Part shown: piece after piece, positions 1 to 64,000 of the stretch
Position numbering within the stretch: position 1 is the first letter of the stretch
Layout: each line of letters opens with the position of its first letter
Assembly: GCA_964464035.1 (NCBI GenBank)
Contig: CAYXEN010000006.1
Coordinates: 649-64,648, forward strand
Direction: 5' to 3'
Origin: an uncultured bacterium
GTDB taxonomy: Bacteria > Krumholzibacteriota > Krumholzibacteriia > WVZY01
Length of the DNA: 64,000 bases
Notes under the pieces: generated by a model
What the model was told of the DNA's origin: nothing
Databases searched by the model: none
Seen by the model: the letters and a program-made list of their open reading frames with translations, nothing else
Translations under genes and position numbers: made by a program

Positions 1-576
1 TTCAAGGACAAATCCCGCCGCTTGCTCGATCCCTTCATCGGCGCGCTGGCTGCGGCGTCCGTTCCTCCTCTTCTCGTATCCGTTCTCGGCCTGGCGCTGA
101 GCATCTACGGAGCCATGAAGGCGGCGCGGGGCGAGCTCGCTCTCGGGGGCCTGTTCCTCCTGCTGTCGGGCTTATGTGACGTGATCGACGGGTCCCTCGC
201 GCGCAGGATGGACGTAGTCAGCCGCTTCGGCGCGTTCATCGACTCGACTTTCGACCGGGTTACGGAGCTCGCCTATTTCGGAGCGATTCTCTTCTATTAC
301 GTCAACCGCGTCGAAGGTTTTCATCCTTTACAAGTGATCGTGATCCTCACGGCCCTGGCCGGCTCGTTGCTGACGAGCTACGCGAGGGCTCGTGCCGAGG
401 GGCTGGGGCTGGAGTGCACGGTCGGCATGTTCGAACGCCCCGAGAGGCTGTTTCTGCTCATTGTCGGGCTTCTCCTGGGAAGCAGGATTCTCATGATGAT
501 ACTGGTCTTCCTCGCGGTGAGCACGATGCTCACTTTTCTGCAGAGGATTCTCCACGTCTACAAGAGCACGAGGTGA
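1..576 (+). CDS. CDP-alcohol phosphatidyltransferase, 5'-truncated by the window edge
   Basis: DxxDGxxARxxxxxSxxGxxxDxxxD motif (CDVIDGSLARRMDVVSRFGAFIDSTFDR); hydrophobic helices; frame is open back to base 1. Confidence 0.9.
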   Translation, partial: FKDKSRRLLDPFIGALAAASVPPLLVSVLGLALSIYGAMKAARGELALGGLFLLLSGLCDVIDGSLARRMDVVSRFGAFIDSTFDRVTELAYFGAILFYYVNRVEGFHPLQVIVILTALAGSLLTSYARARAEGLGLECTVGMFERPERLFLLIVGLLLGSRILMMILVFLAVSTMLTFLQRILHVYKSTR

Positions 577-977
577 ACCGGCTCGGTGCGTGCCACCGGC
601 TGTTTGACTATGAGCCCCACGCAGCGGGTGGCGGTGATTCGACGTTTCCAGCATAGTGGCACCGGCATGGGGGCGCTCCGGCTTCAAACAGTCCTCGCGC
701 GCGGATAATTATAGCGCGCTGCGGAACTCGCCGTCGACCCCCATGCCGGCGCCATTCCTCCAAACAGCAGGCGCCGGCGATTCGGGGCCCCCGCCGCGCG
801 CAGCGAAGCGAGCACGGTGGGGTGAGATCGCCGACAGGACCCGCGGCACTCCGGCTACGAGCCCCAAGCAGCGCGCCATGATTGGGTCATTCACGCGCGA
901 GGACCTGAGCGGAGGAGCGTATCGAGGCAGGCGAGAAACCGACCCGCTGTTTTGTGGATGGAATGACAAGGGAGGCG

Positions 978-1628
978 TCAGGTGATCTTCAGCCTGGCTT
1001 CGATTGCGGCTAGGATGCGGGAATGCACCTCTTCGGGGGTGCCCGTGCCGTCTATTATGACAGTGGGACCGAAATTGCGCCGATAGACAGGGAGGACCCT
1101 GGAGTAGTTGCGCGCTATTCGAGCAAGCTTGCTCTTCTTCTCGTAGATAGTCGGCTTGTCCTTGCGCTCCTTCAGTCTGCGGGTGCATTCCGATAGCGGG
1201 ACGTCGAGTAGAAGAGTGAGGTCCGGGAGCGAACAACCGCGGTTCACCTGGATCACCCATCGCGCCGACACCGCCTTCTCGAGAGTCTGGTAAGCGAGCG
1301 AAGACAGGACGTACCTGTCGCAGACCACGACGGCGCCGGAAGCTCTCCTTGCTTCCACCTCGCGCGAGTGTTCGAGCCTGTCGGCGGCGAAGAGGAGGCA
1401 GAGGGCTCTCTCGGAAAACCCGACCCTGCGGTTGGAATGCCCGGCGAAGATCCGCCCCGACAGCGCGTCACGGATAAGCTTGCCCGCAGGCCCGTCCGTG
1501 GGCTCGAACGTGAGGAAAGATGACCGGCGCTTCCTTCGCAGATGGGAATAGAGCAGTCTGGACTGGGTAGTGGTTCCGGCTCCGTCCAGCCCCTCGATGA
1601 CTATGAAGTATCCCTTTTTCCTTCTCAT
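978..1628 (-). CDS. tmk: Thymidylate (dTMP) kinase
   Basis: FIVIEGLDGAGTTTQ P-loop, TFEP, LLFAADR, CDRY motifs. Confidence 0.92.
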   Translation of the reverse strand: MRRKKGYFIVIEGLDGAGTTTQSRLLYSHLRRKRRSSFLTFEPTDGPAGKLIRDALSGRIFAGHSNRRVGFSERALCLLFAADRLEHSREVEARRASGAVVVCDRYVLSSLAYQTLEKAVSARWVIQVNRGCSLPDLTLLLDVPLSECTRRLKERKDKPTIYEKKSKLARIARNYSRVLPVYRRNFGPTVIIDGTGTPEEVHSRILAAIEARLKIT

Positions 1629-1742
1629 TTGCTACGCCTCGGCCCGGCCCGGTTCGGGGAAAGCCGGTCGAGTGGAAGAAATAACACAATAAGGCGCTGA
1701 TGAAAAGCGCTAACCCCGCGCATGCGCGGCAAAAAACGGTGG

Positions 1743-1771
1743 TTGCCAGGCAGTCACGATATTGTTATATT
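1743..1771 (+). promoter_or_regulatory. Putative sigma70 promoter for ctpA
   Basis: TTGCCA-N17-TATATT, with a TG extended -10. Confidence 0.55.
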
Positions 1772-1864
1772 TCGTCCGCACAATGACATATGGAATGCTT
1801 TATGCGAAACAACACGTTCACATCCAGCCATCCTTTCCGCCCTAACCGTTCGGAGGCGTAACTG

Positions 1865-3460
1865 ATGAGATTCCTAACAGCTCGCAAGATAATGATCCTG
1901 TCCCTTTCGCTGGCGGTCTTCACTTTCGCACTTGGTTCCTGGGCCAAGAGCAAACACCACAACAATGACGACGTCTATCACGATCTCGAGACGTTCGCCA
2001 AGATCGTGGAGAGGATAAATTCCAATTACGTCGAGGAAGTCGATACGCACAAGCTCATCCGGGACGCCATCGACGCGATGCTCCAGGATCTGGATCCGCA
2101 CAGCCAATTGCTCGCCGGACTCGAATACGAAGATCTCATGATGAGCACGAAGGGCGAATTCGGCGGCCTTGGGATGTTCATTTCTCTGAGGGATCACTAC
2201 CCCACGGTGATCTCGCCCATAGAAGGGACTCCCGCGGCGCGCGCGGGGATCACCGGCGGCGACCAGATAGTCGAGATCGAGGGCATGGATGCAAAGGATT
2301 GGACGGCCAACAAGGCAGTCAAGTATCTCCGCGGCAAGCCGGGCACGCAGGTGAGCTTCAAAGTGAGCCGTCCCGGATTGAGCGAGCCGATAGAGTATCG
2401 GTTGACGCGCGAGATCATACAGGTCAAGAGCGTTCCCTTCTGGGACAAATTCGGCGATTACGGTTACATAAAAGTCTCCAATTTCGCGCGGCAGACCCGC
2501 GACGAGATCAAAGCCGCTCTCGATGGGTTAGAGAAACAGGGGATAAAGGGGCTGGTGATAGATCTCAGGACAAACCCGGGAGGATTGCTCCAGGCGGCGA
2601 TCGAGGTCTCCGAGCTCTTCCTCGACAAGGACAAGCTGATCGTCTACACGAAGGGGCGCCTTCCCAACAGCAATCAAAAATACTATTCGTCGAATTCGAA
2701 GGTGCACAACGGCTACCCGGTGGTCGTGATGGTCAGCGGAATGAGTGCAAGCGCCTCGGAGATTTTCGCCGGGGCCCTGCAGGACTGGGACGCCGGCTTC
2801 ATAATCGGCCAGCCAACCTACGGCAAGGGAACCGTGCAGACCGTTTTCAGCCTGAGCGACAGCGAGGCCCTGAAATTGACGACGGCCAAGTATTACACGC
2901 CGTCGGGAAGAAGCATAAACAAGGATCACAGGAAGAAAGACCACGGCAAGAAAATCTCCTCGGACGAGGAGGAGAAGGACGGCAAGGCGAAAGACAGGCC
3001 GGTTTTCAACACCGCCTCGGGAAGGGTGGTCTATGGGGGCGGAGGGATAACGCCTGATTTCGAGATCGAACCCCAGAAATACACGGAGCTGGAGAGACGT
3101 CTGGAGAGGGATGCCTTGTTCTTCTCCTTCGCGATCGATTACAGCACGAAGCACGAGGTGGGACGGGATTTCATGGTTACGGACGCGGTCATGCGGGATT
3201 TCAAGGATTTCCTCCACGAGAAAGGGTTCGAATACAAGGAGGAAGACCTCACCGAAGAGAACCTCGACTATATAAAGGTGGGAATCCTGCGGGAGCTGAT
3301 GTCCAAGAATTTCGGAAGGGACGAGATGTACCGCGTCCTCCTCAGGCACGACGACGAGTTCCAGAAGGCGATCTCATTGCTGCAAAAAGCTCCCACGCTC
3401 GAGGCTCTCTTTTCTTACGCCGATTCTCATCATGAAACCAAAAAAGCCAGCCTCGAATGA
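1865..3460 (+). CDS. ctpA: S41 carboxy-terminal processing protease with signal peptide and PDZ domain
   Basis: DPHS, GEFGGLG, IDLRTNPGGLL, ASASEI (Ser) and GKGTVQ (Lys) motifs. Confidence 0.92.
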   Translation: MRFLTARKIMILSLSLAVFTFALGSWAKSKHHNNDDVYHDLETFAKIVERINSNYVEEVDTHKLIRDAIDAMLQDLDPHSQLLAGLEYEDLMMSTKGEFGGLGMFISLRDHYPTVISPIEGTPAARAGITGGDQIVEIEGMDAKDWTANKAVKYLRGKPGTQVSFKVSRPGLSEPIEYRLTREIIQVKSVPFWDKFGDYGYIKVSNFARQTRDEIKAALDGLEKQGIKGLVIDLRTNPGGLLQAAIEVSELFLDKDKLIVYTKGRLPNSNQKYYSSNSKVHNGYPVVVMVSGMSASASEIFAGALQDWDAGFIIGQPTYGKGTVQTVFSLSDSEALKLTTAKYYTPSGRSINKDHRKKDHGKKISSDEEEKDGKAKDRPVFNTASGRVVYGGGGITPDFEIEPQKYTELERRLERDALFFSFAIDYSTKHEVGRDFMVTDAVMRDFKDFLHEKGFEYKEEDLTEENLDYIKVGILRELMSKNFGRDEMYRVLLRHDDEFQKAISLLQKAPTLEALFSYADSHHETKKASLE

Positions 3461-4140
3461 AGAAGATAGCCATAATATGCGACTTTGATGGAACGGTTGC
3501 CGACGAGGACGTCGGCAACCTTCTTTTCCGCACGTTCACTTCGAAGGGCGCTTCGCAGGAAGTCGTGGCCCGCTGGAAGCAGGGGATGATATCGTCGAGG
3601 GAATGCCTCGAGCGGGAATGCAGTCTCGCCAGAGCCTCCAAGCAGGACCTGGACAAGTTCATCTGCGATCGCAAGCTCGATATGTATTTCAAGGATTTCC
3701 TCGATTTCGCCAAGAAACGGAACATGGAGGTAGTCATCCTGAGCGACGGACTTGATTATTACATAGAAAAAATGCTTCTTCGCAACGGGGTGGCGGAGGT
3801 GGAGTTCTACGCGAACCGGCTCGAATTCACGGATCACTCTCTACGCGTGAGTTTTCCTTACTTCGACCTTCTCGATTGCAAGGATTGCGGCAATTGCAAA
3901 AAATTCCACATGGATAAATACAAGCAGGACGGCTACTACATCGTCTACGTCGGTGACGGGTTGTCCGATCGCTGCCCGGCCGAGCATGCGGACATGCTTT
4001 TCGCCAAAGGAGATCTCGCGGTCTACTGCCGCGAGAACGGCATCCGCCACGTCGGATTCGAGAACTTCAGGGACGTGGAGAGGGAGATTCTGAACAAGGT
4101 CGTCCTGGAGGACGACCTGGACGAGTTCATGGACGCTTGA
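3457..4140 (+). CDS. HAD-IB family phosphatase, MtnX-like
   Basis: DFDGT motif I, ILSDG, VGDGLSDRC; ATGA overlap with ctpA. Confidence 0.85.
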   Translation: MKKIAIICDFDGTVADEDVGNLLFRTFTSKGASQEVVARWKQGMISSRECLERECSLARASKQDLDKFICDRKLDMYFKDFLDFAKKRNMEVVILSDGLDYYIEKMLLRNGVAEVEFYANRLEFTDHSLRVSFPYFDLLDCKDCGNCKKFHMDKYKQDGYYIVYVGDGLSDRCPAEHADMLFAKGDLAVYCRENGIRHVGFENFRDVEREILNKVVLEDDLDEFMDA

Positions 4141-4204
4141 CCCGTTACGCCCGCCGCATTCCCAGAATCACAAGGGCGGCGGGTCTCTCGAGTCGCCGAT
4201 CCAA

Positions 4205-4630
4205 CTACATCGTGTCCTGCTCTCCGGACGGATGTTGCAACAGAGGATGATCCGGGGCCTTCATCCTGCCCGTTTCGTCCCGGTTCTCCGGGCTCTGCCT
4301 GAAAGTGTAGTAGCTCACCTTGGCCATGAAGATACTCAGCTCCTTCTTGTCTATCTCACCCTTTTGCACGTAGTGCCGCAAGGTCTGGAGAACATCGTCA
4401 CGATCCTTGCGGGCCACGATCCCGAGTGATGATGCGCGGTGAAAGCGCTTCAACAACTGTTCCACTTCACCTTTCTGTTTCTCGCTGAGGTCCGGCGGCA
4501 GGCATGAACTGAATTCCTTGACCAGGGCGCCGAGTTGCTTCTCGACCGTGTGGCTCCTCTGTTTCATTATGGAGAGGACCACTATGATCAAAGCTGCGAA
4601 GACGAGGATCGCGTAGACGTTTTTCTTCAT
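4205..4630 (-). CDS. Hypothetical membrane-anchored protein
   Basis: Start MKKNVYAILVFAALIIVVL with an N-terminal hydrophobic helix; overlaps the stop of the upstream hydrolase. Confidence 0.65.
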   Translation of the reverse strand: MKKNVYAILVFAALIIVVLSIMKQRSHTVEKQLGALVKEFSSCLPPDLSEKQKGEVEQLLKRFHRASSLGIVARKDRDDVLQTLRHYVQKGEIDKKELSIFMAKVSYYTFRQSPENRDETGRMKAPDHPLLQHPSGEQDTM

Positions 4631-5520
4631 TTTTCCTCTCCCCCGGTGAGATGTTTCTTGAACCACAGTGCGGTGACGTCGATCGCACGCGCCAGTGCTT
4701 CGCCGTTCGTGCGACCGGGGTTGGCCACGCCGAAGGTATGCCCCGATTTTACTAAGAGAAGCCGCCTCGCGGTCAATTGTTTTTCCGCGCGAAAGAGCCG
4801 CACGGCCGCTTCGGCGGGTATCGGAATATCGAGAGCACCGTGCACCAGGAGATGTGGAACGGCGAGCCCAGCCGCTGCCTTCTCCATGTCGAAGAGATCA
4901 CGGTTCCGCTCGATGTCTTCCAGGTAGGAGACGTCCACACACATCGAAGTATTGCTGGACGAGTCGATGAACGCCATCACCCTCTCCTCGCGCCATCTCT
5001 TTTTCTGCTGCTCGCTGAAGACGTCGGGATGAACCGGCATCGACCAGGTGGCGAGGGCGCGGACTTTCTCGTAGCGAAGCGCGTTGAGCAACGCCGAGAC
5101 GCCTCCGCGGCTGTGGCCGAACAAACCGATCCGCTGGATGCTTGCGAGCCCGGGGATCCTTCCCGACGACGAGAATTCTATGACCGAGGCCAAGTCCGAC
5201 ACCTCCCTGCTCAGCGTGTTCCTGCTGAAGAGCTTCGGATCCAGGTAGAGTGCGCCGGGTGACGTCTCCGAGCGGCGAGCGCCCTCGGTACCGGCCGGCG
5301 GTATCGTACCGTTGTGGGAAAAATCCATGCACAGCGCCGAGATTCCTTCGCGGCTCAGTCTGGAGGCGATACTCGGCAAAAACCCCCACGACTTGTGCCC
5401 CTTGAAACCGTGGCACAAGATGCACAGGACCGTGCCGTCGCCCCCGCGGTAGAGATCCGCCCGCACGGGGTGCCGGTCACCTGTGGGAATGAAGAAAGTT
5501 TCGTCGGCGGTCGCTTTCAC
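4627..5520 (-). CDS. Alpha/beta hydrolase (serine hydrolase)
   Basis: CHGFKG, GHSRGG nucleophile elbow, HGALD and GHTFG triad motifs. Confidence 0.85.
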   Translation of the reverse strand: MKATADETFFIPTGDRHPVRADLYRGGDGTVLCILCHGFKGHKSWGFLPSIASRLSREGISALCMDFSHNGTIPPAGTEGARRSETSPGALYLDPKLFSRNTLSREVSDLASVIEFSSSGRIPGLASIQRIGLFGHSRGGVSALLNALRYEKVRALATWSMPVHPDVFSEQQKKRWREERVMAFIDSSSNTSMCVDVSYLEDIERNRDLFDMEKAAAGLAVPHLLVHGALDIPIPAEAAVRLFRAEKQLTARRLLLVKSGHTFGVANPGRTNGEALARAIDVTALWFKKHLTGGEEK

Positions 5521-5567
5521 GGTAGTTCAACATATGGGATTCCCCTTGAAAATTCAAGGCTTGCCCC

Positions 5568-5596
5568 TTGCACCCCCATTCCGGAGACATTATCAT
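5568..5596 (+). promoter_or_regulatory. Putative sigma70 promoter for dusB
   Basis: TTGCAC-N17-TATCAT ending 6 nt before the ATG at 5603. Confidence 0.55.
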
Positions 5597-5602
5597 TTAG
5601 CC

Positions 5603-6664
5603 ATGATTGAAGCGCAGCGCAATCCTCTCGAGGGAATCGACGTCGTCCTGGCGCCCCTGGCCGGGATAACCGACGCCGTCTACAGGCGCATCTGCCTGGA
5701 GCACGGAGCGGACATGGTCGTAACCGAGATGGTGAGTGCCGACGGACTGGCCAGGTACCCCGAGCGGCTGCGCGCCCTGCGCAACCTCGATACCGGCACC
5801 GGGCCGGTGGCGATCCAGATTTTCGGTTCGGATCCGGAGAACATGGGCAGGGCGGCCGCCGAACTATCCGCCTTGAATCCCCGTTTCATAGACCTCAACT
5901 TCGGTTGCCCGGTGAGAAAGATAGTGAGCCGCAACGGCGGGGCGGCGCTTCTCAAGAACAGGAAACTCCTCGGCGAGATATGCAAGGCGGTGGTGAGAAG
6001 AAGCTCCGTTCCCGTGTCGGCCAAGATGAGATCGGGCTGGGACGGGTCTTCGGAGACGAGCCTGCTCGACGTGGGCAGAACGATCGAGGATTCCGGCGTT
6101 TCGGTGATCACCCTGCACGCGCGGAGCAGGGTGCAGGCTTTCAAGGGCAGATCCGATTGGGGAATGATAAGGTTCTTGAAAGAGAATCTCTCCATTGCCG
6201 TCATCGGGAACGGCGACATCCGTTCGGCGGCGGATTATAACAGGATGCGCGAGGAGACCGGCTGTGATGCGGCCATGATCGGGCGGGGCGCGGTCGGCAA
6301 CCCGTGGATCTTCGCCGAGATCAAGGCCGGCCTCGAAGGGCGGCCCTGGACCCCGCCCTCCGTGGAGGAGCGGTTGCGCACGATGTTCGATCACGTGAGC
6401 GAGGCGGTCCGCAACATCGGCGAGCCCCTCGGCTTGATAACTTCCAGGAAAACCATGGCCGCTTATGCGAAGTATCTTCCCTCGGCGAGAAAACTCAGGC
6501 GTGATCTCATGTCCTGCATCAGCCTTGGCGAGCTGGAAGGCGTGTTGAGGGAGTATCTCGACGCAACTGCCGCGGAAGGCGTCGCCGCCGGAGTACCGAG
6601 AAGCGTGGGGCGCGACTTCACGGCCTGCGGCGAAGCCGGGATGGAGTCTTCTTCGGGAGGATGA
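5603..6664 (+). CDS. dusB: tRNA dihydrouridine synthase, DusB-like
   Basis: LAPLAG, IDLNFGCP (catalytic Cys), TLHAR, IGNGDI, MIGRGAVGNPWIF; start moved to ATG 5603. Confidence 0.9.
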   Translation: MIEAQRNPLEGIDVVLAPLAGITDAVYRRICLEHGADMVVTEMVSADGLARYPERLRALRNLDTGTGPVAIQIFGSDPENMGRAAAELSALNPRFIDLNFGCPVRKIVSRNGGAALLKNRKLLGEICKAVVRRSSVPVSAKMRSGWDGSSETSLLDVGRTIEDSGVSVITLHARSRVQAFKGRSDWGMIRFLKENLSIAVIGNGDIRSAADYNRMREETGCDAAMIGRGAVGNPWIFAEIKAGLEGRPWTPPSVEERLRTMFDHVSEAVRNIGEPLGLITSRKTMAAYAKYLPSARKLRRDLMSCISLGELEGVLREYLDATAAEGVAAGVPRSVGRDFTACGEAGMESSSGG

Positions 6665-6668
6665 GCCG

Positions 6669-7430
6669 TTGAACGAAGAAAGATTGAAGGATCTGCTCGC
6701 CGCGTACAAGAGGGGCGAGAAGAGCGAGGAGGAAGCACTGGCGGAACTTCGCGTTCTTCCTTTCGAGGATATCGGCTTCGCGAAGGTCGATCACCATCGC
6801 AGCCTCCGCACCGGCTTTCCCGAGGTGGTCTTCGGCGAGGGCAAGAGTGACAAGCAGGTGATCGCCATAGCGGAGAAGCTCATCGCCAAGGGAACCGACT
6901 TCCTCGTGACCCGATGCACTTCCGAAAGAGGAAGAATCCTGCTCGATCGCTACCCCAAGGGCGAATACTATGAAGACGGGCGTATATTCGCCCTCAAGAT
7001 CCAGCCGCGCAAGGCACTGGGATACGTCCTCGTCGTTACCGCCGGGACCTCGGACATCCCGGTCGCCGAGGAAGCCGCCGTCACGGCGTCACTCCTCGGA
7101 TGCAACGTGGACAGGGTGTACGACGTCGGCGTGGCCGGCGTGCATCGCCTGCTGGCATATCGCTCGATGATAGAGGAAGCGGACGTGATCATCGTAGCCG
7201 CCGGGATGGAGGGAGCGCTTGCAAGCGTCGTCGGCAGCCTTGCGAAGGCCCCCGTGATCGCCCTTCCGACCAGCATAGGCTACGGCGCGAGCTTCAAGGG
7301 GCTTGCGGCCCTGCTCGGCATGATGAACAGCTGCTCGCCCGGAGTGAGCGTCGTCAACGTGGACAATGGATTCGGCGCGGGGTGCACGGCCGCCCTCATC
7401 TGCCGGCGCATACACGATCCCGGGCGCTGA
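6669..7430 (+). CDS. larB: Nickel-pincer cofactor biosynthesis protein LarB
   Basis: DHHRSLRTGFPEVVFGEGK, AGTSDIPVAEEA, DVGVAG, AGMEGAL, NSCSPG and VVNVDNGFGA motifs. Confidence 0.93.
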   Translation: MNEERLKDLLAAYKRGEKSEEEALAELRVLPFEDIGFAKVDHHRSLRTGFPEVVFGEGKSDKQVIAIAEKLIAKGTDFLVTRCTSERGRILLDRYPKGEYYEDGRIFALKIQPRKALGYVLVVTAGTSDIPVAEEAAVTASLLGCNVDRVYDVGVAGVHRLLAYRSMIEEADVIIVAAGMEGALASVVGSLAKAPVIALPTSIGYGASFKGLAALLGMMNSCSPGVSVVNVDNGFGAGCTAALICRRIHDPGR

Positions 7431-7517
7431 CGCGGAGCGGGTTGAGCTCGATCGATCGAATGATCCCGTGAAAATGCCGCGGTGCGAACGCAAGGACCCG
7501 CGGCGAACGACATAGAG

Positions 7518-8705
7518 ATGGAACAAGACATCGAAAAGATCCTCGTGATAGATCCTTTCTCCGGTGCCGCCGGTGACATGCTTCTCGCTTCGCTCATCGA
7601 CGCGGGTCTCGACGTGGAGCGGTTGGCGGATGCCGTTCGAAGCGTCCCCGGGCTCTCGGGTGTCGGTATCGAGAGTCGCAGAGTCAAGAGGGGACTCTTC
7701 CAGGCGACGTACCTCGAGGTGAGCCTTCCCGAGGAGAGCGCCGAGCGCTCCCTGGCCGACATCGAGGACATGATCGCGAGGTCTTCTCTCCCCGCGGCGG
7801 TCAAGAAGGGATCCATCGATACCTTCAGACTCCTTGCCGAAGCGGAGGCCCGGGTTCACGGTTGCCCGGTGAGCGAGATCCATTTCCACGAAGTGGGCGG
7901 GCTCGACGCGATATTCGATATCGTGGGATGGCACTCCGCCCTAGCCGCGCTGGGCTCCCCGGCGTGCTATTACACGCGGATAGTGCTGGGAACCGGTAGC
8001 ACGAGCTGTCGGCACGGGGAGATCCCCCTGCCCGCGCCCGCCACGACCGAATTGCTGAAGGACCACGAAGTATCGTTCTCCCGCCGCGAAAGGGAACTTG
8101 TGACTCCCACGGCCGCCGCGATAATCGCCGGCTGTTTTCGTCCTCTTGGGACCGACGCATCATTGGTGCTGGAGAAAACGGGCTACGGGGCGGGAAGCCT
8201 GGACCCCGACGACGGCCCGCCGAACGTGTTGCGCACGATGCTGGGATCACGGAGGGTGATTCCCTCATATGTCTGCATCGCCAGATCGACGATCGACGAC
8301 ATGAACCCGGAGGTCTACGGGTTCCTGATGGAGAAACTGTTCTCGCTGGGAGCGCTCGAGGTGTACTACCATCCCGTCATGATGAAAAAGAACCGCCCGG
8401 GCACGGAGATAACGGTCCTGGCCGACGAAGATGTTCTCGATGCAGTCATAGGATGCATGCTGGAGCATACGACCACCCTGGGGCTGAGGATCAGCAGGGA
8501 ACAGCGCGTGGAACTGGCGCGGGAAGTGGAGGATGTGGAGACTCCCCTGGGAAAGGTCAAGGTCAAGATAGCGCATCTGCCCGGCGGCGGAGTCAAGATG
8601 AGTCCCGAGTACGAATCCTGCAGATCCCTGGCCGAGAAGACCGGGGCCAGGATCCTGGAGGTTTTCGAAGCCGCGCGCAGCGCTTGGGAAGGAAGGAAGA
8701 GATGA
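7518..8705 (+). CDS. larC: Nickel-pincer cofactor biosynthesis protein LarC (Ni insertase)
   Basis: DPFSGAAGDM, AEARVHG, HFHEVG, HGEIPLPAPAT, TPTAAAI, IDDMNPE, MKKNRPG, TTTLG, PEYESC. Confidence 0.92.
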   Translation: MEQDIEKILVIDPFSGAAGDMLLASLIDAGLDVERLADAVRSVPGLSGVGIESRRVKRGLFQATYLEVSLPEESAERSLADIEDMIARSSLPAAVKKGSIDTFRLLAEAEARVHGCPVSEIHFHEVGGLDAIFDIVGWHSALAALGSPACYYTRIVLGTGSTSCRHGEIPLPAPATTELLKDHEVSFSRRERELVTPTAAAIIAGCFRPLGTDASLVLEKTGYGAGSLDPDDGPPNVLRTMLGSRRVIPSYVCIARSTIDDMNPEVYGFLMEKLFSLGALEVYYHPVMMKKNRPGTEITVLADEDVLDAVIGCMLEHTTTLGLRISREQRVELAREVEDVETPLGKVKVKIAHLPGGGVKMSPEYESCRSLAEKTGARILEVFEAARSAWEGRKR

Positions 8706-9484
8706 TGACGATGGCGGGATTCGCCCCGCAGGAGTTTCTTCGATCGAATTGGAGGCGCTCCGTTGTTCTCATTGCGATCCTTCTCGCTCTGGCCTCGGGT
8801 TGCGTCAAGAGGCCGGGCGTGCCACCCCGGGGAGGGCGGATAGTGATGCACAAGGTCGCGGCGAATGAAACGCTGGCCGGTATTGCGGACGATTACTATG
8901 GAGATCCTTCGCGGGCGAAAGAGATCGCCGAGGCGAACGGCATCGACGAGGACGGTTTGCACGAAGGGATGGTCCTGCAGATAACCATGAAGCGCAAGGA
9001 TCTCGAGTTCCTCGAAGTGCGCAAGGCGGCCAGGGTTCCTTACAACGAAGGGTTGGAATCCGCGGCCAGGGGGGACTACGTGAAAGCGGTGACGAAGTTC
9101 AAGGACGCCCTGGCGGTGGATACCCGTTTCGTAGACGCCAGGTACAACCTCGGGGTCACCTACCAGAAGATGAAGCTCTACAAGAAGGCTCTCGAGCAGT
9201 TCGAGGAAGTCGTTCGTCTTCGCCCGGGGAATACCGTGTATCTCTTCGCGCTGGGCAACAGCTTTTTCCATACGGGAAGGTACGACAAGGCCGTCGATAC
9301 TTTCGAGAAAGTGATCGGCCTGGATCCCGGGCATCTCAAGGCGCACTTCTCCCTGGCCGCTTCCCTCGAAAAGATGGGAGACAAGGAGGCCGCCCGCCGG
9401 GCCTGGCGCAGATACCTCGAACTCGATTCCTCGAGCGAATGGGCAAACGAAGCCAGGAAACGCCTCGAGCTCATCGAACGATGA
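8702..9484 (+). CDS. LysM and TPR domain lipoprotein
   Basis: Lipobox LASGC; LysM (HKVAANETLAGIADDYYG...IAEANGI); tandem TPRs; ATGA overlaps with both neighbours. Confidence 0.82.
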   Translation: MMTMAGFAPQEFLRSNWRRSVVLIAILLALASGCVKRPGVPPRGGRIVMHKVAANETLAGIADDYYGDPSRAKEIAEANGIDEDGLHEGMVLQITMKRKDLEFLEVRKAARVPYNEGLESAARGDYVKAVTKFKDALAVDTRFVDARYNLGVTYQKMKLYKKALEQFEEVVRLRPGNTVYLFALGNSFFHTGRYDKAVDTFEKVIGLDPGHLKAHFSLAASLEKMGDKEAARRAWRRYLELDSSSEWANEARKRLELIER

Positions 9485-11169
9485 TCCATCTCCACGATAT
9501 CTCCGTCTCGCTTCGGGGTGCAACGGGCAAAGCCGAGCGGATCCTCGAAGGGATATCCCTCGATGTTCCCAAGGGGGAATGGCTTGTCGTCGTCGGGCCC
9601 AACGGTTCGGGCAAGACGACGCTGCTAAGGACGATCGCCGGCGTCGTCGAGCCCGCCGCCGGCGAGATCGAGTTCTCTTCGCCCGGGAGCGGGGTGGCGA
9701 GAGGCCCCCGCATCGCTCTCGTTCTCCAGGATCCCGATGACCAACTCGTCGCCGGCTCGGTGAGAAACGAGCTTCTTCTGAGCCTGCCTCCTGCGGCGGG
9801 GGAATCCGATCGGAGCGGTGATGCCTCCGGCGAGGAGACTTCCCGGGATGGCGACCTGCACGAAGCGATAGAGAGGTTCTCGCTCGCGCCCTTGCTCGAT
9901 CGGGATCCGCATCGCCTTTCGGGAGGCGAGAAACAGCGGTTGGTGATGGCGAGCGCATGGCTCTCCCGCCCCGACATATTGTTGCTCGACGAACCGCTTT
10001 CGTCCCTCGATCCCCAAGCTGCCGGGGAGTGCATGGGGTTCGTACGCGAGATGAACCGCACGGGGACCACGGTGGTATGGGCCTCGCCCGGGGGCGACGA
10101 GATCCTCCAGGCGAAAAGGGCGGTTTTCATGCTCGCCGGCCGGATAGAATTCGACGGGGATCTCGATGGGCTTCTGAGTTTCATCGTTCGCAACCGTCAC
10201 GGGATCGGGCTGCCTCGCATCATCGAAGTGGGCGACGGACTCGTGGAGGAACTGGCGGACGAGAGGGAACGGCGCGGAGGGGAAGAGGCGCGGGGAGACG
10301 ATGAGCCCGCGCGTGCGAGCACGCACCGGCGGGCGGCCGTTACCTTCGAGAAAGTCTCCTTCGCCTACGAAAAGAGGTTCCCGGTCATCGAGTCGCTGGA
10401 TCTAGCCGTGGAAACGGGGACCTGCACCGGGGTTGCCGGCGGCACCGGTTCGGGAAAGACTACGCTTCTCGAGTTGGCGTCGGGGATACTCGATCCCGCG
10501 CAGGGGAAAGTGATTCTCGGCGAAGAGACCGGGTCTCGCGAAGAGGGCGGGAAGAGCACGAAGATGTTCTATCTGTTCCAGAGTCCGGAGAGGATGTTTT
10601 TCTCCGAAACGGTCATGGAGGAACTCCTCTTCGGCATCCGGCGCATGGGGATTCCCCCAGGGGAACGTTTCTCCCATGCCGCTCATGCCTTGTCGCTCGT
10701 CGGCCTGGACCTGGATCTTCTCGTCGATCACTCGCCCTTCCGGTTGAGCTTCGGTGAGATGCGGCGCCTCGCGCTCGGCATAGCCGTTTCGTTGCAACCG
10801 CGCATCTTGTTGATGGACGAACCGAGCGCGTGCATGGACCACGAGGGGATGAAAGCTCTCCGCTCGGTCGTCGCTCACGTGCTCACCCGGGGCGGAACCG
10901 TTGTGGTATCGTCCCACGACGTCGATTTTCTCGCCGAAGTGTGCGATCGAATCGTTTTTCTCGAGCGGGGGGGGATCCGTGACGACCTGTCGTTGCCGGG
11001 AAAGACCCTGCCCGCGGGGGTGGAGTGGCCGCGGGGAAGAAAACCTCTCGTTCTTGAGCTCCAGGAACGGATGACCGCGCTCGAAGGTCCCCGTGCGCTC
11101 TCAATCCCCGGTTTCGCCCGGCGGCTCCTCGCATACGCGGAAACCGACGTACCTCGAGGGCGGAGGTGA
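9481..11169 (+). CDS. ECF-type transporter ATPase with two fused ABC domains
   Basis: Two Walker A motifs (GPNGSGKT, GGTGSGKT); LQDPDDQL and FQSPERMFF ECF-type Q-loops; LSGGEKQR and LSFGEMRR signatures. Confidence 0.85.
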   Translation: MIHLHDISVSLRGATGKAERILEGISLDVPKGEWLVVVGPNGSGKTTLLRTIAGVVEPAAGEIEFSSPGSGVARGPRIALVLQDPDDQLVAGSVRNELLLSLPPAAGESDRSGDASGEETSRDGDLHEAIERFSLAPLLDRDPHRLSGGEKQRLVMASAWLSRPDILLLDEPLSSLDPQAAGECMGFVREMNRTGTTVVWASPGGDEILQAKRAVFMLAGRIEFDGDLDGLLSFIVRNRHGIGLPRIIEVGDGLVEELADERERRGGEEARGDDEPARASTHRRAAVTFEKVSFAYEKRFPVIESLDLAVETGTCTGVAGGTGSGKTTLLELASGILDPAQGKVILGEETGSREEGGKSTKMFYLFQSPERMFFSETVMEELLFGIRRMGIPPGERFSHAAHALSLVGLDLDLLVDHSPFRLSFGEMRRLALGIAVSLQPRILLMDEPSACMDHEGMKALRSVVAHVLTRGGTVVVSSHDVDFLAEVCDRIVFLERGGIRDDLSLPGKTLPAGVEWPRGRKPLVLELQERMTALEGPRALSIPGFARRLLAYAETDVPRGRR

Positions 11170-13800
11170 ATACGCCGTCCTCTCGTCGATCGGTGATATC
11201 GCGGAGGGCCCCATGACCTTCCCGCCTTTTTCGGTGCTCACCCACTCCGCAACGTTTCCTCCGAGGTCGTAGATGCCGGTTTTGCCCGCCGGGGCGAACG
11301 ATCCCACTTCCAGAAGGAGAAGCCTGGTTTTTTCCAATTCACCGATCTTCGGCTTCAGCATCTCGTATTCATCTGGTGTCGGGTCGTAGCCCGCCCAGTA
11401 GACCACGTTGTTTTCCTCTCCCGGCCTGCTCTTGACCAGCGAGAGGAGCTCCTTCATCTCGCTTTCCCTGGGGAGGCGGAAGGTTCTTCCCGTTCTCTCC
11501 GAGAGCCATGCGCAGTACGCCTGTGCTTTTTCGAAACTGATGTCGCTTACGGGGAAGTTGCCCGTGCCGGGCTCGAAGTCGTAATCCATGTCGAACGCCT
11601 TGTACTGCGCCCGCGTCACCTCGAATCTTCCCACCCTCACGTTCTTGAAAGGCACGGTTTCCGGCACCAGGATGTGGCCTTGCGCTTCGCCGAAGAAACC
11701 GAGGCTCTTCTTGCTTTTCTCTTTCGCGATGGCGAGCGCCAGGCGGGAACGTTCGTCGAATGCCTCGTTTTTCTCTTCCTGTTCGCCGAACAAGTATCGC
11801 CGGAACCATGCCAATTCCTCTTCGATCTTCCTCCGCTTGTGCGACAGCTTCCTGAAGCCGTGCGTCTCCCCCGGAAAGAGGAGAAACCGCACGGGCGCCT
11901 TGCCTATCTGCTGGAGGGCCCGGAAATGTTCCCATCCCTGCTGCGTCGGCACGTTCGTATCCTCGGTTCCGAACATTATCAGGGTGGGCGTTTTCGTCTT
12001 GTGCATCTTGAAGAGGGGTGATTTCTCGATGTACGTCTTGAGCTTTTTCCAAGGAGGGCCGCCGAAGTACGCATTGTCGAACGCCGCCCCAAACGCGCAG
12101 TTGCCGTAGTCACTCGTCCAGTTGACGTCCCCGGCCCCGGCGCACAGCGCGCGGAAACGGTTCGAGCGAAGACAACATTCGATCGCCAGGATCGATCCGT
12201 TGCTCCAGCCCATGATGCCGAGCTTCTTCCCGTCGGCCAGTCCCATCCTGATCACGTGATCGACCCCCTTGATGATGTCGGGGACTTCGAGCTCGTAGTA
12301 GCGCCCCTTGATCGATTCCATCCATTTCAACCCGTAGTTGCCGCTCCCGTGGTAGTTGACCTTGAGCACGAAGGCTCCCTGGGCGGCGAGAAGATGGGGA
12401 TAGTTCGACCACCTCTCCGTGAAGAAGTTGCGATCCACGCCGGTCGGGCCGCCGTGAATGAGGGCGATGAGAGGGAAGCGCTTTCCCTTCTCGTATTGAG
12501 GCGGATAGTAGAGGATGCCGTCGATCATGTCTCCCCGGGCGCCCCGCCATCTTATTATTTCGGTGCGCGAGAAAGTCTTTTTCTCGAGGCTCTCGTTCAG
12601 CCCGGCCAACCTGAATTCACCGGTGATGCGCCCTCCCTCCAGGCGCGCGCACATGATCTCGGGGAGCGAAGAAGCGTCGGAGGCGAGGTATACGACGAGC
12701 TCGCCGTTTCGGCTCCAGGCCTGCAGGCGGATCGGCTTTCCCGAAGGGGAAGTGAGCGTGTTCTTGGCATAGCGCCTTTGCTCGACCGTGAGCAAAGCCG
12801 GCTCATCCTCCGTGCCCCGCGGGAGAGTGACGAGCAATCCACGCTCGCTTACGAGATACGGGTACCCCAGGCCCTTGTCCCGATCGAGTGGAACTCTCGT
12901 CGATTCGCCGGTGGCGAGGTCGTAGTAGTACAGGTGGTCGACGCTCACGTAAGTATCGTTGGGATCGCTGGCGTAGCTCTTGCGGCAATAGAATCCCTTG
13001 GAATCGAGCGTCCATTTGAAATCGCTCGGGTTGTCGTTCTTGCCGGTGAATATTTCCTTGCGCGATCCGGATCTCAGATCGATGAGGAATTGTTTCGGTG
13101 GAACGCGGTTGTCGTAGCCGTAGTCGATACTCTGGTTCTCCCCGGTCACGACCCACCTGCCGTCCGGCGAGATGCTGAACTCGGTGATCCTTCCCCGGTT
13201 CGTCGTGATCCTCGTCACCTTCTTGCCGTCAAGTACTATTGAGAAGAGACGCACCGGGGCGTAGTGTTCCTGGTCCGCTACGACGACGACGTCGTCCTTG
13301 GCTTGCTTGAGGCTGCGCTCGCGCAGCGTCGAGTCTTCGCGCGCCGAGAAGAGTATCCCGGCGGGGTCGCGCCATGCGAAGCCGTTGACGCCGGTCCGGC
13401 TCGACGTGAGTTTCTCGGGCTCTCCCCCCCTCATGTCGAAAACATAGATCTGGGTCTTGCCCTTGCCGCGACGCAGGAAAGCGAGCTTCGTACCGTCCGG
13501 CGAGAACTTGGGGGAGAAATCGTCGCGCGTTCCTCTGGTGAGCTGGACGGTCGTCGTGTCCTCGAGGTCGGCGAGCATGATGCGGCGTATCGTCTTGTTG
13601 GCTTTCGGGTCCGGCGAGGTCTTCACCCATGCGACGTATCGGCCGTCCCGCGAAATGTCGAACTGGGAGGCCGATTCGAGTTTCAACAGGTCGTCCACGG
13701 TGAAACGATCGCCGGGCGTCCCGGCCGGCAGGTTCCCGGCTGACAAGAAAAGGACGGCGGCCAGCAAGAGTAATCCGTTGCAAAGGGTCTTCCTGCGCAT
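11101..13800 (-). CDS. Secreted S9 prolyl oligopeptidase-family peptidase with C-terminal FGE/SUMF1-like domain
   Basis: Signal peptide; PD40-like propeller repeats; IHGGP, GWSNG, GTEDTNV, ETHG triad; FEVT, RLPRESE, YDLGGNVAEW, VGFR FGE-fold motifs. Confidence 0.85.
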   Translation of the reverse strand: MRRKTLCNGLLLLAAVLFLSAGNLPAGTPGDRFTVDDLLKLESASQFDISRDGRYVAWVKTSPDPKANKTIRRIMLADLEDTTTVQLTRGTRDDFSPKFSPDGTKLAFLRRGKGKTQIYVFDMRGGEPEKLTSSRTGVNGFAWRDPAGILFSAREDSTLRERSLKQAKDDVVVVADQEHYAPVRLFSIVLDGKKVTRITTNRGRITEFSISPDGRWVVTGENQSIDYGYDNRVPPKQFLIDLRSGSRKEIFTGKNDNPSDFKWTLDSKGFYCRKSYASDPNDTYVSVDHLYYYDLATGESTRVPLDRDKGLGYPYLVSERGLLVTLPRGTEDEPALLTVEQRRYAKNTLTSPSGKPIRLQAWSRNGELVVYLASDASSLPEIMCARLEGGRITGEFRLAGLNESLEKKTFSRTEIIRWRGARGDMIDGILYYPPQYEKGKRFPLIALIHGGPTGVDRNFFTERWSNYPHLLAAQGAFVLKVNYHGSGNYGLKWMESIKGRYYELEVPDIIKGVDHVIRMGLADGKKLGIMGWSNGSILAIECCLRSNRFRALCAGAGDVNWTSDYGNCAFGAAFDNAYFGGPPWKKLKTYIEKSPLFKMHKTKTPTLIMFGTEDTNVPTQQGWEHFRALQQIGKAPVRFLLFPGETHGFRKLSHKRRKIEEELAWFRRYLFGEQEEKNEAFDERSRLALAIAKEKSKKSLGFFGEAQGHILVPETVPFKNVRVGRFEVTRAQYKAFDMDYDFEPGTGNFPVSDISFEKAQAYCAWLSERTGRTFRLPRESEMKELLSLVKSRPGEENNVVYWAGYDPTPDEYEMLKPKIGELEKTRLLLLEVGSFAPAGKTGIYDLGGNVAEWVSTEKGGKVMGPSAISPIDERTAYSPPPSRYVGFRVCEEPPGETGD

Positions 13801-14105
13801 CTTCCCTCCTTCATTCGTTAGGATGCCCGTCGTGCGGCTGCCGGAGTCGGGTTCTATGGGTTCGGCGGGGTACGTTTGCTTGCGGTCAGTATACACCAAG
13901 AGGTTGAAAGGCATAAACCGTAAATGCCCCGGTGGCGGGCAAGACGAATGTCGTTGAGATGAGAGGCGGGAAACTGCTAGAATTATACATGCATATCCGT
14001 CGAAACTCCATGACGGGAGACCAGGCCGGTTACGGCGCTTCTTTCTCGGCGGATCGGGGCTGATGAGAGCTCTTGCCGAAATAATCCAGCGAAACGGAGT
14101 GGCAC

Positions 14106-14408
14106 ATGACCGAAACCAGACTTCGAAGCCTGTTCAAAGCGATAAGCTGGCGGGTCTTCGCCACCACCTTGACCGGGACCCTCGTTTTCCTCTTCACCCA
14201 CAAGGTCGCCCTGGCGGTCAGCGTGGGATTACTCGACAGCCTCTTGAAGATCCTGGCCTATTTCCTTCACGAGAGGTTGTGGGCGACAGTGAGGTTCGGC
14301 AGAAAGGCACACCAGCTCGAGGACATCGAGATCAGCGGCAGGATCACGGAGGAGGACAAGGAGATAATAAAACAGAAGCTCAGGGAGCTTGGTTACATCG
14401 ACGATTGA
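14106..14408 (+). CDS. DUF2061-like small membrane protein
   Basis: ETRLRSLFKAISWR...YFLHERLW pattern; two transmembrane helices. Confidence 0.72.
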   Translation: MTETRLRSLFKAISWRVFATTLTGTLVFLFTHKVALAVSVGLLDSLLKILAYFLHERLWATVRFGRKAHQLEDIEISGRITEEDKEIIKQKLRELGYIDD

Positions 14409-14434
14409 AGCGTCGACCGGCGAGCGATGAAACG

Positions 14435-14462
14435 AAAAAAGCCCGGGCCCCCCGGGCTTTTT
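14435..14462. terminator. Bidirectional rho-independent terminator
   Basis: AAAAAGCCCGGG-CCC-CCCGGGCTTTTT between convergent genes. Confidence 0.85.
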
Positions 14463-16027
14463 CATCGTGTTTTGCATTCGCCGTCCACGCGCGCCGGAAG
14501 CCGGTTCGGGGCCGGGTTCGGGTTGAAGTAGACGAGGAAGCTCTGTTTTTCCCCTTCGAAGATCGTTTCACGGGAAGAGACGAGTTTCAGTCCGCCCGGC
14601 AGTCCGTCGAGCTGCCTCTCGATGGAGCCGTGCAGGGGGGACAGGATGTAGATGTAATCGGCGGCGAGGCGTGTATCCGGGTGGCAGCGTCTGCGGTAGG
14701 ACACGAGACCGCCGAAGAAGTAGGCCTCAGGGTACGTGAACGGCATTACTCCCTCGGCGAAAGTCTTTATCCTCGGCCTTCTCGATCGCGGCTCTTGCAA
14801 CGACGCCCAGTGCTTCTTGATGTCGCCGGTCGATTGCTCCAGGACCCGCATGAAACCGGCCGCATAGTCCTCGAGTCCCGTCCGCGTATACTCGACCCGC
14901 GGGGCCAGCCCGTTCAGCGACCTGGTATAGATGTAATGGGCCTGGTACAGCTCGAAGGCGAAACCGAACATCATGAAAAGGAGGAAGAACCTCTTCGCCG
15001 CTTTCCTTCGCCTGAAGGCGCCGCCGTCGAGTGAACGGTAGAGATCCCCCGTCACCAGCGCCAGCGCGGGAACGAAGGGAACGAAGAAACGAAACGAGAA
15101 CATCATGTGTTTCGTTGCCATCGTGAGGCCGTAAGCCAGCGTCGCGATCAGCCCGGCGTGCACCCCCGCGAAGCGCTTGATGTTGCCGATCACCGCTCCC
15201 CGTATTGCATCCGCCCCCCGCGCGAATACGGGGAGGGCCGCCATCAAGGGAATCCAGTATATGTACGTGAGCCAGCGCGCCGTGTAGCGCGCGTTTTTCT
15301 TGAGCCAGTATGCATCGAAGGTCGGCGTCTTTAGGTGAAAGGACGTGGGGAAGATGTCCCCGTAGTAATATAAGGAGAACAGCAACCAAGCCAAGGGCGC
15401 TATGAGTGCGCACGCCGTCGAGACGGCTATCGTTTTGAACTCCCTTGCTTTCACCGCGGCGGCGATACACAGGGGAAGCGTGAAGATCACCGAGTCGAAT
15501 CGAATGACAAAGGCTACGCCGGCCGATGTGCAGGCGAGGATCATCCTGGCCCGCGTGATGGAGGATCGATGATAGATCAAGTGGATCATGAGCGTGACAG
15601 TGAACAGGAGCATCGGGGTTTCCATTCCGCCGATCGTCCATACCGCCATGCACGGGGGCAACAGGATGAGAAAAGCGGACACGAAGCGGGGAAACGCCGA
15701 GTCCCGGAAGAAGCGCAGGATGATGAACAGGGATGCGAGAAAAAGCAACAGTGACAGAACCTTGTAGCTCGCGATGATGTTTCCCGTGGTTTCGAGAAGG
15801 AAAGCTTCGATCAGCGCGTGGAGCGGTGAAGTGATCGCGAGTATCCTTTCCCCGCGATTGAAGACGAGTGAGTCCCCGCCCGCGAAATTGAGTGCGTATC
15901 TCGCAGTGATGTACGCGTCTTCTGCGGTGAATTTCCAGTAGAAGGAGGCGGTGAGCAGAAAGATTCCGACCAGAGCGAGTATCGAAAAGTCCGGCCGGGT
16001 TTTCTTCGCCCGGTCATGGATCTCCAT
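14462..16027 (-). CDS. Polytopic membrane protein, GT-C glycosyltransferase-like
   Basis: EDAYITARYALN...VFNRGER...TSPL first loop, GGMETP, IRFD; many transmembrane helices. Confidence 0.65.
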   Translation of the reverse strand: MEIHDRAKKTRPDFSILALVGIFLLTASFYWKFTAEDAYITARYALNFAGGDSLVFNRGERILAITSPLHALIEAFLLETTGNIIASYKVLSLLLFLASLFIILRFFRDSAFPRFVSAFLILLPPCMAVWTIGGMETPMLLFTVTLMIHLIYHRSSITRARMILACTSAGVAFVIRFDSVIFTLPLCIAAAVKAREFKTIAVSTACALIAPLAWLLFSLYYYGDIFPTSFHLKTPTFDAYWLKKNARYTARWLTYIYWIPLMAALPVFARGADAIRGAVIGNIKRFAGVHAGLIATLAYGLTMATKHMMFSFRFFVPFVPALALVTGDLYRSLDGGAFRRRKAAKRFFLLFMMFGFAFELYQAHYIYTRSLNGLAPRVEYTRTGLEDYAAGFMRVLEQSTGDIKKHWASLQEPRSRRPRIKTFAEGVMPFTYPEAYFFGGLVSYRRRCHPDTRLAADYIYILSPLHGSIERQLDGLPGGLKLVSSRETIFEGEKQSFLVYFNPNPAPNRLPARVDGECKTR

Positions 16028-16241
16028 AGCTGCGTCGGACCTCCTGTCCGATTGGAGTGTCGAAGTTCATCCCCGCGGAATCCGCCGGGGCCGGGGCGTC
16101 CTAGCCCGAGGGAAAAGGGCCCGAACCAGATTACATGAAGCAGCCGGAAGAAAGCAATTCCTAAGGACTTGGGCGACCGGGCCTTTTCTCCGGAGAGCCG
16201 GCCGCGAGCGGTGGGACGCCGCCGCCCCGGGGAAAAAACTG

Positions 16242-16270
16242 TTGACGCGGCATGCGAACGGGTATAGATT
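16242..16270 (+). promoter_or_regulatory. Putative sigma70 promoter for gdhA
   Basis: TTGACG-N17-TAGATT. Confidence 0.6.
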
Positions 16271-16383
16271 TTTCCCCAACCAAATAAGCTGTAAGGAGAT
16301 ATGATTCGAATGGACCTGAAGGTCGGTATCTCCTTTTATTTTTGTCCCTAACGAAATGGTATGGGCCCTTGCGAAAAGGGTGA

Positions 16384-17763
<1,380 letters not shown>

Positions 17764-17920
17764 CACGTGCGGAAGCAGTATCCAGGCACGATTCGATAAA
17801 ACGGAGTGGACTGGTTTCCACTCCGTTTTATATTATGGTGGGGGCCGGCCGGCGTCTCCGCGGGCACCATGGCCGGTCGGCCGAACGAAGCGACACACCG
17901 GTCGCAGTTGCCCCTCTTGC

Positions 17921-20900
17921 TTGGGAGCGGATTTGAAGCTTTTCGACAAGGAAGAATTCGAGCTTGGCTACGGAAGCCGTTTCCAGCGTTTCCAGGACTT
18001 GATGCGCTACCGCGTCCGCGAGATACTCCTCGTCTCCAGCCTCTATGACTCCTTCATCCTTTCCGAGGACGGGCGCCTCTACGAGGAACTCCTCACGGAA
18101 TACATCGGATTGAATCTCACCCACATGCCGGGAATAACGCGGGTTTCGAGCGGGCATGACGCCATCGAAATGGTGAAGGACCTGAAGCGTTTCGATCTCA
18201 TCATCACTACGAGGCGTCTCGAAGACATGCACGCGGTGGCTTTCGCCGAAGGCTTGAGGCGGGAAAAGATAGACATCCCGCTGGTGCTGCTCACGTACGA
18301 CAACCGAGAACTCCAGGAGCTGATGGAGCATCACGACCTCTCGCGATTCGAGAGGGTGTTCATGTGGCAGGGGGACTTCCGGATACTTCTTTCCATAATC
18401 AAGTACATCGAGGACAAGATGAACGTCGACTACGACACCCATCTCGTCGGCGTGCAGTCGATCATCCTCATCGAGGACAATGTCCGCTTCTATTCTTCGT
18501 ACCTCCCCATGATCTATACCGAGGTGATGAAGCACACCCAGCGCCTCATATCGGAAGGCGTGAACCCGGCCCACAAGCTCCTTCGGCAGAGAGCGCGGCC
18601 GAAGATCCTCCTCAGTGACAATTACGAGGAAGCTTGGAATTACTTCCAGAGGTATCACGACAATGTCCTGGGCGTCATATCCGATATCCAGTTCCCCCGC
18701 GGGGGGGTATCGGATCCCGAAGCGGGCTTCGAGTTCGCCAAGAGCGTGAAAGCCATGCATCCGGACATACCCGTGCTCCTCCAGTCACGGGACATCAAGA
18801 ACAAGGAAAGGGCGGAGGCGACGGGAGCTTCTTTCCTGCTCAAGAATTCGCCGATGCTGCTGCACGAGTTGCAGCGGTTCATGAAGGAGAACTTCAGCTT
18901 CGGAGACTTCATCTTCAGGCTTCCGGACGGGACGGAAGTCGGCAGGGCCAAGGACCTCAAGAGCCTGGAGGAACAGCTTCACAGAGTTCCCGTGGAAAGC
19001 CTCATCTACCACGGTGAGCGGAACCATTTCTCGAACTGGCTCAAGGCGAGGACCGAGTTCTGGCTCGCCCACAAGCTAAGGCCGCGCAAGGTGAGCGACT
19101 ACGCCTCCGGGGAAGAATTGAGGAATGAACTCATAAACAGCCTGCACGATCTCCGCGTCGAACAACACCGGGGAATAGTGATGGACTACGACCCGAAGAC
19201 GATGGAAGAAGCCACCAGCGTCGTGCGTATCGGGGGTGGATCCCTGGGCGGCAAGGGAAGGGGAGTAGCTTTCTGCAGCACGTTGATAAACACTTACAGG
19301 ATCCAGAACGAATTCCCCGGGGTCAAGATATCGGTGCCCTCTTCCATAATATTGAGCACGGACGTGTTTCATCGCTTCCTCGACGAAAACAAGCTCCATG
19401 ATTTCGCGATAAGGACCGACGACGACGAGGAGATAACGCGCAGGTTCGTCGAGGCGGAATTGCCGCACGAGGTAGTGCGCTCCCTGAAGCGCTTCATCAA
19501 ATCGTTCCGCTTTCCTCTTTCCGTGCGTTCGTCCAGCCTTCTCGAGGACTCCCAGTTCATCCCATTCGCGGGCGTATACAAGACCTTCATGATCCCCAAC
19601 AATCACAAGGACTACAAGGTGAGGCTCGAGCAACTCCTGAGCGCCGTGAAGAGGGTCTATGCCTCGACTTTCTTCAAACACGCCAAGACCTATTTCAAAC
19701 CCACCCCGTATCGTCTCGAGGAGGAGATGATGGCGGTGATGGTTCAGAAGCTCGTCGGCGTGAGGCACGGTTCTCGATTCTATCCGGATTTTTCCGGGGT
19801 GGCGAGATCGCACAATTTCTACCCCATGCCGCCGATGAAGGCCGCCGACGGGATCGCGTCAGTCGCCCTCGGCCTGGGCAAGACGGTGGTGGAAGGCGGT
19901 CGGACCCTAAGGTTCTGCCCCAGGTATCCCAAGCACGTGCATCAGCTCTCCACGGTGGAGTTCGCGCTCGGATACTCGCAGATGGATTTCTGGGCGTTGG
20001 AACTTCCCCCCGAGGACGCCGCCTTCGATCCTTGCGAGGAATTCGAGCTGGCTAAATTCGGCCTGGACGTGGCCGAGAAAGACGGCGTGCTCGCCGCGCT
20101 GGGCTCGACATACAGCAGGGAGAATCACGCGATATACGACGGGATCTCCAGGAACGGCGTGAGAATAGTGAGCTTCGCACCGATCCTAAAGGGAGACCTC
20201 TTCCCTCTCGCAAGGATTCTGGAGCTGCTTCTCGCCCTGGGCCAGAAAGGAATGAATACGCCGGTGGAGATAGAATTCGCCGTGAACCTCACTGTTCCGC
20301 CCGGGGAACCCAAAGAGTTTCACCTATTGCAGATGCGCCCGATGGTGATCAACGACGAAGTGGAGAAGATCGAGATCGAAGAATCCTTGTCGGGCGAGAT
20401 AATATGCCGCAGCTCATGCGTCCTGGGCAACGGCGTGGTCGACGACATAAGGGACATAGTGATGGTTCATCCCGGGCGGTTCAAGCGCTCCGAGAGCCCC
20501 ATCGCCGCCAAGGAGGTGGGTTTCTTCAACCACAAGCTCGCCGGCGAGGGCAGACCGTACCTGCTCATCGGGGTGGGGAGATGGGGGTCGGCGGATCCCT
20601 GGCTCGGCATACCCGTGACCTGGGACGACATATGGGGAGCGCGCGTCATCGTCGAATGCGGCATGAAGGACCTCAAGGTGACGCCTTCCCAGGGGGCGCA
20701 TTTCTTCCAGAACATCACCGCGGCCAGAATCGGGTATTTCACCATCGATTCGGAAGACAAGGACAGTTACGTCAACTGGAGTTGGCTGGCTTCGCATGGA
20801 TTGGTCGAAGAGAAGAAGTTCACCTGCCATATCAGCCTCGAGGATCCCTTGGTCGTCGTGATGAACGGGCACGACGGCGAGGGCGTGATCTATCTACCGG

Positions 20901-20944
20901 CGGGCGGCAGGGCGTCGCGATTCAATCCGAGCCAGTCGTCGTGA
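17921..20944 (+). CDS. Receiver-domain and PEP/pyruvate-binding (PPDK_N, ATP-grasp) protein
   Basis: Two REC-like segments; GGSLGGKGRG, LSVRSSSLLEDSQ, FAGVYKT, MAVMVQ, PVEIEFA, LLQMRP. Confidence 0.8.
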   Translation: MGADLKLFDKEEFELGYGSRFQRFQDLMRYRVREILLVSSLYDSFILSEDGRLYEELLTEYIGLNLTHMPGITRVSSGHDAIEMVKDLKRFDLIITTRRLEDMHAVAFAEGLRREKIDIPLVLLTYDNRELQELMEHHDLSRFERVFMWQGDFRILLSIIKYIEDKMNVDYDTHLVGVQSIILIEDNVRFYSSYLPMIYTEVMKHTQRLISEGVNPAHKLLRQRARPKILLSDNYEEAWNYFQRYHDNVLGVISDIQFPRGGVSDPEAGFEFAKSVKAMHPDIPVLLQSRDIKNKERAEATGASFLLKNSPMLLHELQRFMKENFSFGDFIFRLPDGTEVGRAKDLKSLEEQLHRVPVESLIYHGERNHFSNWLKARTEFWLAHKLRPRKVSDYASGEELRNELINSLHDLRVEQHRGIVMDYDPKTMEEATSVVRIGGGSLGGKGRGVAFCSTLINTYRIQNEFPGVKISVPSSIILSTDVFHRFLDENKLHDFAIRTDDDEEITRRFVEAELPHEVVRSLKRFIKSFRFPLSVRSSSLLEDSQFIPFAGVYKTFMIPNNHKDYKVRLEQLLSAVKRVYASTFFKHAKTYFKPTPYRLEEEMMAVMVQKLVGVRHGSRFYPDFSGVARSHNFYPMPPMKAADGIASVALGLGKTVVEGGRTLRFCPRYPKHVHQLSTVEFALGYSQMDFWALELPPEDAAFDPCEEFELAKFGLDVAEKDGVLAALGSTYSRENHAIYDGISRNGVRIVSFAPILKGDLFPLARILELLLALGQKGMNTPVEIEFAVNLTVPPGEPKEFHLLQMRPMVINDEVEKIEIEESLSGEIICRSSCVLGNGVVDDIRDIVMVHPGRFKRSESPIAAKEVGFFNHKLAGEGRPYLLIGVGRWGSADPWLGIPVTWDDIWGARVIVECGMKDLKVTPSQGAHFFQNITAARIGYFTIDSEDKDSYVNWSWLASHGLVEEKKFTCHISLEDPLVVVMNGHDGEGVIYLPAGGRASRFNPSQSS

Positions 20945-20984
20945 CCGGCTGCCTGATCCTTTGACGCGCGTTCACCCCCCGCGG

Positions 20985-21013
20985 TTGACTCCATCGATCA
21001 TCGAGTATAGAAT
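20985..21013 (+). promoter_or_regulatory. Putative sigma70 promoter for the thiolase gene
   Basis: TTGACT-N17-TAGAAT. Confidence 0.6.
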
Positions 21014-21065
21014 GAAGCGCTGTAAGGCGAGACGACGTGGTGCATCCTATTTCGGAGGTGGAAAA

Positions 21066-22262
21066 ATGCAATTCGAGAAAGTTTTCATTCCTTACGGTGG
21101 TTACTGGAGTACCCCTTTCAGCAAGTGGCAGATGTCGCTTCAGAGTCTTCACCCTCTGGAATTGGCGGGAGCGGTGGGAAAGGAGACGCTTGCAGCCAAG
21201 AAGATAGATCCCTCGATCTTCGATGAATTCATCCTGGGCTGGACGATTACATCCAAGCATGCTCTCTACGGCGGCCCGTGGGTCGCCGCCATGTGCGGCC
21301 TGGAGAAAGTCACCGGCCCGATGATCTCCCAGGCGTGTGCGACCGGCGCCAGGTGCATAAACACGGCCGCCATGACGATCGAGAGCGGATCGCGCAGCGC
21401 GATATTGAACGTGACGGCGGACAAGTGCTCCAACGGCCCTCACATCGTCTATCCCAATCCCGCCGGGCCCGGGGGGCTGTGCAACTCGGAGAACAGTGTC
21501 TGGGACAACTTCGGTTTCGATCCCTGGGCCAAGGGCAAGGGCGGCATGATCGGAACGGCGGAGAACGTCGCCAAGGAAGCGGGCATAACCAGGGAAGAAT
21601 CGGATGAGTGCGCGCTCGTCCGCTACGAGCAATACCAGGATGCCTTGAAGGACGATCGTGCTTTCCAGAAACGCTACATGGTCCCGGTCACTTTGAACCC
21701 CAGGAAGGGAACGAAGCTGGAGGCCGACGAAGGGGTCTTCCCGACGACGCGCGAGGGATTGGCGAAGCTCAAGCCGGTGATGCCGGACGGAGTAGTGACC
21801 TTCGGTGCGCAGACATATCCGGCGGACGGCAATTGCGGCATCATCATCGCCGCGAAGGAAAAAGCGGCGGAGCTTTCGACCGACAAGAACGTAGTCGTAA
21901 GAGTTTGCTCGTACGGCGAGTACCGCGAAAGACCCAGTTACATGGCTGCCGCGGTCGTTCCCGCGGCGAGACAAGCGCTCGAGCGCGCCGGGATCGGGAT
22001 CGGTGACTGCAAGGCGATAAAGACGCACAATCCCTTCTCCGTGAACGACGTCTTCATGGCCAAGAAGATGGAGATAAAGATCGAGGACTTCAACAACTTC
22101 GGCAGTCCTCTCGTCTTCGGGCATCCCCAGGGGCCGACGGGAACGCGCTGCGTGATCGAGTTGATCGAGGAACTGGTCTTGAAGGGAGGCGGCTTCGGCC
22201 TGTTCGTGGGGTGCGCGGCGGGCGACTCGGCGGCGGCGGTCGTGGTGAAAGTGGAGTGCTAG
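21066..22262 (+). CDS. Thiolase family protein
   Basis: SQACATG (Cys), GAQTYPADG, GHPQGPTG (His), GCAAG (Cys). Confidence 0.88.
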   Translation: MQFEKVFIPYGGYWSTPFSKWQMSLQSLHPLELAGAVGKETLAAKKIDPSIFDEFILGWTITSKHALYGGPWVAAMCGLEKVTGPMISQACATGARCINTAAMTIESGSRSAILNVTADKCSNGPHIVYPNPAGPGGLCNSENSVWDNFGFDPWAKGKGGMIGTAENVAKEAGITREESDECALVRYEQYQDALKDDRAFQKRYMVPVTLNPRKGTKLEADEGVFPTTREGLAKLKPVMPDGVVTFGAQTYPADGNCGIIIAAKEKAAELSTDKNVVVRVCSYGEYRERPSYMAAAVVPAARQALERAGIGIGDCKAIKTHNPFSVNDVFMAKKMEIKIEDFNNFGSPLVFGHPQGPTGTRCVIELIEELVLKGGGFGLFVGCAAGDSAAAVVVKVEC

Positions 22263-22386
22263 GCGGCTGGCTGGATCATCGGGGGAGAGGCGCCGGGATA
22301 AGCCGGTCGGAACTCGATAGCGCGCGAGAAGGCCGGCCGGAACTTGACCGCGCGTGAGGCAGCGTTGCGGGGGTCGAGCCTGCATC

Positions 22387-23202
22387 ATGACGAGACACGA
22401 CGACAATGGACTCGTTTATTACACCTTCGGGCTTCTCGATCGATGCGGGGGTATCCGCCACGGGGCTTCGACCCGCCTCGGCGGGGTGAGCGAGGGTTGT
22501 TACCGAGCGTTGAACCTCGGCCTCCACGTCGGTGACGACGCGAAGAACGTCGTCGAGAACCGCAAGCGGTTCCTGGGCGCGCTCGGCATGGATGCGGCCC
22601 GGCTGGTCACGGCCAGGCAGGTGCACGGGACCCGCGTGACGGTGGTCGGCGATGAAGACAGTGGCCGCGGAGCGTTCGAACACGACACTGCCGTACCCGG
22701 CACGGATGCCCTCGTTACTTCCTCCCTGGACTTGCCGGTGATGATTCTCGTCGCCGATTGCGTTCCGATTCTCTTGTATGATCCGGCAAAGAAGGTGGCG
22801 GGGCTCGCTCACGGAAGCTGGCGCGGCACCATGAACGGGATAGGTGGTGCGACCGTCGCGGTGATGAGGGATCAATTCGGTTCGGATCCGGCCGACATGA
22901 TCGCGTGCCTGGGCCCGTCGATCGGTCCCTGCTGCTACGAGGTCGGCGGGGACGTCTTCGAACTCTTCAGTGCAGTCCGAGCACGGGTTGTGGATGAGAT
23001 TTTCAAGAAGCAAGAGAACGGCAAAGTGAAGCTCGATCTCTGGGAAGCCAACAGGCTGGAACTCATCGAGGCGGGCGTCGAACCCGGGAACATCGAGATC
23101 GCCGGTATTTGCACGTCTTGCAAGAAAGATCTCTTCTACTCGTACCGGGCCGAGCAGGGGCTGACAGGGCGCCTGGGCGTCGCCGTGATGCTCGCCCGAT
23201 GA
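22387..23202 (+). CDS. pgeF: Peptidoglycan editing factor / YfiH-family purine nucleoside phosphorylase
   Basis: STRLGGVS, LNLG, QVHG, ADCVPI, HGSWRG, GPSIGPCCYEVG, CTSC, FYSYR. Confidence 0.9.
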   Translation: MTRHDDNGLVYYTFGLLDRCGGIRHGASTRLGGVSEGCYRALNLGLHVGDDAKNVVENRKRFLGALGMDAARLVTARQVHGTRVTVVGDEDSGRGAFEHDTAVPGTDALVTSSLDLPVMILVADCVPILLYDPAKKVAGLAHGSWRGTMNGIGGATVAVMRDQFGSDPADMIACLGPSIGPCCYEVGGDVFELFSAVRARVVDEIFKKQENGKVKLDLWEANRLELIEAGVEPGNIEIAGICTSCKKDLFYSYRAEQGLTGRLGVAVMLAR

Positions 23203-23227
23203 AATCCCCCGGACGAAGAGGTGAAGA

Positions 23228-23590
23228 ATGTTCATTCGCGATCTATCCAAGTGCAAAGAGATAAAGGCCGGAGACGATACCAGGCTCAGGGAGCTTTTCA
23301 ATCCGCTCAAGGACCAGCTCGATCTTCGCTACAGTCTGGCGGTGGCCGGGGTGGCTCCCGGTGAGACGACGCGCTTGCACAAGCTCGCAAGTTCCGAGGT
23401 CTATTATATGATCCGGGGGGAGGGATGCATGCGCGTTGGTGATGAAAAGTGCGATGTCCGCGAAGGACAAGCCGTCTATATTCCACCGGGATTTCCCCAA
23501 CAGATAACCAATACGGGCGACGAGGAACTCGTCTTCCTGTGCATAGTGGATCCGGCCTGGAAAGAAGAAGACGAAGAGATAATAGGCTGA
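23228..23590 (+). CDS. Cupin domain protein
   Basis: LHKL...EVYYMIRGEG...YIPPG...QQI beta-barrel pattern. Confidence 0.8.
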   Translation: MFIRDLSKCKEIKAGDDTRLRELFNPLKDQLDLRYSLAVAGVAPGETTRLHKLASSEVYYMIRGEGCMRVGDEKCDVREGQAVYIPPGFPQQITNTGDEELVFLCIVDPAWKEEDEEIIG

Positions 23591-23630
23591 GCTCGGCGGG
23601 AAGACGCGATTTCCCGCTGGGTTTGGATAT

Positions 23631-25337
23631 TCAATACCCGGCCGCCTGCCCGTCCTTCCTCGATTCGGACGCCCCGTAGTAGACCCCTCGCTCGGCGTCG
23701 CGGAGTATCGCCTGGTAGCCCCCGTAACCGCCGACGCTCCATGATACCTTGTGTCCCATCTTCATGAGTTTCCTAATGCTCTCGTAAGGGATGCCGCTCT
23801 CGAGCAGCACGGTGCCGCCGTCCGACATCCTTTCGCCGGTCGGCTGGGAGGATCCGGTGTGACGGATGCGGGGAGCGTCTCCAGCCTCCTGCAGGTTCAT
23901 TCCGAAATCGATCATGTTGACGATGATCTGAACGTGCCCCTGCGGTTGCATCGCCCCGCCCATTACGCCGAAGCTCATGAAAGGCTCGCCGTCCTTGGTT
24001 ATGAATCCGGGGATGATGGTGTGGAAAGGGCGCTTGTGGGGCGCGTAGGTGTTGGCGCGTCCCTCTTCGAGATCGAAGAGTTCACCCCTGTCCTGGAGGA
24101 TGAATCCCAGCCCTGCGGGTGAGAGCCCCGACCCCATTCCGCGGTAGTTGCTCTGTATGAGTGAGACCATGTTGCCGTCGGCGTCCGCCGTCGTTAGATA
24201 GACGGTTTCGCCCGCTTCGAGCCTGGGGTCGCCCGCGGGGTAGCTACGGGCGGCGTGCTCGGGGTCGATGAGCTTGCGCCTCTTTGCCGCGTAGGATTTC
24301 GAGATGAGCTCGGCTACGGGTATATCCGCGAAGTCCGGATCGGCGTAGAACTTCGCCCGGTCCTCGAAAGCGAGTTTCTTGGCCTCCACGAAGAGGTGGA
24401 TGTACTCGGCGCTTCCGAATCCCATCGAAGCCACGTCGTAGCCCTCGAGGATGTTGAGCATCTCCAACACGGCTATCCCCTGGCCGTTGGGCGGCAGTTC
24501 CCAGACGTCGTATCCCCTGTAGTTGGTCGAAACCGGCTCGACCCACTCGGAACGATGGTCGGCGAGGTCCCTGTACGAGAGAAAGCCTCCGTTCTCTTTC
24601 ATGAACTTGTCTATCTTCCGGGCGATCTCTCCCTTGTAGAAGACGTCGCGCCCGCCCCCGGCGATCATGTCCAGGGTCCGGGCGAGCCTGGGATTCTTGA
24701 AGACCTCGCCCTTGCGCGGCGCCGTCCCTCCGGGCATGAATGTCTCGGCGAAGCCGGGCCACTTTGCGAGTCGCGGAATGCTAAGCCGCCAGTAATACGA
24801 TATGAGTTCGCTCACGGGAAATCCTTCGCGGGCGTAGCGGATAGCTGGAGCGAGAATCTTCTTCATGGGAAGCCTGCCGAAGCGGTCGTGCATCTCGAAC
24901 CAGCCGTCCACGCAACCGGGCACGGTGACTGGCAGGGGACCGTATGGAGGAATATGCTCGAGGCCCTTCTTCTTGAAATAATCCAGGGTGAGAGAATAGG
25001 GCGAGCGACCGCTTGCGTTCAATCCGTAGAGTTTTTTCGTCTTGGCATCCCAGATGATGGCGAAGAGATCGCCGCCGATGCCGCTGCCCGTGGGCTCCAT
25101 GAGCCCCAAGGCCGCGTCGGCCGCGATGGCGGCGTCGATCGCGTTTCCCCCCTGCTTCAAGATGTCGAGAGCTATCTGGGTCACGAGCGGGTGGCTGGTC
25201 GCCGCCATGCCGCCTCGCGCTATTACTTCGGATCTGCCGGAGAAAGTCCTCCCCGTCATGCGATCGAACGACCGTCCCGCCGCCGGCAAGCAGGCGAGAG
25301 CCGCCGCGAAGAGAAGAAGAAATCCCGGTTTTTTCAT
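23631..25337 (-). CDS. ggt: Gamma-glutamyltransferase, secreted
   Basis: GGNAIDAAIA, EPTGSGIGGD, ELPPNGQG, ETVYL nucleophile Thr, KRPFHTIIP, GVMGG, ESRKDG. Confidence 0.93.
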   Translation of the reverse strand: MKKPGFLLLFAAALACLPAAGRSFDRMTGRTFSGRSEVIARGGMAATSHPLVTQIALDILKQGGNAIDAAIAADAALGLMEPTGSGIGGDLFAIIWDAKTKKLYGLNASGRSPYSLTLDYFKKKGLEHIPPYGPLPVTVPGCVDGWFEMHDRFGRLPMKKILAPAIRYAREGFPVSELISYYWRLSIPRLAKWPGFAETFMPGGTAPRKGEVFKNPRLARTLDMIAGGGRDVFYKGEIARKIDKFMKENGGFLSYRDLADHRSEWVEPVSTNYRGYDVWELPPNGQGIAVLEMLNILEGYDVASMGFGSAEYIHLFVEAKKLAFEDRAKFYADPDFADIPVAELISKSYAAKRRKLIDPEHAARSYPAGDPRLEAGETVYLTTADADGNMVSLIQSNYRGMGSGLSPAGLGFILQDRGELFDLEEGRANTYAPHKRPFHTIIPGFITKDGEPFMSFGVMGGAMQPQGHVQIIVNMIDFGMNLQEAGDAPRIRHTGSSQPTGERMSDGGTVLLESGIPYESIRKLMKMGHKVSWSVGGYGGYQAILRDAERGVYYGASESRKDGQAAGY

Positions 25338-25566
25338 CAATTGTCTCCTTGCCTGGGAACCATGCAGTCTCTAGAATCTCTTGAAACCCGCTTCAGCGAT
25401 GGTGTGCGGGGCACGATTACACTCTCCTATCTATTGCAAGAACGGCGGGTGTACAAGGATAATATTCGCTGAATCAGGCGGGCGGGGATACCGTCGAATA
25501 AATCGTACCACCCGATTGTATATTGCTTCTCGCCCCGAAACGTGCACGGAACCGGCGCCGGACTGA

Positions 25567-26505
25567 ATGAAGACGATAAGATTGATCAAAGGCATTGCTA
25601 CTTACGTTCCGGGCTTGCGCCGGTTCTCCCTTCGCCGGACCGGCGGAACGGACTCGGCGCGCTATTGCTACAGCGTATGGCTCCGGCATCTCGTCAAGGC
25701 GGCCGCCGCCGGCCTGCCCACCGATCCGGAGACTGTAGCGGAGCTGGGTCCGGGTGATTCGCTGGGTACGGGCATAGCGGCACTCCTCTCGGGAGCCACC
25801 ACGTACCACGCCCTCGATGTCGTGAGTTACGCGGCGCGCGATTCGAACATGAGGATAATGCGGGAGCTGGTCGACTTGTTCACGCGGCGCGAGTCCATTC
25901 CCGACGAAGAGGAACTGCCCCGCGTAAGGCCTCTCCTGGATTCCTACGATTTCCCCGGGGACGTGTTGACGGACGAGCGCCTCGGGCGCGCCTTGGCGGC
26001 GCGAAGGTTGAAAGCGGTCGAGGCCGCCGTGGCGGGGAAGAAAGGCGGAGACATTGGAGTGGGTTATATCGTCCCGTGGTGCGATCCGGACGTGATACGA
26101 AAGAACTCGGTGGACATCATCTTCAGCCAGGCGGTGCTCGAACACAGTGAGAACCTCGCTGAAGCGTACGCGGCTATGTACGCGTGGCTCAAGCCCGGCG
26201 GATACATGTCGCACGAGATCGATTTCAAGAGTCACGGGTTCGCCGAGGAGTGGAACGGCCACTGGACGTATTCGGATCTCACCTGGAAACTCATCAAGGG
26301 CAAGAGACCGTATCTCCTCAATCGGGAACCTTGCTCGACGCATTTACGTATCATCGAAGAAACGGGTTTCCGGATCGTTCGCGTGGAAAGGGAGCGGGCG
26401 ACGGGTGGAGCGGCGAGGCGGGATCTGGCGGAGCGCTTTCGCAACCTCCCCGAAGATGATTTGACAACGTGCAGTGTTTTTGTGCAAGCTGTGAAAGAGG
26501 CTTGA
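25567..26505 (+). CDS. Class I SAM-dependent methyltransferase-like protein
   Basis: ELGPGDS motif I; VDIIFSQAVLEH; LKPGG. Confidence 0.75.
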   Translation: MKTIRLIKGIATYVPGLRRFSLRRTGGTDSARYCYSVWLRHLVKAAAAGLPTDPETVAELGPGDSLGTGIAALLSGATTYHALDVVSYAARDSNMRIMRELVDLFTRRESIPDEEELPRVRPLLDSYDFPGDVLTDERLGRALAARRLKAVEAAVAGKKGGDIGVGYIVPWCDPDVIRKNSVDIIFSQAVLEHSENLAEAYAAMYAWLKPGGYMSHEIDFKSHGFAEEWNGHWTYSDLTWKLIKGKRPYLLNREPCSTHLRIIEETGFRIVRVERERATGGAARRDLAERFRNLPEDDLTTCSVFVQAVKEA

Positions 26506-26506
26506 A

Positions 26507-26917
26507 ATGAAGTGTCCTTGCTGCAAAGAACACATGATCGTCCTGGAACTCGACCAGGTGGAGGTCGACTACTGCCTTGCGTGCGGCGGCGTATGGCTCG
26601 ACGCCGGCGAGCTCGAGATCCTTCTCGAGGGCGCGGAAGACAAGGACAAGCTACTCTCGTCGTTGGAGGTGGACGAGGAGACGAAAGAGAAACGGATAAA
26701 GTGCCCCATATGTTCGAACAAGATGGAAAAAGTCCTCTGCGGTCTGGAAGAGAAAGTGAGGATCGACAAGTGCCGCGACGGTGACGGGCTCTGGTTCGAC
26801 AAGGGGGAGCTCAGGGAAATCATCGGCATGGGCACGTTCCATTCCGACAAGAGGGTGTTCGATTTGATAAACGATATTTTCGGAAGCGAAGATGATCGAG
26901 AGAAGCCGCCGGCATGA
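26507..26917 (+). CDS. Tandem zf-TFIIB-type zinc-finger protein
   Basis: CPCC...DYCLACGGVWLDAGEL and CPIC...IDKC...GLWFDKGEL. Confidence 0.82.
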   Translation: MKCPCCKEHMIVLELDQVEVDYCLACGGVWLDAGELEILLEGAEDKDKLLSSLEVDEETKEKRIKCPICSNKMEKVLCGLEEKVRIDKCRDGDGLWFDKGELREIIGMGTFHSDKRVFDLINDIFGSEDDREKPPA

Positions 26918-26971
26918 CGGAAATCGCCCGTGGCCGGCCTGCTCGTTCGCCCTGAAAGGAGGGTACCGACA

Positions 26972-27532
26972 ATGTTTGGATTGTTCATTATTCTCGGTCT
27001 TTTGGTACTGCTGGTGTTTTTCTTCGTCGGGAGCTACAACTCGCTCGTGCGCCTTCGCAACCGTGTCAAGAACGCCTGGTCGCAGATAGACGTCCAGCTG
27101 AAGAGAAGGCACGACTTGATACCCAATCTCGTCGAGACCGCCAAAGGTTACATGAAGCACGAAAGGGAGACGCTCGAACACATAACGGAAGCGAGAAGCA
27201 GGGCCATGGGGGCGCAAAGCGTGGCGGAGAAGGCGAAAGCCGAGGGGGAACTGGCGGGTGCGCTGAGCAAGTTCCTCCTGGTCGTCGAGAACTATCCCGA
27301 CCTCAAGGCCAATCAGAATTTTCTCGCTCTCCAGGAAGAATTGACCTCGACGGAGAACAAGATAGCGTTCGCGCGGCAGAGCTACAACGATCAGGTTCTT
27401 TTCTACAACAACAAGATCCAGATGTTCCCGTCGAACATCATAGCGAATACGTTCAGCTTCAAGCAGGAAGAATTCTTCGAGCTGGAGGACAAGAGCGAAA
27501 AGGCGGTTCCGAAGGTGGATTTCTCCGCGTAA
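26972..27532 (+). CDS. lemA: LemA family protein
   Basis: [44 protein letters not shown]. Confidence 0.93.
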
Positions 27533-27577
27533 TCGGAATGGAATCGACCGGGGAACGATGATCCGGCAGGTGACGAG

Positions 27578-29020
27578 ATGATGTGGGAAATCATTGCGGC
27601 CAACAAGAGAAAGTCGATGGCTCTCTTCGCCGCCATGGGCGCCTGCCTCCTTGCCCTCGGCTATTTCATCGGGGTGGCCCTGTACGGGGACGGGGGAGGC
27701 ATGGGGGGGCTTTTCATAGCCCTCGGCATATGGGGTTTCCTCTCCGTCATCAGCGTCTTCGCTGGAAGCTCGATCATTCTCGCCTCGAGCCGTGCGCGTG
27801 AGATCAAGCGCGAACATCACCCCCAGCTCTACAATGTCGTGGAAGAGATGAAGATCGCGGCGGGTCTCCCCGCCATGCCCAAGATCTACATAATCGAGGA
27901 CCCGGCTCCCAACGCTTTCGCAACGGGGATCAAGCCGGAGAACAGCGCCATAGCGGTCACCTCGGGACTGTTGGCCAAGTTGAACCGGGACGAGCTCCAG
28001 GGAGTGATCGCCCACGAGATGTCCCACATAATGAACCGCGACGTCCAGTTCATGACCATCGCCGGCATCATGCTCGGGAGCATCGTTCTTCTCTCGGAAG
28101 TATTCTTGCGCAGCCTATGGTTCGGAGGAGGAAGGCGCTCGCGGGTTTCTTCCAAGGGCGGCGGCGGGCAGGCGCAGTTGGTCATAATAGCGGTTGCGAT
28201 CGCCGTTGCGATCCTGGCGCCGATCTTCGCCCGGCTCTTCTATTTCGCCATCTCGCGCAAGAGGGAGTACCTGGCCGACGCGTCGGGCGTGCGGCTGACG
28301 AGATACCCCGAAGGTCTTGCTTCCGCCCTGGAGAAGATAGCGTTCACTCCCAAGCGCATGACGAGTGCGAACAAGGTGACCGCTCCCATGTACATAGTGA
28401 ACCCCTTCCAAGGCCCCGGCGCTTCGCTGTCGGGCTTGAGCAGCACGCATCCTCCCATCGAAGAGAGAATCAGAATCCTTCGTGCAATGGGCGGAGGAGC
28501 CGGCTACTTGAATTATCAGAGAGCTTTCTCAAAGGTGAGGGGAAAGCCTGCGATCATCATTCCGCGCTCCGGGCTCAAAGAGGACGAGAAGATAGAAGTT
28601 CGTGCACCCTCGGTTTCCAAGGAAGAGGCGGCCGGCGGAAAGGCTTCGGCGCGCGACGCCATCGACGTCCTGCGTGCCGCGAGCGGTTATGCTTTCCTGG
28701 TGTGCGCCTGTGGCCTGAGGATGAAGATTCCTCCCGACTTCGACAAACCTTCGGTCGTGTGCCCGAGATGCGGGCGCGAAAACGCGGTTCCGTTGGCCGT
28801 GCTGGGAGGAGTCGAAGCCGCGCTGAAAGCCGCCGGCGTCGGCAAGCGCGCCGCTGCAGCAACGGAGCGGGAGCCGCTCGTCTACGAGCGTAGCGGCAAG
28901 GGATGGGAGTCATTCAAGTGTTCATGCGGAAGGATAATGCAAATTTCCCCCGCTTTCTCCGCAGGCGTCATGAAATGCCCCGATTGCGGCAGAAAAACCA
29001 AGGTAATTGATAAAACATAG
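27578..29020 (+). CDS. htpX: M48 zinc metalloprotease (HtpX-like) with two C-terminal zinc ribbons
   Basis: PNAFATG, HEMSH, SRKREYLAD, STHPPIEERI; C-terminal CACG/CPRCG and CSCG/CPDCG. Confidence 0.88.
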   Translation: MMWEIIAANKRKSMALFAAMGACLLALGYFIGVALYGDGGGMGGLFIALGIWGFLSVISVFAGSSIILASSRAREIKREHHPQLYNVVEEMKIAAGLPAMPKIYIIEDPAPNAFATGIKPENSAIAVTSGLLAKLNRDELQGVIAHEMSHIMNRDVQFMTIAGIMLGSIVLLSEVFLRSLWFGGGRRSRVSSKGGGGQAQLVIIAVAIAVAILAPIFARLFYFAISRKREYLADASGVRLTRYPEGLASALEKIAFTPKRMTSANKVTAPMYIVNPFQGPGASLSGLSSTHPPIEERIRILRAMGGGAGYLNYQRAFSKVRGKPAIIIPRSGLKEDEKIEVRAPSVSKEEAAGGKASARDAIDVLRAASGYAFLVCACGLRMKIPPDFDKPSVVCPRCGRENAVPLAVLGGVEAALKAAGVGKRAAAATEREPLVYERSGKGWESFKCSCGRIMQISPAFSAGVMKCPDCGRKTKVIDKT

Positions 29021-29381
29021 CTTTTTACCCGCCAGTATATCTTAATCATTTGTTCGATCGATTTTTCCCGAAGCATTCATGCATTATCGTACAAATTGTT
29101 GATGGTGAAAACAGTTACGAGTTATCCACAATCGATTGAATGCATCGTTGTGCACGCGAATGCATGGAAACGACAATATGTTCTTGAACAAACCGGGAAA
29201 AGACGCTATCTTATTAGTAACAAGTTTACACATTCTTTCGCAATCCACATGAATACTCGCGCTGGAATTCGCTGTACAACCTGCATCCCTGTCTGAGCGC
29301 TTTACCGGCCATAAAGGTTGGGTCTTCGAATGAAGGGAAGAATTTCCAAGTGAATATTACTGTCCTCGAGGAGGTGAGCTG

Positions 29382-30506
29382 ATGCGGCCGAGATACATCA
29401 CCAAGCTCTTACATATGAAAGATATGAACGAAAGGGAGAGGTTGAGGTTGGGAATAGTCACCGATAGATTCGCTTTTCGCGCCAATGAATACTATTTGTC
29501 GCTCATAGACTGGGATGATCCCGATGATCCGATCAAGCGCATCGTCGTGCCCGATATCGACGAATTGGAGCCGTGGGGAGAGCTCGATGCTTCATCGGAA
29601 AGCGAGTACAAGAAAGCTCGCGCCCTGGAGCACAAGTATTCTTCGGTGGCTCTTCTTCTCGTGAGTGACGTATGCGGCGCTTTCTGCCGGTTTTGTTTCC
29701 GCAAGCGATTGTTCATGAACGGTAACGATGAAGCGGCGCATGACGTGTCCGAGGAGATCGAGTACATTCGAAAGCATCCTGAGATCACCAACGTTCTTCT
29801 CTCCGGGGGTGACCCCCTGATCCTTTCGACCCGCAAGTTGGAAAAGATAATAAGCGCGCTCCGGTCGATCGATCACGTCGAGATAATAAGGATCGGCACC
29901 AAGCTCCCCGTTTTCAATCCTTACAGGGTGCTGGAGGACCCGTCACTCCCCGAGATGCTCGCAAGGCACAGCACGAAGAACAAGAGGATCTACATAGTCA
30001 CGCATTTCAATCATCCCAGGGAGCTGACGGATGTAGCGATCGAGGGCATGGACGTCCTTCGCAAAGCGGGCACGATTCTCGTCAACCAGACTCCCCTCAT
30101 AAGGGGAGTGAACGACGATGCCGAAGTGCTGGCGGAGTTGTTCAACAAGCTTTCTTACTACGGCATTCCTCCTTACTATGTCTTTCAATGTCGCCCCACT
30201 CTCGGCAACAAGCCCTACGCGGTACCCATCGAAGAGGGCTACATGATCTTCGAAGGCGCGAAAAGCATGTGTTCCGGCGTCGCCAAGAGAGCGAGATACG
30301 TGATGTCCCACTCCACGGGCAAGATAGAGATAGTCGGCTTGACGGATACGCGCATCTACTTCAAGTACCATCGCGCGGCCGACCCGGAGAACAGCGGCAA
30401 GTTCATGATCTTCAGGCGCAACCCAGAAGCGTACTGGTTCGACGACTTCATCGGTGACGTAGTGGAGAGTTCGGGTTGTATCACCGCCTGCCAGGGCGGG
30501 GATTGA
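29382..30506 (+). CDS. KamA (lysine 2,3-aminomutase) family radical SAM enzyme
   Basis: LEHKY, CGAFCRFCFRK, VLLSGGDPL, IRIGTK, THFNHPRE, NQTPLIRGVND, PYY. Confidence 0.88.
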   Translation: MRPRYITKLLHMKDMNERERLRLGIVTDRFAFRANEYYLSLIDWDDPDDPIKRIVVPDIDELEPWGELDASSESEYKKARALEHKYSSVALLLVSDVCGAFCRFCFRKRLFMNGNDEAAHDVSEEIEYIRKHPEITNVLLSGGDPLILSTRKLEKIISALRSIDHVEIIRIGTKLPVFNPYRVLEDPSLPEMLARHSTKNKRIYIVTHFNHPRELTDVAIEGMDVLRKAGTILVNQTPLIRGVNDDAEVLAELFNKLSYYGIPPYYVFQCRPTLGNKPYAVPIEEGYMIFEGAKSMCSGVAKRARYVMSHSTGKIEIVGLTDTRIYFKYHRAADPENSGKFMIFRRNPEAYWFDDFIGDVVESSGCITACQGGD

Positions 30507-30523
30507 ATCGCCCGATAGAGTAA

Positions 30524-30556
30524 AGCGCCCGGAGCCCCGGGCGCTCCTTTTCTTTC
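30524..30556 (+). terminator. Rho-independent terminator
   Basis: AGCGCCCGG-AGCC-CCGGGCGCT followed by CCTTTTCTTTC. Confidence 0.75.
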
Positions 30557-30633
30557 TTTATATTCCCTCCAGGTTGCGTTATCATCTAAACTTCTCGTAA
30601 ATGTTCTCGGTTGTTCATGTCGGGAGGTTATGA

Positions 30634-32322
30634 ATGAGGCTGGTCGAGTGTGTGCCGAATTTCAGTGAGGGAAGGGATCGTTCGATAATCGACGCGATCG
30701 CCGCCGCCATCGAAGGCTCCGAAAAAACCTATCTGCTGGACGTCGATCCGGGCAAGGACACCAACCGCACCGTGATCACGTTCGTTTCCGATTACGACTA
30801 CGCCGTGGAAGCGGCTTTCCGCGCCATAGAGGAGGCTTCCCGCCTCATCGATATGAGCAAGCACAAGGGAGCTCACGCGAGGCTGGGAGCGACGGATGTA
30901 TGCCCCTTCGTTCCGGTGAGGGGGGTGACGATGGAAGATTGCGTGGAATTGGCGCATCGGCTGGGCAAAAGGGTCGGTGAAGAGCTGGGCATCCCGGTCT
31001 ACTTATATGAATTCGCTGCAACGAGGGAAGAACGCAGGAACCTCGCCGACATCCGCTCCGGTGAATACGAGGGGTTGAGGGAAAAACTGAAGGATCCCGC
31101 ATGGAAGCCGGACTATGGCCCGGCGGAGTTCAATCCCCGAAGCGGAGCGACCGTGATCGGAGCGCGCGAGTTTCTCATAGCCTACAACGTGAATCTCAAC
31201 ACGAAGGATCGCCGGATCGCGCACGACATCGCTCTGAGTATCCGCGAAGCGGGGAGGATCAAGCGGGACGAGCAGGGCAGGATCGTCCGCGATGAGAACG
31301 GCAAGGCCGTGAAGATTCCCGGCACCCTGAAAGCGGTCAAAGCGGTGGGCTGGTACATCGATGAGTACAAGAGAGCGCAGGTCTCGATCAACCTGGTGGA
31401 CTACCACGTGACTCCACCCGAAGTCGCTTTCGAAGAGGTGAAGAGGCAGGCGGAGATGCGCGGCGTGAGGGTCACGGGAAGCGAGCTCGTGGGATTGATC
31501 CCGCTGGAAGCGATGCTGCAGGCCGGGAGGTACTACCTTGAATTGCAGGGAAAATCTCCCGGTGTCCCCCAGAGCGAACTCATCGAAACTGCGGTGCAGT
31601 CCCTTTCACTCGATGATCTCACTCCCTTCGACCCGGCTCAGAAGATAATAGAGTTCAGAGTCGCCGAACCCTCTCCCCTCGCCGAGGGCTCGCTGCGTGC
31701 GTTCATCGACGAGACGTCCGTGGATTCGCCCGTTCCCGGCGGCGGAAGTGTTTCCGCCTTGGCCGGCGCGCTGGCGTCCGCCTTGACTTCCATGGTGGCC
31801 AACCTCACCGTGGGCAAGAAGGGATACGAGAAGCACGGCGAGACGATGAAAGAGACGGCCTCGAAGGCCCAGGAGCTCAAGGATCGCTTCCTCAGGGCGG
31901 TGGACGAAGATGCGAGAGCCTTCGACCGGGTCATGGAGGCGATGCGGCTTCCCAAGAAAAGCGACGAGGAGAAGGCGCTGCGCGCCGAGCGGATAAAGGA
32001 AGCGACGATCGGGGCGATAGAAGTCCCGCTCGGCGTGCTTCGGGATTGCGGGGAGGCGGTGGAGTTGGCGGCGACCGTCGCCGAATCCGGCAATCGGAAT
32101 TCATTGAGCGATGCCGGCGTTGCGGCCCACGCGCTGAGAGCGGCCGCCAACGGCGCCTACCTGAACGTGCTCATCAACCTCGGAGAACTCGAAGACGAGC
32201 GCTACGTGAAGGCGACCGGAGAGGAAGCGCGGAATCTCCTGGATGCGGTCGTGAAGCGATGCGACGAATTGGCGGCGCAGGTGGCAAGTTCGATCGCGAG
32301 CGGCGGGGGCGATGCGTCATGA
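30634..32322 (+). CDS. ftcD: Fused glutamate formiminotransferase / formiminotetrahydrofolate cyclodeaminase
   Basis: LVECVPNFSEGR, HKGAHARLGATDVCPFVP, GAREFLIAYNVN; C-terminal SPVPGGGSVSA, SDAGVA. Confidence 0.93.
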   Translation: MRLVECVPNFSEGRDRSIIDAIAAAIEGSEKTYLLDVDPGKDTNRTVITFVSDYDYAVEAAFRAIEEASRLIDMSKHKGAHARLGATDVCPFVPVRGVTMEDCVELAHRLGKRVGEELGIPVYLYEFAATREERRNLADIRSGEYEGLREKLKDPAWKPDYGPAEFNPRSGATVIGAREFLIAYNVNLNTKDRRIAHDIALSIREAGRIKRDEQGRIVRDENGKAVKIPGTLKAVKAVGWYIDEYKRAQVSINLVDYHVTPPEVAFEEVKRQAEMRGVRVTGSELVGLIPLEAMLQAGRYYLELQGKSPGVPQSELIETAVQSLSLDDLTPFDPAQKIIEFRVAEPSPLAEGSLRAFIDETSVDSPVPGGGSVSALAGALASALTSMVANLTVGKKGYEKHGETMKETASKAQELKDRFLRAVDEDARAFDRVMEAMRLPKKSDEEKALRAERIKEATIGAIEVPLGVLRDCGEAVELAATVAESGNRNSLSDAGVAAHALRAAANGAYLNVLINLGELEDERYVKATGEEARNLLDAVVKRCDELAAQVASSIASGGGDAS

Positions 32323-32904
32323 TCCCGCGAGGCAGGTAGCCCCGTCGGGATCCTCGATGGCGCCGCATGAAGACAGTTTTTCGAGACGTCTCTCGAAGTG
32401 AACTATGTAGTTTCGCATCCCGGCACCGCGCAGGCGGATGCATTCCAAGGCCGATGCGTACATCATCTTCGCCCCCCACGGTGAGATCCCTCCATCCTTG
32501 TCGATCAACCGCCTGGGAATAGTCAAGTAACAGGGCGGCGTGTCGTTCAACGTCCAGTGTCTTGCAAGCGAGTAGAGATCGCAGCTCCTCTCGCCCTTCG
32601 GGATGCCGATTTCGCCCTGCAGGAGATGTATGAGTTCGTGGGCTATGGTGTGGTACGAGATCGCCGCCGGGTTGAACCAGATCTCCCTCCCCCCGGGCAC
32701 CGCCATCCCGCTGGCCGAGCGTGTGAGCCCGATTCTTATGGTCCTGGCCTTGAGCTCGGGAAAGAATCTCAATACGTAGTTGATCCTCGCCAGGACTCGT
32801 CTTCCCATCCTGTGTCCTGCAAGGGGCCGGGTCAGAACCAGCCGGCATACGTCCGCATCGCCGGTCGGCCGAAGGTCGAGCTCGAGTTGTTCGGATGTTT
32901 TCAT
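32317..32904 (-). CDS. Hypothetical zincin-like protein
   Basis: TIAHELIH (HExxH) followed by GERSCDLY; ATGA overlap with the upstream peptidase. Confidence 0.6.
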   Translation of the reverse strand: MKTSEQLELDLRPTGDADVCRLVLTRPLAGHRMGRRVLARINYVLRFFPELKARTIRIGLTRSASGMAVPGGREIWFNPAAISYHTIAHELIHLLQGEIGIPKGERSCDLYSLARHWTLNDTPPCYLTIPRRLIDKDGGISPWGAKMMYASALECIRLRGAGMRNYIVHFERRLEKLSSCGAIEDPDGATCLAGS

Positions 32905-33869
32905 CTATCTTCGACCAGTTTCCCCTTCTTCATTATGGTTTTTCCGTCCAGGGCAATGGTCGGCTTGAGTATTATGACGTCGATGTGGAGAGTGCTCTTG
33001 TTCCTGCCGCCGGGGTAGCTGGTATTGTCACCGAAAGCGATGTGGCACGTGCCGTATGCTTTCTCGTCCTCCAGGATCACGCCCGTGACTTTGGCTTGCT
33101 TGTTGGTGCCGATGGCGAACTCGGCGATGAAAGAAGCGTTCTTGTTGCCGTCCACCTGCATGCTTTCCTCTACGAGTCTCTTGAATCTCCTGCCGGAGGG
33201 CGTCCCCTCGTACTTGACTATGAAGCCTTCCTTGATCTCGAGACGGGTCGGCTCGGTAATGTATTCTCCGCACCTGTCCGCGACGAGAACGCCGTTCGCC
33301 GTCTTCGGTGCAAGCTCGGCTTCACCTCCGGGGAGGTTGGAGCAGGTTCCCTTGGCGGTTATGTTCCCGGAGCTCGCGACCGCACGGTTCCTGATGTCCA
33401 GCACCAGATCGCACCCCGAAGGCGAAGTCACGTGAGCCACCCTCGCCGAGTCGAGCATGGCGAAGATGGCGTTGCTCAACCGGGATATTTCCCGGTAATC
33501 GGCACCCAAGCCCCTGACGAAGATTTCGTCGGTTATTCCCGGCATGGTTGCGATGCGGGCTCCCAACTGGCATGCGCGTCTCCGCGCCCGCGTGTGGGTG
33601 ATGCTTGCCACCGTGGCTGCGACCACTACGTCGGCTTTCGCCATGGCTTCGCCGACGAGGCGGGGCGGCTCCTCTCCGTTTATCTTGCCGGGTGGATAGT
33701 AGAGCAACGCGGCTTCGGCGCCCAGCTTCAGCCCCTCGCGATAGAGTGATTCGCCTATTCTCTCCATCTCGGGATTGACGACCACAAGGAGCTTCTCCCC
33801 CTTTTTCAATCCCAGGTATTGCGTGAGAGCCGTTTCGGCGGCACGAGCCATCTTCTTGTCGCTTACCAT
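32901..33869 (-). CDS. Aminopeptidase, M29 / leucyl aminopeptidase T-like
   Basis: SITHT, RIATMPG, NLPGGEAELAP, IAEFAIGTN, ILEDEKAYGTCHIAFG, HID. Confidence 0.85.
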   Translation of the reverse strand: MVSDKKMARAAETALTQYLGLKKGEKLLVVVNPEMERIGESLYREGLKLGAEAALLYYPPGKINGEEPPRLVGEAMAKADVVVAATVASITHTRARRRACQLGARIATMPGITDEIFVRGLGADYREISRLSNAIFAMLDSARVAHVTSPSGCDLVLDIRNRAVASSGNITAKGTCSNLPGGEAELAPKTANGVLVADRCGEYITEPTRLEIKEGFIVKYEGTPSGRRFKRLVEESMQVDGNKNASFIAEFAIGTNKQAKVTGVILEDEKAYGTCHIAFGDNTSYPGGRNKSTLHIDVIILKPTIALDGKTIMKKGKLVEDR

Positions 33870-33916
33870 TATCGTTCCTTCAGTTTCACCCGGAAATACG
33901 TGCAACCGGGTGGAGT

Positions 33917-36900
33917 CTATTCAGCACCTGTGGTCCTGGAAAGGCTTTTCTTGATCACTCCGAGCAACTCCTCGGCGGTGAAAGGCTTTTCGATGCACGC
34001 AAGCCGCGTAGAAGAAAAGAAATCCTTGGTTTCCGTGTTGAGAGTGTCTCCGGTTATGAACAGGAGTTTCATTGCGGCTTCCGGCTTCTCCTCCGCAAGC
34101 CTTTCGTAGAGCTCCCGCCCGTCCATACCCGGCATCTTCATGTCGCTTATGATACAGTCGTAATCGGATGCTCTTATCATGTCCAGCGCGGATTCGGCAT
34201 CGGAGGAAGTATCTATCTTGCCGCAACGGTCTCTCAATATCTCGCATACGAGGTCCAGGATGGACTCCTCGTCGTCCACCACGAGAACGCTGTCCAGGGT
34301 GAAGTCGGTGGAGGAAGGTTCCTCGGTTGCGCGTGGGGCCGCCTCCTTCGGCTTCACCACCGGCAGCCTTATGGTGAAAAGGGCTCCTTCGCCCGGCTTG
34401 CTCTCCAGGGTGATGTCGCCGCCGTGCCTTCTTACTATGCGCTGGGATAGGCTCAGCCCGAGGCCGGTGCCCTTGTGAGGCAACTTGGTCGTGAAGAAGG
34501 GATCGAATATCCTGTCTTGTATCTCTTCGTGTATCCCGGGGCCGGTGTCGGATATCCTTATGTAAATGTTCCCGTCTCCGGAGTACGTCTCGATCGTGAG
34601 GGTGCCGCCGGACTTGGATTCGGCCATGGCCTGATGGGCGTTGTTCATTATGTTGAAGAACACCTGCTGGAGCAGGTGGGGATCTCCTCTTGTTTCCGGT
34701 ATGTCGGGAGCAAGCCGAGTCTCGATTTCTATGTTGCTCACCCTCAATTCGTATTCCTTGAGCTTCAGCAGTTCTTCTATGATGTCGTTCACGTTGATCG
34801 CCGTATCCTGCGAAGGATGCTTGCGGGTGAACCAGAGAAGGTTGGAAACGATCTTCTTGCACCTTACCGCCTCGCTCAGGATCTTGTTCAGTATTTCCAT
34901 CGTCTGGTCGTCGTAATCGCCGCGAGCCGCCAGCAGTTCGGAAAACCCGATCACGCCGGTGAGCGGGTTGTTCAGTTCGTGAGCAACGCTGGATATTACC
35001 TCGCCCAGCGCGGAGAGCTTCTCCGTCTGAAAGAGTTGTTCCTGCAGGGCTTGTCTTTCGCTGGCGTCGCGTATCGAGATGATGATACCGGCCGGAAGTT
35101 CATCCTCGCCCCTGTAGGGCGTCATGCTGAAATCCACGATCACGTAGAAGCCGTCTTTCCTCTTCAACCTTCTCTCGTTGTCCCTCACGGTCCCGGCGGT
35201 GACGACGTATTGCAGGAGGTTGCCGAAGTCGGTGCCCGCGGCGATCTCCCCGTCGGGGATGAGAAGCTCCTGGATACTCAGTTCTTCATCAGGGTGGTAT
35301 CCCAGGATTTCGTGGAAGGCCCTGTTGGTGGCCACGATCCTACCGGAACGATCCGTCACCAGGATCCCGTCACCGGTATTCTCCAATATGTTGTAGAGGA
35401 AGCGCTCCTTCTTGGAAATCTCGCGCATGGATTCTTCCAGGTTTCCTATCAGGCGGGCGTTCTCGATGGCCATGGCCGCTTGCAGAACTATGGTCTGGAG
35501 CACCGACAGGGTCTCTTCATCGAACGAATAGATGGAGTCCGAGAATATCTTTATACTTCCATGGAACTTGTCGCTGCTCGCAAGAGGAAATACTCCGGCG
35601 GCGCAATATGCATAATCGTGTTCGATCTCGCCATGCGCGACTACCTTGCAGCCCCCTTCGAAACTGATGAGTTTTGGGACCTGGTGGCTTTCTGCGCGGG
35701 AAACGGCTTCTTTGAGCAGCCTTTCGGAGTGCGGTTCAACGGTGAAATTCGCGTAGTGCTGCACTTCACCGGCTTTGTCCTTTGCATAAAAGCAGCCTTC
35801 TCCAAGATAGGATACGTCGGCTATGAAGCCGGGAAAACTCAATACCTCGATTATGGAGTGCTTCAGGCAGTCGACTATTTCGGCGATGCTTCTCGTCGCC
35901 GCAACGCGGTAGCCGGCGAGCTGGATCTCCCTTATCCGCTCGACGTCCCTCTCGAGAGACGTCAGGATCTCCAGCCTGTCGATGCCTATGCTGAGCTGGC
36001 TCACTACGGATTTGAGGAAGATCTTGTCCTCGTCCTTGGGTGTGTACGTCGAACTTCCGCCGAGTAATACTCCGAGGGGGCGGTAAGAACTTTTTATGGG
36101 CATGATGATGAAGGAGTTCAATTCTTTGTCTTGCCACAAGTTCTTGAGGCTTTCGGGGAGGCACTGGCACTCCTCGGGGTCTACGAGAAGGCAGAAGTCT
36201 TTCTTCTCTATGCATTCCTTGAAGTTTATCGATGTGGATGCAGGAATCGAGCTGGGCGGCTTTACTCCAGCCTTGGTCCCCGGCCATAATTCGTCCAGGT
36301 AGAGCTCGTCCGCGCCCTCGTCGAGGCCGTAGAACGCGCCGAAATCCATCTCGAAGAAATCAGCCACCTTGGCGAGAATAGTCGCGATGTAATCCCCGAC
36401 GTCGCGGTTGCGATAGGCCGCGGCGGCTATCTCGAAGAGGGTTTTCAACTCGTTCTCTCTTCTCCCGCGGGCCTTCTCGAGCTGTTTCTCGGCGCTTACC
36501 TCGCGGGAAATTATGAGCACTTCCCGGGTGGTGCCCGTGATGTCGCGTACGGGAAGAAAGACGGTCGAGTAGGCCTTGCCGGCCACTGTTCTTTCCGAGA
36601 CCGAGGGCTCACCCGTGGCGAAAACATCCCTGGCCGGCTCCCAATCGAGGAATGCCCCCTTTCCCCCGACCACGTCCTCTATTTTCAAGCTCCTTATTCG
36701 GTTCAGTTCGCCGAAATGTGATTCGAAGTAATGGTTGGCCCAGGTGATCCGGAATGAGTCGTCTATCTGGCATATGGCTGCGTCGAGAGTGGATATCACG
36801 CTCGAGAGCTTTTTCTTCTCCTGGGCTATGCTGCTCTCGAGCTTCTTGCGTATGGTTATGTCCTTGATGACGCAGACGATTCCAAGCGTCTTGTCGTCGT

Positions 36901-37678
36901 TGCTCTTGATGAGCGAAGAACTCATGTGAACGGCGATGCGGCGGGACCGCTTGTCGACCGTCTCGAGCTCTCCTTCCCATCGCGCTTGCTCCGTGAGCGT
37001 GCTTATGAAGCGTTGCACCTTGCCCTGCTTCCACTCGGGAGGGAGCAGCACTGCGAGGTTGGAGCTCAAAAGCTCGGCTCTGGTGAAGCCTGTGAGTTCG
37101 ATGAGATTGTCGTTGGCGAAGATTATGTTGCCCTTGGTGTCGGTGATCACGATGCAGTCACTCGTCGGCTTGATCACTTCCCCGGGTGGTACGATCGCCG
37201 CACCCGCAAGCTCCGTTGCTCCCACGTCGAGGTACATGTTTATGACCGCTTTTCTCCCATCGGCCAGGGAGACTGGAGCGGAGACGCATTCGGTGGTGGT
37301 TCCGTCGGGAAGAGTCGTTATGCCGCGCTGTTCCTTGCCCGCTTCGACGGCTCTATCGATTATGCTCGTATCTGGGGTGATGGCACCGGCGAACAGCGCG
37401 GGATAGGACTTGCCCTCGATGTCGTCTCCGAGGAGTTTCTTGGCTATTTCGTTGGCGTAGATGATCGTGTGATCGCCGGCGGTGACGTTTATGCCGTAGG
37501 GGACACGGGCCAAGAAGTTCCTGAGGGTGCCTAGCGTGTTCTCCGTCTTCTTCAGCTTGAGGCGGGCGAGTTTGAGCTCTTTTTCGAGAAGAAGGATCCT
37601 GTTCCTGAGGATCTTTTCGGAGGCGAACGCCGGGTTACCGGTCTGCTCGAGATTGCCTGGCTTGCCTGGCGTGCTCAT
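33917..37678 (-). CDS. Cytoplasmic hybrid sensor histidine kinase (PAS/GAF-HisKA-HATPase-REC)
   Basis: Several PAS segments, two GAF-like regions, AHELNNPL, NIMNNAHQA, DTGPGI, FFTTK, GTGLGL; REC VLVVDDE...ISDMKMPGMDG. Confidence 0.92.
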   Translation of the reverse strand: MSTPGKPGNLEQTGNPAFASEKILRNRILLLEKELKLARLKLKKTENTLGTLRNFLARVPYGINVTAGDHTIIYANEIAKKLLGDDIEGKSYPALFAGAITPDTSIIDRAVEAGKEQRGITTLPDGTTTECVSAPVSLADGRKAVINMYLDVGATELAGAAIVPPGEVIKPTSDCIVITDTKGNIIFANDNLIELTGFTRAELLSSNLAVLLPPEWKQGKVQRFISTLTEQARWEGELETVDKRSRRIAVHMSSSLIKSNDDKTLGIVCVIKDITIRKKLESSIAQEKKKLSSVISTLDAAICQIDDSFRITWANHYFESHFGELNRIRSLKIEDVVGGKGAFLDWEPARDVFATGEPSVSERTVAGKAYSTVFLPVRDITGTTREVLIISREVSAEKQLEKARGRRENELKTLFEIAAAAYRNRDVGDYIATILAKVADFFEMDFGAFYGLDEGADELYLDELWPGTKAGVKPPSSIPASTSINFKECIEKKDFCLLVDPEECQCLPESLKNLWQDKELNSFIIMPIKSSYRPLGVLLGGSSTYTPKDEDKIFLKSVVSQLSIGIDRLEILTSLERDVERIREIQLAGYRVAATRSIAEIVDCLKHSIIEVLSFPGFIADVSYLGEGCFYAKDKAGEVQHYANFTVEPHSERLLKEAVSRAESHQVPKLISFEGGCKVVAHGEIEHDYAYCAAGVFPLASSDKFHGSIKIFSDSIYSFDEETLSVLQTIVLQAAMAIENARLIGNLEESMREISKKERFLYNILENTGDGILVTDRSGRIVATNRAFHEILGYHPDEELSIQELLIPDGEIAAGTDFGNLLQYVVTAGTVRDNERRLKRKDGFYVIVDFSMTPYRGEDELPAGIIISIRDASERQALQEQLFQTEKLSALGEVISSVAHELNNPLTGVIGFSELLAARGDYDDQTMEILNKILSEAVRCKKIVSNLLWFTRKHPSQDTAINVNDIIEELLKLKEYELRVSNIEIETRLAPDIPETRGDPHLLQQVFFNIMNNAHQAMAESKSGGTLTIETYSGDGNIYIRISDTGPGIHEEIQDRIFDPFFTTKLPHKGTGLGLSLSQRIVRRHGGDITLESKPGEGALFTIRLPVVKPKEAAPRATEEPSSTDFTLDSVLVVDDEESILDLVCEILRDRCGKIDTSSDAESALDMIRASDYDCIISDMKMPGMDGRELYERLAEEKPEAAMKLLFITGDTLNTETKDFFSSTRLACIEKPFTAEELLGVIKKSLSRTTGAE

Positions 37679-37936
37679 AAGCGAGGCCTCTCTCACCTCC
37701 TTGGCGGTGATTCGTGTTCCGAAGTTTAAAAGCCTCTTGCCCGTAAGTGGAGGAGAAAAACGAGCCCCAAGCGCCCAAGTACGCTGGGTATCGATGCTAA
37801 GTCGAATCCTTGCATCAGGTTCAGCTTTTTGTCAACGTATTTTTGAGATGACCAGCGCGAATCCCGCGAAGCGGGCTTGCCGGCCGCAGGATCCAAAGGC
37901 TCCCACCGGAGCCTCCTCGCCGCGCGAAGAATCTTC

Positions 37937-37965
37937 TTGCATGTATTCGGATTAGCGAGTAACAT
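37937..37965 (+). promoter_or_regulatory. Putative sigma70 promoter of the pyr operon
   Basis: TTGCAT-N17-TAACAT directly before the attenuator leader. Confidence 0.6.
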
Positions 37966-37973
37966 CTCCAAAA

Positions 37974-38010
37974 CCGCCTTTTAATCTGGTCCGGGAGGCC
38001 AGGAAAGGAC
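37974..38010 (+). promoter_or_regulatory. PyrR-binding loop (anti-antiterminator)
   Basis: CCTTTTAATCTGGTCCGGGAGGCCAGGAAAGG matches the UUUAA...GUCC...GAGG PyrR element. Confidence 0.85.
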
Positions 38011-38030
38011 TGAGCATATATTCCAAGCCT

Positions 38031-38061
38031 AACCTCCTGGTGACCCGGGAGGGTTTTTTTT
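38031..38061 (+). terminator. pyr leader attenuator terminator
   Basis: AACCTCCTGG-TGAC-CCGGGAGGGTT followed by a T run; 5' arm can alternatively pair with CCAGGA at 37999-38004. Confidence 0.85.
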
Positions 38062-38102
38062 GCCCGCCCGGGCGAGCCGAAGCAGCGAGACAAGGAGGGC
38101 CC

Positions 38103-38648
38103 GTGGGAATAAGACGGAAAGCAGTGATCATGGATTCGGATCATATCCGCAGGGCGGTGAGGCGTATCGCGCACGAGATCGTCGAGCGCAATTCCGGAGT
38201 ATCCGGTCTCATAGTGGTGGGTGTGAGGAGGAGGGGGGTCTTTCTCGCCGAGAGGATTGCAGCCAGCCTGGAAGACATAGAAGGCGAGAAGGTCCCGGTC
38301 GGCGCCCTGGACATTACCCTCTACCGGGACGATTTCCAGGTCATAACGAACTGGCCCCGCGTGGGCAAGACCGAGATAAACGCGGACATAACGGCCAAGA
38401 TCATCGTTCTCGTGGACGACGTGCTCTTCACGGGACGCACCGTGAGGGCGGCCTTGGACGAACTCATCGATTTCGGAAGACCCAAGATGATCCAACTCGC
38501 AGTGCTGGTCGACCGCGGGCACAGGGAATTCCCCATAAAGGCCGACTACGTGGGCAAGAACATCCCCACCAGGGACGATGAAATCGTGGAAGTCCATCTC
38601 GCCGAACTCGACGGCAAGGACGAAGTTATCCTGGGGGAGATCGAATGA
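38103..38648 (+). CDS. pyrR: Bifunctional pyr operon attenuation regulator / uracil phosphoribosyltransferase
   Basis: [43 protein letters not shown]; GTG start after GGAGG. Confidence 0.95.
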
Positions 38649-39661
38649 TGACCACTTTGAACAGGAAGGACCTTCTCGGACTGGAAGGAATGAGCGCCGA
38701 AGAGATCAACTTGATCCTGGACACGGCCGAGTCCTTCAAGGAGATCTCCGATCGGCCGGTGAAAAAGGTTCCCGCGCTGCGCGGCAAGACGATCGTGAAT
38801 CTCTTCTTCGAGCCGAGCACCCGGACGCGCACGAGTTTCGAGCTGGCCGAGAAGCGCCTGAGCGCAGACTCGGTCAACATCGCGAGCTCGACGAGTTCCG
38901 TTGTGAAAGGCGAAACGCTCAGGGACACGGCGGAGAATCTCCAGGCGATGAAGATAGATCTCATCGTGATCAGACACAGCAGCGCGGGCGCGCCTCATTT
39001 CCTCGCGGGATTGCTGGAAGCATCCGTCATAAACGCGGGGGACGGCTCGCACGAGCACCCCACGCAGGGTCTTCTCGATATCTTCACGCTCAGGCAGAAG
39101 CTCGGTGCGCTCGAGGGCAAGAAGATAACGATCGTCGGCGATATCACTCACAGCCGCGTGGTGAGATCGAACATTTTCGGCCTCACCGCCCTGGGAGCCG
39201 AGGTGACCTTGTGCGGGCCTCCGACCATGCTTCCGCCCCAGGTGGAGAGGCTCGGCGTGCGCGTGGAACCGGATCTTCGCAAGGCGGTGGCGGGTGCGGA
39301 CGCGGTCAACGTTCTGCGCATCCAGCTGGAGAGGCAGAAAGTGAACCTCTTCCCCAGCCTGAAGGAGTACAGCGAGGTCTACGGGATCAACCGCGAGGTG
39401 CTCTCCTGGATGAAACCCGAGTGCATAGTCATGCATCCAGGGCCGATGAACCGGGGCGTGGAGATAAGCCAGGACGTGGCCGACGGGGACAGGGCCGTGA
39501 TCCTCGAGCAGGTCACCAACGGCGTGGCGGTTCGCATGGCGGTCCTGTACTTGCTCTGCGAGGGAGCGGTGAGAGAGGAGGATCTCACCGGCAGGGAGAT
39601 TGCGGATACCACCGAGGCGGGAATGGTTTCTCCTGAAGAAAAACAGGGAATGGAAAGCTGA
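38645..39661 (+). CDS. pyrB: Aspartate carbamoyltransferase catalytic subunit
   Basis: [43 protein letters not shown]. Confidence 0.96.
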
Positions 39662-39685
39662 TCAGACGGAGATCGGGGGCAACGG

Positions 39686-40996
39686 ATGAAGAAACTCTTG
39701 AACTGGAACGGTGAGAAGGATTACGCGATCACGAACGTCTTGATTGTGGATCCCTCGGAAGGCAAGACCTTTCCCGGTCACTTGATCATCAAGGATGGAT
39801 CCTTGGAGGCCACCGGTGAAGGCGATGCGCCGAAAAGCGGTCTTCCCGTCTTCGACGGCGAGGGACTCCACCTCTCTCCCGGTTTCATCGACATTCACGT
39901 CCACCTGCGGGAGCCGGGATTCGAGCACAAGGAGGACATCCGTTCCGGTACGCTGGCAGCGGCGGCCGGCGGATTCACGTCGGTTGCCTGCATGCCGAAC
40001 ACGGACCCGGCCATAGACGACAAGAGCGTGGTGGATTTCATCCTCCGCAAGGCCCGGACAACGGGCTTCGCGAAAGTGTACCCGGTGGCGGCGGCGACGG
40101 TGGGGAGGAAGGGCGAGAAGCTCAGCGAATTCGGGCGCCTCGTGCAGGCGGGAGCCGTCGCTTTCAGTGACGACGGCGCTCCCATAGCAACGGCCCAGAT
40201 GATGCGGAGAGTGCTGGAATACGCGGGGCACTTCGACGTTCCCGTCATCGAGCATTGCGAAGACCTTTCGACATCCGCCGGCGGGGTGATGAACGAGGGA
40301 TTCTATTCGACCAAACTGGGTCTCCCGGGCATCCCCTCGTTCAGCGAGGAGATCTGCCTGGCGCGCGACCTCCTCGTCCTGAGAAACGTGAGAGCGCGGC
40401 TCCACGTTGCCCACGTGTCGAGCGCCGGTTCGGTGGAGATGATAAGGGAAGCGAAGAAAAGGGGCCTTCGCGTCACGTGCGAGACGGCTCCGCACTATTT
40501 CTCGCTGGATGACGGAGAACTCGAAGGATATGATCCCAACCTGAGAATCAATCCTCCGCTGAGGAGTGCGGACGATCGCGATGCGATCATAAGAGGACTG
40601 AAGGACGGAACCATCGACTGCATCGCCACCGATCACGCGCCCCATGCGCTGGAAGAGAAGGAAGTCGAATTCGATCGGGCCCCGGCCGGCGCCATCGGGC
40701 TGGAGACGGCTCTTGCCGTCGCTTGCACTTTTCTGGTGAAGCCGGGACACCTGTCACTTGCCGAAGTGATCCGGTTGCTTACCGTGAAACCGGCCGAGGT
40801 GATCGGGATTCCGGGCGGGGTCCTCGAGAAGGGCGCTCCGGCCGATCTCACTCTTTTCGATCCCGAGGAGGAGTGGGTGGTCGATGCGGGAGGTTTTCAC
40901 TCCAAGTCGAAGAATTCGCCCTTCATAGGCAGGAAGCTCAGCGGCCGCGTCAAGCATACGATAATAGAGGGCCGGGTGATTTCTTTCACCGGGTGA
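39686..40996 (+). CDS. pyrC: Dihydroorotase
   Basis: DIHVHLREPG, AGGFT, MPNTDP, EHCED, HVAHVS, NPPLR, ATDHAPH. Confidence 0.95.
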   Translation: MKKLLNWNGEKDYAITNVLIVDPSEGKTFPGHLIIKDGSLEATGEGDAPKSGLPVFDGEGLHLSPGFIDIHVHLREPGFEHKEDIRSGTLAAAAGGFTSVACMPNTDPAIDDKSVVDFILRKARTTGFAKVYPVAAATVGRKGEKLSEFGRLVQAGAVAFSDDGAPIATAQMMRRVLEYAGHFDVPVIEHCEDLSTSAGGVMNEGFYSTKLGLPGIPSFSEEICLARDLLVLRNVRARLHVAHVSSAGSVEMIREAKKRGLRVTCETAPHYFSLDDGELEGYDPNLRINPPLRSADDRDAIIRGLKDGTIDCIATDHAPHALEEKEVEFDRAPAGAIGLETALAVACTFLVKPGHLSLAEVIRLLTVKPAEVIGIPGGVLEKGAPADLTLFDPEEEWVVDAGGFHSKSKNSPFIGRKLSGRVKHTIIEGRVISFTG

Positions 40997-41066
40997 GACG
41001 CCGTCGCCGCTCGAAGTCCGATGAGCGGCTCGCGGACAAGGGAACAACCAGGAGACTTGGTGAACC

Positions 41067-42461
41067 GTGAAGCCTGGATCCAGGCAGAATGCAGGTTGTG
41101 TCCTGCTCTTCATGTTGATTGCAAGCGTCACCCTCCCGGGGTGCGCCTACTTCAATCTCCTTTACAACGCCAGGCATACCTATGAAAAGGCTTCATCGAT
41201 ACCACTGGCCAGGGACGGCAAGCCTACCCGCCAACAGATCGAACTCTACAACGATGTCATCAAGAAGTGCGAAGCCCTGGTGACGAACTACCCCAAGAGC
41301 AAGTGGGTCGATGACGCGATTCTTCTCATGGGAAAATCCCTCTACATGCAGATGGAATACGACAAGGCCATCGTGAAGTTCAACGAGTTGGAAGAGCTTT
41401 TCCCGGACAGCAAACTCAACGAGGAAGGGCGGATATACCTGGCGCGATCGTATCTTGGAAAGGACAAGGTCGACCAGGCGCTCCTGGTTCTCCGCAAGTT
41501 CATAGGCAAGTACAAAAAGAGCCGCTACATGGACGAAGCCTTGTTCCTGCTCGGGACGAACCAGATGAAAATGGACGATGCGGAAGCCGCCATGGCCACG
41601 CTGGGAACCCTTGCGAAGAAATACCCCCATAGCAAGTACAGGATCGAAGCGGACGTCGAACTGGCGGCGATCTTGATGGAGAAGGGGGATTACGAAGCCA
41701 GCCTGGATATTTACCGCCGTCTAGTGAACGAGAAGCTGGACGTGGAAGTTCTGAACGAGTGCCTGGCCAGGATGGCCGAAGCATATCTCCAAATGAAGGA
41801 CTACACCAACGCCCTCGAGACCGCGAACCGCATCGGTGGGGGGAATCTCAAGCCCGTGGAGAGGGCCGGGAAGATGTTGCTGAGGGCCAAGGCCTACGCC
41901 GGCCTCGATTCCACGGCCAGGGCGATCGACGTGTACAAGACCGTCGCCGCCCGGTTCCCCAAGTCGATGTTCAGCGCCGAGGCTTGTTATCGCCTGGGAA
42001 TGCTCTATCAGGAACGGCTCGACAGTCTAGTGCTGGCGAAGAAACAGTTCGAGAGAGTGCCCAAGCAGTATCCGAAGTCTCCTTTCGCCAAGGAAGCCAT
42101 AAGGAGAAGTTCCAACATCTCCAATCTCCTCAAGTTCAGCCGGAACCTCGGAGCCGGCAGCGAGGAAAAGAAAGCCGACGCCCAATTCAAGCTCGCCGAG
42201 ATCCAGCTCACCCAGTTCGACAACGCCGAAAAAGCGCTCCAGGAATACAAGAAGTTCCTGGAACGATTCGGATCGAGCGAACTCGCTCCCAAGGCTGCTT
42301 ATTCCATCGGGTACATCTACGGTACCGTCCTCGGCGATTCGGCGAAGGCGGCGGAAGCGTTCCAGTATCTCGTCGAACATTATCCCGATTCGCAGCAGGC
42401 TGAGTACGCCAGGCGGTTCTTGAACAAGAAAGGCGTGAAGGATGAAGACGGGGGGAACTGA
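41067..42461 (+). CDS. TPR-repeat lipoprotein
   Basis: Lipobox LPGC followed by AYFNLLYNA; YPKSKWVDDA; multiple TPR repeats. Confidence 0.8.
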   Translation: MKPGSRQNAGCVLLFMLIASVTLPGCAYFNLLYNARHTYEKASSIPLARDGKPTRQQIELYNDVIKKCEALVTNYPKSKWVDDAILLMGKSLYMQMEYDKAIVKFNELEELFPDSKLNEEGRIYLARSYLGKDKVDQALLVLRKFIGKYKKSRYMDEALFLLGTNQMKMDDAEAAMATLGTLAKKYPHSKYRIEADVELAAILMEKGDYEASLDIYRRLVNEKLDVEVLNECLARMAEAYLQMKDYTNALETANRIGGGNLKPVERAGKMLLRAKAYAGLDSTARAIDVYKTVAARFPKSMFSAEACYRLGMLYQERLDSLVLAKKQFERVPKQYPKSPFAKEAIRRSSNISNLLKFSRNLGAGSEEKKADAQFKLAEIQLTQFDNAEKALQEYKKFLERFGSSELAPKAAYSIGYIYGTVLGDSAKAAEAFQYLVEHYPDSQQAEYARRFLNKKGVKDEDGGN

Positions 42462-43257
42462 AGCGGGAACGGCGGGCGAGCACACCTCGGTCGTGATCGA
42501 GAACGTTCGCCTCAATGATCGTTATTTCCTCCTCGTTCTGTCCCGGCCGCCCGGATTCGCCGATCCTCTCCCCGGGAACTTCGTTCACGTGGCGATTCCC
42601 GGCTCCGCAAGGTTCTTCCTGAGACGCCCGTTCAGCATTCTCGATTGCACGGATGAACGGATATCGCTTCTCGTTCTCGAGAAAGGGGAAGGCACCGGCA
42701 TCCTTCGCAGGTCGAAGCCGGGCGACGAGATCGACTTCATGGGGCCGCTGGGAAATTCCTTTCCCCTCCTTCCCGGCAAGCGGATAATGGCCGTGGGAGG
42801 CGGGGTCGGGCTGGCGCCGCTCTACATGTATGGGCGTTTCGATCACGGAGCGGCCGAGTACAAGCTCATCTTCGGAGCGCGGTCGAAAGAAGATCTCTTC
42901 CTCGATCGCCTTGCTCTGGATGACATGTGCTTCGAGGCCGCGACCGAGGACGGGAGTCACGGCTTTCAGGGGAACGTAGTAGAACTCGCCGCCCGCAGCC
43001 TCGAGGTGAATCCCCCGGAGGCGGTTTTTTCGTGCGGGCCTCCGGGCATGCTGAAAGCCCTGGCCCGGCTGTTGGACGGTGCGGGAATGACTCACTACGT
43101 TTCGCTGGAGAACAGGATGGCGTGCGGGATCGGCGTGTGCCGCTCCTGCGTGATAAGGATCAGAAGCGGCGAGGGTGTCGTCAACAGGACGGTCTGCAAG
43201 GATGGGCCTGTGTTCCCGGCGGATCTCATTCTGTGGGATGAGCTTGCAGCGCCCTGA
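42442..43257 (+). CDS. pyrK: Dihydroorotate dehydrogenase electron transfer subunit
   Basis: LRRPFSI, GPLGNSF, GGGVGLAP, CGPPGM, MACGIGVCRSC...CKDGPVF [2Fe-2S] motif. Confidence 0.92.
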   Translation: MKTGGTEAGTAGEHTSVVIENVRLNDRYFLLVLSRPPGFADPLPGNFVHVAIPGSARFFLRRPFSILDCTDERISLLVLEKGEGTGILRRSKPGDEIDFMGPLGNSFPLLPGKRIMAVGGGVGLAPLYMYGRFDHGAAEYKLIFGARSKEDLFLDRLALDDMCFEAATEDGSHGFQGNVVELAARSLEVNPPEAVFSCGPPGMLKALARLLDGAGMTHYVSLENRMACGIGVCRSCVIRIRSGEGVVNRTVCKDGPVFPADLILWDELAAP

Positions 43258-43295
43258 TCCTGAGGGCGGCGGAACCGCCCGCAACCAGGGGGATC

Positions 43296-44186
43296 GTGAT
43301 GCGGGATAGAATCTCGGTGAGAATAGGGAAGATAGAATTCAAGAACCCGGTATTCAGTGCTTCCGGGATTTGGGGATACGGGGACGAGATCTCCTCTCTG
43401 GTCGAACTGGACAGGCTCGGGGGCATGGTGACCAAGACGCTCACGCTGGAACCGCGGACCGGTAACGTCCTTCCGCGCATTCAGGAACTTCCCACCGGAC
43501 TGCTCAACAGCATAGGGTTGGAGAACGTGGGTATCGCCGCTTTCATAGAAGACAAACTCCCCGTCGTCGCAAAGCTCGGGACGGCGGTGGTGGTGAGCAT
43601 AGCCGGGGACGACGAGGACGCCTTCGCCGAACTCAGCGCAAGGCTAGCAGCCGCCGAAGGATACGTCGGCGTAGAGATCAACCTGAGTTGCCCCAACGTG
43701 CAGAAAGGCGGCATCGATCACGGAAGGAATCCGGTCGCCGTGGAGAGGATCACTGCGATCGTCAAGCGCGCCTTGCCGGACAAGGCCGTCATGGTGAAGC
43801 TCACGCCGAACGTGACCAGCATAGCCGACGTCGCTTCGGCCGCCGAGGCGGGAGGGGCGGACGCCGTCACGGCGATCAATACTCTTCTCGGGGCGGATTT
43901 CGACCTGGCGACCGGCAAGCCGGTTTTCGCAAGGGTCTCGGCCGGTTACTCAGGTCCGGGTATCCTTCCGGTCGCCCTGGAAAAAGTCTGGGAGACCTCC
44001 CGGGCGGTGTCGATACCGGTGATCGGGGTAGGGGGCATAGGATCCATAGACGATGCGAGAAAGTTCTTTCTGGCGGGGGCAAGCGCCGTTCAGATCGGAA
44101 CGGCGCTCTTCACGCGGCCGCGGTTGGCCGAGGAGATAGTGGCCGCACTGGAAGCCAACCCGCAATGGGTGACGGGAGGTGCATGA
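43296..44186 (+). CDS. pyrD: Dihydroorotate dehydrogenase 1B catalytic subunit
   Basis: KNPVFSASG, LLNSIGLEN, NLSCPN, KLTPNV, AINT, GYSG, GVGGI. Confidence 0.94.
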   Translation: MMRDRISVRIGKIEFKNPVFSASGIWGYGDEISSLVELDRLGGMVTKTLTLEPRTGNVLPRIQELPTGLLNSIGLENVGIAAFIEDKLPVVAKLGTAVVVSIAGDDEDAFAELSARLAAAEGYVGVEINLSCPNVQKGGIDHGRNPVAVERITAIVKRALPDKAVMVKLTPNVTSIADVASAAEAGGADAVTAINTLLGADFDLATGKPVFARVSAGYSGPGILPVALEKVWETSRAVSIPVIGVGGIGSIDDARKFFLAGASAVQIGTALFTRPRLAEEIVAALEANPQWVTGGA

Positions 44187-44897
44187 ATGGCATCGAAAAA
44201 CGAAGCTGAATTGATCGTCGCTCTGGATGTCGGCGACATCGAAGAAGCCGGGACCCTGGTGGGAAGACTCTCGGGTCATGTGAAGTGGTTCAAGGTCGGT
44301 TCGAAACTCTTCACTCGCGAAGGGCCCTCCGTCTGCAGGATGGTCAAGGACGCCGGGTGCAAGCTCTTCCTGGATCTCAAGTTCCACGACATACCCAACA
44401 CTGTCCACGGCGCGGTGCTTTCCGCCCTGGCGTGTGATGCGGACATGCTGACCCTTCATGCCTCGGGTGGAGTCGAAATGCTCCGGGCGGCCGTCAGGGC
44501 CAGGATGGATCTGGACAAACCCGAAGCCAGGCTCGTCGCGGTCACGCTGCTCACCCACCTGGACGGCGAGAGCTTCAGTGATCTTTTCCCCGGGACGCCG
44601 CCTGGAGAGGAGATGGTGATCCGCCTCGCCGGCAAGGCGAAAGAGGCGGGGATGGACGGGGTGGTGGCCTCGGCCCGGGAGGTGGCTGTGATCAAGGCGA
44701 ACCTGGGCGCGGATTTCAAGGTCGTGACCCCCGGCATCAGGCTCGGAGACGAGAACGGGGACGACCAGAAGCGGGTTGCGACCCCGGAGCGGGCGGTCCG
44801 GGACGGTGCGGACTACCTGGTCGTGGGAAGGCCGATAATAGGAGCCTGTGATCCCGTCGCCGCCTGTGAACAGTTTCTTGCAAGAATGAGGATCTGA
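44187..44897 (+). CDS. pyrF: Orotidine-5'-phosphate decarboxylase
   Basis: IVALD, FKVG, FLDLKFHDIPNTV, VTPGIR, DQKRVATP, VVGRPI. Confidence 0.96.
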   Translation: MASKNEAELIVALDVGDIEEAGTLVGRLSGHVKWFKVGSKLFTREGPSVCRMVKDAGCKLFLDLKFHDIPNTVHGAVLSALACDADMLTLHASGGVEMLRAAVRARMDLDKPEARLVAVTLLTHLDGESFSDLFPGTPPGEEMVIRLAGKAKEAGMDGVVASAREVAVIKANLGADFKVVTPGIRLGDENGDDQKRVATPERAVRDGADYLVVGRPIIGACDPVAACEQFLARMRI

Positions 44898-44930
44898 ACT
44901 CTTTCATCGATCCCGCGGAGGCCGCCGGAC

Positions 44931-46199
44931 TTGGAACCCAGATTGACAACCGCCCTGATTTTCTTCTTGAGCTACGGGGCGATAATCGCCTTCAAGACGA
45001 AGAAGAGCCAGATGCTCTGGCTGGGCATAGCCGCCGGCATGCTCGTCGGCCACATAACCCTCCGGGACATCGTTCACGACGTGAACTGGAACGTGATGGG
45101 GATCTTCGCCGGGACGCTTCTTCTCGCCGAATCCTTCCTGCTGTCGGGAGTCCCGGCCGCTGTCGCCGCCTACCTGGTCAGGAGATCCTCCAACACGGGA
45201 ACTGCGTTCCTGTACGTGTGCCTGCTCTCCTCCTTCCTCTCCATTTTCATCGAGAACGTCGCCGTCGTGCTGATAGTCGCCCCCATCGCCCTGAGCATCG
45301 CGAAGAAGGCGAAAGTCTCTCCGGTAGCGGTCATCATCGGCATAGCGATCGCTTCGAATCTCCAGGGAACCGCCACGTTGATAGGCGATCCCCCGAGCAT
45401 GATCCTGGCGAATTTCAAGAGAATGAACTTCAATGACTTCTTCTTCTACAAGGGCAGGCTCGGGATCTTTTTCGCGGTCGAGGCCGGCGCCGTCGTTTCG
45501 ATGGCGATCCTCTATCTCTTTTTCAGAAGGAAAAGGAGCGCGGTGAGCGTGGAGGAACCGGAGGAGATCAGGAGTTATCTCCCCACGGTCCTGATCGCGG
45601 CCATGATCGTCGGCTTGTCGTTCTCGTCGCTTTTCGACCCGGATTTCAAGTGGTTCGGGGGATCGCTGTGCATGGTTCTGGGGATCGCCTGCACCTTGTC
45701 CGGCTGGACCAGCGCGGAAGAAAAGAAGGGTCTTCTCCGGCGCTACGATCTTCCCACGACGGCGTTCCTTGCGGGCGTATTCGTGATGGTGGGAATGCTG
45801 GAGAGGACCGGGGTGATCGACACGTTCGCCGACTTCATGGGCTCCCACATCGGGTCCAATCCCTTGAGCGCATTCTTGATCATAGTGTGGGGCTCCGTCG
45901 CCTTCAGCGCCTTCGTCGACAATGTCCCGTACATAACCACGATGGTCCCGGTGGTACAACGGATCTCGACGGGCATCGCGGGCGGCGACGAGCTTCTCGT
46001 TTTCGGCCTTCTCATCGGCGCCTGCCTCGGGGGAAACATAACCCCGGTCGGGGCGAGCGCGAACGTGGTCTCGACGGGATTGTTGCGCCGGGCCGGGCAC
46101 CGCATATCTTTCGGGCGGTTCGTGACGATCGGCCTTCCCTTCACCCTGGCGGCGACGCTCGTCGGATCTCTCGTCATCTACCTCGTCTGGGGGCATTGA
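44931..46199 (+). CDS. ArsB/NhaD/CitMHS-family (SLC13-like) ion transporter
   Basis: SIFIENVA, ASNLQGTATLIGDPP, SAFVDNVP, CLGGNITPVGASAN; about 11 transmembrane helices. Confidence 0.85.
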   Translation: MEPRLTTALIFFLSYGAIIAFKTKKSQMLWLGIAAGMLVGHITLRDIVHDVNWNVMGIFAGTLLLAESFLLSGVPAAVAAYLVRRSSNTGTAFLYVCLLSSFLSIFIENVAVVLIVAPIALSIAKKAKVSPVAVIIGIAIASNLQGTATLIGDPPSMILANFKRMNFNDFFFYKGRLGIFFAVEAGAVVSMAILYLFFRRKRSAVSVEEPEEIRSYLPTVLIAAMIVGLSFSSLFDPDFKWFGGSLCMVLGIACTLSGWTSAEEKKGLLRRYDLPTTAFLAGVFVMVGMLERTGVIDTFADFMGSHIGSNPLSAFLIIVWGSVAFSAFVDNVPYITTMVPVVQRISTGIAGGDELLVFGLLIGACLGGNITPVGASANVVSTGLLRRAGHRISFGRFVTIGLPFTLAATLVGSLVIYLVWGH

Positions 46200-46209
46200 G
46201 CCAAACCCT

Positions 46210-46238
46210 TTGACTCTTAAGGCGATTTGCCTTATTCT
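46210..46238 (+). promoter_or_regulatory. Putative sigma70 promoter of the polysaccharide cluster
   Basis: TTGACT-N17-TATTCT. Confidence 0.65.
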
Positions 46239-46271
46239 ATGATTTCATCCACCCGAACGAAAGGATTGTTC

Positions 46272-47231
46272 ATGCGAGTACTCATCACGGGTATAACAGG
46301 TTTCGTCGGCAGTCACCTGGCCGATTTCCTCCTCGCCAGGGGAGGAGTGGACATATACGGGATTGTGAGGTGGCGGAGCAGGACGGAGAACGTGTCGCAT
46401 CTTCAGGGCAAGGTCAAGTTCATGGAGTGCGACTTGAGGGACGCCGGCTCGACGAGGGACATCATCGAGGAGGTCAGGCCCGAATACATCTTTCATCTCG
46501 CCGCCCAGAGCTTCGTCCCCACGAGCTGGAACGCCCCTTCGGAAAGCCTCGTGACCAACGTCATCGGCCAGCTCAACATCTTCGAGGCGGTGCGCAAGAT
46601 AAAACTGGATTGCCGGATACAGCTCGCCTGTTCCAGCGAGGAATACGGCCTGGTCAAGGAGGACGAGCTGCCCATCACCGAAGACAATCCGCTTCGCCCG
46701 TTGAGCCCCTACGGAGTGAGCAAAGTGGGACAGGACCTTCTCGGCTATCAGTATTTCATGAGCTACAAGATGGACATCGTGAGAACCAGGGGATTCAACC
46801 ACACCGGTCCCCGGAGAGCACCGGTTTTCGTCTGTTCGGACTTCGCAAAGCAGATCGCCGATATAGAGAAAGGGTTGAAGGAGCCGGTGATAAGGGTAGG
46901 CAACCTCGACGCCAAGAGGGATTTCACCGACGTGCGCGACATGGTGAGGGCCTATTTACTTGCCCTGGAGAAGGGCAAAGGCGGCGCCGTCTACAACATA
47001 TGCTCCGGCAGGAGCTGGAGCATGAAGGAAGTCCTCGACATGCTGCTCTCGATGACGGACGCGAAGATCGAGGTGGAGGTCGACAAGGCACGCCTTCGTC
47101 CTTCCGACGTGCCCGTTCTTCTCGGCGACTGTTCCCGTTTCAAGAAAGATACGGGGTGGGAACCCACCATACCCTTCGAACAGACTCTCAAGGACATCAT
47201 CGATTACTGGAGAAACAGGCAGGGAGATTAG
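46272..47231 (+). CDS. GDP-mannose 4,6-dehydratase / GDP-4-keto-6-deoxymannose reductase-like SDR
   Basis: GITGFVG, HLAAQS, SSEEYG, YGVSK, FNHTGP, GNLDAKRDF. Confidence 0.85.
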   Translation: MRVLITGITGFVGSHLADFLLARGGVDIYGIVRWRSRTENVSHLQGKVKFMECDLRDAGSTRDIIEEVRPEYIFHLAAQSFVPTSWNAPSESLVTNVIGQLNIFEAVRKIKLDCRIQLACSSEEYGLVKEDELPITEDNPLRPLSPYGVSKVGQDLLGYQYFMSYKMDIVRTRGFNHTGPRRAPVFVCSDFAKQIADIEKGLKEPVIRVGNLDAKRDFTDVRDMVRAYLLALEKGKGGAVYNICSGRSWSMKEVLDMLLSMTDAKIEVEVDKARLRPSDVPVLLGDCSRFKKDTGWEPTIPFEQTLKDIIDYWRNRQGD

Positions 47232-48200
47232 GTGAAGAGAGTCCTTGTAACCGGGTGTTCGGGCTTCGTCGGTAGAAACCTCGTTCCCATGCTGATGGAT
47301 GAGGGCTTCGAAGTCTGGGGAGTGGATGTCAGGGACTGGGAGGAAGGTTTCCCCGGGACGGGCTTCCGCAAGTTGGACCTGTCCGACCGGCGGGAGACGT
47401 CGAAGACGCTTGCCCGAGTCAAACCCGAGGCGATCATCCATCTCGCCGCGATGTCAAGCGCCGGGCGGTCTTTCGCAGAACCCCTGGACACTATCAGGGT
47501 CAACCTGCTTTCCACCCTTACCATTCTCGAGCACGTGCGGATCGAGGGAGCGGGGACGCGCATCCTGGCCGTCGGGTCGGCGGAGGAATACGGGCCCGTC
47601 GACCGGGAGAAACTGCCCCTTCGCGAGGACATGCCCCCGAACCCGGTGAATCCCTACGCCCTGAGCAAGGTCTTTCAAGAAGATTGCTGCAAGCTCTATT
47701 CCTCCCTCTACGAAGTGGAAGTGGTCATGGCGAGAAGCTTCAACCATACAGGTCCGCACCAGACCGAGACCTTCGTTCTTCCCAGCCTGGCGAAACAGAT
47801 AACCGAGATAAAGCTGGGTATGAGGCCTCCCGAATTGGAGGTAGGCGACCTCCAAGTGAAAAGGGATTTTCTCGACGTCAGGGACGTCGCCGGCGCGTAC
47901 GTCGCTCTCCTTCTTGGCGGCAAGCGGGGCGAGGTGTACAATGTCTGCTCGGGAAAGTCTTGGACGCTCGAAGAGCTCCTGGGCAAGCTGTCCGCTCTGG
48001 CGGGCGTGACCCCTCGGATCACGGTGTCGCAAGCGAGGCTGCGCCCGGTCGACACGCGGGAACTGGTGGGGGACAACTCCAAGATAGTCCGGGATACCGG
48101 GTGGAGACCTCGAATCGGCATGGACGACACGCTCTCTTCCTTGCTGGATTATTGGGAAGAGCGCTTGGGCGGGCATGAGCGCGAAAGGGAAGATGCATGA
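47232..48200 (+). CDS. Second GMD/RMD-like extended SDR
   Basis: GCSGFVG, HLAAMS, SAEEYG, YALSK, FNHTGP, RDFLDVRD. Confidence 0.82.
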   Translation: MKRVLVTGCSGFVGRNLVPMLMDEGFEVWGVDVRDWEEGFPGTGFRKLDLSDRRETSKTLARVKPEAIIHLAAMSSAGRSFAEPLDTIRVNLLSTLTILEHVRIEGAGTRILAVGSAEEYGPVDREKLPLREDMPPNPVNPYALSKVFQEDCCKLYSSLYEVEVVMARSFNHTGPHQTETFVLPSLAKQITEIKLGMRPPELEVGDLQVKRDFLDVRDVAGAYVALLLGGKRGEVYNVCSGKSWTLEELLGKLSALAGVTPRITVSQARLRPVDTRELVGDNSKIVRDTGWRPRIGMDDTLSSLLDYWEERLGGHEREREDA

Positions 48201-48213
48201 CAGGAGGGAGTAG

Positions 48214-49527
48214 ATGATCAGGATATGCATGATCGGGACCGGCTACGTCGGTCTGGTTTCCGGAGCCTGCCTGGCCGATTTCGGGAACAACGTTTATTGC
48301 GTCGACATAGACAAGAAAAGGATCGAAGCTCTCCAGTCATGCGAGATTCCGATCTACGAACCCGGCTTGAAACACATGGTGGAACACAACGCCCAGGCGG
48401 GGCGACTGCACTTCACCACCGATCTGGGGAGCGCGGTCGGGGATTCAGACGTGATCTTCATCGCGGTGGGCACGCCGGCGAACGACGACGGAAGCACGGA
48501 CCTCTCCCAGGTGTTCGGCGCTTCCGAGGAACTGGCCTCTTATATCGACGGCTACAAGGTAATCGTCCAGAAGAGCACGGTTCCGGTGGGCACGACCCGC
48601 AGGATCGCCGACCACATAAAGAGCAAGGCCGCGAGAGGGGCTTCGTTCGACATGGTGGCGAACCCGGAGTTCTTGCGCGAGGGCTCGGCCATCGAGGATT
48701 TCCTCAGGCCCAACCGCGTCGTGATCGGGGTCGAATCCTCTCGTGCGGAAGAGATCATGAAGAAAGTGTACCGGCCGCTCTATCTCATAGAGACGCCCAT
48801 AGTGACCACGAATCTCGAGACGGCCGAGTTGATAAAGTATGCGAGCAACGCCTTCCTCGCGACGAAGATATCGTTCATAAACGAGATGGCGGCGATATGC
48901 GATCTCGTCGGCGCCGACGTGGACGACGTCGCCAAAGGCATGGGGCTCGACGGGAGGATAGGGCCGAAGTTCCTGCACGCGGGATTGGGTTACGGCGGCT
49001 CCTGCCTGCCCAAGGACGTCTCCTCGCTGATTCACGTGGCGCGAGTCCACGGATACGAGCCCGTGATCATAAGGGCGGCTCACCAGGTCAACGCCGGGCT
49101 CGTGGAGAGGGCGTTTGCGAAGCTGGAGGCCGAGCTCGATCGGCTCGAGGGCAAGAGGATCGCGGTCTTGGGCTTGTCCTTCAAGCCCAACACGGACGAT
49201 CTCAGGGAAGCCCCCTCGATAAAAATCATAAGCCGTCTCATAAAAAGTGGAGCGACGGTCAAGGTGTTCGATCCGGTGGCCATGGACAATTTCAGGGAGA
49301 AAGCAGGCCTCGAGGTCGAATACTCCAAGAATCCTTACGACGCCGCCGAGGGGTGTCACGCCCTCATGCTGTTGACGGAATGGAACGAGTTCAGGGAACT
49401 CGACCTGTCGAGATTGAAGAAGCTCCTGGCCCAGCCTGTGTTCATCGACTGCAGGAACGTGTACAAGAAAGAGCTCATGCGGGAGCACGGGTTCCGTTAT
49501 CAGTCTTTCGGCCGTGGCATGAATTGA
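48214..49527 (+). CDS. ugd: UDP-glucose/GDP-mannose 6-dehydrogenase
   Basis: GTGYVGL, PIYEPGL, KSTVPVG, NPEFLREG, KYASN, GYGGSCLPKD, FKPNTDD. Confidence 0.93.
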   Translation: MIRICMIGTGYVGLVSGACLADFGNNVYCVDIDKKRIEALQSCEIPIYEPGLKHMVEHNAQAGRLHFTTDLGSAVGDSDVIFIAVGTPANDDGSTDLSQVFGASEELASYIDGYKVIVQKSTVPVGTTRRIADHIKSKAARGASFDMVANPEFLREGSAIEDFLRPNRVVIGVESSRAEEIMKKVYRPLYLIETPIVTTNLETAELIKYASNAFLATKISFINEMAAICDLVGADVDDVAKGMGLDGRIGPKFLHAGLGYGGSCLPKDVSSLIHVARVHGYEPVIIRAAHQVNAGLVERAFAKLEAELDRLEGKRIAVLGLSFKPNTDDLREAPSIKIISRLIKSGATVKVFDPVAMDNFREKAGLEVEYSKNPYDAAEGCHALMLLTEWNEFRELDLSRLKKLLAQPVFIDCRNVYKKELMREHGFRYQSFGRGMN

Positions 49528-49563
49528 ACGCCCGTGACCCCGGGAGCGCGCAGGGAGAAGCGG

Positions 49564-50601
49564 ATGGATTTCTATGAAAAAATATGCGTGACGGGAGGAG
49601 CCGGTTTCATCGGCTCCAATTTCGTTCATTACATATCGCGCAAGTATCCCCGATGCAGGATCACCGTTCTCGACGCTCTCACGTATGCCGGGAACCTCGA
49701 GAATCTCTCGGGCGTTCTCGATCGGCCTGAAGTCGAGTTCGTGAAAGGCTCGGTCTGCGACGCCGAACTGGTGGGGAAAACGCTCTCGGGATGCGAGGCG
49801 GTTTTCAACTTCGCCGCCGAGACCCACGTGGATCGCTCGATCCAGGAGGCGGGAAGCTTCATAGAGACGGACGTTCTCGGCACCTACAACCTGCTCCGCG
49901 CGGCGCTTGACGCGGGAGTCGAGCGGTTCATCCAGATATCCACCGACGAAGTCTACGGCAGCGCCGACGCCGGGTCTTTCACTGAAGAATCGCCCCTGCG
50001 GCCGGGCAACCCGTATTCGGCGAGCAAGTGCGGCGGGGATCTCATGTGCCTCGCCTTCCACAACACGTACCGGGCTCCCGTCGTCATCACCAGGAGCTCG
50101 AACAATTTCGGACCCTACCAGCACGTCGAGAAATTCATCCCCCTGTTCATAACGAACGCCGTGGAGGGCAAGGATCTTCCCCTCTACGGCGACGGCATGC
50201 ACGAACGCGACTGGATCCACGTCGAGGACAATTGCCGCGCGATCGAGACGGTCGCGTTGCAGGGAGAGGTCGGAACCGTCTACAACGTCGCGTCCGGGTC
50301 GACCAGGCCGAATCTCGAAGTGGCCCGCCTGATTCTTGGACGCGTAGGGGAAACGAAGTCCAAAATAGTCTTCATCGAGGATCGCAAAGGGCACGACAGG
50401 ATCTACTCGATCGATTCTTCGCGCATGAGGAAACTGGGCTGGAAACCGGAGCGCGACTTCGAAGAAGCGCTGCGCTCCACGGTGGATTGGTATCTGGCCA
50501 ACCGCGGGTGGTGGGAGCGGGTGCGGAGCGGCGCCTTCCGCGAGTATTACGAGACTCATTACCGCGACAAGCTCGAGAGAGGCAAGGCCTATGACGCATA
50601 G
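49564..50601 (+). CDS. rfbB: dTDP-glucose 4,6-dehydratase
   Basis: GGAGFIG, LTYAGN, AAETHVDRS, STDEVYG, YSASK, NNFGPYQ, RKGHD. Confidence 0.92.
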   Translation: MDFYEKICVTGGAGFIGSNFVHYISRKYPRCRITVLDALTYAGNLENLSGVLDRPEVEFVKGSVCDAELVGKTLSGCEAVFNFAAETHVDRSIQEAGSFIETDVLGTYNLLRAALDAGVERFIQISTDEVYGSADAGSFTEESPLRPGNPYSASKCGGDLMCLAFHNTYRAPVVITRSSNNFGPYQHVEKFIPLFITNAVEGKDLPLYGDGMHERDWIHVEDNCRAIETVALQGEVGTVYNVASGSTRPNLEVARLILGRVGETKSKIVFIEDRKGHDRIYSIDSSRMRKLGWKPERDFEEALRSTVDWYLANRGWWERVRSGAFREYYETHYRDKLERGKAYDA

Positions 50602-51694
50602 AATAATGGCCGTGGTAGGCGCAAGGCCCAACTTCATGAAGGTGGCGCCCATTTGGAGGGAGCTGGAGCGCAAAGGGGGCTTCACGGGGATCCTCGTTCA
50701 CACCGGGCAGCACTACGACGAGAACATGTCGAAGGTGTTCTTCGACCAGTTGAAACTCCCCAAGCCGGACATATATCTGGGAGTGGGCTCGGGCACGCAC
50801 GGTGCCCAGACGGGCCGGATAATGATCGAGTTCGAAAAAGCCCTCGCGAGGGAGGGAGCGGACCTCGTGCTCGTGGTCGGCGACGTCAACTCGACCATGG
50901 CGTGCAGCCTGGTGGCCGTCAAGATGTCCATACCCGTGGCCCACGTCGAAGCCGGCCTTCGCAGTTTCGACAGGTCGATGCCCGAAGAGATAAACCGCAT
51001 GGTCACGGACATCGTAGCCGACCTCCTCTTTACCACCTGCCGGGACGCGGAGAAGAACCTCCTTCGCGAAAACGTCGACCCCGCCAAGATTCATTTCGTG
51101 GGGAACGTCATGATCGACAGCCTCATGTACTACAGCTCCATGGCCGACAGCTCTCCCATTCTCGATGAACTCTCGCTCACCGGGGGCGAGTTCGGCCTCG
51201 TCACGCTGCATCGGCCCTCCAACGTCGATCACCCCGAAACGTTCGAGCGTATCGTCGAAGCCTTGCTCGCCATCGGCGAGAAGTGCCGGCTGGTTTTCCC
51301 CGTGCACCCGCGAACGAGGAAGATGATGGAAAGGGAAGGAATGAAGATTCCCGAATCGAGGATGAAGATGATCGATCCGGTGGGCTATCTCGATTTCCTC
51401 AAGTTGATGAAACACGCCCGTATCGTCTTGACCGATTCCGGGGGTATACAGGAGGAGACGACGGTTCTCGGCGTGCCGTGCATAACTATTCGGGAGAACA
51501 CGGAACGCCCGATCACGATCGAGGTGGGAACCAACGTGCTCGCGGGTACGGACAAGGAGAGGATCATGGCCGAGGGATTGAAGGCGCTTTCCGGTGATGC
51601 GGGCGATCACGCGGTGCCCGAACTCTGGGACGGCCGGGCGTCGGAGAGGATAGTCGGGGTTCTCGAAAATTATTTCAATGAAACAAAACGGTGA
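50591..51694 (+). CDS. wecB: UDP-N-acetylglucosamine 2-epimerase (non-hydrolysing)
   Basis: GARPNFMK, HTGQHYD, GDVNST, HVEAGLRS, MPEEINR, TLHRPSNVD, TDSGGIQEE. Confidence 0.94.
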   Translation: MTHRIMAVVGARPNFMKVAPIWRELERKGGFTGILVHTGQHYDENMSKVFFDQLKLPKPDIYLGVGSGTHGAQTGRIMIEFEKALAREGADLVLVVGDVNSTMACSLVAVKMSIPVAHVEAGLRSFDRSMPEEINRMVTDIVADLLFTTCRDAEKNLLRENVDPAKIHFVGNVMIDSLMYYSSMADSSPILDELSLTGGEFGLVTLHRPSNVDHPETFERIVEALLAIGEKCRLVFPVHPRTRKMMEREGMKIPESRMKMIDPVGYLDFLKLMKHARIVLTDSGGIQEETTVLGVPCITIRENTERPITIEVGTNVLAGTDKERIMAEGLKALSGDAGDHAVPELWDGRASERIVGVLENYFNETKR

Positions 51695-53180
51695 GTCGTG
51701 GGCCTATCTTGAGACGTCCCTGGAGAAGAGCCTTCTCTGGAGCCTGGCAACGACCGTCCTCCCGGTCACGTCGGCGTTCATCACCTCTTGGATCATAGCG
51801 AGGTTCGCGGGGGCGGAAGCGGTGGGAACCGTTTCCTGGGTGATGGCTTTCGCGACTGTTTGCCTCATCCCGGGCAAGTTCGGCATCGGAATCGCCGCTT
51901 CCCGCATCGCCAGCGAATACGGCGTTTCCTCGCCGGGGATGCTCAGGAGACTTCTCGCCGCCGGAGTGCAACTCCGCTCCGCTTTCACTCTTCCCATAGC
52001 GGTCGCAAGCTTCTTCCTCGCTCGCAGGATAGCGGAGGCGATCGGTGACGGCGGACTCGCCGGGCCCGTGCGCGTCGGAGCACTGGTTATCACCTGTGCA
52101 AGCGCGTACGAGTTTTGCGAGCATTTCCTCGTCGGCTTGAATCGCATCGCCACCGTCACCAGGATCAGGGCCGCCTACCACGTCATGCGCGTTCTGGCGA
52201 CCGCTTTCGTGGTCGCCCTGGGCTTCGGCGCCTCTGCGATCCTGGGAGGGTATTGTTTCTCGTGGCTGGTGGTGATTGCGGTCTATGCTTTTCTGTTCTT
52301 GAAGTTCCTTCCGCCAACGCAAGGGGGGGCCGGCGAAGACATAAGGCGAAGACTGATGAGACTCGGAGTCCCCTTGGCGATAAGCGGCGCCTCCGTCGCT
52401 CTCTATTCCCAGATGGACAAACTCATGCTCGGCTATTTCGGGGATATGGCCGACGTAGGACAGTACACGGTGGCCAGGAACATAACCGAAGTCTCCCTCT
52501 TCCCGGTGTATGCCTTGATCATGGCGCTTCGCCCCGCTTTGGCTTCGCGGTTCGCCGCGGGAAAACTGCAGGAGTGCTCGGAAATGATCCAGAAAACGGC
52601 CTTCATGGCAGTTCTTTCCGGCGTGTTTTTCACCACTCTCTTCCTGATTTTCGGCAAGGAGTTGGTCGTTCTCGTGTTTTCGGACGCTTTCTCGAGAGCG
52701 GGCGCGCTGATGTTGTTGTTCACTTGGGTGATAGCGATGCGTTCCCTGGGCGCCGTCATCCTCCCCTCTCTCGTCGCGGCGGAAAGAACGAGAGCCTACG
52801 CGGGACTCACTCTCGCGTCCGCCGGGCTCAACTTCTTGCTCAATATCATACTTATCCCTCCCTATGGCGTGCGGGGCGCCGTCACGGCGACGCTGGCGTC
52901 GTATGGTTTTCTCTTGCTTTTGGGTTTGTATATCGTCCTCAAGACGTTTAGCATCAAGCTGAATAAAGGCAAGTTGTTCCTGGCGGCGCGGGCTTCCGCC
53001 GCCGGCGCTCTCGCCGGATTCATCCTGCACGTGGCAGCTTCCGATTCTCACCCTCAGGCATCGGTCTTGCTGTGGGTTACGGGGTTGATTCTCCTCTACG
53101 GGATTCTGCTCTGGGCGTTCAGGGTCGTGCGGTCCGGTGACGTGCGCAGAGTGAAAAGCGCTTTAACGATCGACGATTAG
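51678..53180 (+). CDS. Wzx-type polysaccharide flippase
   Basis: 12-14 transmembrane helices; DKLMLGYF...VGQY pattern; cluster context. Confidence 0.82.
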   Translation: MKQNGESWAYLETSLEKSLLWSLATTVLPVTSAFITSWIIARFAGAEAVGTVSWVMAFATVCLIPGKFGIGIAASRIASEYGVSSPGMLRRLLAAGVQLRSAFTLPIAVASFFLARRIAEAIGDGGLAGPVRVGALVITCASAYEFCEHFLVGLNRIATVTRIRAAYHVMRVLATAFVVALGFGASAILGGYCFSWLVVIAVYAFLFLKFLPPTQGGAGEDIRRRLMRLGVPLAISGASVALYSQMDKLMLGYFGDMADVGQYTVARNITEVSLFPVYALIMALRPALASRFAAGKLQECSEMIQKTAFMAVLSGVFFTTLFLIFGKELVVLVFSDAFSRAGALMLLFTWVIAMRSLGAVILPSLVAAERTRAYAGLTLASAGLNFLLNIILIPPYGVRGAVTATLASYGFLLLLGLYIVLKTFSIKLNKGKLFLAARASAAGALAGFILHVAASDSHPQASVLLWVTGLILLYGILLWAFRVVRSGDVRRVKSALTIDD

Positions 53181-53247
53181 GGAGTTTATGTCTTGACACC
53201 CCGGCTTCTTAATGCATATTGTCCTGCTTTAGGAAGGAGAGAATGAG

Positions 53248-54285
53248 TTGGTTCTTACGCACTTGATCATTCCCTTTGTGACGTCATACTTCATCATTCT
53301 CGCGGTGGTGCCTCTCGTGCGCAGGTACGCCTTGAGATGGAAGCTGGGGGACAAGCCCAACGGCAGGAAGATCCACGCCAGCTCCATTCCTCATCTCGGG
53401 GGGATAGGGCTGACTTGCGGCGTGCTGGGGGGGCTGCTCGTTCACGAGATTCTGTATCCCGGTTCGCCGGTGGGCTTGGTGAAGATGTTTCCCGGCATGG
53501 GTGTGATCGTTCTCCTGGGCCTGGTGGACGACATCAAGAATCTCAGGGCATTGCAGAAACTCTCCGTCCAACTCATAGCGGCTCTCGTCCTCGTGCTGTC
53601 GGGCTACCAGCTCCTCGTCGGGGTGGGGGCGGTAGACGGCGTCCCCGTGCTCGCGGCTCTCGTTACGATGTTCTTCATCGTCGGCGTCTCGAATTCGATG
53701 AACCTCATAGACGGCCACGACGGCCTGGCGGCCGGGATCTGTCTCATCGCGGCGTCGGCTTTCTTCCTCATGGCCGCGGGCGAGGGCCAGGGCGCGGTCA
53801 TGGTGACTGCAGTGGTCCTGGCCGGCGCGTGCCTCGCCTTTCTCATCTTCAATTTCCCTCCGGCGAAGATATTCATGGGAGACACGGGCAGCATGTTCCT
53901 GGGCATCTCCCTGGCTGTAGCCGCCTGCATGTTGACGTCGAAGGAAGCTTCCCTGTCGAGGCTGGCCGGAATCGGTCTCGTGCTCGGCCTCCCGCTCATG
54001 GACACCACGCTGGCCGTTACGAGGAGAGTGCTGAGGCGGGTCCCGATTTTCCAGGCTGATTGCCTGCACATTCATCATGTTCTCTCTTCATCCGGTTTCT
54101 CCGATCGCGCCGCCTTGTTCATTCTATACGGCTTGCAGTTCGTTCTGGCCGTTTCCGGCGTGCTCGCAGCGAGGGGATATTCATTGTTCCTCGCCGTGGG
54201 CCTGGTCGTCCTGGGTGTTTCCTTCTCGATCTTCTTGAGACTCATGCTCGCCTCCGCCGAGTCCGCGAAAGTCATCCCCCATTGA
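53248..54285 (+). CDS. MraY/WecA-family undecaprenyl-phosphate GlcNAc-1-phosphate transferase
   Basis: DKPNGRKIH, PHLGG, GLVDD, NSMNLIDGHDGLA, FNFPPAKIFMGDTG, HIHH. Confidence 0.92.
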   Translation: MVLTHLIIPFVTSYFIILAVVPLVRRYALRWKLGDKPNGRKIHASSIPHLGGIGLTCGVLGGLLVHEILYPGSPVGLVKMFPGMGVIVLLGLVDDIKNLRALQKLSVQLIAALVLVLSGYQLLVGVGAVDGVPVLAALVTMFFIVGVSNSMNLIDGHDGLAAGICLIAASAFFLMAAGEGQGAVMVTAVVLAGACLAFLIFNFPPAKIFMGDTGSMFLGISLAVAACMLTSKEASLSRLAGIGLVLGLPLMDTTLAVTRRVLRRVPIFQADCLHIHHVLSSSGFSDRAALFILYGLQFVLAVSGVLAARGYSLFLAVGLVVLGVSFSIFLRLMLASAESAKVIPH

Positions 54286-54311
54286 CGTTGACGGATTCAG
54301 TGTGATAGATT
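54282..54311 (+). promoter_or_regulatory. Putative sigma70 promoter for the hemC-like gene
   Basis: TTGACG-N18-TAGATT with a TGn extended -10. Confidence 0.45.
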
Positions 54312-54374
54312 CTACGAACTAAATCTCCATTTCGAGACGACTCCTTTTTGAACTTCATTCGACGGAGATAACCC

Positions 54375-55298
54375 TTGACTACGAAAATCAAATGTCGCTT
54401 CAGAAGTGATTCCGATCATCTCTCCCGCATCCAGCTCGAAGAAGTCGTGAACTTGCTTGCGAAGCGCAGTCCCAAGACGGCCGTCGAAGTCTGCCGGCCC
54501 GAAGATGAAAACAAACAGGCCGGCGCCAGGACGAGCCCCAATTCGCCCGCCAGGATCGCAACATTGATGAGCAACCTGGAAGCGGGCAAGTTCGATGCGC
54601 TGGTCCTGCACGCTTCCTATCTTCCCGTGAAACTGCCCGCCGGAGTGGAACTCGCGGCGGTGACTTCCCGCCTCACCCCGTACGACGTCATAATCTCCCG
54701 CAACGAAGAGATCTTCGACGACCTCCCCCAGAACTCCAGTGTCATAGCCAACGAGATCAGGCGGGAAGCCCAACTGCTCTACTACAGGCCGGATCTCAAG
54801 ATGGTGAGGATGAAAGGCAGTGTGGACGCCTTGATTCAGAAGGTGAGAGACGGCAAGGTGGACGCGGTCATCCTGGCCGCGGCCGATGTCGAAAGGTTGA
54901 ACCGCCAGGACTACGTGACGGAAGTCTTCACGAACTCCATATGCGTGCCCGCGGCGGGGCAGGGGTGCCTCGCGGTCCTGGTCCGCTCGGGAGACGAGGC
55001 GCTCAAGAAAATGATGGCGGCCGTGAACGACCCGGCGTCGCTGAGCGAGATCACGGCCGAGAGGGCGTTTCTCAATTCACTTTCCCTGGGCGAATCCGAT
55101 CCGGTCGGCGTTCTGGGCAGTATCGAGGGCAAGAGGATCGAGCTGGAGGGCGTGTTGGCCCTCCCCGACGGCCGGGAGAAGATACGCTCCACCGTCAACG
55201 GCAGCCAGGGAAGGGAGGAGGAGTTGGGCGAGATGTTGGCGGAAGAGATTCTCGATGCGGGCGGCCGGGAGATTCTCCAGGAGTTGAACATCATTTGA
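54375..55298 (+). CDS. Hydroxymethylbilane synthase (HemC)-like protein, predicted catalytically inactive
   Basis: HemC scaffold (RREAQLLYYRPDL, DAVILAAA, VPAAGQG, AERAFL, LPDG) but VHSxKD replaced by VLHASY and GGC replaced by LGE. Confidence 0.85.
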   Translation: MTTKIKCRFRSDSDHLSRIQLEEVVNLLAKRSPKTAVEVCRPEDENKQAGARTSPNSPARIATLMSNLEAGKFDALVLHASYLPVKLPAGVELAAVTSRLTPYDVIISRNEEIFDDLPQNSSVIANEIRREAQLLYYRPDLKMVRMKGSVDALIQKVRDGKVDAVILAAADVERLNRQDYVTEVFTNSICVPAAGQGCLAVLVRSGDEALKKMMAAVNDPASLSEITAERAFLNSLSLGESDPVGVLGSIEGKRIELEGVLALPDGREKIRSTVNGSQGREEELGEMLAEEILDAGGREILQELNII

Positions 55299-55323
55299 CC
55301 TCCCTCTATTTTCCGGAAGAGCA

Positions 55324-56592
55324 ATGCTGGACAAGAGATTGATCAGAGAAGAGCCCGACAGGGTGAGGACGGCGATCGAGTCACGCGGCATGGACCTCGA
55401 TCTCGACCGCGTCATAGCTCTCGACAGGGAGCTCCTCGCGAGCATGCAGGAGAGCGAGAAGCTCAAGCACGAACGCAACGTCAAGAGCGAGGAGATCGCG
55501 AAGAAGAAGAGAGAGGGAGGGGACGCCGCCGAACTTCTCGAGCGCATGAAGGAAGTCTCCGCGCAGATCAAGGAACGCGAGGCCAGGGAGAAGGAGATGA
55601 GGGAGGAACTTGCCGCCTTGATGCTCACCATTCCCAATATCCCCCACGAAAGCGTCCCCGTCGGAGGCGGCTCGGATGACAACGTCGTGATACGCGAAGT
55701 GGGCGACGTTCCGGAGCCTTTCTTCGACGTCAAGCCTCACTGGGAGATCGGGGAGGAGCTCGGACTCATAGATTTCGAGGGCGGACGCAAAGTGGCCGGC
55801 AGGGGATTCATCGTTTTCAAGGGCGACGGCGCGCTCTTGTGCCGGGCCCTGGTGAATCTCATGCTCGACATGCACGTGACCCAGGGATACGTGGAGACCC
55901 TGGTGCCGTATCTCGCCAACCGCGAGGCGATGACCGGCACCGGGCAGCTTCCCAAGATGGAAGAGGACATGTATCACTGCGAGGTGGACGATCTCTTTCT
56001 CATTCCCACGAGCGAGGTGCCGCTCACGAATCTCTCGAGGGAATCCACGCTCGACCCCGACGAGCTCCCGCTCAAGTTCACCGCTTTCAGCCCCTGCTTC
56101 AGGAGGGAAGCGGGGAGCTACGGAGCCGATACGAGGGGGCTTCTTCGCGTGCATCAGTTCGACAAGGTGGAGCTCGTCAAGATCGCCCACCCCGACAACT
56201 CCTACGATGAACTGGAATCACTCGTGAAGGACGCCTGCGAGGTGATCGAAGCTCTGGAGTTGCCTTACCGGATCGTCGCCCTTTGCACCGGCGACCTCAG
56301 TTTCTCCGCCGCGAAATGCTACGACCTCGAAGTCTACGCTCCGGCGGTGGGGAAGTGGCTCGAGGTGTCCTCATGCAGCAATTTCGAAGCGTTCCAAGCG
56401 CGTCGCGCCGGCATCAAACTCAAGAAGAGCCCCGGATCGAAGCATCGTTTTGCGCACACGTTGAACGGCTCGGGCCTGGCGCTGCCGAGGATAGTGGCCG
56501 CCATCTTCGAATTTCACCAGACTCCGACGGGCAGGATCAAGATCCCGGCCAAATTGGTGCCGTACATGAACGGCAAGGAACATCTCGGTTGA
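55324..56592 (+). CDS. serS: Seryl-tRNA synthetase
   Basis: MLD, IPNIPH, GTGQLPK, LIPTSEV, CFRREAGSYG, RVHQFDKVE, YDLE, EVSSCSN, TLNGSGLA. Confidence 0.97.
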   Translation: MLDKRLIREEPDRVRTAIESRGMDLDLDRVIALDRELLASMQESEKLKHERNVKSEEIAKKKREGGDAAELLERMKEVSAQIKEREAREKEMREELAALMLTIPNIPHESVPVGGGSDDNVVIREVGDVPEPFFDVKPHWEIGEELGLIDFEGGRKVAGRGFIVFKGDGALLCRALVNLMLDMHVTQGYVETLVPYLANREAMTGTGQLPKMEEDMYHCEVDDLFLIPTSEVPLTNLSRESTLDPDELPLKFTAFSPCFRREAGSYGADTRGLLRVHQFDKVELVKIAHPDNSYDELESLVKDACEVIEALELPYRIVALCTGDLSFSAAKCYDLEVYAPAVGKWLEVSSCSNFEAFQARRAGIKLKKSPGSKHRFAHTLNGSGLALPRIVAAIFEFHQTPTGRIKIPAKLVPYMNGKEHLG

Positions 56593-56611
56593 TCCGCCCG
56601 CCCCAATACCG

Positions 56612-57862
56612 ATGACGTCTTTCTCTGTCTACAAGGGCAATATCAGGTTCTGGCTCAAGGGCTACCTGTTTCTCGGCGTCGTCGTGCTGACCACCATCGC
56701 CCTTCTCTACTCCAACCGGGTCATAGAGCGCATGCAGAAGCAATCCGAAGCGACCACGCGATTGTTCTCGCGTTTCATCGCCGAGATGCTTCTCCAGGTG
56801 GACCAATCGGGCAAGCGGGCCGTCATCCAGGAGGTTCTTGGCGAGATCGATCTGCCGATCATTTTCACGGATTCGGCGGGAAGGCCGATAGCCTGGCACC
56901 ACGTGGGCGTCGCCGAGCCGAGCGACGAGGATTTCGAGCAATTGCTGAGGATCGACCCGGAGGCGCCTCCCCCCGGGAAAATAGCGCGGCTCGTGAAACT
57001 GACGCGCAAGTTCGATTCCAGGAACGATCCCATACCCGTCAAGGTCGTCGGTTCCGATGCCGTGCAGGGTTACGTGCACTTCGGTTCCTCCAGACTTCAA
57101 GGCGAGCTTAGGTTGATGCCGTTGTTGCTCGTCGCCGTTTTCCTGATCTTCATGGCCGCGGGCTTCCAGGGTTTCCGCTACTTGAAGCTGAGCGAGGAAC
57201 GATCCATCTGGGTCGGGATGGCCAAGGAGACGGCCCACCAGCTCGGAACGCCCCTTTCGGCGCTGCTCGGATGGATCGAGATCATCAAGGAAAAGTGCGG
57301 GGCCGGAGACGTGGACAGGATCGCGGGCACGGTCGCGGAGATGGAAGAAGACCTGGCGAGGCTGGGCAAGATAACGGAGCGTTTCAGCAAGATAGGTTCG
57401 CGCCCCGAGCTCGAGCCCATAGCTCTGAAGCCCATTCTCGAGAGAACGGTCGGTTATTTTCACAAACGCCTGCCCAGCCTCAAGGCCGATTCCACCATCC
57501 GGCTCGAGGTGGCGGACGATCTCCGGGTCATGGGGAACGCCGAGCTGCTCGAGTGGGTTTTCGAGAACCTCGTAAAGAACAGCATAGACGCCATCGGCCG
57601 GGAAGGTGGACTGATAGAGATAAGCTCACGCGCCGGGGCGCGCAGGGCGGACGTTCTCGTGCACGACACCGGCAAGGGAATCCCGCCGAAGCACCGCCAG
57701 AGGATATTCTCCCCGGGGTTCACGACGAAGAAGAGGGGATGGGGGCTGGGTCTGGCGTTGACGCGCCGGATCGTCGAGGAGTACCACGGCGGCGAACTGC
57801 GGCTCGTGGAATCACAAGAGGGCGGTGGGACCACTTTCCTGGTGAGATTGCCCTTGGCCTGA
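56612..57862 (+). CDS. Membrane-bound sensor histidine kinase
   Basis: Two transmembrane helices; ETAHQLGTP H-box, NLVKNSIDA, DTGKGI, GFTTK, GWGLGL. Confidence 0.92.
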   Translation: MTSFSVYKGNIRFWLKGYLFLGVVVLTTIALLYSNRVIERMQKQSEATTRLFSRFIAEMLLQVDQSGKRAVIQEVLGEIDLPIIFTDSAGRPIAWHHVGVAEPSDEDFEQLLRIDPEAPPPGKIARLVKLTRKFDSRNDPIPVKVVGSDAVQGYVHFGSSRLQGELRLMPLLLVAVFLIFMAAGFQGFRYLKLSEERSIWVGMAKETAHQLGTPLSALLGWIEIIKEKCGAGDVDRIAGTVAEMEEDLARLGKITERFSKIGSRPELEPIALKPILERTVGYFHKRLPSLKADSTIRLEVADDLRVMGNAELLEWVFENLVKNSIDAIGREGGLIEISSRAGARRADVLVHDTGKGIPPKHRQRIFSPGFTTKKRGWGLGLALTRRIVEEYHGGELRLVESQEGGGTTFLVRLPLA

Positions 57863-58075
57863 CGCCACCCGCCCGGCGGTGAATCCACCTGTGACGCCGA
57901 GCCCTCGCCTCGATCCACCGCGGCCCGTCGGGCCGGACAGAATCCGCTGTAATTATCGTGCTGCACCGTTTATATTTGGAAACGCAGCCACAGGGTGGCG
58001 CCGCTGGCCGGCATTGCATCCGGCTTCAGCGCATTGGGTTACCCGGGCATGAAACGAAACCGGAAGGCTCGAGGC

Positions 58076-59623
58076 ATGCAGCCAAGGATTCTTTGGGTCG
58101 ACGACGAAATAGAACTCCTCAAGTCCCATGTCATCTTCCTGGCCGGCAAGGGATACGACGTGAAGACCGCCTCCAACGGCGAAGACGCCCTTGCCATGGT
58201 CAAGAAGGAAAGATTCGATCTGATTCTCCTCGATGAATCCATGCCGGGAAAGAGCGGCCTCGAAACGCTCGACGAACTCAACGCCATAGAGCCGATGCTT
58301 CCCGTAATAATGATAACGAAGAACGAAGAAGAGAGCCTGATGGAAGACGCCATCGGCAAGAAGATAAGCGACTACCTGCTCAAGCCCGTCAATCCCCTTC
58401 AGATATACTCGGCCTGCAAGCGCCTGCTAGAATCGGACAAGATCCGCGAGCGCAAGTTTTCCGAGGATTATATAAGGGAATTCAATTCATTCGACGACCT
58501 CGTGCACGATGGCACCTGGGAAAGCTGGCTCAAGCTCCACCGCAGGTTCTCGGAGTGGGACCTCGAATTCGATCGCTTCCGCGAAACGGGGCTCGAGACC
58601 ATGCACGACGAACAGAAGAGCACGGCCAACTATCATTTCGGGCGCTTCCTCGAGAAGCAGTACCCCGAGTGGATAAACTCCCGGGAACGGCCTCGCATGA
58701 GCGTGGATGTTTTCGAGCAGTACGTGTTCCCCCACATGAAGTCGCAAGGAAGCGTCTTTTTCATCGTCATCGATTGCGTGCGCCTCGACCAGTGGATGAT
58801 CATAGAAGAACTTCTCAAGGATGAATTCGAGATCGAGAAGAATTACTACCTGTCCATTCTTCCCACGGCCACTCCTTATTCGCGCAACGCGATCTTCAGC
58901 GGGCTCTTTCCGGACGAGATCAGCAGGAAGTATCCCGAGAAGTGGCTGGAAAGAAGCAAGGACGAGATGAGCAAGAACCGATACGAAGAATTCTTCCTCG
59001 CCGAGCAGATCAAGCGGCTCGGGGGGGATGCATCGAGAACCAAGTACTTCAAGGTCTACACGGTCCAGGAGTCCAACGAGCTTCGCAAGAAGGTACCCGC
59101 GCTCGCGTCGCTGCCTTTCGCCGCTTTCGTTTTCAACTTCGTGGACATCCTCGCCCACGGGAGGAACCAATCCGAGATCCTGCAGGAGATAGCGCCCGAC
59201 GAATCGGCGTTCAGGTCCCTCATGCGCTCCTGGTTCAGCCACTCCACGTTGCTCGCCCTTTTGAGGGAGATCGCAAAGAAGAACGCCAGGGTGATAATGA
59301 CCACCGATCACGGCTCGATAATCGGACGCAAATCGTGCCTGGTCCACGGCAGGAGGGATACGTCGACGAATCTCCGCTACAAGTTCGGCGACAACCTCAA
59401 TTGCGACGCCAAGCAGGCCATAATCACGAGGAATCCGGCGGATTTCCGCCTTCCCTCGGAATCGAAGACCAAGACTTACGTTTTCGCCAAGGAATATTAT
59501 TACTTCGTCTACCCGACCAATTTCCGGGACTACGAAAGACAATACCTGGGGAGTTTCCAGCACGGCGGCGCGTCGCTCGAAGAGATGATCCTCCCCTGCC
59601 TCAGCCTGACCCCCAAGACCTGA
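58076..59623 (+). CDS. porX: PorX-family response regulator (REC plus PglZ/alkaline-phosphatase domain)
   Basis: ILWVDDE, LLDESMPG, ITK, KPVNP; IDCVRLDQW, LPTATPYSRN, FVDILAH, TDHG, QHGG. Confidence 0.85.
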   Translation: MQPRILWVDDEIELLKSHVIFLAGKGYDVKTASNGEDALAMVKKERFDLILLDESMPGKSGLETLDELNAIEPMLPVIMITKNEEESLMEDAIGKKISDYLLKPVNPLQIYSACKRLLESDKIRERKFSEDYIREFNSFDDLVHDGTWESWLKLHRRFSEWDLEFDRFRETGLETMHDEQKSTANYHFGRFLEKQYPEWINSRERPRMSVDVFEQYVFPHMKSQGSVFFIVIDCVRLDQWMIIEELLKDEFEIEKNYYLSILPTATPYSRNAIFSGLFPDEISRKYPEKWLERSKDEMSKNRYEEFFLAEQIKRLGGDASRTKYFKVYTVQESNELRKKVPALASLPFAAFVFNFVDILAHGRNQSEILQEIAPDESAFRSLMRSWFSHSTLLALLREIAKKNARVIMTTDHGSIIGRKSCLVHGRRDTSTNLRYKFGDNLNCDAKQAIITRNPADFRLPSESKTKTYVFAKEYYYFVYPTNFRDYERQYLGSFQHGGASLEEMILPCLSLTPKT

Positions 59624-59626
59624 GCC

Positions 59627-60064
59627 ATGGCTTCCTGGAAGGAAAAGCATTACCGGAGTTCGTCCGAGGAAGAAACTTTCTTCCTGGGCAAGGTGCTCGG
59701 CGAGTCCATTTCGCAGGGAAGATGCATATCCCTGGTCGGGCCGCTGGGGGCGGGCAAGACGGTGCTCGCCCGCGGGATCTGCCGCGGCCTCGGCGTGGAG
59801 GAAGAGATCCTGAGTCCGACTTTCGTTCTCTGCGAGGAATTCGCGGGCAAGCTCCCGGTCCTCCACGTCGACCTGTATCGCCTCGAGCACGAGCGAGAGC
59901 TGGAAGCTCTGGGCATATTCGACAGGATAGGCACCGAGTGCGTCGTCATCGTCGAATGGGGCGACCGGTCGGATCGGCTGACGAGCGCGGCGGACATGAT
60001 CGTCGAGCTTCGCATGGGGGGAGAAAGCGGCCGGGACCTCACAGTGAGAGAGAGAATCGAATGA
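59627..60064 (+). CDS. tsaE: tRNA t6A biosynthesis ATPase TsaE
   Basis: GPLGAGKT, SPTF, HVDLYRL, IVEWG. Confidence 0.93.
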   Translation: MASWKEKHYRSSSEEETFFLGKVLGESISQGRCISLVGPLGAGKTVLARGICRGLGVEEEILSPTFVLCEEFAGKLPVLHVDLYRLEHERELEALGIFDRIGTECVVIVEWGDRSDRLTSAADMIVELRMGGESGRDLTVRERIE

Positions 60065-60789
60065 ACGTACTGGCGTTGGATACGTCGCATCGAACGGGAA
60101 GTATCTCGCTTCGCAAGGCGGACGGATCGGTGCTGACCGGGAAGTTCGGCCCCGCCGAGATGCACCTGAAAGAGATAGGGCGGGTGACGCAGGAGATCCT
60201 CGCCGAAGCATCGATGTCGCTTCGCGGGATCGACCTGCTCGCGCTCGTGAAGGGACCGGGCAGCTTCACCGGGCTGAGGATCGGGATGGCCTTCGCCAAG
60301 GGGATTCATGCATCGCTGGGAGTGAGGATCGTGACCATGGATACACTCGAACTTCTGGCGACGCCGCTCTCGGCGCCGGGTGTGGTGGTTGCGCCCATGA
60401 TCGATGCCAAGAGGAACGAGGTATACGCGGCCGCCTTCATCGCTTCCGAGGATGATGGTTCCGGGATGAGGCGTGTGGTGGAGCCGCTGGCCGTGGAGCC
60501 GGGGAAGTTCCTGGACGTCCTCGAGCGCTCGCTTCCCGCGGGAACGCGAAAGACGGTGTTCGTCGGCTCAGGCGCAGCGAAGTACGGGGAGATGCTCGCG
60601 GCCCTGCCGGGCGATCGTTTCGAAACGGCTCCGGAGATCAGTCACGAACCGTCCACCGAGGCGCTTGCCTCCTCCGCCCCGGCTCTCGAGCCGTTGCCGG
60701 ACGAGGAGATCCCCGCCTTGGAGCCTTTCTACATACGCGCGAGCGACGCGGAGCTCAAGAGACTAAGAGAGGTGAGGGCGGATGGCTGA
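60061..60789 (+). CDS. tsaB: tRNA t6A biosynthesis protein TsaB
   Basis: LALDTS, GPGSFTGLRIG, IDAKRNEVY, LEPFYIR; ATGA overlap with tsaE. Confidence 0.92.
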   Translation: MNVLALDTSHRTGSISLRKADGSVLTGKFGPAEMHLKEIGRVTQEILAEASMSLRGIDLLALVKGPGSFTGLRIGMAFAKGIHASLGVRIVTMDTLELLATPLSAPGVVVAPMIDAKRNEVYAAAFIASEDDGSGMRRVVEPLAVEPGKFLDVLERSLPAGTRKTVFVGSGAAKYGEMLAALPGDRFETAPEISHEPSTEALASSAPALEPLPDEEIPALEPFYIRASDAELKRLREVRADG

Positions 60790-61276
60790 GATCACGATCG
60801 ATCACATGCGCGTCGAGCACCTCCCCGAGATAATCGAGATCGAGAAGAAGGTCTTCCCGTCGCCCTGGAGCGAGGACGTATTTCTCCAGGAACTCCACTC
60901 GATAAGCGTGTCCAGGTCCTTCGTCGCGCTCCTGGACGGTCGCGTGGTCGGATACGAGATAGCATGGTTCGTCGAGGAGGAGATCCATCTCGTGAACATA
61001 GCGGTCGCTCCGGACGTGCAGAAGCAGGGGATCGGGTCGAGGCTTCTCGAACACCTCATCGAAACGGGCATGGAGGAGGGAAGGAAGCTCATAACCCTCG
61101 AAGTCAGGGTGAGCAACGTCGGCGCCCAGGCGCTCTACCGTTCTTTCTTTTTCGAGACCGTGGGGATAAGGGAGAGATACTACTCCGACGACAAGGAGGA
61201 CGCCGTTCTGATGGCCCTGGATCTGGAGCAATACCGGATGCAGAGGGGGAAGAAAAAATGGAAGGGACCGGCATGA
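60782..61276 (+). CDS. rimI: RimI-type GNAT N-acetyltransferase
   Basis: FPSPWS, IHLVNIAV, QKQGIG, TLEVRVSN, RERYY, EDAVLM. Confidence 0.9.
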   Translation: MAEITIDHMRVEHLPEIIEIEKKVFPSPWSEDVFLQELHSISVSRSFVALLDGRVVGYEIAWFVEEEIHLVNIAVAPDVQKQGIGSRLLEHLIETGMEEGRKLITLEVRVSNVGAQALYRSFFFETVGIRERYYSDDKEDAVLMALDLEQYRMQRGKKKWKGPA

Positions 61277-62079
61277 CCGGCCCGGGACCGCGGAGCGGAG
61301 GGCTGCCTGGCGTGATGTTGGGAAGCGGGTTGGGTGACGTCTGTGCGGGGTACCCGGTGGAGGAAGCGATCGGATTCGAAGCCATGGACGGAGTGGGCGC
61401 GAGCGACGTGGCCGGGCACGAGGGCGAAGTCAGGAGATGTATCGTCGGCGGCAAACCCTGTGTATTCGTCCTCGGCAGAAGGCATTTCTATGAGGGCGAT
61501 GTCGGCGCGGTAGAAGCATTGATGGAATTTCTCGTGGGATGGGGCGTCGATAGTCTGCTTCTCACTTCCGCCGCGGGAAGCCTGGCGCGGGACCTGAATC
61601 CAGGGGAGCTGATGATGGTGACCGACGTGGTGGATCTCCAGTTTCGCCCGCCGACCGGCGTGAAGCCCCCGGCGGCGTCGCAAGCCCGGGAAGATTCCGT
61701 CCTGAGGGAGAGAGGGACGGCTTCGGCGGGAATGGGGAAGGATCTGGCTCGGCTCGTCGCCGCGGCGGCGAAGAGGGCGGGCGTGGATCTCAAGCGCGGA
61801 GTGATCGGATGCACTTCCGGGCCCGCTTACGAGACCCGGGCCGAGGTGGAATTGCTCTCGCGCCTGGGAATCGACGCGGTGACGATGTCCGCCGCTCCCG
61901 AGATGGATATCGCCCGAAGGCATGGAATCTCGGCCTCTTCGCTTGCTTTGATAACGAATCTTGCAACCGGGATTTCGCCGGTGAGGCTCGATCACGCCGA
62001 AGTGCTGGAAACGGCCTGCGAGGGAGTCGGCGAGATCAGGCGGATCGTGGAGCAACTCGTTGACATCATTTACACTTGA
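61273..62079 (+). CDS. Purine nucleoside phosphorylase (PNP/MTAP family)
   Basis: LGSGLG, GRRHFYEG, TSAAGSL, GPAYET, MSAAPE, ITN. Confidence 0.85.
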   Translation: MTGPGPRSGGLPGVMLGSGLGDVCAGYPVEEAIGFEAMDGVGASDVAGHEGEVRRCIVGGKPCVFVLGRRHFYEGDVGAVEALMEFLVGWGVDSLLLTSAAGSLARDLNPGELMMVTDVVDLQFRPPTGVKPPAASQAREDSVLRERGTASAGMGKDLARLVAAAAKRAGVDLKRGVIGCTSGPAYETRAEVELLSRLGIDAVTMSAAPEMDIARRHGISASSLALITNLATGISPVRLDHAEVLETACEGVGEIRRIVEQLVDIIYT

Positions 62080-62112
62080 AGGAATACGGGCCTGGATTCG
62101 ATGATTTTCAGG

Positions 62113-62141
62113 TTGTGCGGAACAAGGTGAGGCAGTATAGT
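62113..62141 (+). promoter_or_regulatory. Putative sigma70 promoter for accD-folC
   Basis: TTGTGC-N17-TATAGT. Confidence 0.55.
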
Positions 62142-62203
62142 TCAGCAAGCGATTTCCTGGCATAAAAGTCATTGTTCTCGGGAATCGACCGTTCCGAGGC
62201 GGG

Positions 62204-63112
62204 GTGAGCAACGTGTCCTGGTTCAAGAAAGCGAAAAAAACCCTTTCCGCCAGTCGCAAGAAGCCGTTGCCCGACGGCTTGTGGAAGAAGTGCGACTATT
62301 GCTCGGAGATTCTCTATGTGAAGGAGCTGGAGAAGAACCTCCGGGTGTGCTCGAAGTGCGGGTATCACTTTTTCCTCTCCACCGACGAGTATATCGAGAT
62401 TCTCACCGATCCGCGTTCGTTCCGGGAGACGCACACAGGCTTGCTCTCGGGCGATCCGCTGCAATTCAAGGATCTCAAGAAGTACTCGGACCGGCTCCGC
62501 GACAACATGAAGAAATCGGGAAGGGAGGAAGCCGTCGTGACCGGCTTCGCGAAGATAGGGGGGCGAGAGTTCGTCCTGGCCGTGCTCGACTTTTCCTTCC
62601 TGGGGGGGAGCATGGGGTCGGTCGTGGGAGAGAAGATAAGTCGCGCGATCCGGGATGCGACGAGGAAGAGGATCCCGCTGGTGATCGTATCCCGCTCGGG
62701 CGGGGCGCGCATGCAGGAATCCATATTTTCCCTCATGCAGATGGCCAAGACCTGCGCCATGCTCTCCGAGATGTCGGAGGAGAAGGTCCCGTACATATCG
62801 ATCCTGACCAACCCGACGACCGGCGGAGTCACGGCGAGTTTCGCAAGCCTCGGCGATGTCATAATGGCCGAACCCAAGGCTCTCATCGGGTTCGCCGGCC
62901 CCAGAGTGATAAAGCAGACGATAGGCCAGGATCTGCCCGAAGGTTTTCAGCGAAGCGAGTTTCTCCTCGAACACGGCATGATCGACATGGTCGTCCCCCG
63001 CACCAAGCTGAGGGAAAGCCTGGAGGATGTTCTCGATATACTATGCGCGGAAGTGGTCTCCCAATCCCTGGGGGCGGAGGATAATGAAGAGGAGTCCCCG
63101 GCCGTTTCCTGA
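62204..63112 (+). CDS. accD: Acetyl-CoA carboxylase carboxyltransferase beta subunit
   Basis: CDYC...CSKC zinc finger, GGSMGSVVGE, SGGARMQE, PTTGGV, GFAGPRVI, FQRSEFL. Confidence 0.96.
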   Translation: MSNVSWFKKAKKTLSASRKKPLPDGLWKKCDYCSEILYVKELEKNLRVCSKCGYHFFLSTDEYIEILTDPRSFRETHTGLLSGDPLQFKDLKKYSDRLRDNMKKSGREEAVVTGFAKIGGREFVLAVLDFSFLGGSMGSVVGEKISRAIRDATRKRIPLVIVSRSGGARMQESIFSLMQMAKTCAMLSEMSEEKVPYISILTNPTTGGVTASFASLGDVIMAEPKALIGFAGPRVIKQTIGQDLPEGFQRSEFLLEHGMIDMVVPRTKLRESLEDVLDILCAEVVSQSLGAEDNEEESPAVS

Positions 63113-64000
63113 TGAGCCTTCTCCATACCCGCCCAATCTGTCATTCCTTCTGAATCTCTCCCCGTCGGTGATGACGTTGGGCCTAGCCAACATCAAGCGC
63201 CTGCTCGGCGCCGTGGGCGATCCCCATGAAAGATTCAAGAGCATTCTCGTCGCCGGCACGAACGGCAAGGGAACCGTGACCGCCTGCCTCGCCGCCCTGC
63301 TCGATGCGGCCGGCCACAGGACGGGAAGATTCATCTCGCCCCACGTCTATGACGCCACCGAGAGGATAGCGATCGGGAACGAACCGATCTCGTTGGAAGA
63401 GATGGAGCGGGCCGCTGCGCGAGTGGCACCCCTTCGCGGCGAGATCGAATTCAGTTATTTCGAGGCCCTCACCGCCGTTGCTTTCCTGGTCTTCGCAGAG
63501 AGAAAGGTTGAATACGCGGTGCTCGAAGTGGGTCTCGGAGGACGATTCGACGCGACGAACGTCGTCGATCCGGAACTGAGCATCCTGACCGGCATCGGCT
63601 TGGATCACAGGAAGATACTGGGCGATACGCAGGAGGAGATACTCCGTGAGAAGCTCGGTATAACCCGGCCGGGAAGGATCCTGCTTCACGGCGAACTTCC
63701 CGATTCGCTGCGCAACCTCGTGGCTGAGAAGGCGCAGCGTGACGGTTTCCGGTCCTTGGACGCAAGGGAACTGGGAACGGTGCATCCCAGGGAAGTCACC
63801 TTCGCCGGGATCCGGATGGATATCACGACCGGGGGCGGTCGATACCGGGATCTCTCCGCTCCCTTTCCGGGAAGGCACCAGGCCGCCAACGTCCTTCTGG
63901 CCCTGGTCGCCGCCGAGATCGTTCTCCCCCGCGTGGAGAATGTTTCATCCGCCCTCGCCGCGGCGTACTTGCCGGGAAGGTTCGAAACGATCGAAGCCGA
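63084..64000 (+). CDS. folC: Folylpolyglutamate synthase / dihydrofolate synthase, 3'-truncated; absent from the ORF track
   Basis: ATG 63084 after GGAGG; VAGTNGKG, SPH, ERI, YFE, EVGLGGRFDATN, IGLDH, LPGRFE. Confidence 0.92.
   Translation, partial: MKRSPRPFPDEPSPYPPNLSFLLNLSPSVMTLGLANIKRLLGAVGDPHERFKSILVAGTNGKGTVTACLAALLDAAGHRTGRFISPHVYDATERIAIGNEPISLEEMERAAARVAPLRGEIEFSYFEALTAVAFLVFAERKVEYAVLEVGLGGRFDATNVVDPELSILTGIGLDHRKILGDTQEEILREKLGITRPGRILLHGELPDSLRNLVAEKAQRDGFRSLDARELGTVHPREVTFAGIRMDITTGGGRYRDLSAPFPGRHQAANVLLALVAAEIVLPRVENVSSALAAAYLPGRFETIEA

Follow-up and report, generated by a model that had tools for sequence, protein, structure and literature searches.

The HemC-like gene described here is very probably a stranded orthologue of a real hemC, whose product would now be a non-catalytic, cofactor-less pseudoenzyme that has been kept for another role. 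Hydroxymethylbilane synthase (HMBS, HemC) is a textbook enzyme, which makes its own, unique covalent cofactor. The window (the whole 64,000-nucleotide stretch of DNA that was analysed) carries a derived, lone and apparently dead hemC at the chromosomal site where related lineages have the ancestral operon, which makes the birth of a pseudoenzyme visible.

The gene and its product

The gene and its signals are the following.

54282..54311, + strand: sigma-70-like promoter match (TTGACG-18-TAGATT) in the gap of 89 bp that follows GT4; a match to the consensus only
54364..54368, + strand: Shine-Dalgarno-like GGAGA, 6 nt before the TTG of the HemC-like gene, read directly from the sequence
54375..55298, + strand: HemC-like ORF, TTG start, 307 aa, uninterrupted, with a three-domain HMBS fold and without the cofactor Cys or the catalytic Asp

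The original prediction described an intact, full-length ORF of 307 aa that is colinear with HemC and is preceded by a Shine-Dalgarno sequence and a putative promoter, and this description holds. The start that gives 307 aa is backed by full-length alignment with about 100 homologues. A single sigma-70-like site is found ahead of the gene, when 0.3 are expected by chance. The protein matches PF01379 (Porphobil_deam; E 4e-36, residues 15–211) and PF03900 (Porphobil_deamC; E 1e-11, residues 225–293), so that both HMBS Pfam domains are present at full length in the architecture expected of HMBS, and it scores 177.7 bits on the TIGR00212 hemC model, whose cut-off is 164. In phmmer it is colinear with E. 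coli HMBS (1pda/1ah5, E 4e-35), and over residues 73–304 the number of a window residue is that of the E. coli residue minus 2. A profile of the family separates its members cleanly from all other proteins: the family representative scores 508 bits, and everything else about 250 bits or below, the best canonical scorers being the P0125 group (245 bits), to which the canonical HemCs of the related loci L010 and L014 belong.

Origin of the gene in the serS locus

The neighbours of the HemC-like gene are the following.

53248..54285, + strand: Glycos_transf_4 gene (GT4; WecA/MraY-type), the upstream neighbour, directly upstream in all degenerate lineages and not here in canonical-hemC lineages
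55324..56592, + strand: serS, 25 nt downstream of the HemC-like gene
56612..59623, + strand: histidine kinase and PorX-like response regulator with a PglZ domain, a conserved downstream context
56612-57862, + strand: histidine kinase of this pair
likely start 58076, end 59623, + strand: PorX-like response regulator with a PglZ domain

The order of the genes in the orthologous loci is GT4 – X – serS – kinase – PorX-like (RR/PglZ) – tsaE, where X is a degenerate HemC-like gene in clade A (L001–L005, L015–L023), in clade B (L006–L008), and in the loci of P0131 (L009) and P0126 (L011). The orthologues that share this slot are only 33–39% identical. Closed genomes with an orthologue include CP070677.1 (clade A) and CP070727.1 (clade B). 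In L010 and L014, the genes between an RmlB-like gene and serS code for SirC, canonical HemC, CobA/HemD, HemB and HemL, and the kinase and PorX-like/PglZ genes are also found downstream of this intact hem operon. The degenerate gene and canonical hemC thus occupy the same slot upstream of serS, which shows that the HemC-like gene is orthologous, in situ, to a genuine hemC; the four genes that shared its operon are gone from the locus. SirC, CobA/HemD, HemB and HemL from the related locus have no tblastn match in the 64-kb window and no match in L001–L009 and L011, and none was found in L015–L023; together with a Pfam survey of 30 further window proteins, which returned no hem gene, this bears out the earlier remark that the window contains no other hem gene.

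A single-protein scan of genome contigs returned one locus. A scan of metagenome contigs with the clade-A alignment, keyed on the universal PAAGQG motif, returned 80 loci, 9 of which are family members; the other 71 have higher scores with canonical HemC than with the window protein, and most of these ordinary-looking HemC loci have CobA/HemD downstream, some also HemB.

The number of losses depends on the placement of L011. In an unrooted tree of SerS and PorX this degenerate lineage groups with the canonical lineages (100% bootstrap), so that one loss is enough only if the root lies on the canonical branch; with any other root, two parallel losses must be assumed. A neighbour-joining tree of the HemC-like proteins puts all degenerate forms together, but we do not rely on it, as long-branch attraction is likely.

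Linkage to serS, which was proposed as a check of the prediction, is conserved in every locus with enough flank, and since the gap between the two genes is short (25 nt in the window, 5–43 nt across the orthologous loci) they are probably co-transcribed. The linkage fails as a clue to a SerS-related function, since related lineages have sirC-hemC-cobA/hemD-hemB-hemL-serS at this place and the adjacency arose by deletion of hem genes. An argument from association with serS, the kinase or PorX was rejected, since L010 and L014 have these genes downstream of an intact hem operon. As the adjacency is historical, the neighbours offer no true pointer to function. Searched in full against Rfam at gathering scores, the window gave no hit, and thus no riboswitch or T-box before the HemC-like gene or serS.

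It may be asked whether the gene is rather a paralogue, with a regulatory or partner role, in a genome that has kept tetrapyrrole synthesis, with canonical hem genes elsewhere and a dead copy that modulates the pathway or senses porphobilinogen (PBG), hydroxymethylbilane, porphyrins or haem through its partly kept cleft. Relocated hem genes may lie elsewhere in the host genome. However, synteny puts the gene at the orthologous position of hemC, and not at that of an extra copy. Among the best 120 of 7,777 relatives of P0125, no canonical HemC sits on a contig that matches a known host contig in length (4,308,810, 4,126,035, 983,576 or 153,439 bp, among others), which is a weak argument against this proposal. 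We consider it unlikely, also in view of the residues of the cleft discussed below.

Catalytic, cofactor and substrate residues

The relevant positions, assigned by alignment with E. coli HMBS, are the following.

54408..54416, + strand: D12-S13-D14, in place of the R11-x-S13 substrate- and cofactor-binding motif
54492..54554, + strand: replaced active-site lid, residues 40–60, from which the T-x-G-D and GGKGLF motifs are gone
54618..54620, + strand: codon TAT of Tyr82, at the position of the catalytic Asp84
54759..54764, + strand: R129-R130, equivalent to E. coli R131/R132; kept in 96% of clade A, V/K in clade B orthologues
55092..55094, + strand: codon GAA of Glu240, at the position of the cofactor-bearing Cys242

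The stretch VLHASY (residues 77–82) lies opposite VHSMKD of the E. coli enzyme, which places Ser81 at Lys83 and Tyr82 at Asp84, and AERAFLNSLSLGESDP lies opposite AERAMNTRLEGGCQVP, which places Glu240 at Cys242. Where E. coli has RGNVGTR the window protein has KGSVDAL (R149>K, N151>S, R155>L), and its further losses are R11>D12, S13>D14, F62>R60, H80>L, S81>H, K83>S, T127>A and S129>E. These alignments confirm the substitutions that were first noticed, including the missing GGKGLF lid and KGS..AL in place of RGN..TR. R129/R130 and R174 (E. coli R176) are kept, so that from the carboxylate-binding set (R11, S13, T127, S129, R131, R132, R149, R155 and R176) just the equivalents of R131, R132 and R176 remain, and in clade A only.

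These losses are a property of the family. The original prediction would have been undermined by relatives with Asp and Cys; none of the 120 relatives listed, which come from Latescibacterota/Krumholzibacteriota metagenome-assembled genomes (MAGs), has Asp in the D84 column or Cys in the C242 column, against 104/104 and 103/104 canonical representatives, respectively. The D84 column is variable in these relatives (Y 51, H 20, S 14, N 8, others), and the C242 column contains E in 69, D in 17, G in 14 and other residues in the rest. Eighteen active-site columns with a conservation of at least 94% among the 104 canonical representatives are changed. Judging from these alignments, the pattern of loss is far beyond chance or sequencing error, and local decay is ruled out. 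Asp84 is needed for every step of the HMBS reaction. The window protein would thus be expected to lack HMBS activity.

Could the protein nonetheless be an HMBS, or a related pyrrole polymerase, that works with non-canonical residues, for example with a cofactor bound non-covalently or on C7 or C190? Its TIGR00212 score exceeds the cut-off, the protein has kept the fold in full along with the GQG loop and R129/R130, and in clades A and B the conservation of C190 is about 96%. However, the other members of clade A (159.7–159.9 bits) and clade B (91–104 bits) fall below the cut-off, so that the family straddles this equivalog threshold, when the syntenic canonical HemC of L010 (P0364) scores 354.9 bits. 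The D84 column holds no conserved substitute in the 120 relatives listed, R11, R149, R155, K83, S13, T127, S129 and F62 are lost, and hemB, which would supply the substrate, is gone from the locus. C190 was rejected as an alternative cofactor site: the column is variable in canonical proteins, and human HMBS has a Cys at the aligned position, so that C190 is not special. We regard residual synthase activity as extremely improbable.

The cleft of clade A has been remodelled: R8, D12, D14 and R60 are invariant, R129, R130, S149 and R174 nearly so, and a new motif, P55-N56-S57-P58...R60, invariant or nearly so, occupies the lid region. D14 is also present in 89% of clade B. Clade B mostly has V, K or A in the R131, R132 and R176 columns, and the Arg of the AER motif is replaced by Trp in 91% of clade A. 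The claim that the substrate-binding RR, R176 and the AER Arg are kept is thus correct for the window protein and does not extend to the family.

Averaged over the 21 cleft columns, entropy amounts to 0.15 bits in canonical HemC; it is 0.81 bits in clade A, and in clade B, at 1.71 bits, it is the same as in the remainder of the protein. Among the most variable columns of clade A are those of K83, D84, R155 and C242 (1.7–2.7 bits). The conservation of R129/R130, R174, S149 and G148 in clade A, and the fact that the cleft columns of this clade vary somewhat less than the remainder of the protein (0.81 against 1.16 bits, which 4% of permutations reach), could be taken as signs of a paralogue that senses a tetrapyrrole. 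Against this, the basic residues are lost in clade B, P0131 and P0126 (R131>V/N/L/H, R132>K/V, R176>A/S/H/W), and the invariant acids D12 and D14, together with E/D at 127 and 240, would repel a polycarboxylate ligand. Since RR is lost in clade B, binding of PBG or a tetrapyrrole is unlikely to be a conserved role. Clades A and B are so unlike in the cleft that they might not share one function.

Predicted structure

The AlphaFold2 model of the window protein (pLDDT 91.4, pTM 0.89), a check that the prediction had called for, retains the three-domain fold: the top 32 PDB matches in Foldseek are all HMBS, with TM scores of 0.84–0.90 (0.90 to 1ah5), and the structures of the D82A/E/N mutants of HMBS (5ov4-6) are among the matches. 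The model of a clade-B orthologue also has the HMBS fold (pLDDT 93, TM 0.80–0.85 at 18–23% identity). According to the model, the three-domain clamp and the inter-domain structural residues are fully kept in the window protein. The lid loop (residues 44–51) is predicted with a pLDDT below 50. The N-terminus, MTTKIKCRFRSDSD, lacks a hydrophobic segment and is modelled as strand 1 of domain 1.

Selection and retention

The HemC-like gene is under purifying selection as strong as that on serS, and is not a pseudogene. Its dN/dS, which the prediction had named as a test, is 0.10, 0.13 and 0.13 in three pairs at unsaturated dS (0.69–0.88), far from 1 and equal to that of serS in the same genome pairs (0.135, 0.168 and 0.115); saturated pairs give 0.3 or less. 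It has diverged in step with functional neighbours (GT4, RimI, flippase), within clades as well as between them.

That the gene is a functionless, decaying remnant, still open because the loss is recent or because its DNA carries signals for serS (promoter, translational coupling), appears very unlikely. The rest of the hem operon is gone, 8 of 10 loci use weak, non-ATG start codons, little distance separates the gene from serS and the old catalytic columns are highly variable, all of which would fit a remnant. But the dN/dS values largely refute it, and a role at the DNA level alone would leave the amino acids unconstrained. In the relatives listed the ORFs are intact and hardly differ in length (304–307 aa in 103 of the 120), 40 columns are invariant over 77 sequences, and the gene has been kept in at least four deeply diverged lineages with confident HMBS-fold models. 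The core of the original prediction, an intact protein that would be inactive as HMBS and is retained for another purpose, is therefore supported by the absence of Asp and Cys in the relatives listed and by the dN/dS values.

Possible function

We propose that an ancestral sirC-hemC-cobA/hemD-hemB-hemL operon stood just upstream of serS, and that in the lineage of the window (Latescibacterota/Krumholzibacteriota-like) the four other tetrapyrrole genes disappeared from the locus. The hemC copy has lost the cofactor Cys, the catalytic Asp, most of the carboxylate-binding Arg/Ser/Thr and the lid loop, and would have become a cytoplasmic, cofactor-less protein, most likely binding something rather than polymerising porphobilinogen.

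That the protein has gained a new function appears probable from the constraint on its sequence. As to the mode of action, we can only speculate, our preferred guess being a binding or regulatory module. The prediction had considered binding of PBG or a tetrapyrrole, an idea weakened by the loss of RR and R176 in clade B, and a regulatory role, which agrees with this guess. A new constraint common to all clades lies in domains 2 and 3 (D115, Y137, E173, Q178, V181, S188, C190, L247, E251 and E258); from the position of these residues and the published domain boundaries, a conserved protein-contact surface would be favoured over the old active site.

A more specific scenario, which we put forward tentatively and hold to be rather doubtful, is that tetrapyrrole synthesis was lost across a lineage at the level of a candidate phylum and that the HemC scaffold was exapted as a protein- or ligand-binding factor, through the new surface of domains 2 and 3 and the acidic/basic cleft of clade A, acting with the co-transcribed serS/PorY-PorX-like module or in the handling of scavenged haem. 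If it were true, this would be the first functional non-catalytic member of the HMBS superfamily. Once solved, the ligand of the HemC-like protein would define a new use of the HMBS fold.

Our literature searches found no published description of a conserved cofactor-less HMBS family, nothing relevant on non-catalytic HemC or on haem/cobalamin auxotrophy in Latescibacterota/Krumholzibacteriota, and no paper under the assembly and accession numbers. JGI and some NCBI records label members of the family 'hydroxymethylbilane synthase'. Because of such labels, and since scores within the family fall on both sides of the TIGR00212 cut-off, hemC would wrongly be counted as present when the metabolism of Latescibacterota/Krumholzibacteriota MAGs is reconstructed; the organisms that carry the HemC-like gene may be tetrapyrrole auxotrophs.

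Comparison with known systems

Like HMBS/porphobilinogen deaminase (HemC, EC 2.5.1.61; E. coli 1PDA/1AH5), the window protein is colinear over its full length (29–30% identity), has the same fold (TM 0.90) and keeps R101, D106, Q135, R140, D142, P194, G197-Q198-G199, R206, E231 and G268. Unlike canonical HemC, it has neither Asp84 nor Cys242, so that it would carry no covalent dipyrromethane cofactor, its lid loop is replaced, no hemD, hemB or hemL lies beside its gene, and selection in the degenerate family is no longer focused on the cleft.

Two other HemC homologues without the cofactor Cys, P0206 (beside a Fur gene) and P0139 (beside CorA/IleRS), resemble the family in this respect, and P0206 also has D84>Y. 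However, they have other genomic contexts, far more canonical residues and TIGR00212 scores of 243.5 and 294.2 bits, and, to judge by their sequences, they seem to have arisen independently and more recently.

The two-lobe clamp made by domains 1 and 2 is that of type II PBP-fold binders (amino-acid SBPs, the C-terminal domain of YhfZ, LysR effector domains), and the window protein has weak Pfam matches to YhfZ_C and SBP_bac_3 (E 0.004–0.009, below the cut-off). Unlike these binders, it has an extra domain 3, and the PBP-fold matches in Foldseek come after the HMBS entries, with TM scores of 0.30–0.46. We rejected the idea of an exported solute-binding protein on account of these low scores, the lack of an N-terminal hydrophobic signal and the absence of adjacent ABC/TRAP genes.

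Last, regulatory pseudoenzymes of the HisZ type offer a parallel in concept. HisZ is a catalytically dead paralogue of HisRS that regulates HisG. Like HisZ, the HemC-like protein is the homologue of an enzyme, with its catalytic residues lost and its fold predicted to be intact, under purifying selection. HisZ, however, is present as a paralogue beside the active enzyme, and its partner is known, whereas the apparently dead HemC-like protein would replace the orthologue itself after loss of the pathway.

Gene structure and expression

The HemC-like gene is complete and carries its own putative expression signals:

54375–55298, + strand: HemC-like ORF of 307 codons, without interruption, TTG start
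6 nt 5' of the TTG start, + strand: Shine-Dalgarno-like GGAGA, read from the sequence
54282–54311, + strand: sigma-70-like TTGACG-18-TAGATT, the one match in the 89-bp gap behind the upstream gene (0.3 expected by chance)

This confirms the original prediction of a full-length, uninterrupted ORF with its own Shine-Dalgarno sequence and putative promoter. The gene call on the source contig (153,439 bp), P0001, comprises the final 223 codons and so lacks 84 N-terminal residues along with the TTG start. The alignment of about 100 homologues spans the full 307 residues, with R8, D12, D14, L16 and S17 invariant at the N-terminus, which shows that the 307-residue form is the real one.

In 8 of 10 orthologous loci the gene begins with TTG or GTG (ATG in the other 2), from which a low level of synthesis seems probable, and the short gap to serS (5–43 nt) suggests that the two genes are probably co-transcribed. 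The N-terminus has no hydrophobic segment, and its residues 5–10 form strand 1 of domain 1 in the AlphaFold2 model, so that the protein is predicted to be cytoplasmic. On one soil contig (L022, 2337–2950), about 600 bp separate the upstream glycosyltransferase gene (Glycos_transf_4, GT4) from the HemC-like gene, versus 42–149 bp in all other loci.

Fold and active site

Pfam detects Porphobil_deam (E 4e-36) and Porphobil_deamC (E 1e-11) in the window protein, whose score against TIGR00212 "hemC" (177.7 bits) narrowly exceeds the cut-off of 164 bits. Residues 73–304 are colinear with residues 75–306 of E. coli hydroxymethylbilane synthase (HMBS; E 4e-35, phmmer against PDB sequences). The AlphaFold2 model, built from 77 family sequences, has a pLDDT of 91.4 (below 50 at residues 44–51 only) and a pTM of 0.89. 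Its best 32 matches among PDB structures are all HMBS (TM up to 0.90), including the Asp mutant structures 5ov4-6, and the next ones are ordinary solute-binding proteins (TM <0.42).

The active site was compared in an alignment of 77 sequences from the window protein and its close relatives (clade A), 54 from divergent degenerate orthologues (clade B), 4 other degenerate sequences and 104 canonical representatives. As originally proposed, Tyr82 stands at the position of Asp84 of E. coli HMBS and Glu240 at that of Cys242, KGS..AL replaces RGN..TR, and the GGKGLF lid is absent. The damage is broader than first listed. Canonical HemC has 18 active-site columns with a conservation of 94% or more (R11, S13, Q19, D46, F62, H80, S81, K83, D84, T127, S129, R131, R132, R149, N151, R155, R176 and C242); all 18 are altered in at least one of clades A and B, and the window protein retains only Q19, R131, R132 and R176. 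The structural columns R101, D106, Q135, R140, D142, P194, GQG, R206, E231, G268 and G298 are retained. The substrate-binding arginines described as kept are indeed present (R129/R130 and R174 align with R131/R132 and R176), but only clade A keeps them. The arginine of the AER motif is also there, but it is atypical of the family, 91% of clade A having Trp. It is residue 230 (E. coli R232; codon 55062–55064).

Extent and annotation of the family

Among 5.8 billion proteins searched, 438 matched. The best 120 of these 438 are 52–67% identical to the window protein and mostly 304–307 aa long, and those with an organism name come from MAGs named Latescibacteria/Latescibacterota or Krumholzibacteria/Krumholzibacteriota (one is just "bacterium"). 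In these 120, the D84 column never shows Asp and the C242 column never Cys, which shows that the loss of catalytic residues is family-wide and old rather than a local decay.

With a family profile as query against 1.84 billion cluster representatives, the members fell into one 50% cluster (508 bits), all others scoring about 250 bits or less; the lower matches include other degenerate HemC-like clusters, about 20 in number, the remainder being fully canonical. Clade B was defined by a second search with divergent degenerate sequences as query (about 55 clusters; scores drop from 330 bits to the 190 of canonical HemC). The model of a clade B orthologue (44 sequences) is also a confident HMBS fold (pLDDT 93, TM 0.80–0.85) at 18–23% identity.

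Database labels conflict, "hydroxymethylbilane synthase" or "HemC" in JGI and some NCBI records versus "hypothetical" in others, because TIGR00212 scores straddle the cut-off: other clade A proteins score about 160 bits and clade B 91–104, versus 354.9 for the syntenic canonical enzyme.

Two further degenerate HemC homologues seem independent of this family, in contexts unrelated to the window locus. P0206 (L013, GCA_003574095.1, 1417–2310), directly 5' of a Fur-family gene, retains R11, S13, Q19 and K83 and carries D84>Y and C242>L. P0139 (L012, GCA_029782595.1, 8431–9594; 387 aa), between CorA and IleRS, retains K83, D84 and R131/R132 and has Gly at C242. Their TIGR00212 scores (243.5 and 294.2 bits, respectively) are far over the cut-off, so that both would be annotated as HMBS. 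The loss of the cofactor cysteine seems to have occurred several times in HemC.

Selection

The HemC-like gene is under selection. In the three pairs whose synonymous divergence is unsaturated, dN/dS is not near 1 but 0.10–0.133, and that of SerS is 0.115–0.168; remoter, saturated pairs give at most 0.3. Forty columns are invariant in the 77 clade A sequences.

Divergence of the HemC-like gene and of serS (locus pair: HemC-like dN/dS; HemC-like dS; SerS dN/dS)
L020–L021: 0.10; 0.69; 0.135
L020–L022: 0.126; 0.88; 0.168
L021–L022: 0.133; 0.74; 0.115

Mean column entropy in bits (group: 21 cleft columns; other columns)
Canonical HemC: 0.15; 2.15
Clade A: 0.81; 1.16
Clade B: 1.71; 1.58

The clade A cleft value is reached in about 4% of permutations, and the K83, D84, S129, R155 and C242 columns are among the most variable of that clade (1.7–2.7 bits). 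Clade B shows no extra constraint on the cleft over the remaining protein. Eleven residues are conserved across the degenerate clades and not in canonical HemC (D14, D115, Y137, E173, Q178, V181, S188, C190, L247, E251 and E258); placed with the domain boundaries published for the E. coli enzyme, that is, by position in the sequence and not by measured structure, they fall in domain 2, its return strand to domain 1 included, as well as in the domain 3 sheet. The placement of these residues, the absence of extra constraint on the clade B cleft and the restriction of R131, R132 and R176 to clade A argue that the binding of porphobilinogen or a tetrapyrrole in the old site is not the conserved function; such binding had been put forward as a possibility. 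It may be that clade A still uses a remodelled pocket, in which R8, D12, D14 and R60 are invariant and R129, R130, S149 and R174 nearly so.

Origin of the locus

In clade A (window, L001–L005, L015–L023), the gene order is RmlB-like, UDP-GlcNAc 2-epimerase, flippase, GT4, HemC-like, SerS, histidine kinase, response regulator/PglZ (PorX-like), TsaE, TsaB, RimI, PNP, AccD, FolC, ROK. The proteins of clade B (L006–L008), P0131 (L009) and P0126 (L011), which are 33–39% identical to the window protein, are its orthologues, since they occupy the exact same slot between GT4 and SerS. Their divergence is on par with that of the faster neighbours in these loci (GT4 33–38% identity, RimI 36–40%, flippase 40%); SerS is 53–58% identical.

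Two loci depart from this organization. In the closed 4.3-Mb genome CP070677.1 (L002), the PorX-like gene (13687–14171) encodes a 162-aa receiver domain and no PglZ domain, and at this locus an MFS transporter and a T9SS-tail protein replace TsaE, TsaB and RimI. In L007 (ERZ25039527:contig_38790, 10918–13435), the serS call is only 307 aa long and that of the next kinase 498 aa, while the tblastn match to SerS runs to 11985; this break is probably a frameshift or an assembly error.

The canonical HemC group best scored by the family profile comprises P0125 and its relatives. Two members on long contigs were examined, L010 (GCA_964531335.1, 235 kb) and L014 (JGI 3300017991, 125 kb). There the order is RmlB-like, SirC, canonical HemC, CobA/HemD, HemB, HemL, SerS, kinase, response regulator/PglZ, TsaE. 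The L010 SerS and PorX-like proteins are 50–60% and 52–62% identical to their counterparts in the degenerate loci, which shows that the organisms are related and that they share this site in the chromosome. By tblastn, the window, L001–L009 and L011 yield no match to SirC, CobA/HemD, HemB or HemL, and none was found in L015–L023. Since the same site holds an intact operon in L010 and L014 and the partner genes are missing from the degenerate loci, the window gene is the remnant hemC of an operon that lost its four other genes, and its adjacency to serS is a by-product of this loss.

A neighbour-joining tree of concatenated SerS and PorX-like (932 columns) separates L010, L014 and L011 from clade A, clade B and L009 with 100% bootstrap. 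A single operon loss needs a root on the L010/L014 branch, otherwise there were two losses; this root is favoured by the GT4–HemC-like junction common to all degenerate lineages.

The intact operon (L010 9314–14798, L014 9353–15184) includes a SirC-like precorrin-2 dehydrogenase/ferrochelatase and a CobA/HemD fusion, and neither hemA, hemE nor later haem genes were found in it. The ancestral cluster may have served the synthesis of sirohaem (or B12) rather than protohaem. Tetrapyrrole auxotrophy of the hosts could be proposed from this one locus only.

Other features of the window

6669–8705, + strand: AIR-carboxylase-like (LarB-type) gene, then Ni_insertion (LarC-type) gene (E 8e-119)
11101–13914, − strand: unusual 937-aa fusion of PD40 repeats, an S9 peptidase domain and a C-terminal FGE-sulfatase-like domain
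17921–20944, + strand: unusual 1007-aa fusion of an N-terminal receiver-like domain and a PPDK_N (PEP-utilising, ATP-binding) domain
48445–50685, − strand: antisense long ORF, 746 aa
58487–60211, − strand: antisense long ORF, 574 aa
58942–60789, + strand: long ORF, 615 aa, whose first ~370 codons are an N-terminal over-extension

The LarB-type and LarC-type pair suggests synthesis of the nickel-pincer cofactor for lactate racemase-type enzymes. The window is 59% GC, and GC3 is 0.70–0.83 in real genes (0.74–0.83 in the syntenic ones) versus 0.54–0.58 in the two antisense ORFs. These two and the start of 58942–60789 have the look of shadow ORFs over real genes. The most likely start of TsaB is 60061, and that of the PorX-like gene is 58076.

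Function and relation to HMBS

In HMBS, Cys242 is the attachment site needed for the dipyrromethane primer. Considering the established enzymology of HMBS, its chemistry is judged impossible here: in the window protein the primer would have no cysteine to attach to, and deamination and condensation could not run without Asp84, R11, R149 and R155. We argue that the gene is probably an exapted dead orthologue of hemC that is kept under selection, and that its product is most likely a non-catalytic binding or regulatory protein that would use the stable three-domain clamp; any specific partner or ligand is much less certain. Full-text literature searches yielded no account of a bacterial HemC without catalytic activity; as a class, pseudoenzymes are well known. 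The window protein is a member of the HMBS superfamily by its fold and by its descent, but it lacks the defining catalytic features of the enzyme, and for that reason should be neither classified nor annotated as HMBS.

Follow-up and report, generated by a model that had tools for sequence, protein, structure and literature searches.

A predicted PorY-PorX two-component pair encoded side by side and followed by tsaE in a Krumholzibacteriota/Latescibacterota-type bacterium of the FCB superphylum

Our analysis suggests that the window, i.e. the whole stretch of 64,000 nucleotides analysed here, probably encodes an adjacent PorY-PorX two-component pair, followed by a tight tsaE-tsaB-rimI string and working by a mechanism that can be proposed from homology. 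The host genome is of the Krumholzibacteriota/Latescibacterota type, belongs to the FCB superphylum and derives from metagenomes of microbial mats and hydrothermal vents. In Porphyromonas gingivalis, type IX secretion and virulence are under the master control of PorX, which is discussed as a drug target and whose pairing with PorY is still disputed in Porphyromonas. The components are known; we did not find the adjacent arrangement reported, and it bears on this dispute because adjacency in dozens of genomes, spread over several phyla related to Bacteroidota, gives comparative support to the pairing. The genes are listed in Table 1.

Table 1. Genes and spacer of the porY-porX cluster, with positions in the window
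Feature	Position	Strand	Remarks
porY, sensor histidine kinase, 416 aa	56612..57862	+	starts 19 nt past the serS stop
porY-porX spacer, 213 nt	57863..58075	+	non-coding
porX, response regulator, 515 aa	58076..59623	+	receiver, helical linker and PglZ
tsaE, YjeE/YdiB/UbK family P-loop ATPase, 145 aa	59627..60064	+	3 nt past the porX stop
tsaB	60061..60789	+	TIGR03725 116.9 bits, cutoff 69.3; 4-nt overlap with the tsaE stop
rimI, ribosomal protein S18-alanine N-acetyltransferase	60782..61276	+	TIGR01575 134.8 bits, cutoff 86.4; 8-nt overlap with tsaB
Purine nucleoside phosphorylase (PNP) family gene	61273..62079	+	alternative start 61258; overlaps the rimI end

Judged from its sequence, the regulator is a true full-length PorX orthologue with the phospho-acceptor and the predicted phosphodiesterase site intact. 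It scores 655.9 bits on the NCBIfam model NF052313 (T9SS_RR_PorX), whose cutoff is 300, covering positions 2-513 of the 513 in the model, and it aligns over its full length with five solved PorX sequences, including PDB 8TED and 7PV7 (E about 1e-128), and with P. gingivalis PorX at ~40% identity. In the latter alignment the receiver residues D9, D10, D53 (in LLDESMPG), T81 and K103 of the window correspond to D14, D15, D58, T86 and K108 of P. gingivalis, and the PglZ residues D233 (VID), T266 (PTAT) and D357/H361 (D..AH) to D239, T272 and D361/H365. At each of these P. gingivalis positions the residue is found in 81 or all 82 of the aligned PorX sequences. The receiver is the most conserved part of the protein. 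The TDHG and HGG motifs are also present, and the dimer-interface residues Ser385 and Ser389 are conserved. PorX of P. gingivalis has phosphodiesterase activity and dimerises in dependence on D58, and Thr272 and the Zn ligands D361/H365 are essential in its PglZ active site (PMC9757075). The porX reading frame is open from a GTG at 57995; similarity to homologues and to the family model begins at the ATG at 58076 (MQPRILWVDDE), just 5' of which GGAAGG/GAGG is found, and it is this start that gives the spacer its length. The original prediction of a two-TM kinase about 210 bp upstream of a PorX-type REC-PglZ regulator, with phospho-acceptor Asp and PglZ motifs, and of tsaE 3 nt behind it, thus agrees with the gene models, in which the spacer measures 213 nt, all catalytic residues are kept and tsaE starts where predicted.

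The kinase is, on the strength of its homology along the whole length including the sensor domain, a PorY orthologue. BLASTP aligned it over the full length with ten Bacteroidota PorY proteins, with identities of 30-40% and E values of 1e-62 to 1e-74; one of the ten is PorY of P. gingivalis W83 (AAQ65302), aligned over residues 12-414 versus 14-389 (E 1e-63). On an HMM built from Bacteroidota PorY it scored 302.9 bits; all the kinases found directly upstream of PorX genes fall between 231 and 350 bits on this model, and unrelated kinases of the same DNA between 58 and 79 bits. Pfam identifies HATPase_c (78 bits) and a weak HisKA (21.6 bits), and the best solved kinase, ZraS, reaches only 82 bits and covers the catalytic core alone. 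In the AlphaFold2 (AF2) model (pLDDT 77.6), long hydrophobic helices at ~13-35 and ~168-192 enclose an alpha/beta region of ~130 aa (about 36-168), the predicted periplasmic sensor, and the second TM helix is continuous with the DHp helix bearing H209 in KETAHQLGTP (KETAHQLGTPLSALLGW), which is followed by HATPase_c. Neither a HAMP nor a cytoplasmic PAS domain was detected in this protein by Pfam, in the AF2 model or in an alignment of 71 PorY sequences. In this alignment the region of DHp helix-1, which generally holds the partner-specificity residues of histidine kinases, is nearly invariant in all the sampled phyla, and conservation is lowest in the sensor domain, with a mean top-residue frequency of 0.39. 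The original prediction had proposed this ETAHQLGTP-type kinase as the cognate sensor on the ground of its adjacency. The two genes do adjoin, and their adjacency is conserved; no new candidate is involved, as BLASTP, the HMM and the shared motifs all place the kinase with PorY. The adjacency therefore nominates no new sensor; what it offers is support from genomic context for the PorY-PorX pairing as published.

By homology, a periplasmic signal would be sensed by PorY through the ~130-aa domain flanked by its TM helices, PorY would autophosphorylate at H209, and the phosphoryl group would presumably be transferred to D53 of PorX. The phosphorylated PorX would then dimerise and act as a Zn-dependent PglZ phosphodiesterase on linear and cyclic oligonucleotides and/or make contacts with protein and DNA. 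The nature of the signal and of the output, including the T9SS as a target, is presumptive. Searches of the 64-kb window and of 80 related loci gave neither a T9SS core gene nor CTD-type cargo, with only sub-threshold matches to the PorV/PorQ family near some Gemmatimonadota and Latescibacterota loci, and a DNA scan with a GldM motif gave Bacteroidota alone among the matches listed.

We surveyed the synteny of porX using the best 80 hits of each scan, with taxon labels that were taken from the MAG records and are probably incorrect in some cases. A porY gene lies directly upstream of porX on the same strand in 61 of the 75 informative loci, the median distance between the two being 49 nt, so that the conservation in relatives named beforehand as a test of the original prediction is borne out. 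By label, the pair is adjacent in 32/32 Latescibacterota, 10/11 Gemmatimonadota, 4/4 Krumholzibacteriota and 2/2 Eisenbacteria loci, and hence is kept in at least four FCB phyla other than Bacteroidota. The wider gene neighbourhood varies between these groups while the pair stays, and it is the repetition of the same order in dozens of independent genomes that takes this gene order beyond chance. No porY was found directly upstream of porX in the 12 loci of Calditrichota, Ignavibacteria, Chloroherpeton and Bacteroidota, or in any of 71 Bacteroidales loci. In a neighbour-joining (NJ) tree of PorX, which carries no support values, the 13 loci without PorY form one clade with no PorY-bearing locus within it; the clade also holds three loci whose upstream flank is too short to score, and P. 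gingivalis PorX, on a long branch, and locus L017 fall outside it. This loss of the adjacency in one PorX clade (Calditrichota and Bacteroidota sensu lato) fits an operon that was present in the ancestor and has since been split.

The spacer between porY and porX, whose length is about 105-255 nt across the window and the relatives nearest to it, contains a putative promoter. The element consists of AATCCGCTGT and, ~21 nt later, TTTATATTTG (about 57940-57979), the second box matching the Bacteroidota -7 motif TAnnTTTG. The same promoter-like element is present in the spacers of five of the six aligned close relatives (L001, L003, L004, L007 and L029, with L002 lacking it), and three of the five TANNTTTG sites in the window fall within the 9% of its DNA that is non-coding, 65-202 nt upstream of genes. 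Neither a terminator-like hairpin nor an Rfam match was found in the spacer. The long spacer and its conserved element suggest that porY and porX may be transcribed separately in this group of loci. Downstream, the 3-nt gap between porX and tsaE and the overlaps of the genes that follow point to co-transcription and translational coupling.

The gene most persistently linked to porX across all the sampled FCB phyla is tsaE. Its product in the window matches PF02367 (112 bits) and TIGR00150 (88.8 bits, cutoff 60.1), and the translation has the Walker A motif GPLGAGKT as well as SPT, HVDLYR and VEW. The porX-tsaE linkage named in the original prediction is widespread: tsaE comes directly after porX in 73 of the 77 surveyed loci and in 51 of 73 Bacteroidales loci. 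The genes beyond it are less constant: some of the surveyed loci, but not all, have tsaB after tsaE, and in the Latescibacterota and Gemmatimonadota loci both tsaB and rimI are gone from the neighbourhood and an unrelated 250-aa protein is encoded after tsaE. The last gene of Table 1 matches PF01048 with 111 bits and falls below the cutoffs of the NCBIfam PNP models (163 versus 218); it follows rimI in L001, L003, L005, L008-L013, L016 and L029. As this linkage is confined to close relatives, we regard the PNP gene as context only.

These observations bear on a very unlikely explanation, namely that an unrecognised kinase other than PorY is the sensor and that the cluster couples phosphorylation-gated degradation of oligonucleotides to t6A tRNA modification or purine salvage. 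The kinase does adjoin the regulator, and porX, tsaE, tsaB, rimI and PNP are tightly packed with a 3-nt gap and overlaps of 4-8 nt; however, the first part is already largely refuted by the full-length orthology of the kinase to PorY, and the link to purine salvage proposed in the original prediction is not supported, as it depends on the PNP gene, which is linked only in the closest relatives of the window. A broad tsaE-tsaB-rimI linkage does not hold either, since near porX only tsaE is broadly kept and the other two are lost in Latescibacterota and Gemmatimonadota. Moreover, tsaE-tsaB-rimI is a string of housekeeping genes common among bacteria, so its presence in the window needs no special explanation. 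An improbable alternative, though somewhat less so, is that the adjacency is functionally meaningless and that PorX receives its phosphate in vivo from acetyl phosphate or another kinase, as has been proposed for P. gingivalis. The porX and porY mutants of P. gingivalis overlap little in phenotype and acetyl phosphate can phosphorylate PorX (PMC9757075), and the promoter-like element conserved between the two genes in the clade of the window would also be in line with this explanation. Against it stand the binding of PorY to PorX by SPR and the genetic cascade in P. gingivalis (PMC4800418), the high conservation across phyla of both DHp helix-1 of PorY and the receiver of PorX, and the recurrence of the orthologous pair in 61 genomes that belong by label to at least four phyla with differing neighbourhoods, the two genes sharing a strand and lying a median of 49 nt apart.

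A further hypothesis, which we consider possible though doubtful, is that TsaE is a UbK-type protein kinase giving PorX a second, PorY-independent input, with porY-porX-tsaE as the module. A 2026 report found that UbK1, the TsaE homologue of P. gingivalis whose gene is downstream of porX, phosphorylates PorX in vitro at Tyr79 (PMC13241743), so the tsaE coupling may reflect protein phosphorylation rather than tRNA modification. The linkage counts given above, the persistence of tsaE where tsaB and rimI have moved away and the presence of all the UbK/TsaE motifs argue for it, and a direct interaction between the TsaE/UbK and PorX proteins is plausible. However, Tyr79 aligns with Met74 in the window PorX, tyrosine is not among the six commonest residues (N, H, G, D, S and A) of this column in the 82 aligned PorX sequences, and the Y79 variant of P. 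gingivalis has no T9SS phenotype (PMC13241743). Any conserved relationship between TsaE and PorX would hence rest on something other than this tyrosine. The window tsaE also sits with tsaB and rimI as a housekeeping t6A gene would, and a shared promoter alone could preserve its linkage to porX. A BREX-like phage-defence role of the PglZ protein was rejected as extremely improbable: NF033449 (BREX_PglZ_3) scored only 96.6 bits against a cutoff of 250, compared with 656 for the PorX model, and the housekeeping genes around the cluster contradict it as well. PADLOC matched the PglZ domain of the window PorX at about 65-67 bits and detected no other defence proteins or BREX partners among the six cluster proteins scanned.

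The preferred reading of an adjacent PorY-PorX pair has consequences beyond the window. Adjacency in about 60 genomes of at least four sister phyla by label, together with its absence from one PorX clade (Calditrichota, Ignavibacteria, Chloroherpeton and environmental Bacteroidota loci), provides independent evolutionary support for the pairing, and the large set of linked kinase-regulator pairs makes it possible to test the P. gingivalis interface for co-evolution. The porX-tsaE/ubK1 neighbourhood extends the 2026 report (PMC13241743) to the whole superphylum, even though the mapped phosphotyrosine is unconserved. We speculate, and think it rather unlikely, that porY-porX-tsaE is an ancestral three-gene FCB module in which TsaE/UbK is a genuine partner of PorX, as a second input or a t6A-linked output, and which controls more or other than the T9SS, e.g. 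oligonucleotide/nanoRNA turnover. If this were true, the orphan arrangement in Porphyromonas would be derived and partly decoupled, and the decoupled state could explain the weak overlap between the porX and porY mutant phenotypes there.

Compared with the known systems, the window PorX has the same domain order of receiver, helical linker and PglZ phosphodiesterase as PorX of P. gingivalis (PGN_1019/PG0928) and F. johnsoniae (PDB 8TED/7PV7), but is encoded in an FCB lineage outside Bacteroidota with porY immediately 5'. BREX PglZ shares the PglZ/alkaline-phosphatase-superfamily fold family with it, whereas the window regulator has an N-terminal receiver domain and no BREX partner genes. UbK1/TsaE of P. 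gingivalis is encoded in the same order after porX and has the Walker A, SPT, HxDxYR and EW motifs in common with the window protein; in the window, tsaB and rimI come next after tsaE, as in the classic t6A string. PorY of P. gingivalis (PGN_2001/PG0052) and the window kinase share the H-box KETAHQLGTP(L/I)S, RFxK(I/V)GS and TK.RGWGLGL, two TM helices around a periplasmic sensor (A35-R149 in P. gingivalis, about 36-168 in the window) and the lack of a HAMP domain. The ligand of the former is the C-terminal domain of PorA, which should not be assumed for the latter. In P. gingivalis and the 71 surveyed Bacteroidales loci PorY is an 'orphan' encoded apart from porX, while in the window it is the immediate upstream neighbour of porX.

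By sequence comparison we assign the regulator of the 56612-60064 cluster to PorX. It scores 655.9 bits over the whole NCBIfam equivalog model NF052313 ('T9SS response regulator signal transducer PorX', cutoff 300 bits), and the solved PorX structures of Flavobacterium johnsoniae and Porphyromonas gingivalis match it at E ~1e-128. Identity to P. gingivalis PorX (sequence from the supplement of PMC7323717) is ~40% in an 82-sequence alignment, in which the experimentally defined residues D58, T272, D361 and H365 (PMC9757075) are all kept, together with the equivalents of D14, D15, T86, K108 and D239 (P. gingivalis numbering) and the dimer-interface residues S385 and S389. A BREX or other defence role for the PglZ protein was rejected, the similarity being at the domain level only and the six cluster proteins scanned including no defence partner.

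The kinase encoded upstream had been proposed as a candidate sensor distinct from PorY, which was taken to be encoded elsewhere. The features described in that original prediction are all present as ORFs and domain matches (see table), but its interpretation needs correction, since the kinase is best identified as PorY and the pair as a known system. The kinase aligns over its full length, including both TM segments and the periplasmic domain, with all ten Bacteroidota PorY references that we took from the PMC7323717 supplement, among them the experimentally studied P. gingivalis W83 and ATCC 33277 proteins, with E values of 1e-62 to 1e-74 and 30-40% identity. Among kinases of solved structure the top match reaches only 82 bits, over the catalytic core. 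The H-box SKETAHQLGTPISSL, by which the kinase had been labelled, is present in P. gingivalis PorY itself, and the RFxK(I/V)GS and TK.RGWGLGL motifs are common to both proteins. On a profile built from the ten references the kinases fall cleanly into two groups: those encoded immediately before a porX gene all reach 231-350 bits (the window kinase 302.9), and the remaining kinases of this DNA stay at 58-79 bits. The AF2 model (pLDDT 77.6) has a periplasmic domain of mixed alpha/beta type between TM1 and TM2, and TM2 passes into the DHp helix without an intervening HAMP domain; this is the published layout of PorY, whose periplasmic region is A35-R149 (PMC4800418, PMC12152298).

Features of the porY-porX cluster, of the remaining window and of related loci (L numbers: genome loci of relatives chosen by PorX similarity)
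Feature	Position	Strand	Remarks
Histidine kinase gene (porY)	56612-57862	+	416 aa; HATPase_c 78 bits, weak HisKA match; starts 19 nt after serS end
porX	58076-59623	+	Receiver and PglZ domains; ORF open from GTG 57995, homology to all relatives from ATG 58076 (MQPRILWVDDE), which GGAAGG/GAGG precedes; spacer to porY 213 nt from this ATG
tsaE	59627-60064	+	Starts 3 nt past porX stop
tsaB		+	Overlaps tsaE by 4 nt
rimI		+	Overlaps tsaB by 8 nt
PNP-family gene		+	Overlaps rimI
TANNTTTG, non-coding sites	16337, 37838, 57971	+	65-202 nt upstream of gdhA, pyr operon, porX
AIR-carboxylase-like gene and adjoining Ni-insertion (LarC family) gene	6669-8705	+	
Fusion gene	11101-13914	-	937 aa; PD40 beta-propeller repeats, prolyl-oligopeptidase S9, C-terminal FGE-sulfatase
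Receiver fusion gene	17921-20944	+	1007 aa; N-terminal receiver domain (weak), PPDK_N / PEP-utilising ATP-binding domain
TPR/YbgF(CpoB)-like gene	41067-42461	+	Inserted between pyrC and pyrK/pyrD
Polysaccharide gene cluster	46227-54285	+	Directly upstream of hemC-serS-porY; two NDP-sugar dehydratase/epimerases, UDP-glucose 6-dehydrogenase, dTDP-glucose 4,6-dehydratase, wecB, MATE/flippase-like protein, WecA-like GT4
Gene of ~250-aa protein after tsaE	L018:8230-8982	+	Same position in 40 loci
FadL-like outer-membrane protein gene	L019:8840-10156	+	Two genes downstream of tsaE; also in 15 other loci; L045:8751-9611
Flagellin gene	L019:2232-3059	+	~3 kb upstream of porY-porX; also in 13 other loci, Gemmatimonadota-type
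Second kinase and receiver fragment	L017:12601-13522		~5 kb downstream of porX
100-N run	L013:5899-5998		Exactly at porX 5' end; Latescibacterota chromosome CP070677

The adjacency of kinase and regulator, on which the original prediction relied, is kept in relatives. We mapped the window proteins onto the best 80 genome loci by similarity to the window PorX, and the immediate upstream same-strand neighbour of porX is PorY in 61 of the 75 informative loci, with a median gap of 49 nt. This holds for 32/32 loci labelled Latescibacterota, 10/11 Gemmatimonadota, 4/4 Krumholzibacteriota, 2/2 Eisenbacteria and 11/12 unlabelled MAGs. PorY is missing from all 12 loci that bear a Calditrichota, Ignavibacteria, Chloroherpeton or Bacteroidota label or group with such loci. 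When P. gingivalis PorX served as the query of a second locus scan, none of 71 Bacteroidales loci had PorY within 4 kb of porX, which agrees with the description of PorY as an 'orphan' in the literature. In the PorX NJ tree the 13 PorY-less loci and three whose upstream DNA is too short for scoring form a single clade that contains no PorY-linked locus; P. gingivalis with its long branch and the Gemmatimonadota locus L017 lie outside it. The simplest account of this distance tree, which carries no support values, would be an ancestral porY-porX pair whose genes came apart in the line that gave rise to Calditrichota and Bacteroidota sensu lato.

Several individual loci deserve mention. The block GT4-hemC-serS-porY-porX-tsaE-tsaB-rimI-PNP-accD is kept whole in the closest relatives (L001, L003, L005, L008-L012, L016 and L029). 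L017 (Gemmatimonadetes J002) is the single exception in its phylum, having neither PorY upstream of porX nor tsaE downstream. L013 was left unscored for PorY because of its 100-N run; the 64%-identical PorY sequence P0030 presumably comes from the same chromosome. The PorX proteins of L002 (Chitinivibrionia label), L041 (Planctomycetota label) and L063 (Deltaproteobacteria label) cluster with the Krumholzibacteriota type, the Latescibacterota/Gemmatimonadota type and Calditrichota, respectively, and these three are probably mislabelled MAGs. With a flagellin gene near porY-porX, the PorXY-bearing organisms of the loci concerned appear to be flagellated.

The presumed interface of the two proteins is strongly conserved. 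Across 71 PorY sequences from all groups the stretch that surrounds the phospho-histidine, W200-W221, shows almost no variation (mean top-residue frequency 0.75), and the periplasmic domain varies most (0.39); the most conserved part of PorX is the receiver domain (0.75). This pattern fits one retained partnership with lineage-specific signals. Conservation alone gives no co-variation signal, since there is so little variation on either side.

An unusually long spacer (~105-255 nt) separates porY from porX in the window and its closest relatives, and it holds a conserved element there, namely AATCCGCTGT followed after ~21 nt by TTTATA(T/A)TT. The second box in the window fits the Bacteroidota -7 consensus TAnnTTTG. 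The Bacteroidota -7 motif TANNTTTG occurs at five sites in the window, three of which lie in the 9% non-coding DNA, a hint that a Bacteroidota-type promoter architecture may be used in this non-Bacteroidota FCB lineage. Neither a terminator-like hairpin between porY and porX nor an Rfam match in the spacer was found. The single metatranscriptome of this sample showed no coverage. We predict an internal promoter for porX-tsaE-tsaB-rimI.

The gene tsaE lies directly 3' of porX in 73 of 77 informative loci of the best-80 set and in 51/73 Bacteroidales loci of the second scan. It stays beside porX in the Latescibacterota/Gemmatimonadota loci, where it has lost tsaB and rimI as neighbours and is followed instead by the gene of a conserved, unrelated protein of ~250 aa that matches no Pfam or NCBIfam family. 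In a 2026 study the porX-ubK1 neighbourhood in 81 P. gingivalis strains led to PorX as a substrate of UbK1, a TsaE/YdiB-family kinase that phosphorylates PorX Tyr79 in vitro; the Y79 variant has no secretion phenotype (PMC13241743). All four family motifs are present in the translated window TsaE. The Tyr79-aligned residue of the window PorX is Met, and the six commonest residues of this column in the 82-sequence alignment (N, H, G, D, S and A) do not include Tyr. Given the breadth of the linkage and the non-conservation of Tyr79, we conclude from these comparisons that the porX-tsaE linkage is ancient and broad and that the mapped site is a Porphyromonas peculiarity. The linkage itself may reflect an interaction at the protein level, or it may reflect a shared transcript only. 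A link to purine salvage had also been suggested, but it lacks comparative support because PNP follows the cluster in the nearest relatives of the window only (best-80 set). The conserved neighbours in the Latescibacterota/Gemmatimonadota loci, i.e. CvpA, NFACT/RqcH-like, ClpX-like, MutS2, flagellin and a FadL/PorV-like outer-membrane protein, share no functional theme.

We searched the window and 80 related loci for type IX secretion genes by phmmer with P. gingivalis PorK, PorM, PorN, PorP, PorT, PorV, PorQ, PorU and PorW (paper supplement), which returned only an FGE-sulfatase domain match and a marginal PorV-like match; Pfam and NCBIfam scans of all window ORFs detected none. The sole PorK match (E 2e-14) comes from the FGE-sulfatase domain of the 937-aa fusion, which we rejected as a PorK orthologue. 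The TPR protein was likewise rejected as PorW/SprE: its 126 bits fall short of the cutoff of 250, and a YbgF(CpoB)-like identity explains it better. No C-terminal sorting motif of the 'YPNPFN' type was detected by regex in the window or the related loci. A scan of other genomes for the N-terminal motif of GldM/PorM, by means of a GC-biased DNA pattern, gave at least 120 matches, and those listed were from Bacteroidota only. The only T9SS-flavoured neighbour in the surveyed loci is the FadL-like protein, whose N-terminal matches to the PorV/PorQ and BamG families are sub-threshold (50.7 bits, cutoff 90). According to published work, some further FCB phyla may also possess a T9SS, Gemmatimonadetes among them (PMC11285876); our literature search found no paper with both 'Latescibacter*' and 'T9SS'.

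The remaining genes of the window are housekeeping ones, e.g. pyrimidine synthesis, a polysaccharide gene cluster, hemC, serS and accD. The 1007-aa product appears from its domains to be an unusual receiver-output fusion, and the AIR-carboxylase-like gene and its neighbour look like larB-larC of lactate-racemase cofactor biosynthesis.

Our literature search found neither a description of the porY-porX-tsaE arrangement of this lineage nor any discussion of PorX or PorY outside Bacteroidota. On the sequence evidence the cluster joins tsaE to the already known PorY-PorX system, here in a new lineage, and its interest lies in comparison. It lends support to the disputed pairing of PorY with PorX, the linked loci provide material for a co-evolution test, and the survey both broadens and qualifies the recent link between PorX and UbK1.
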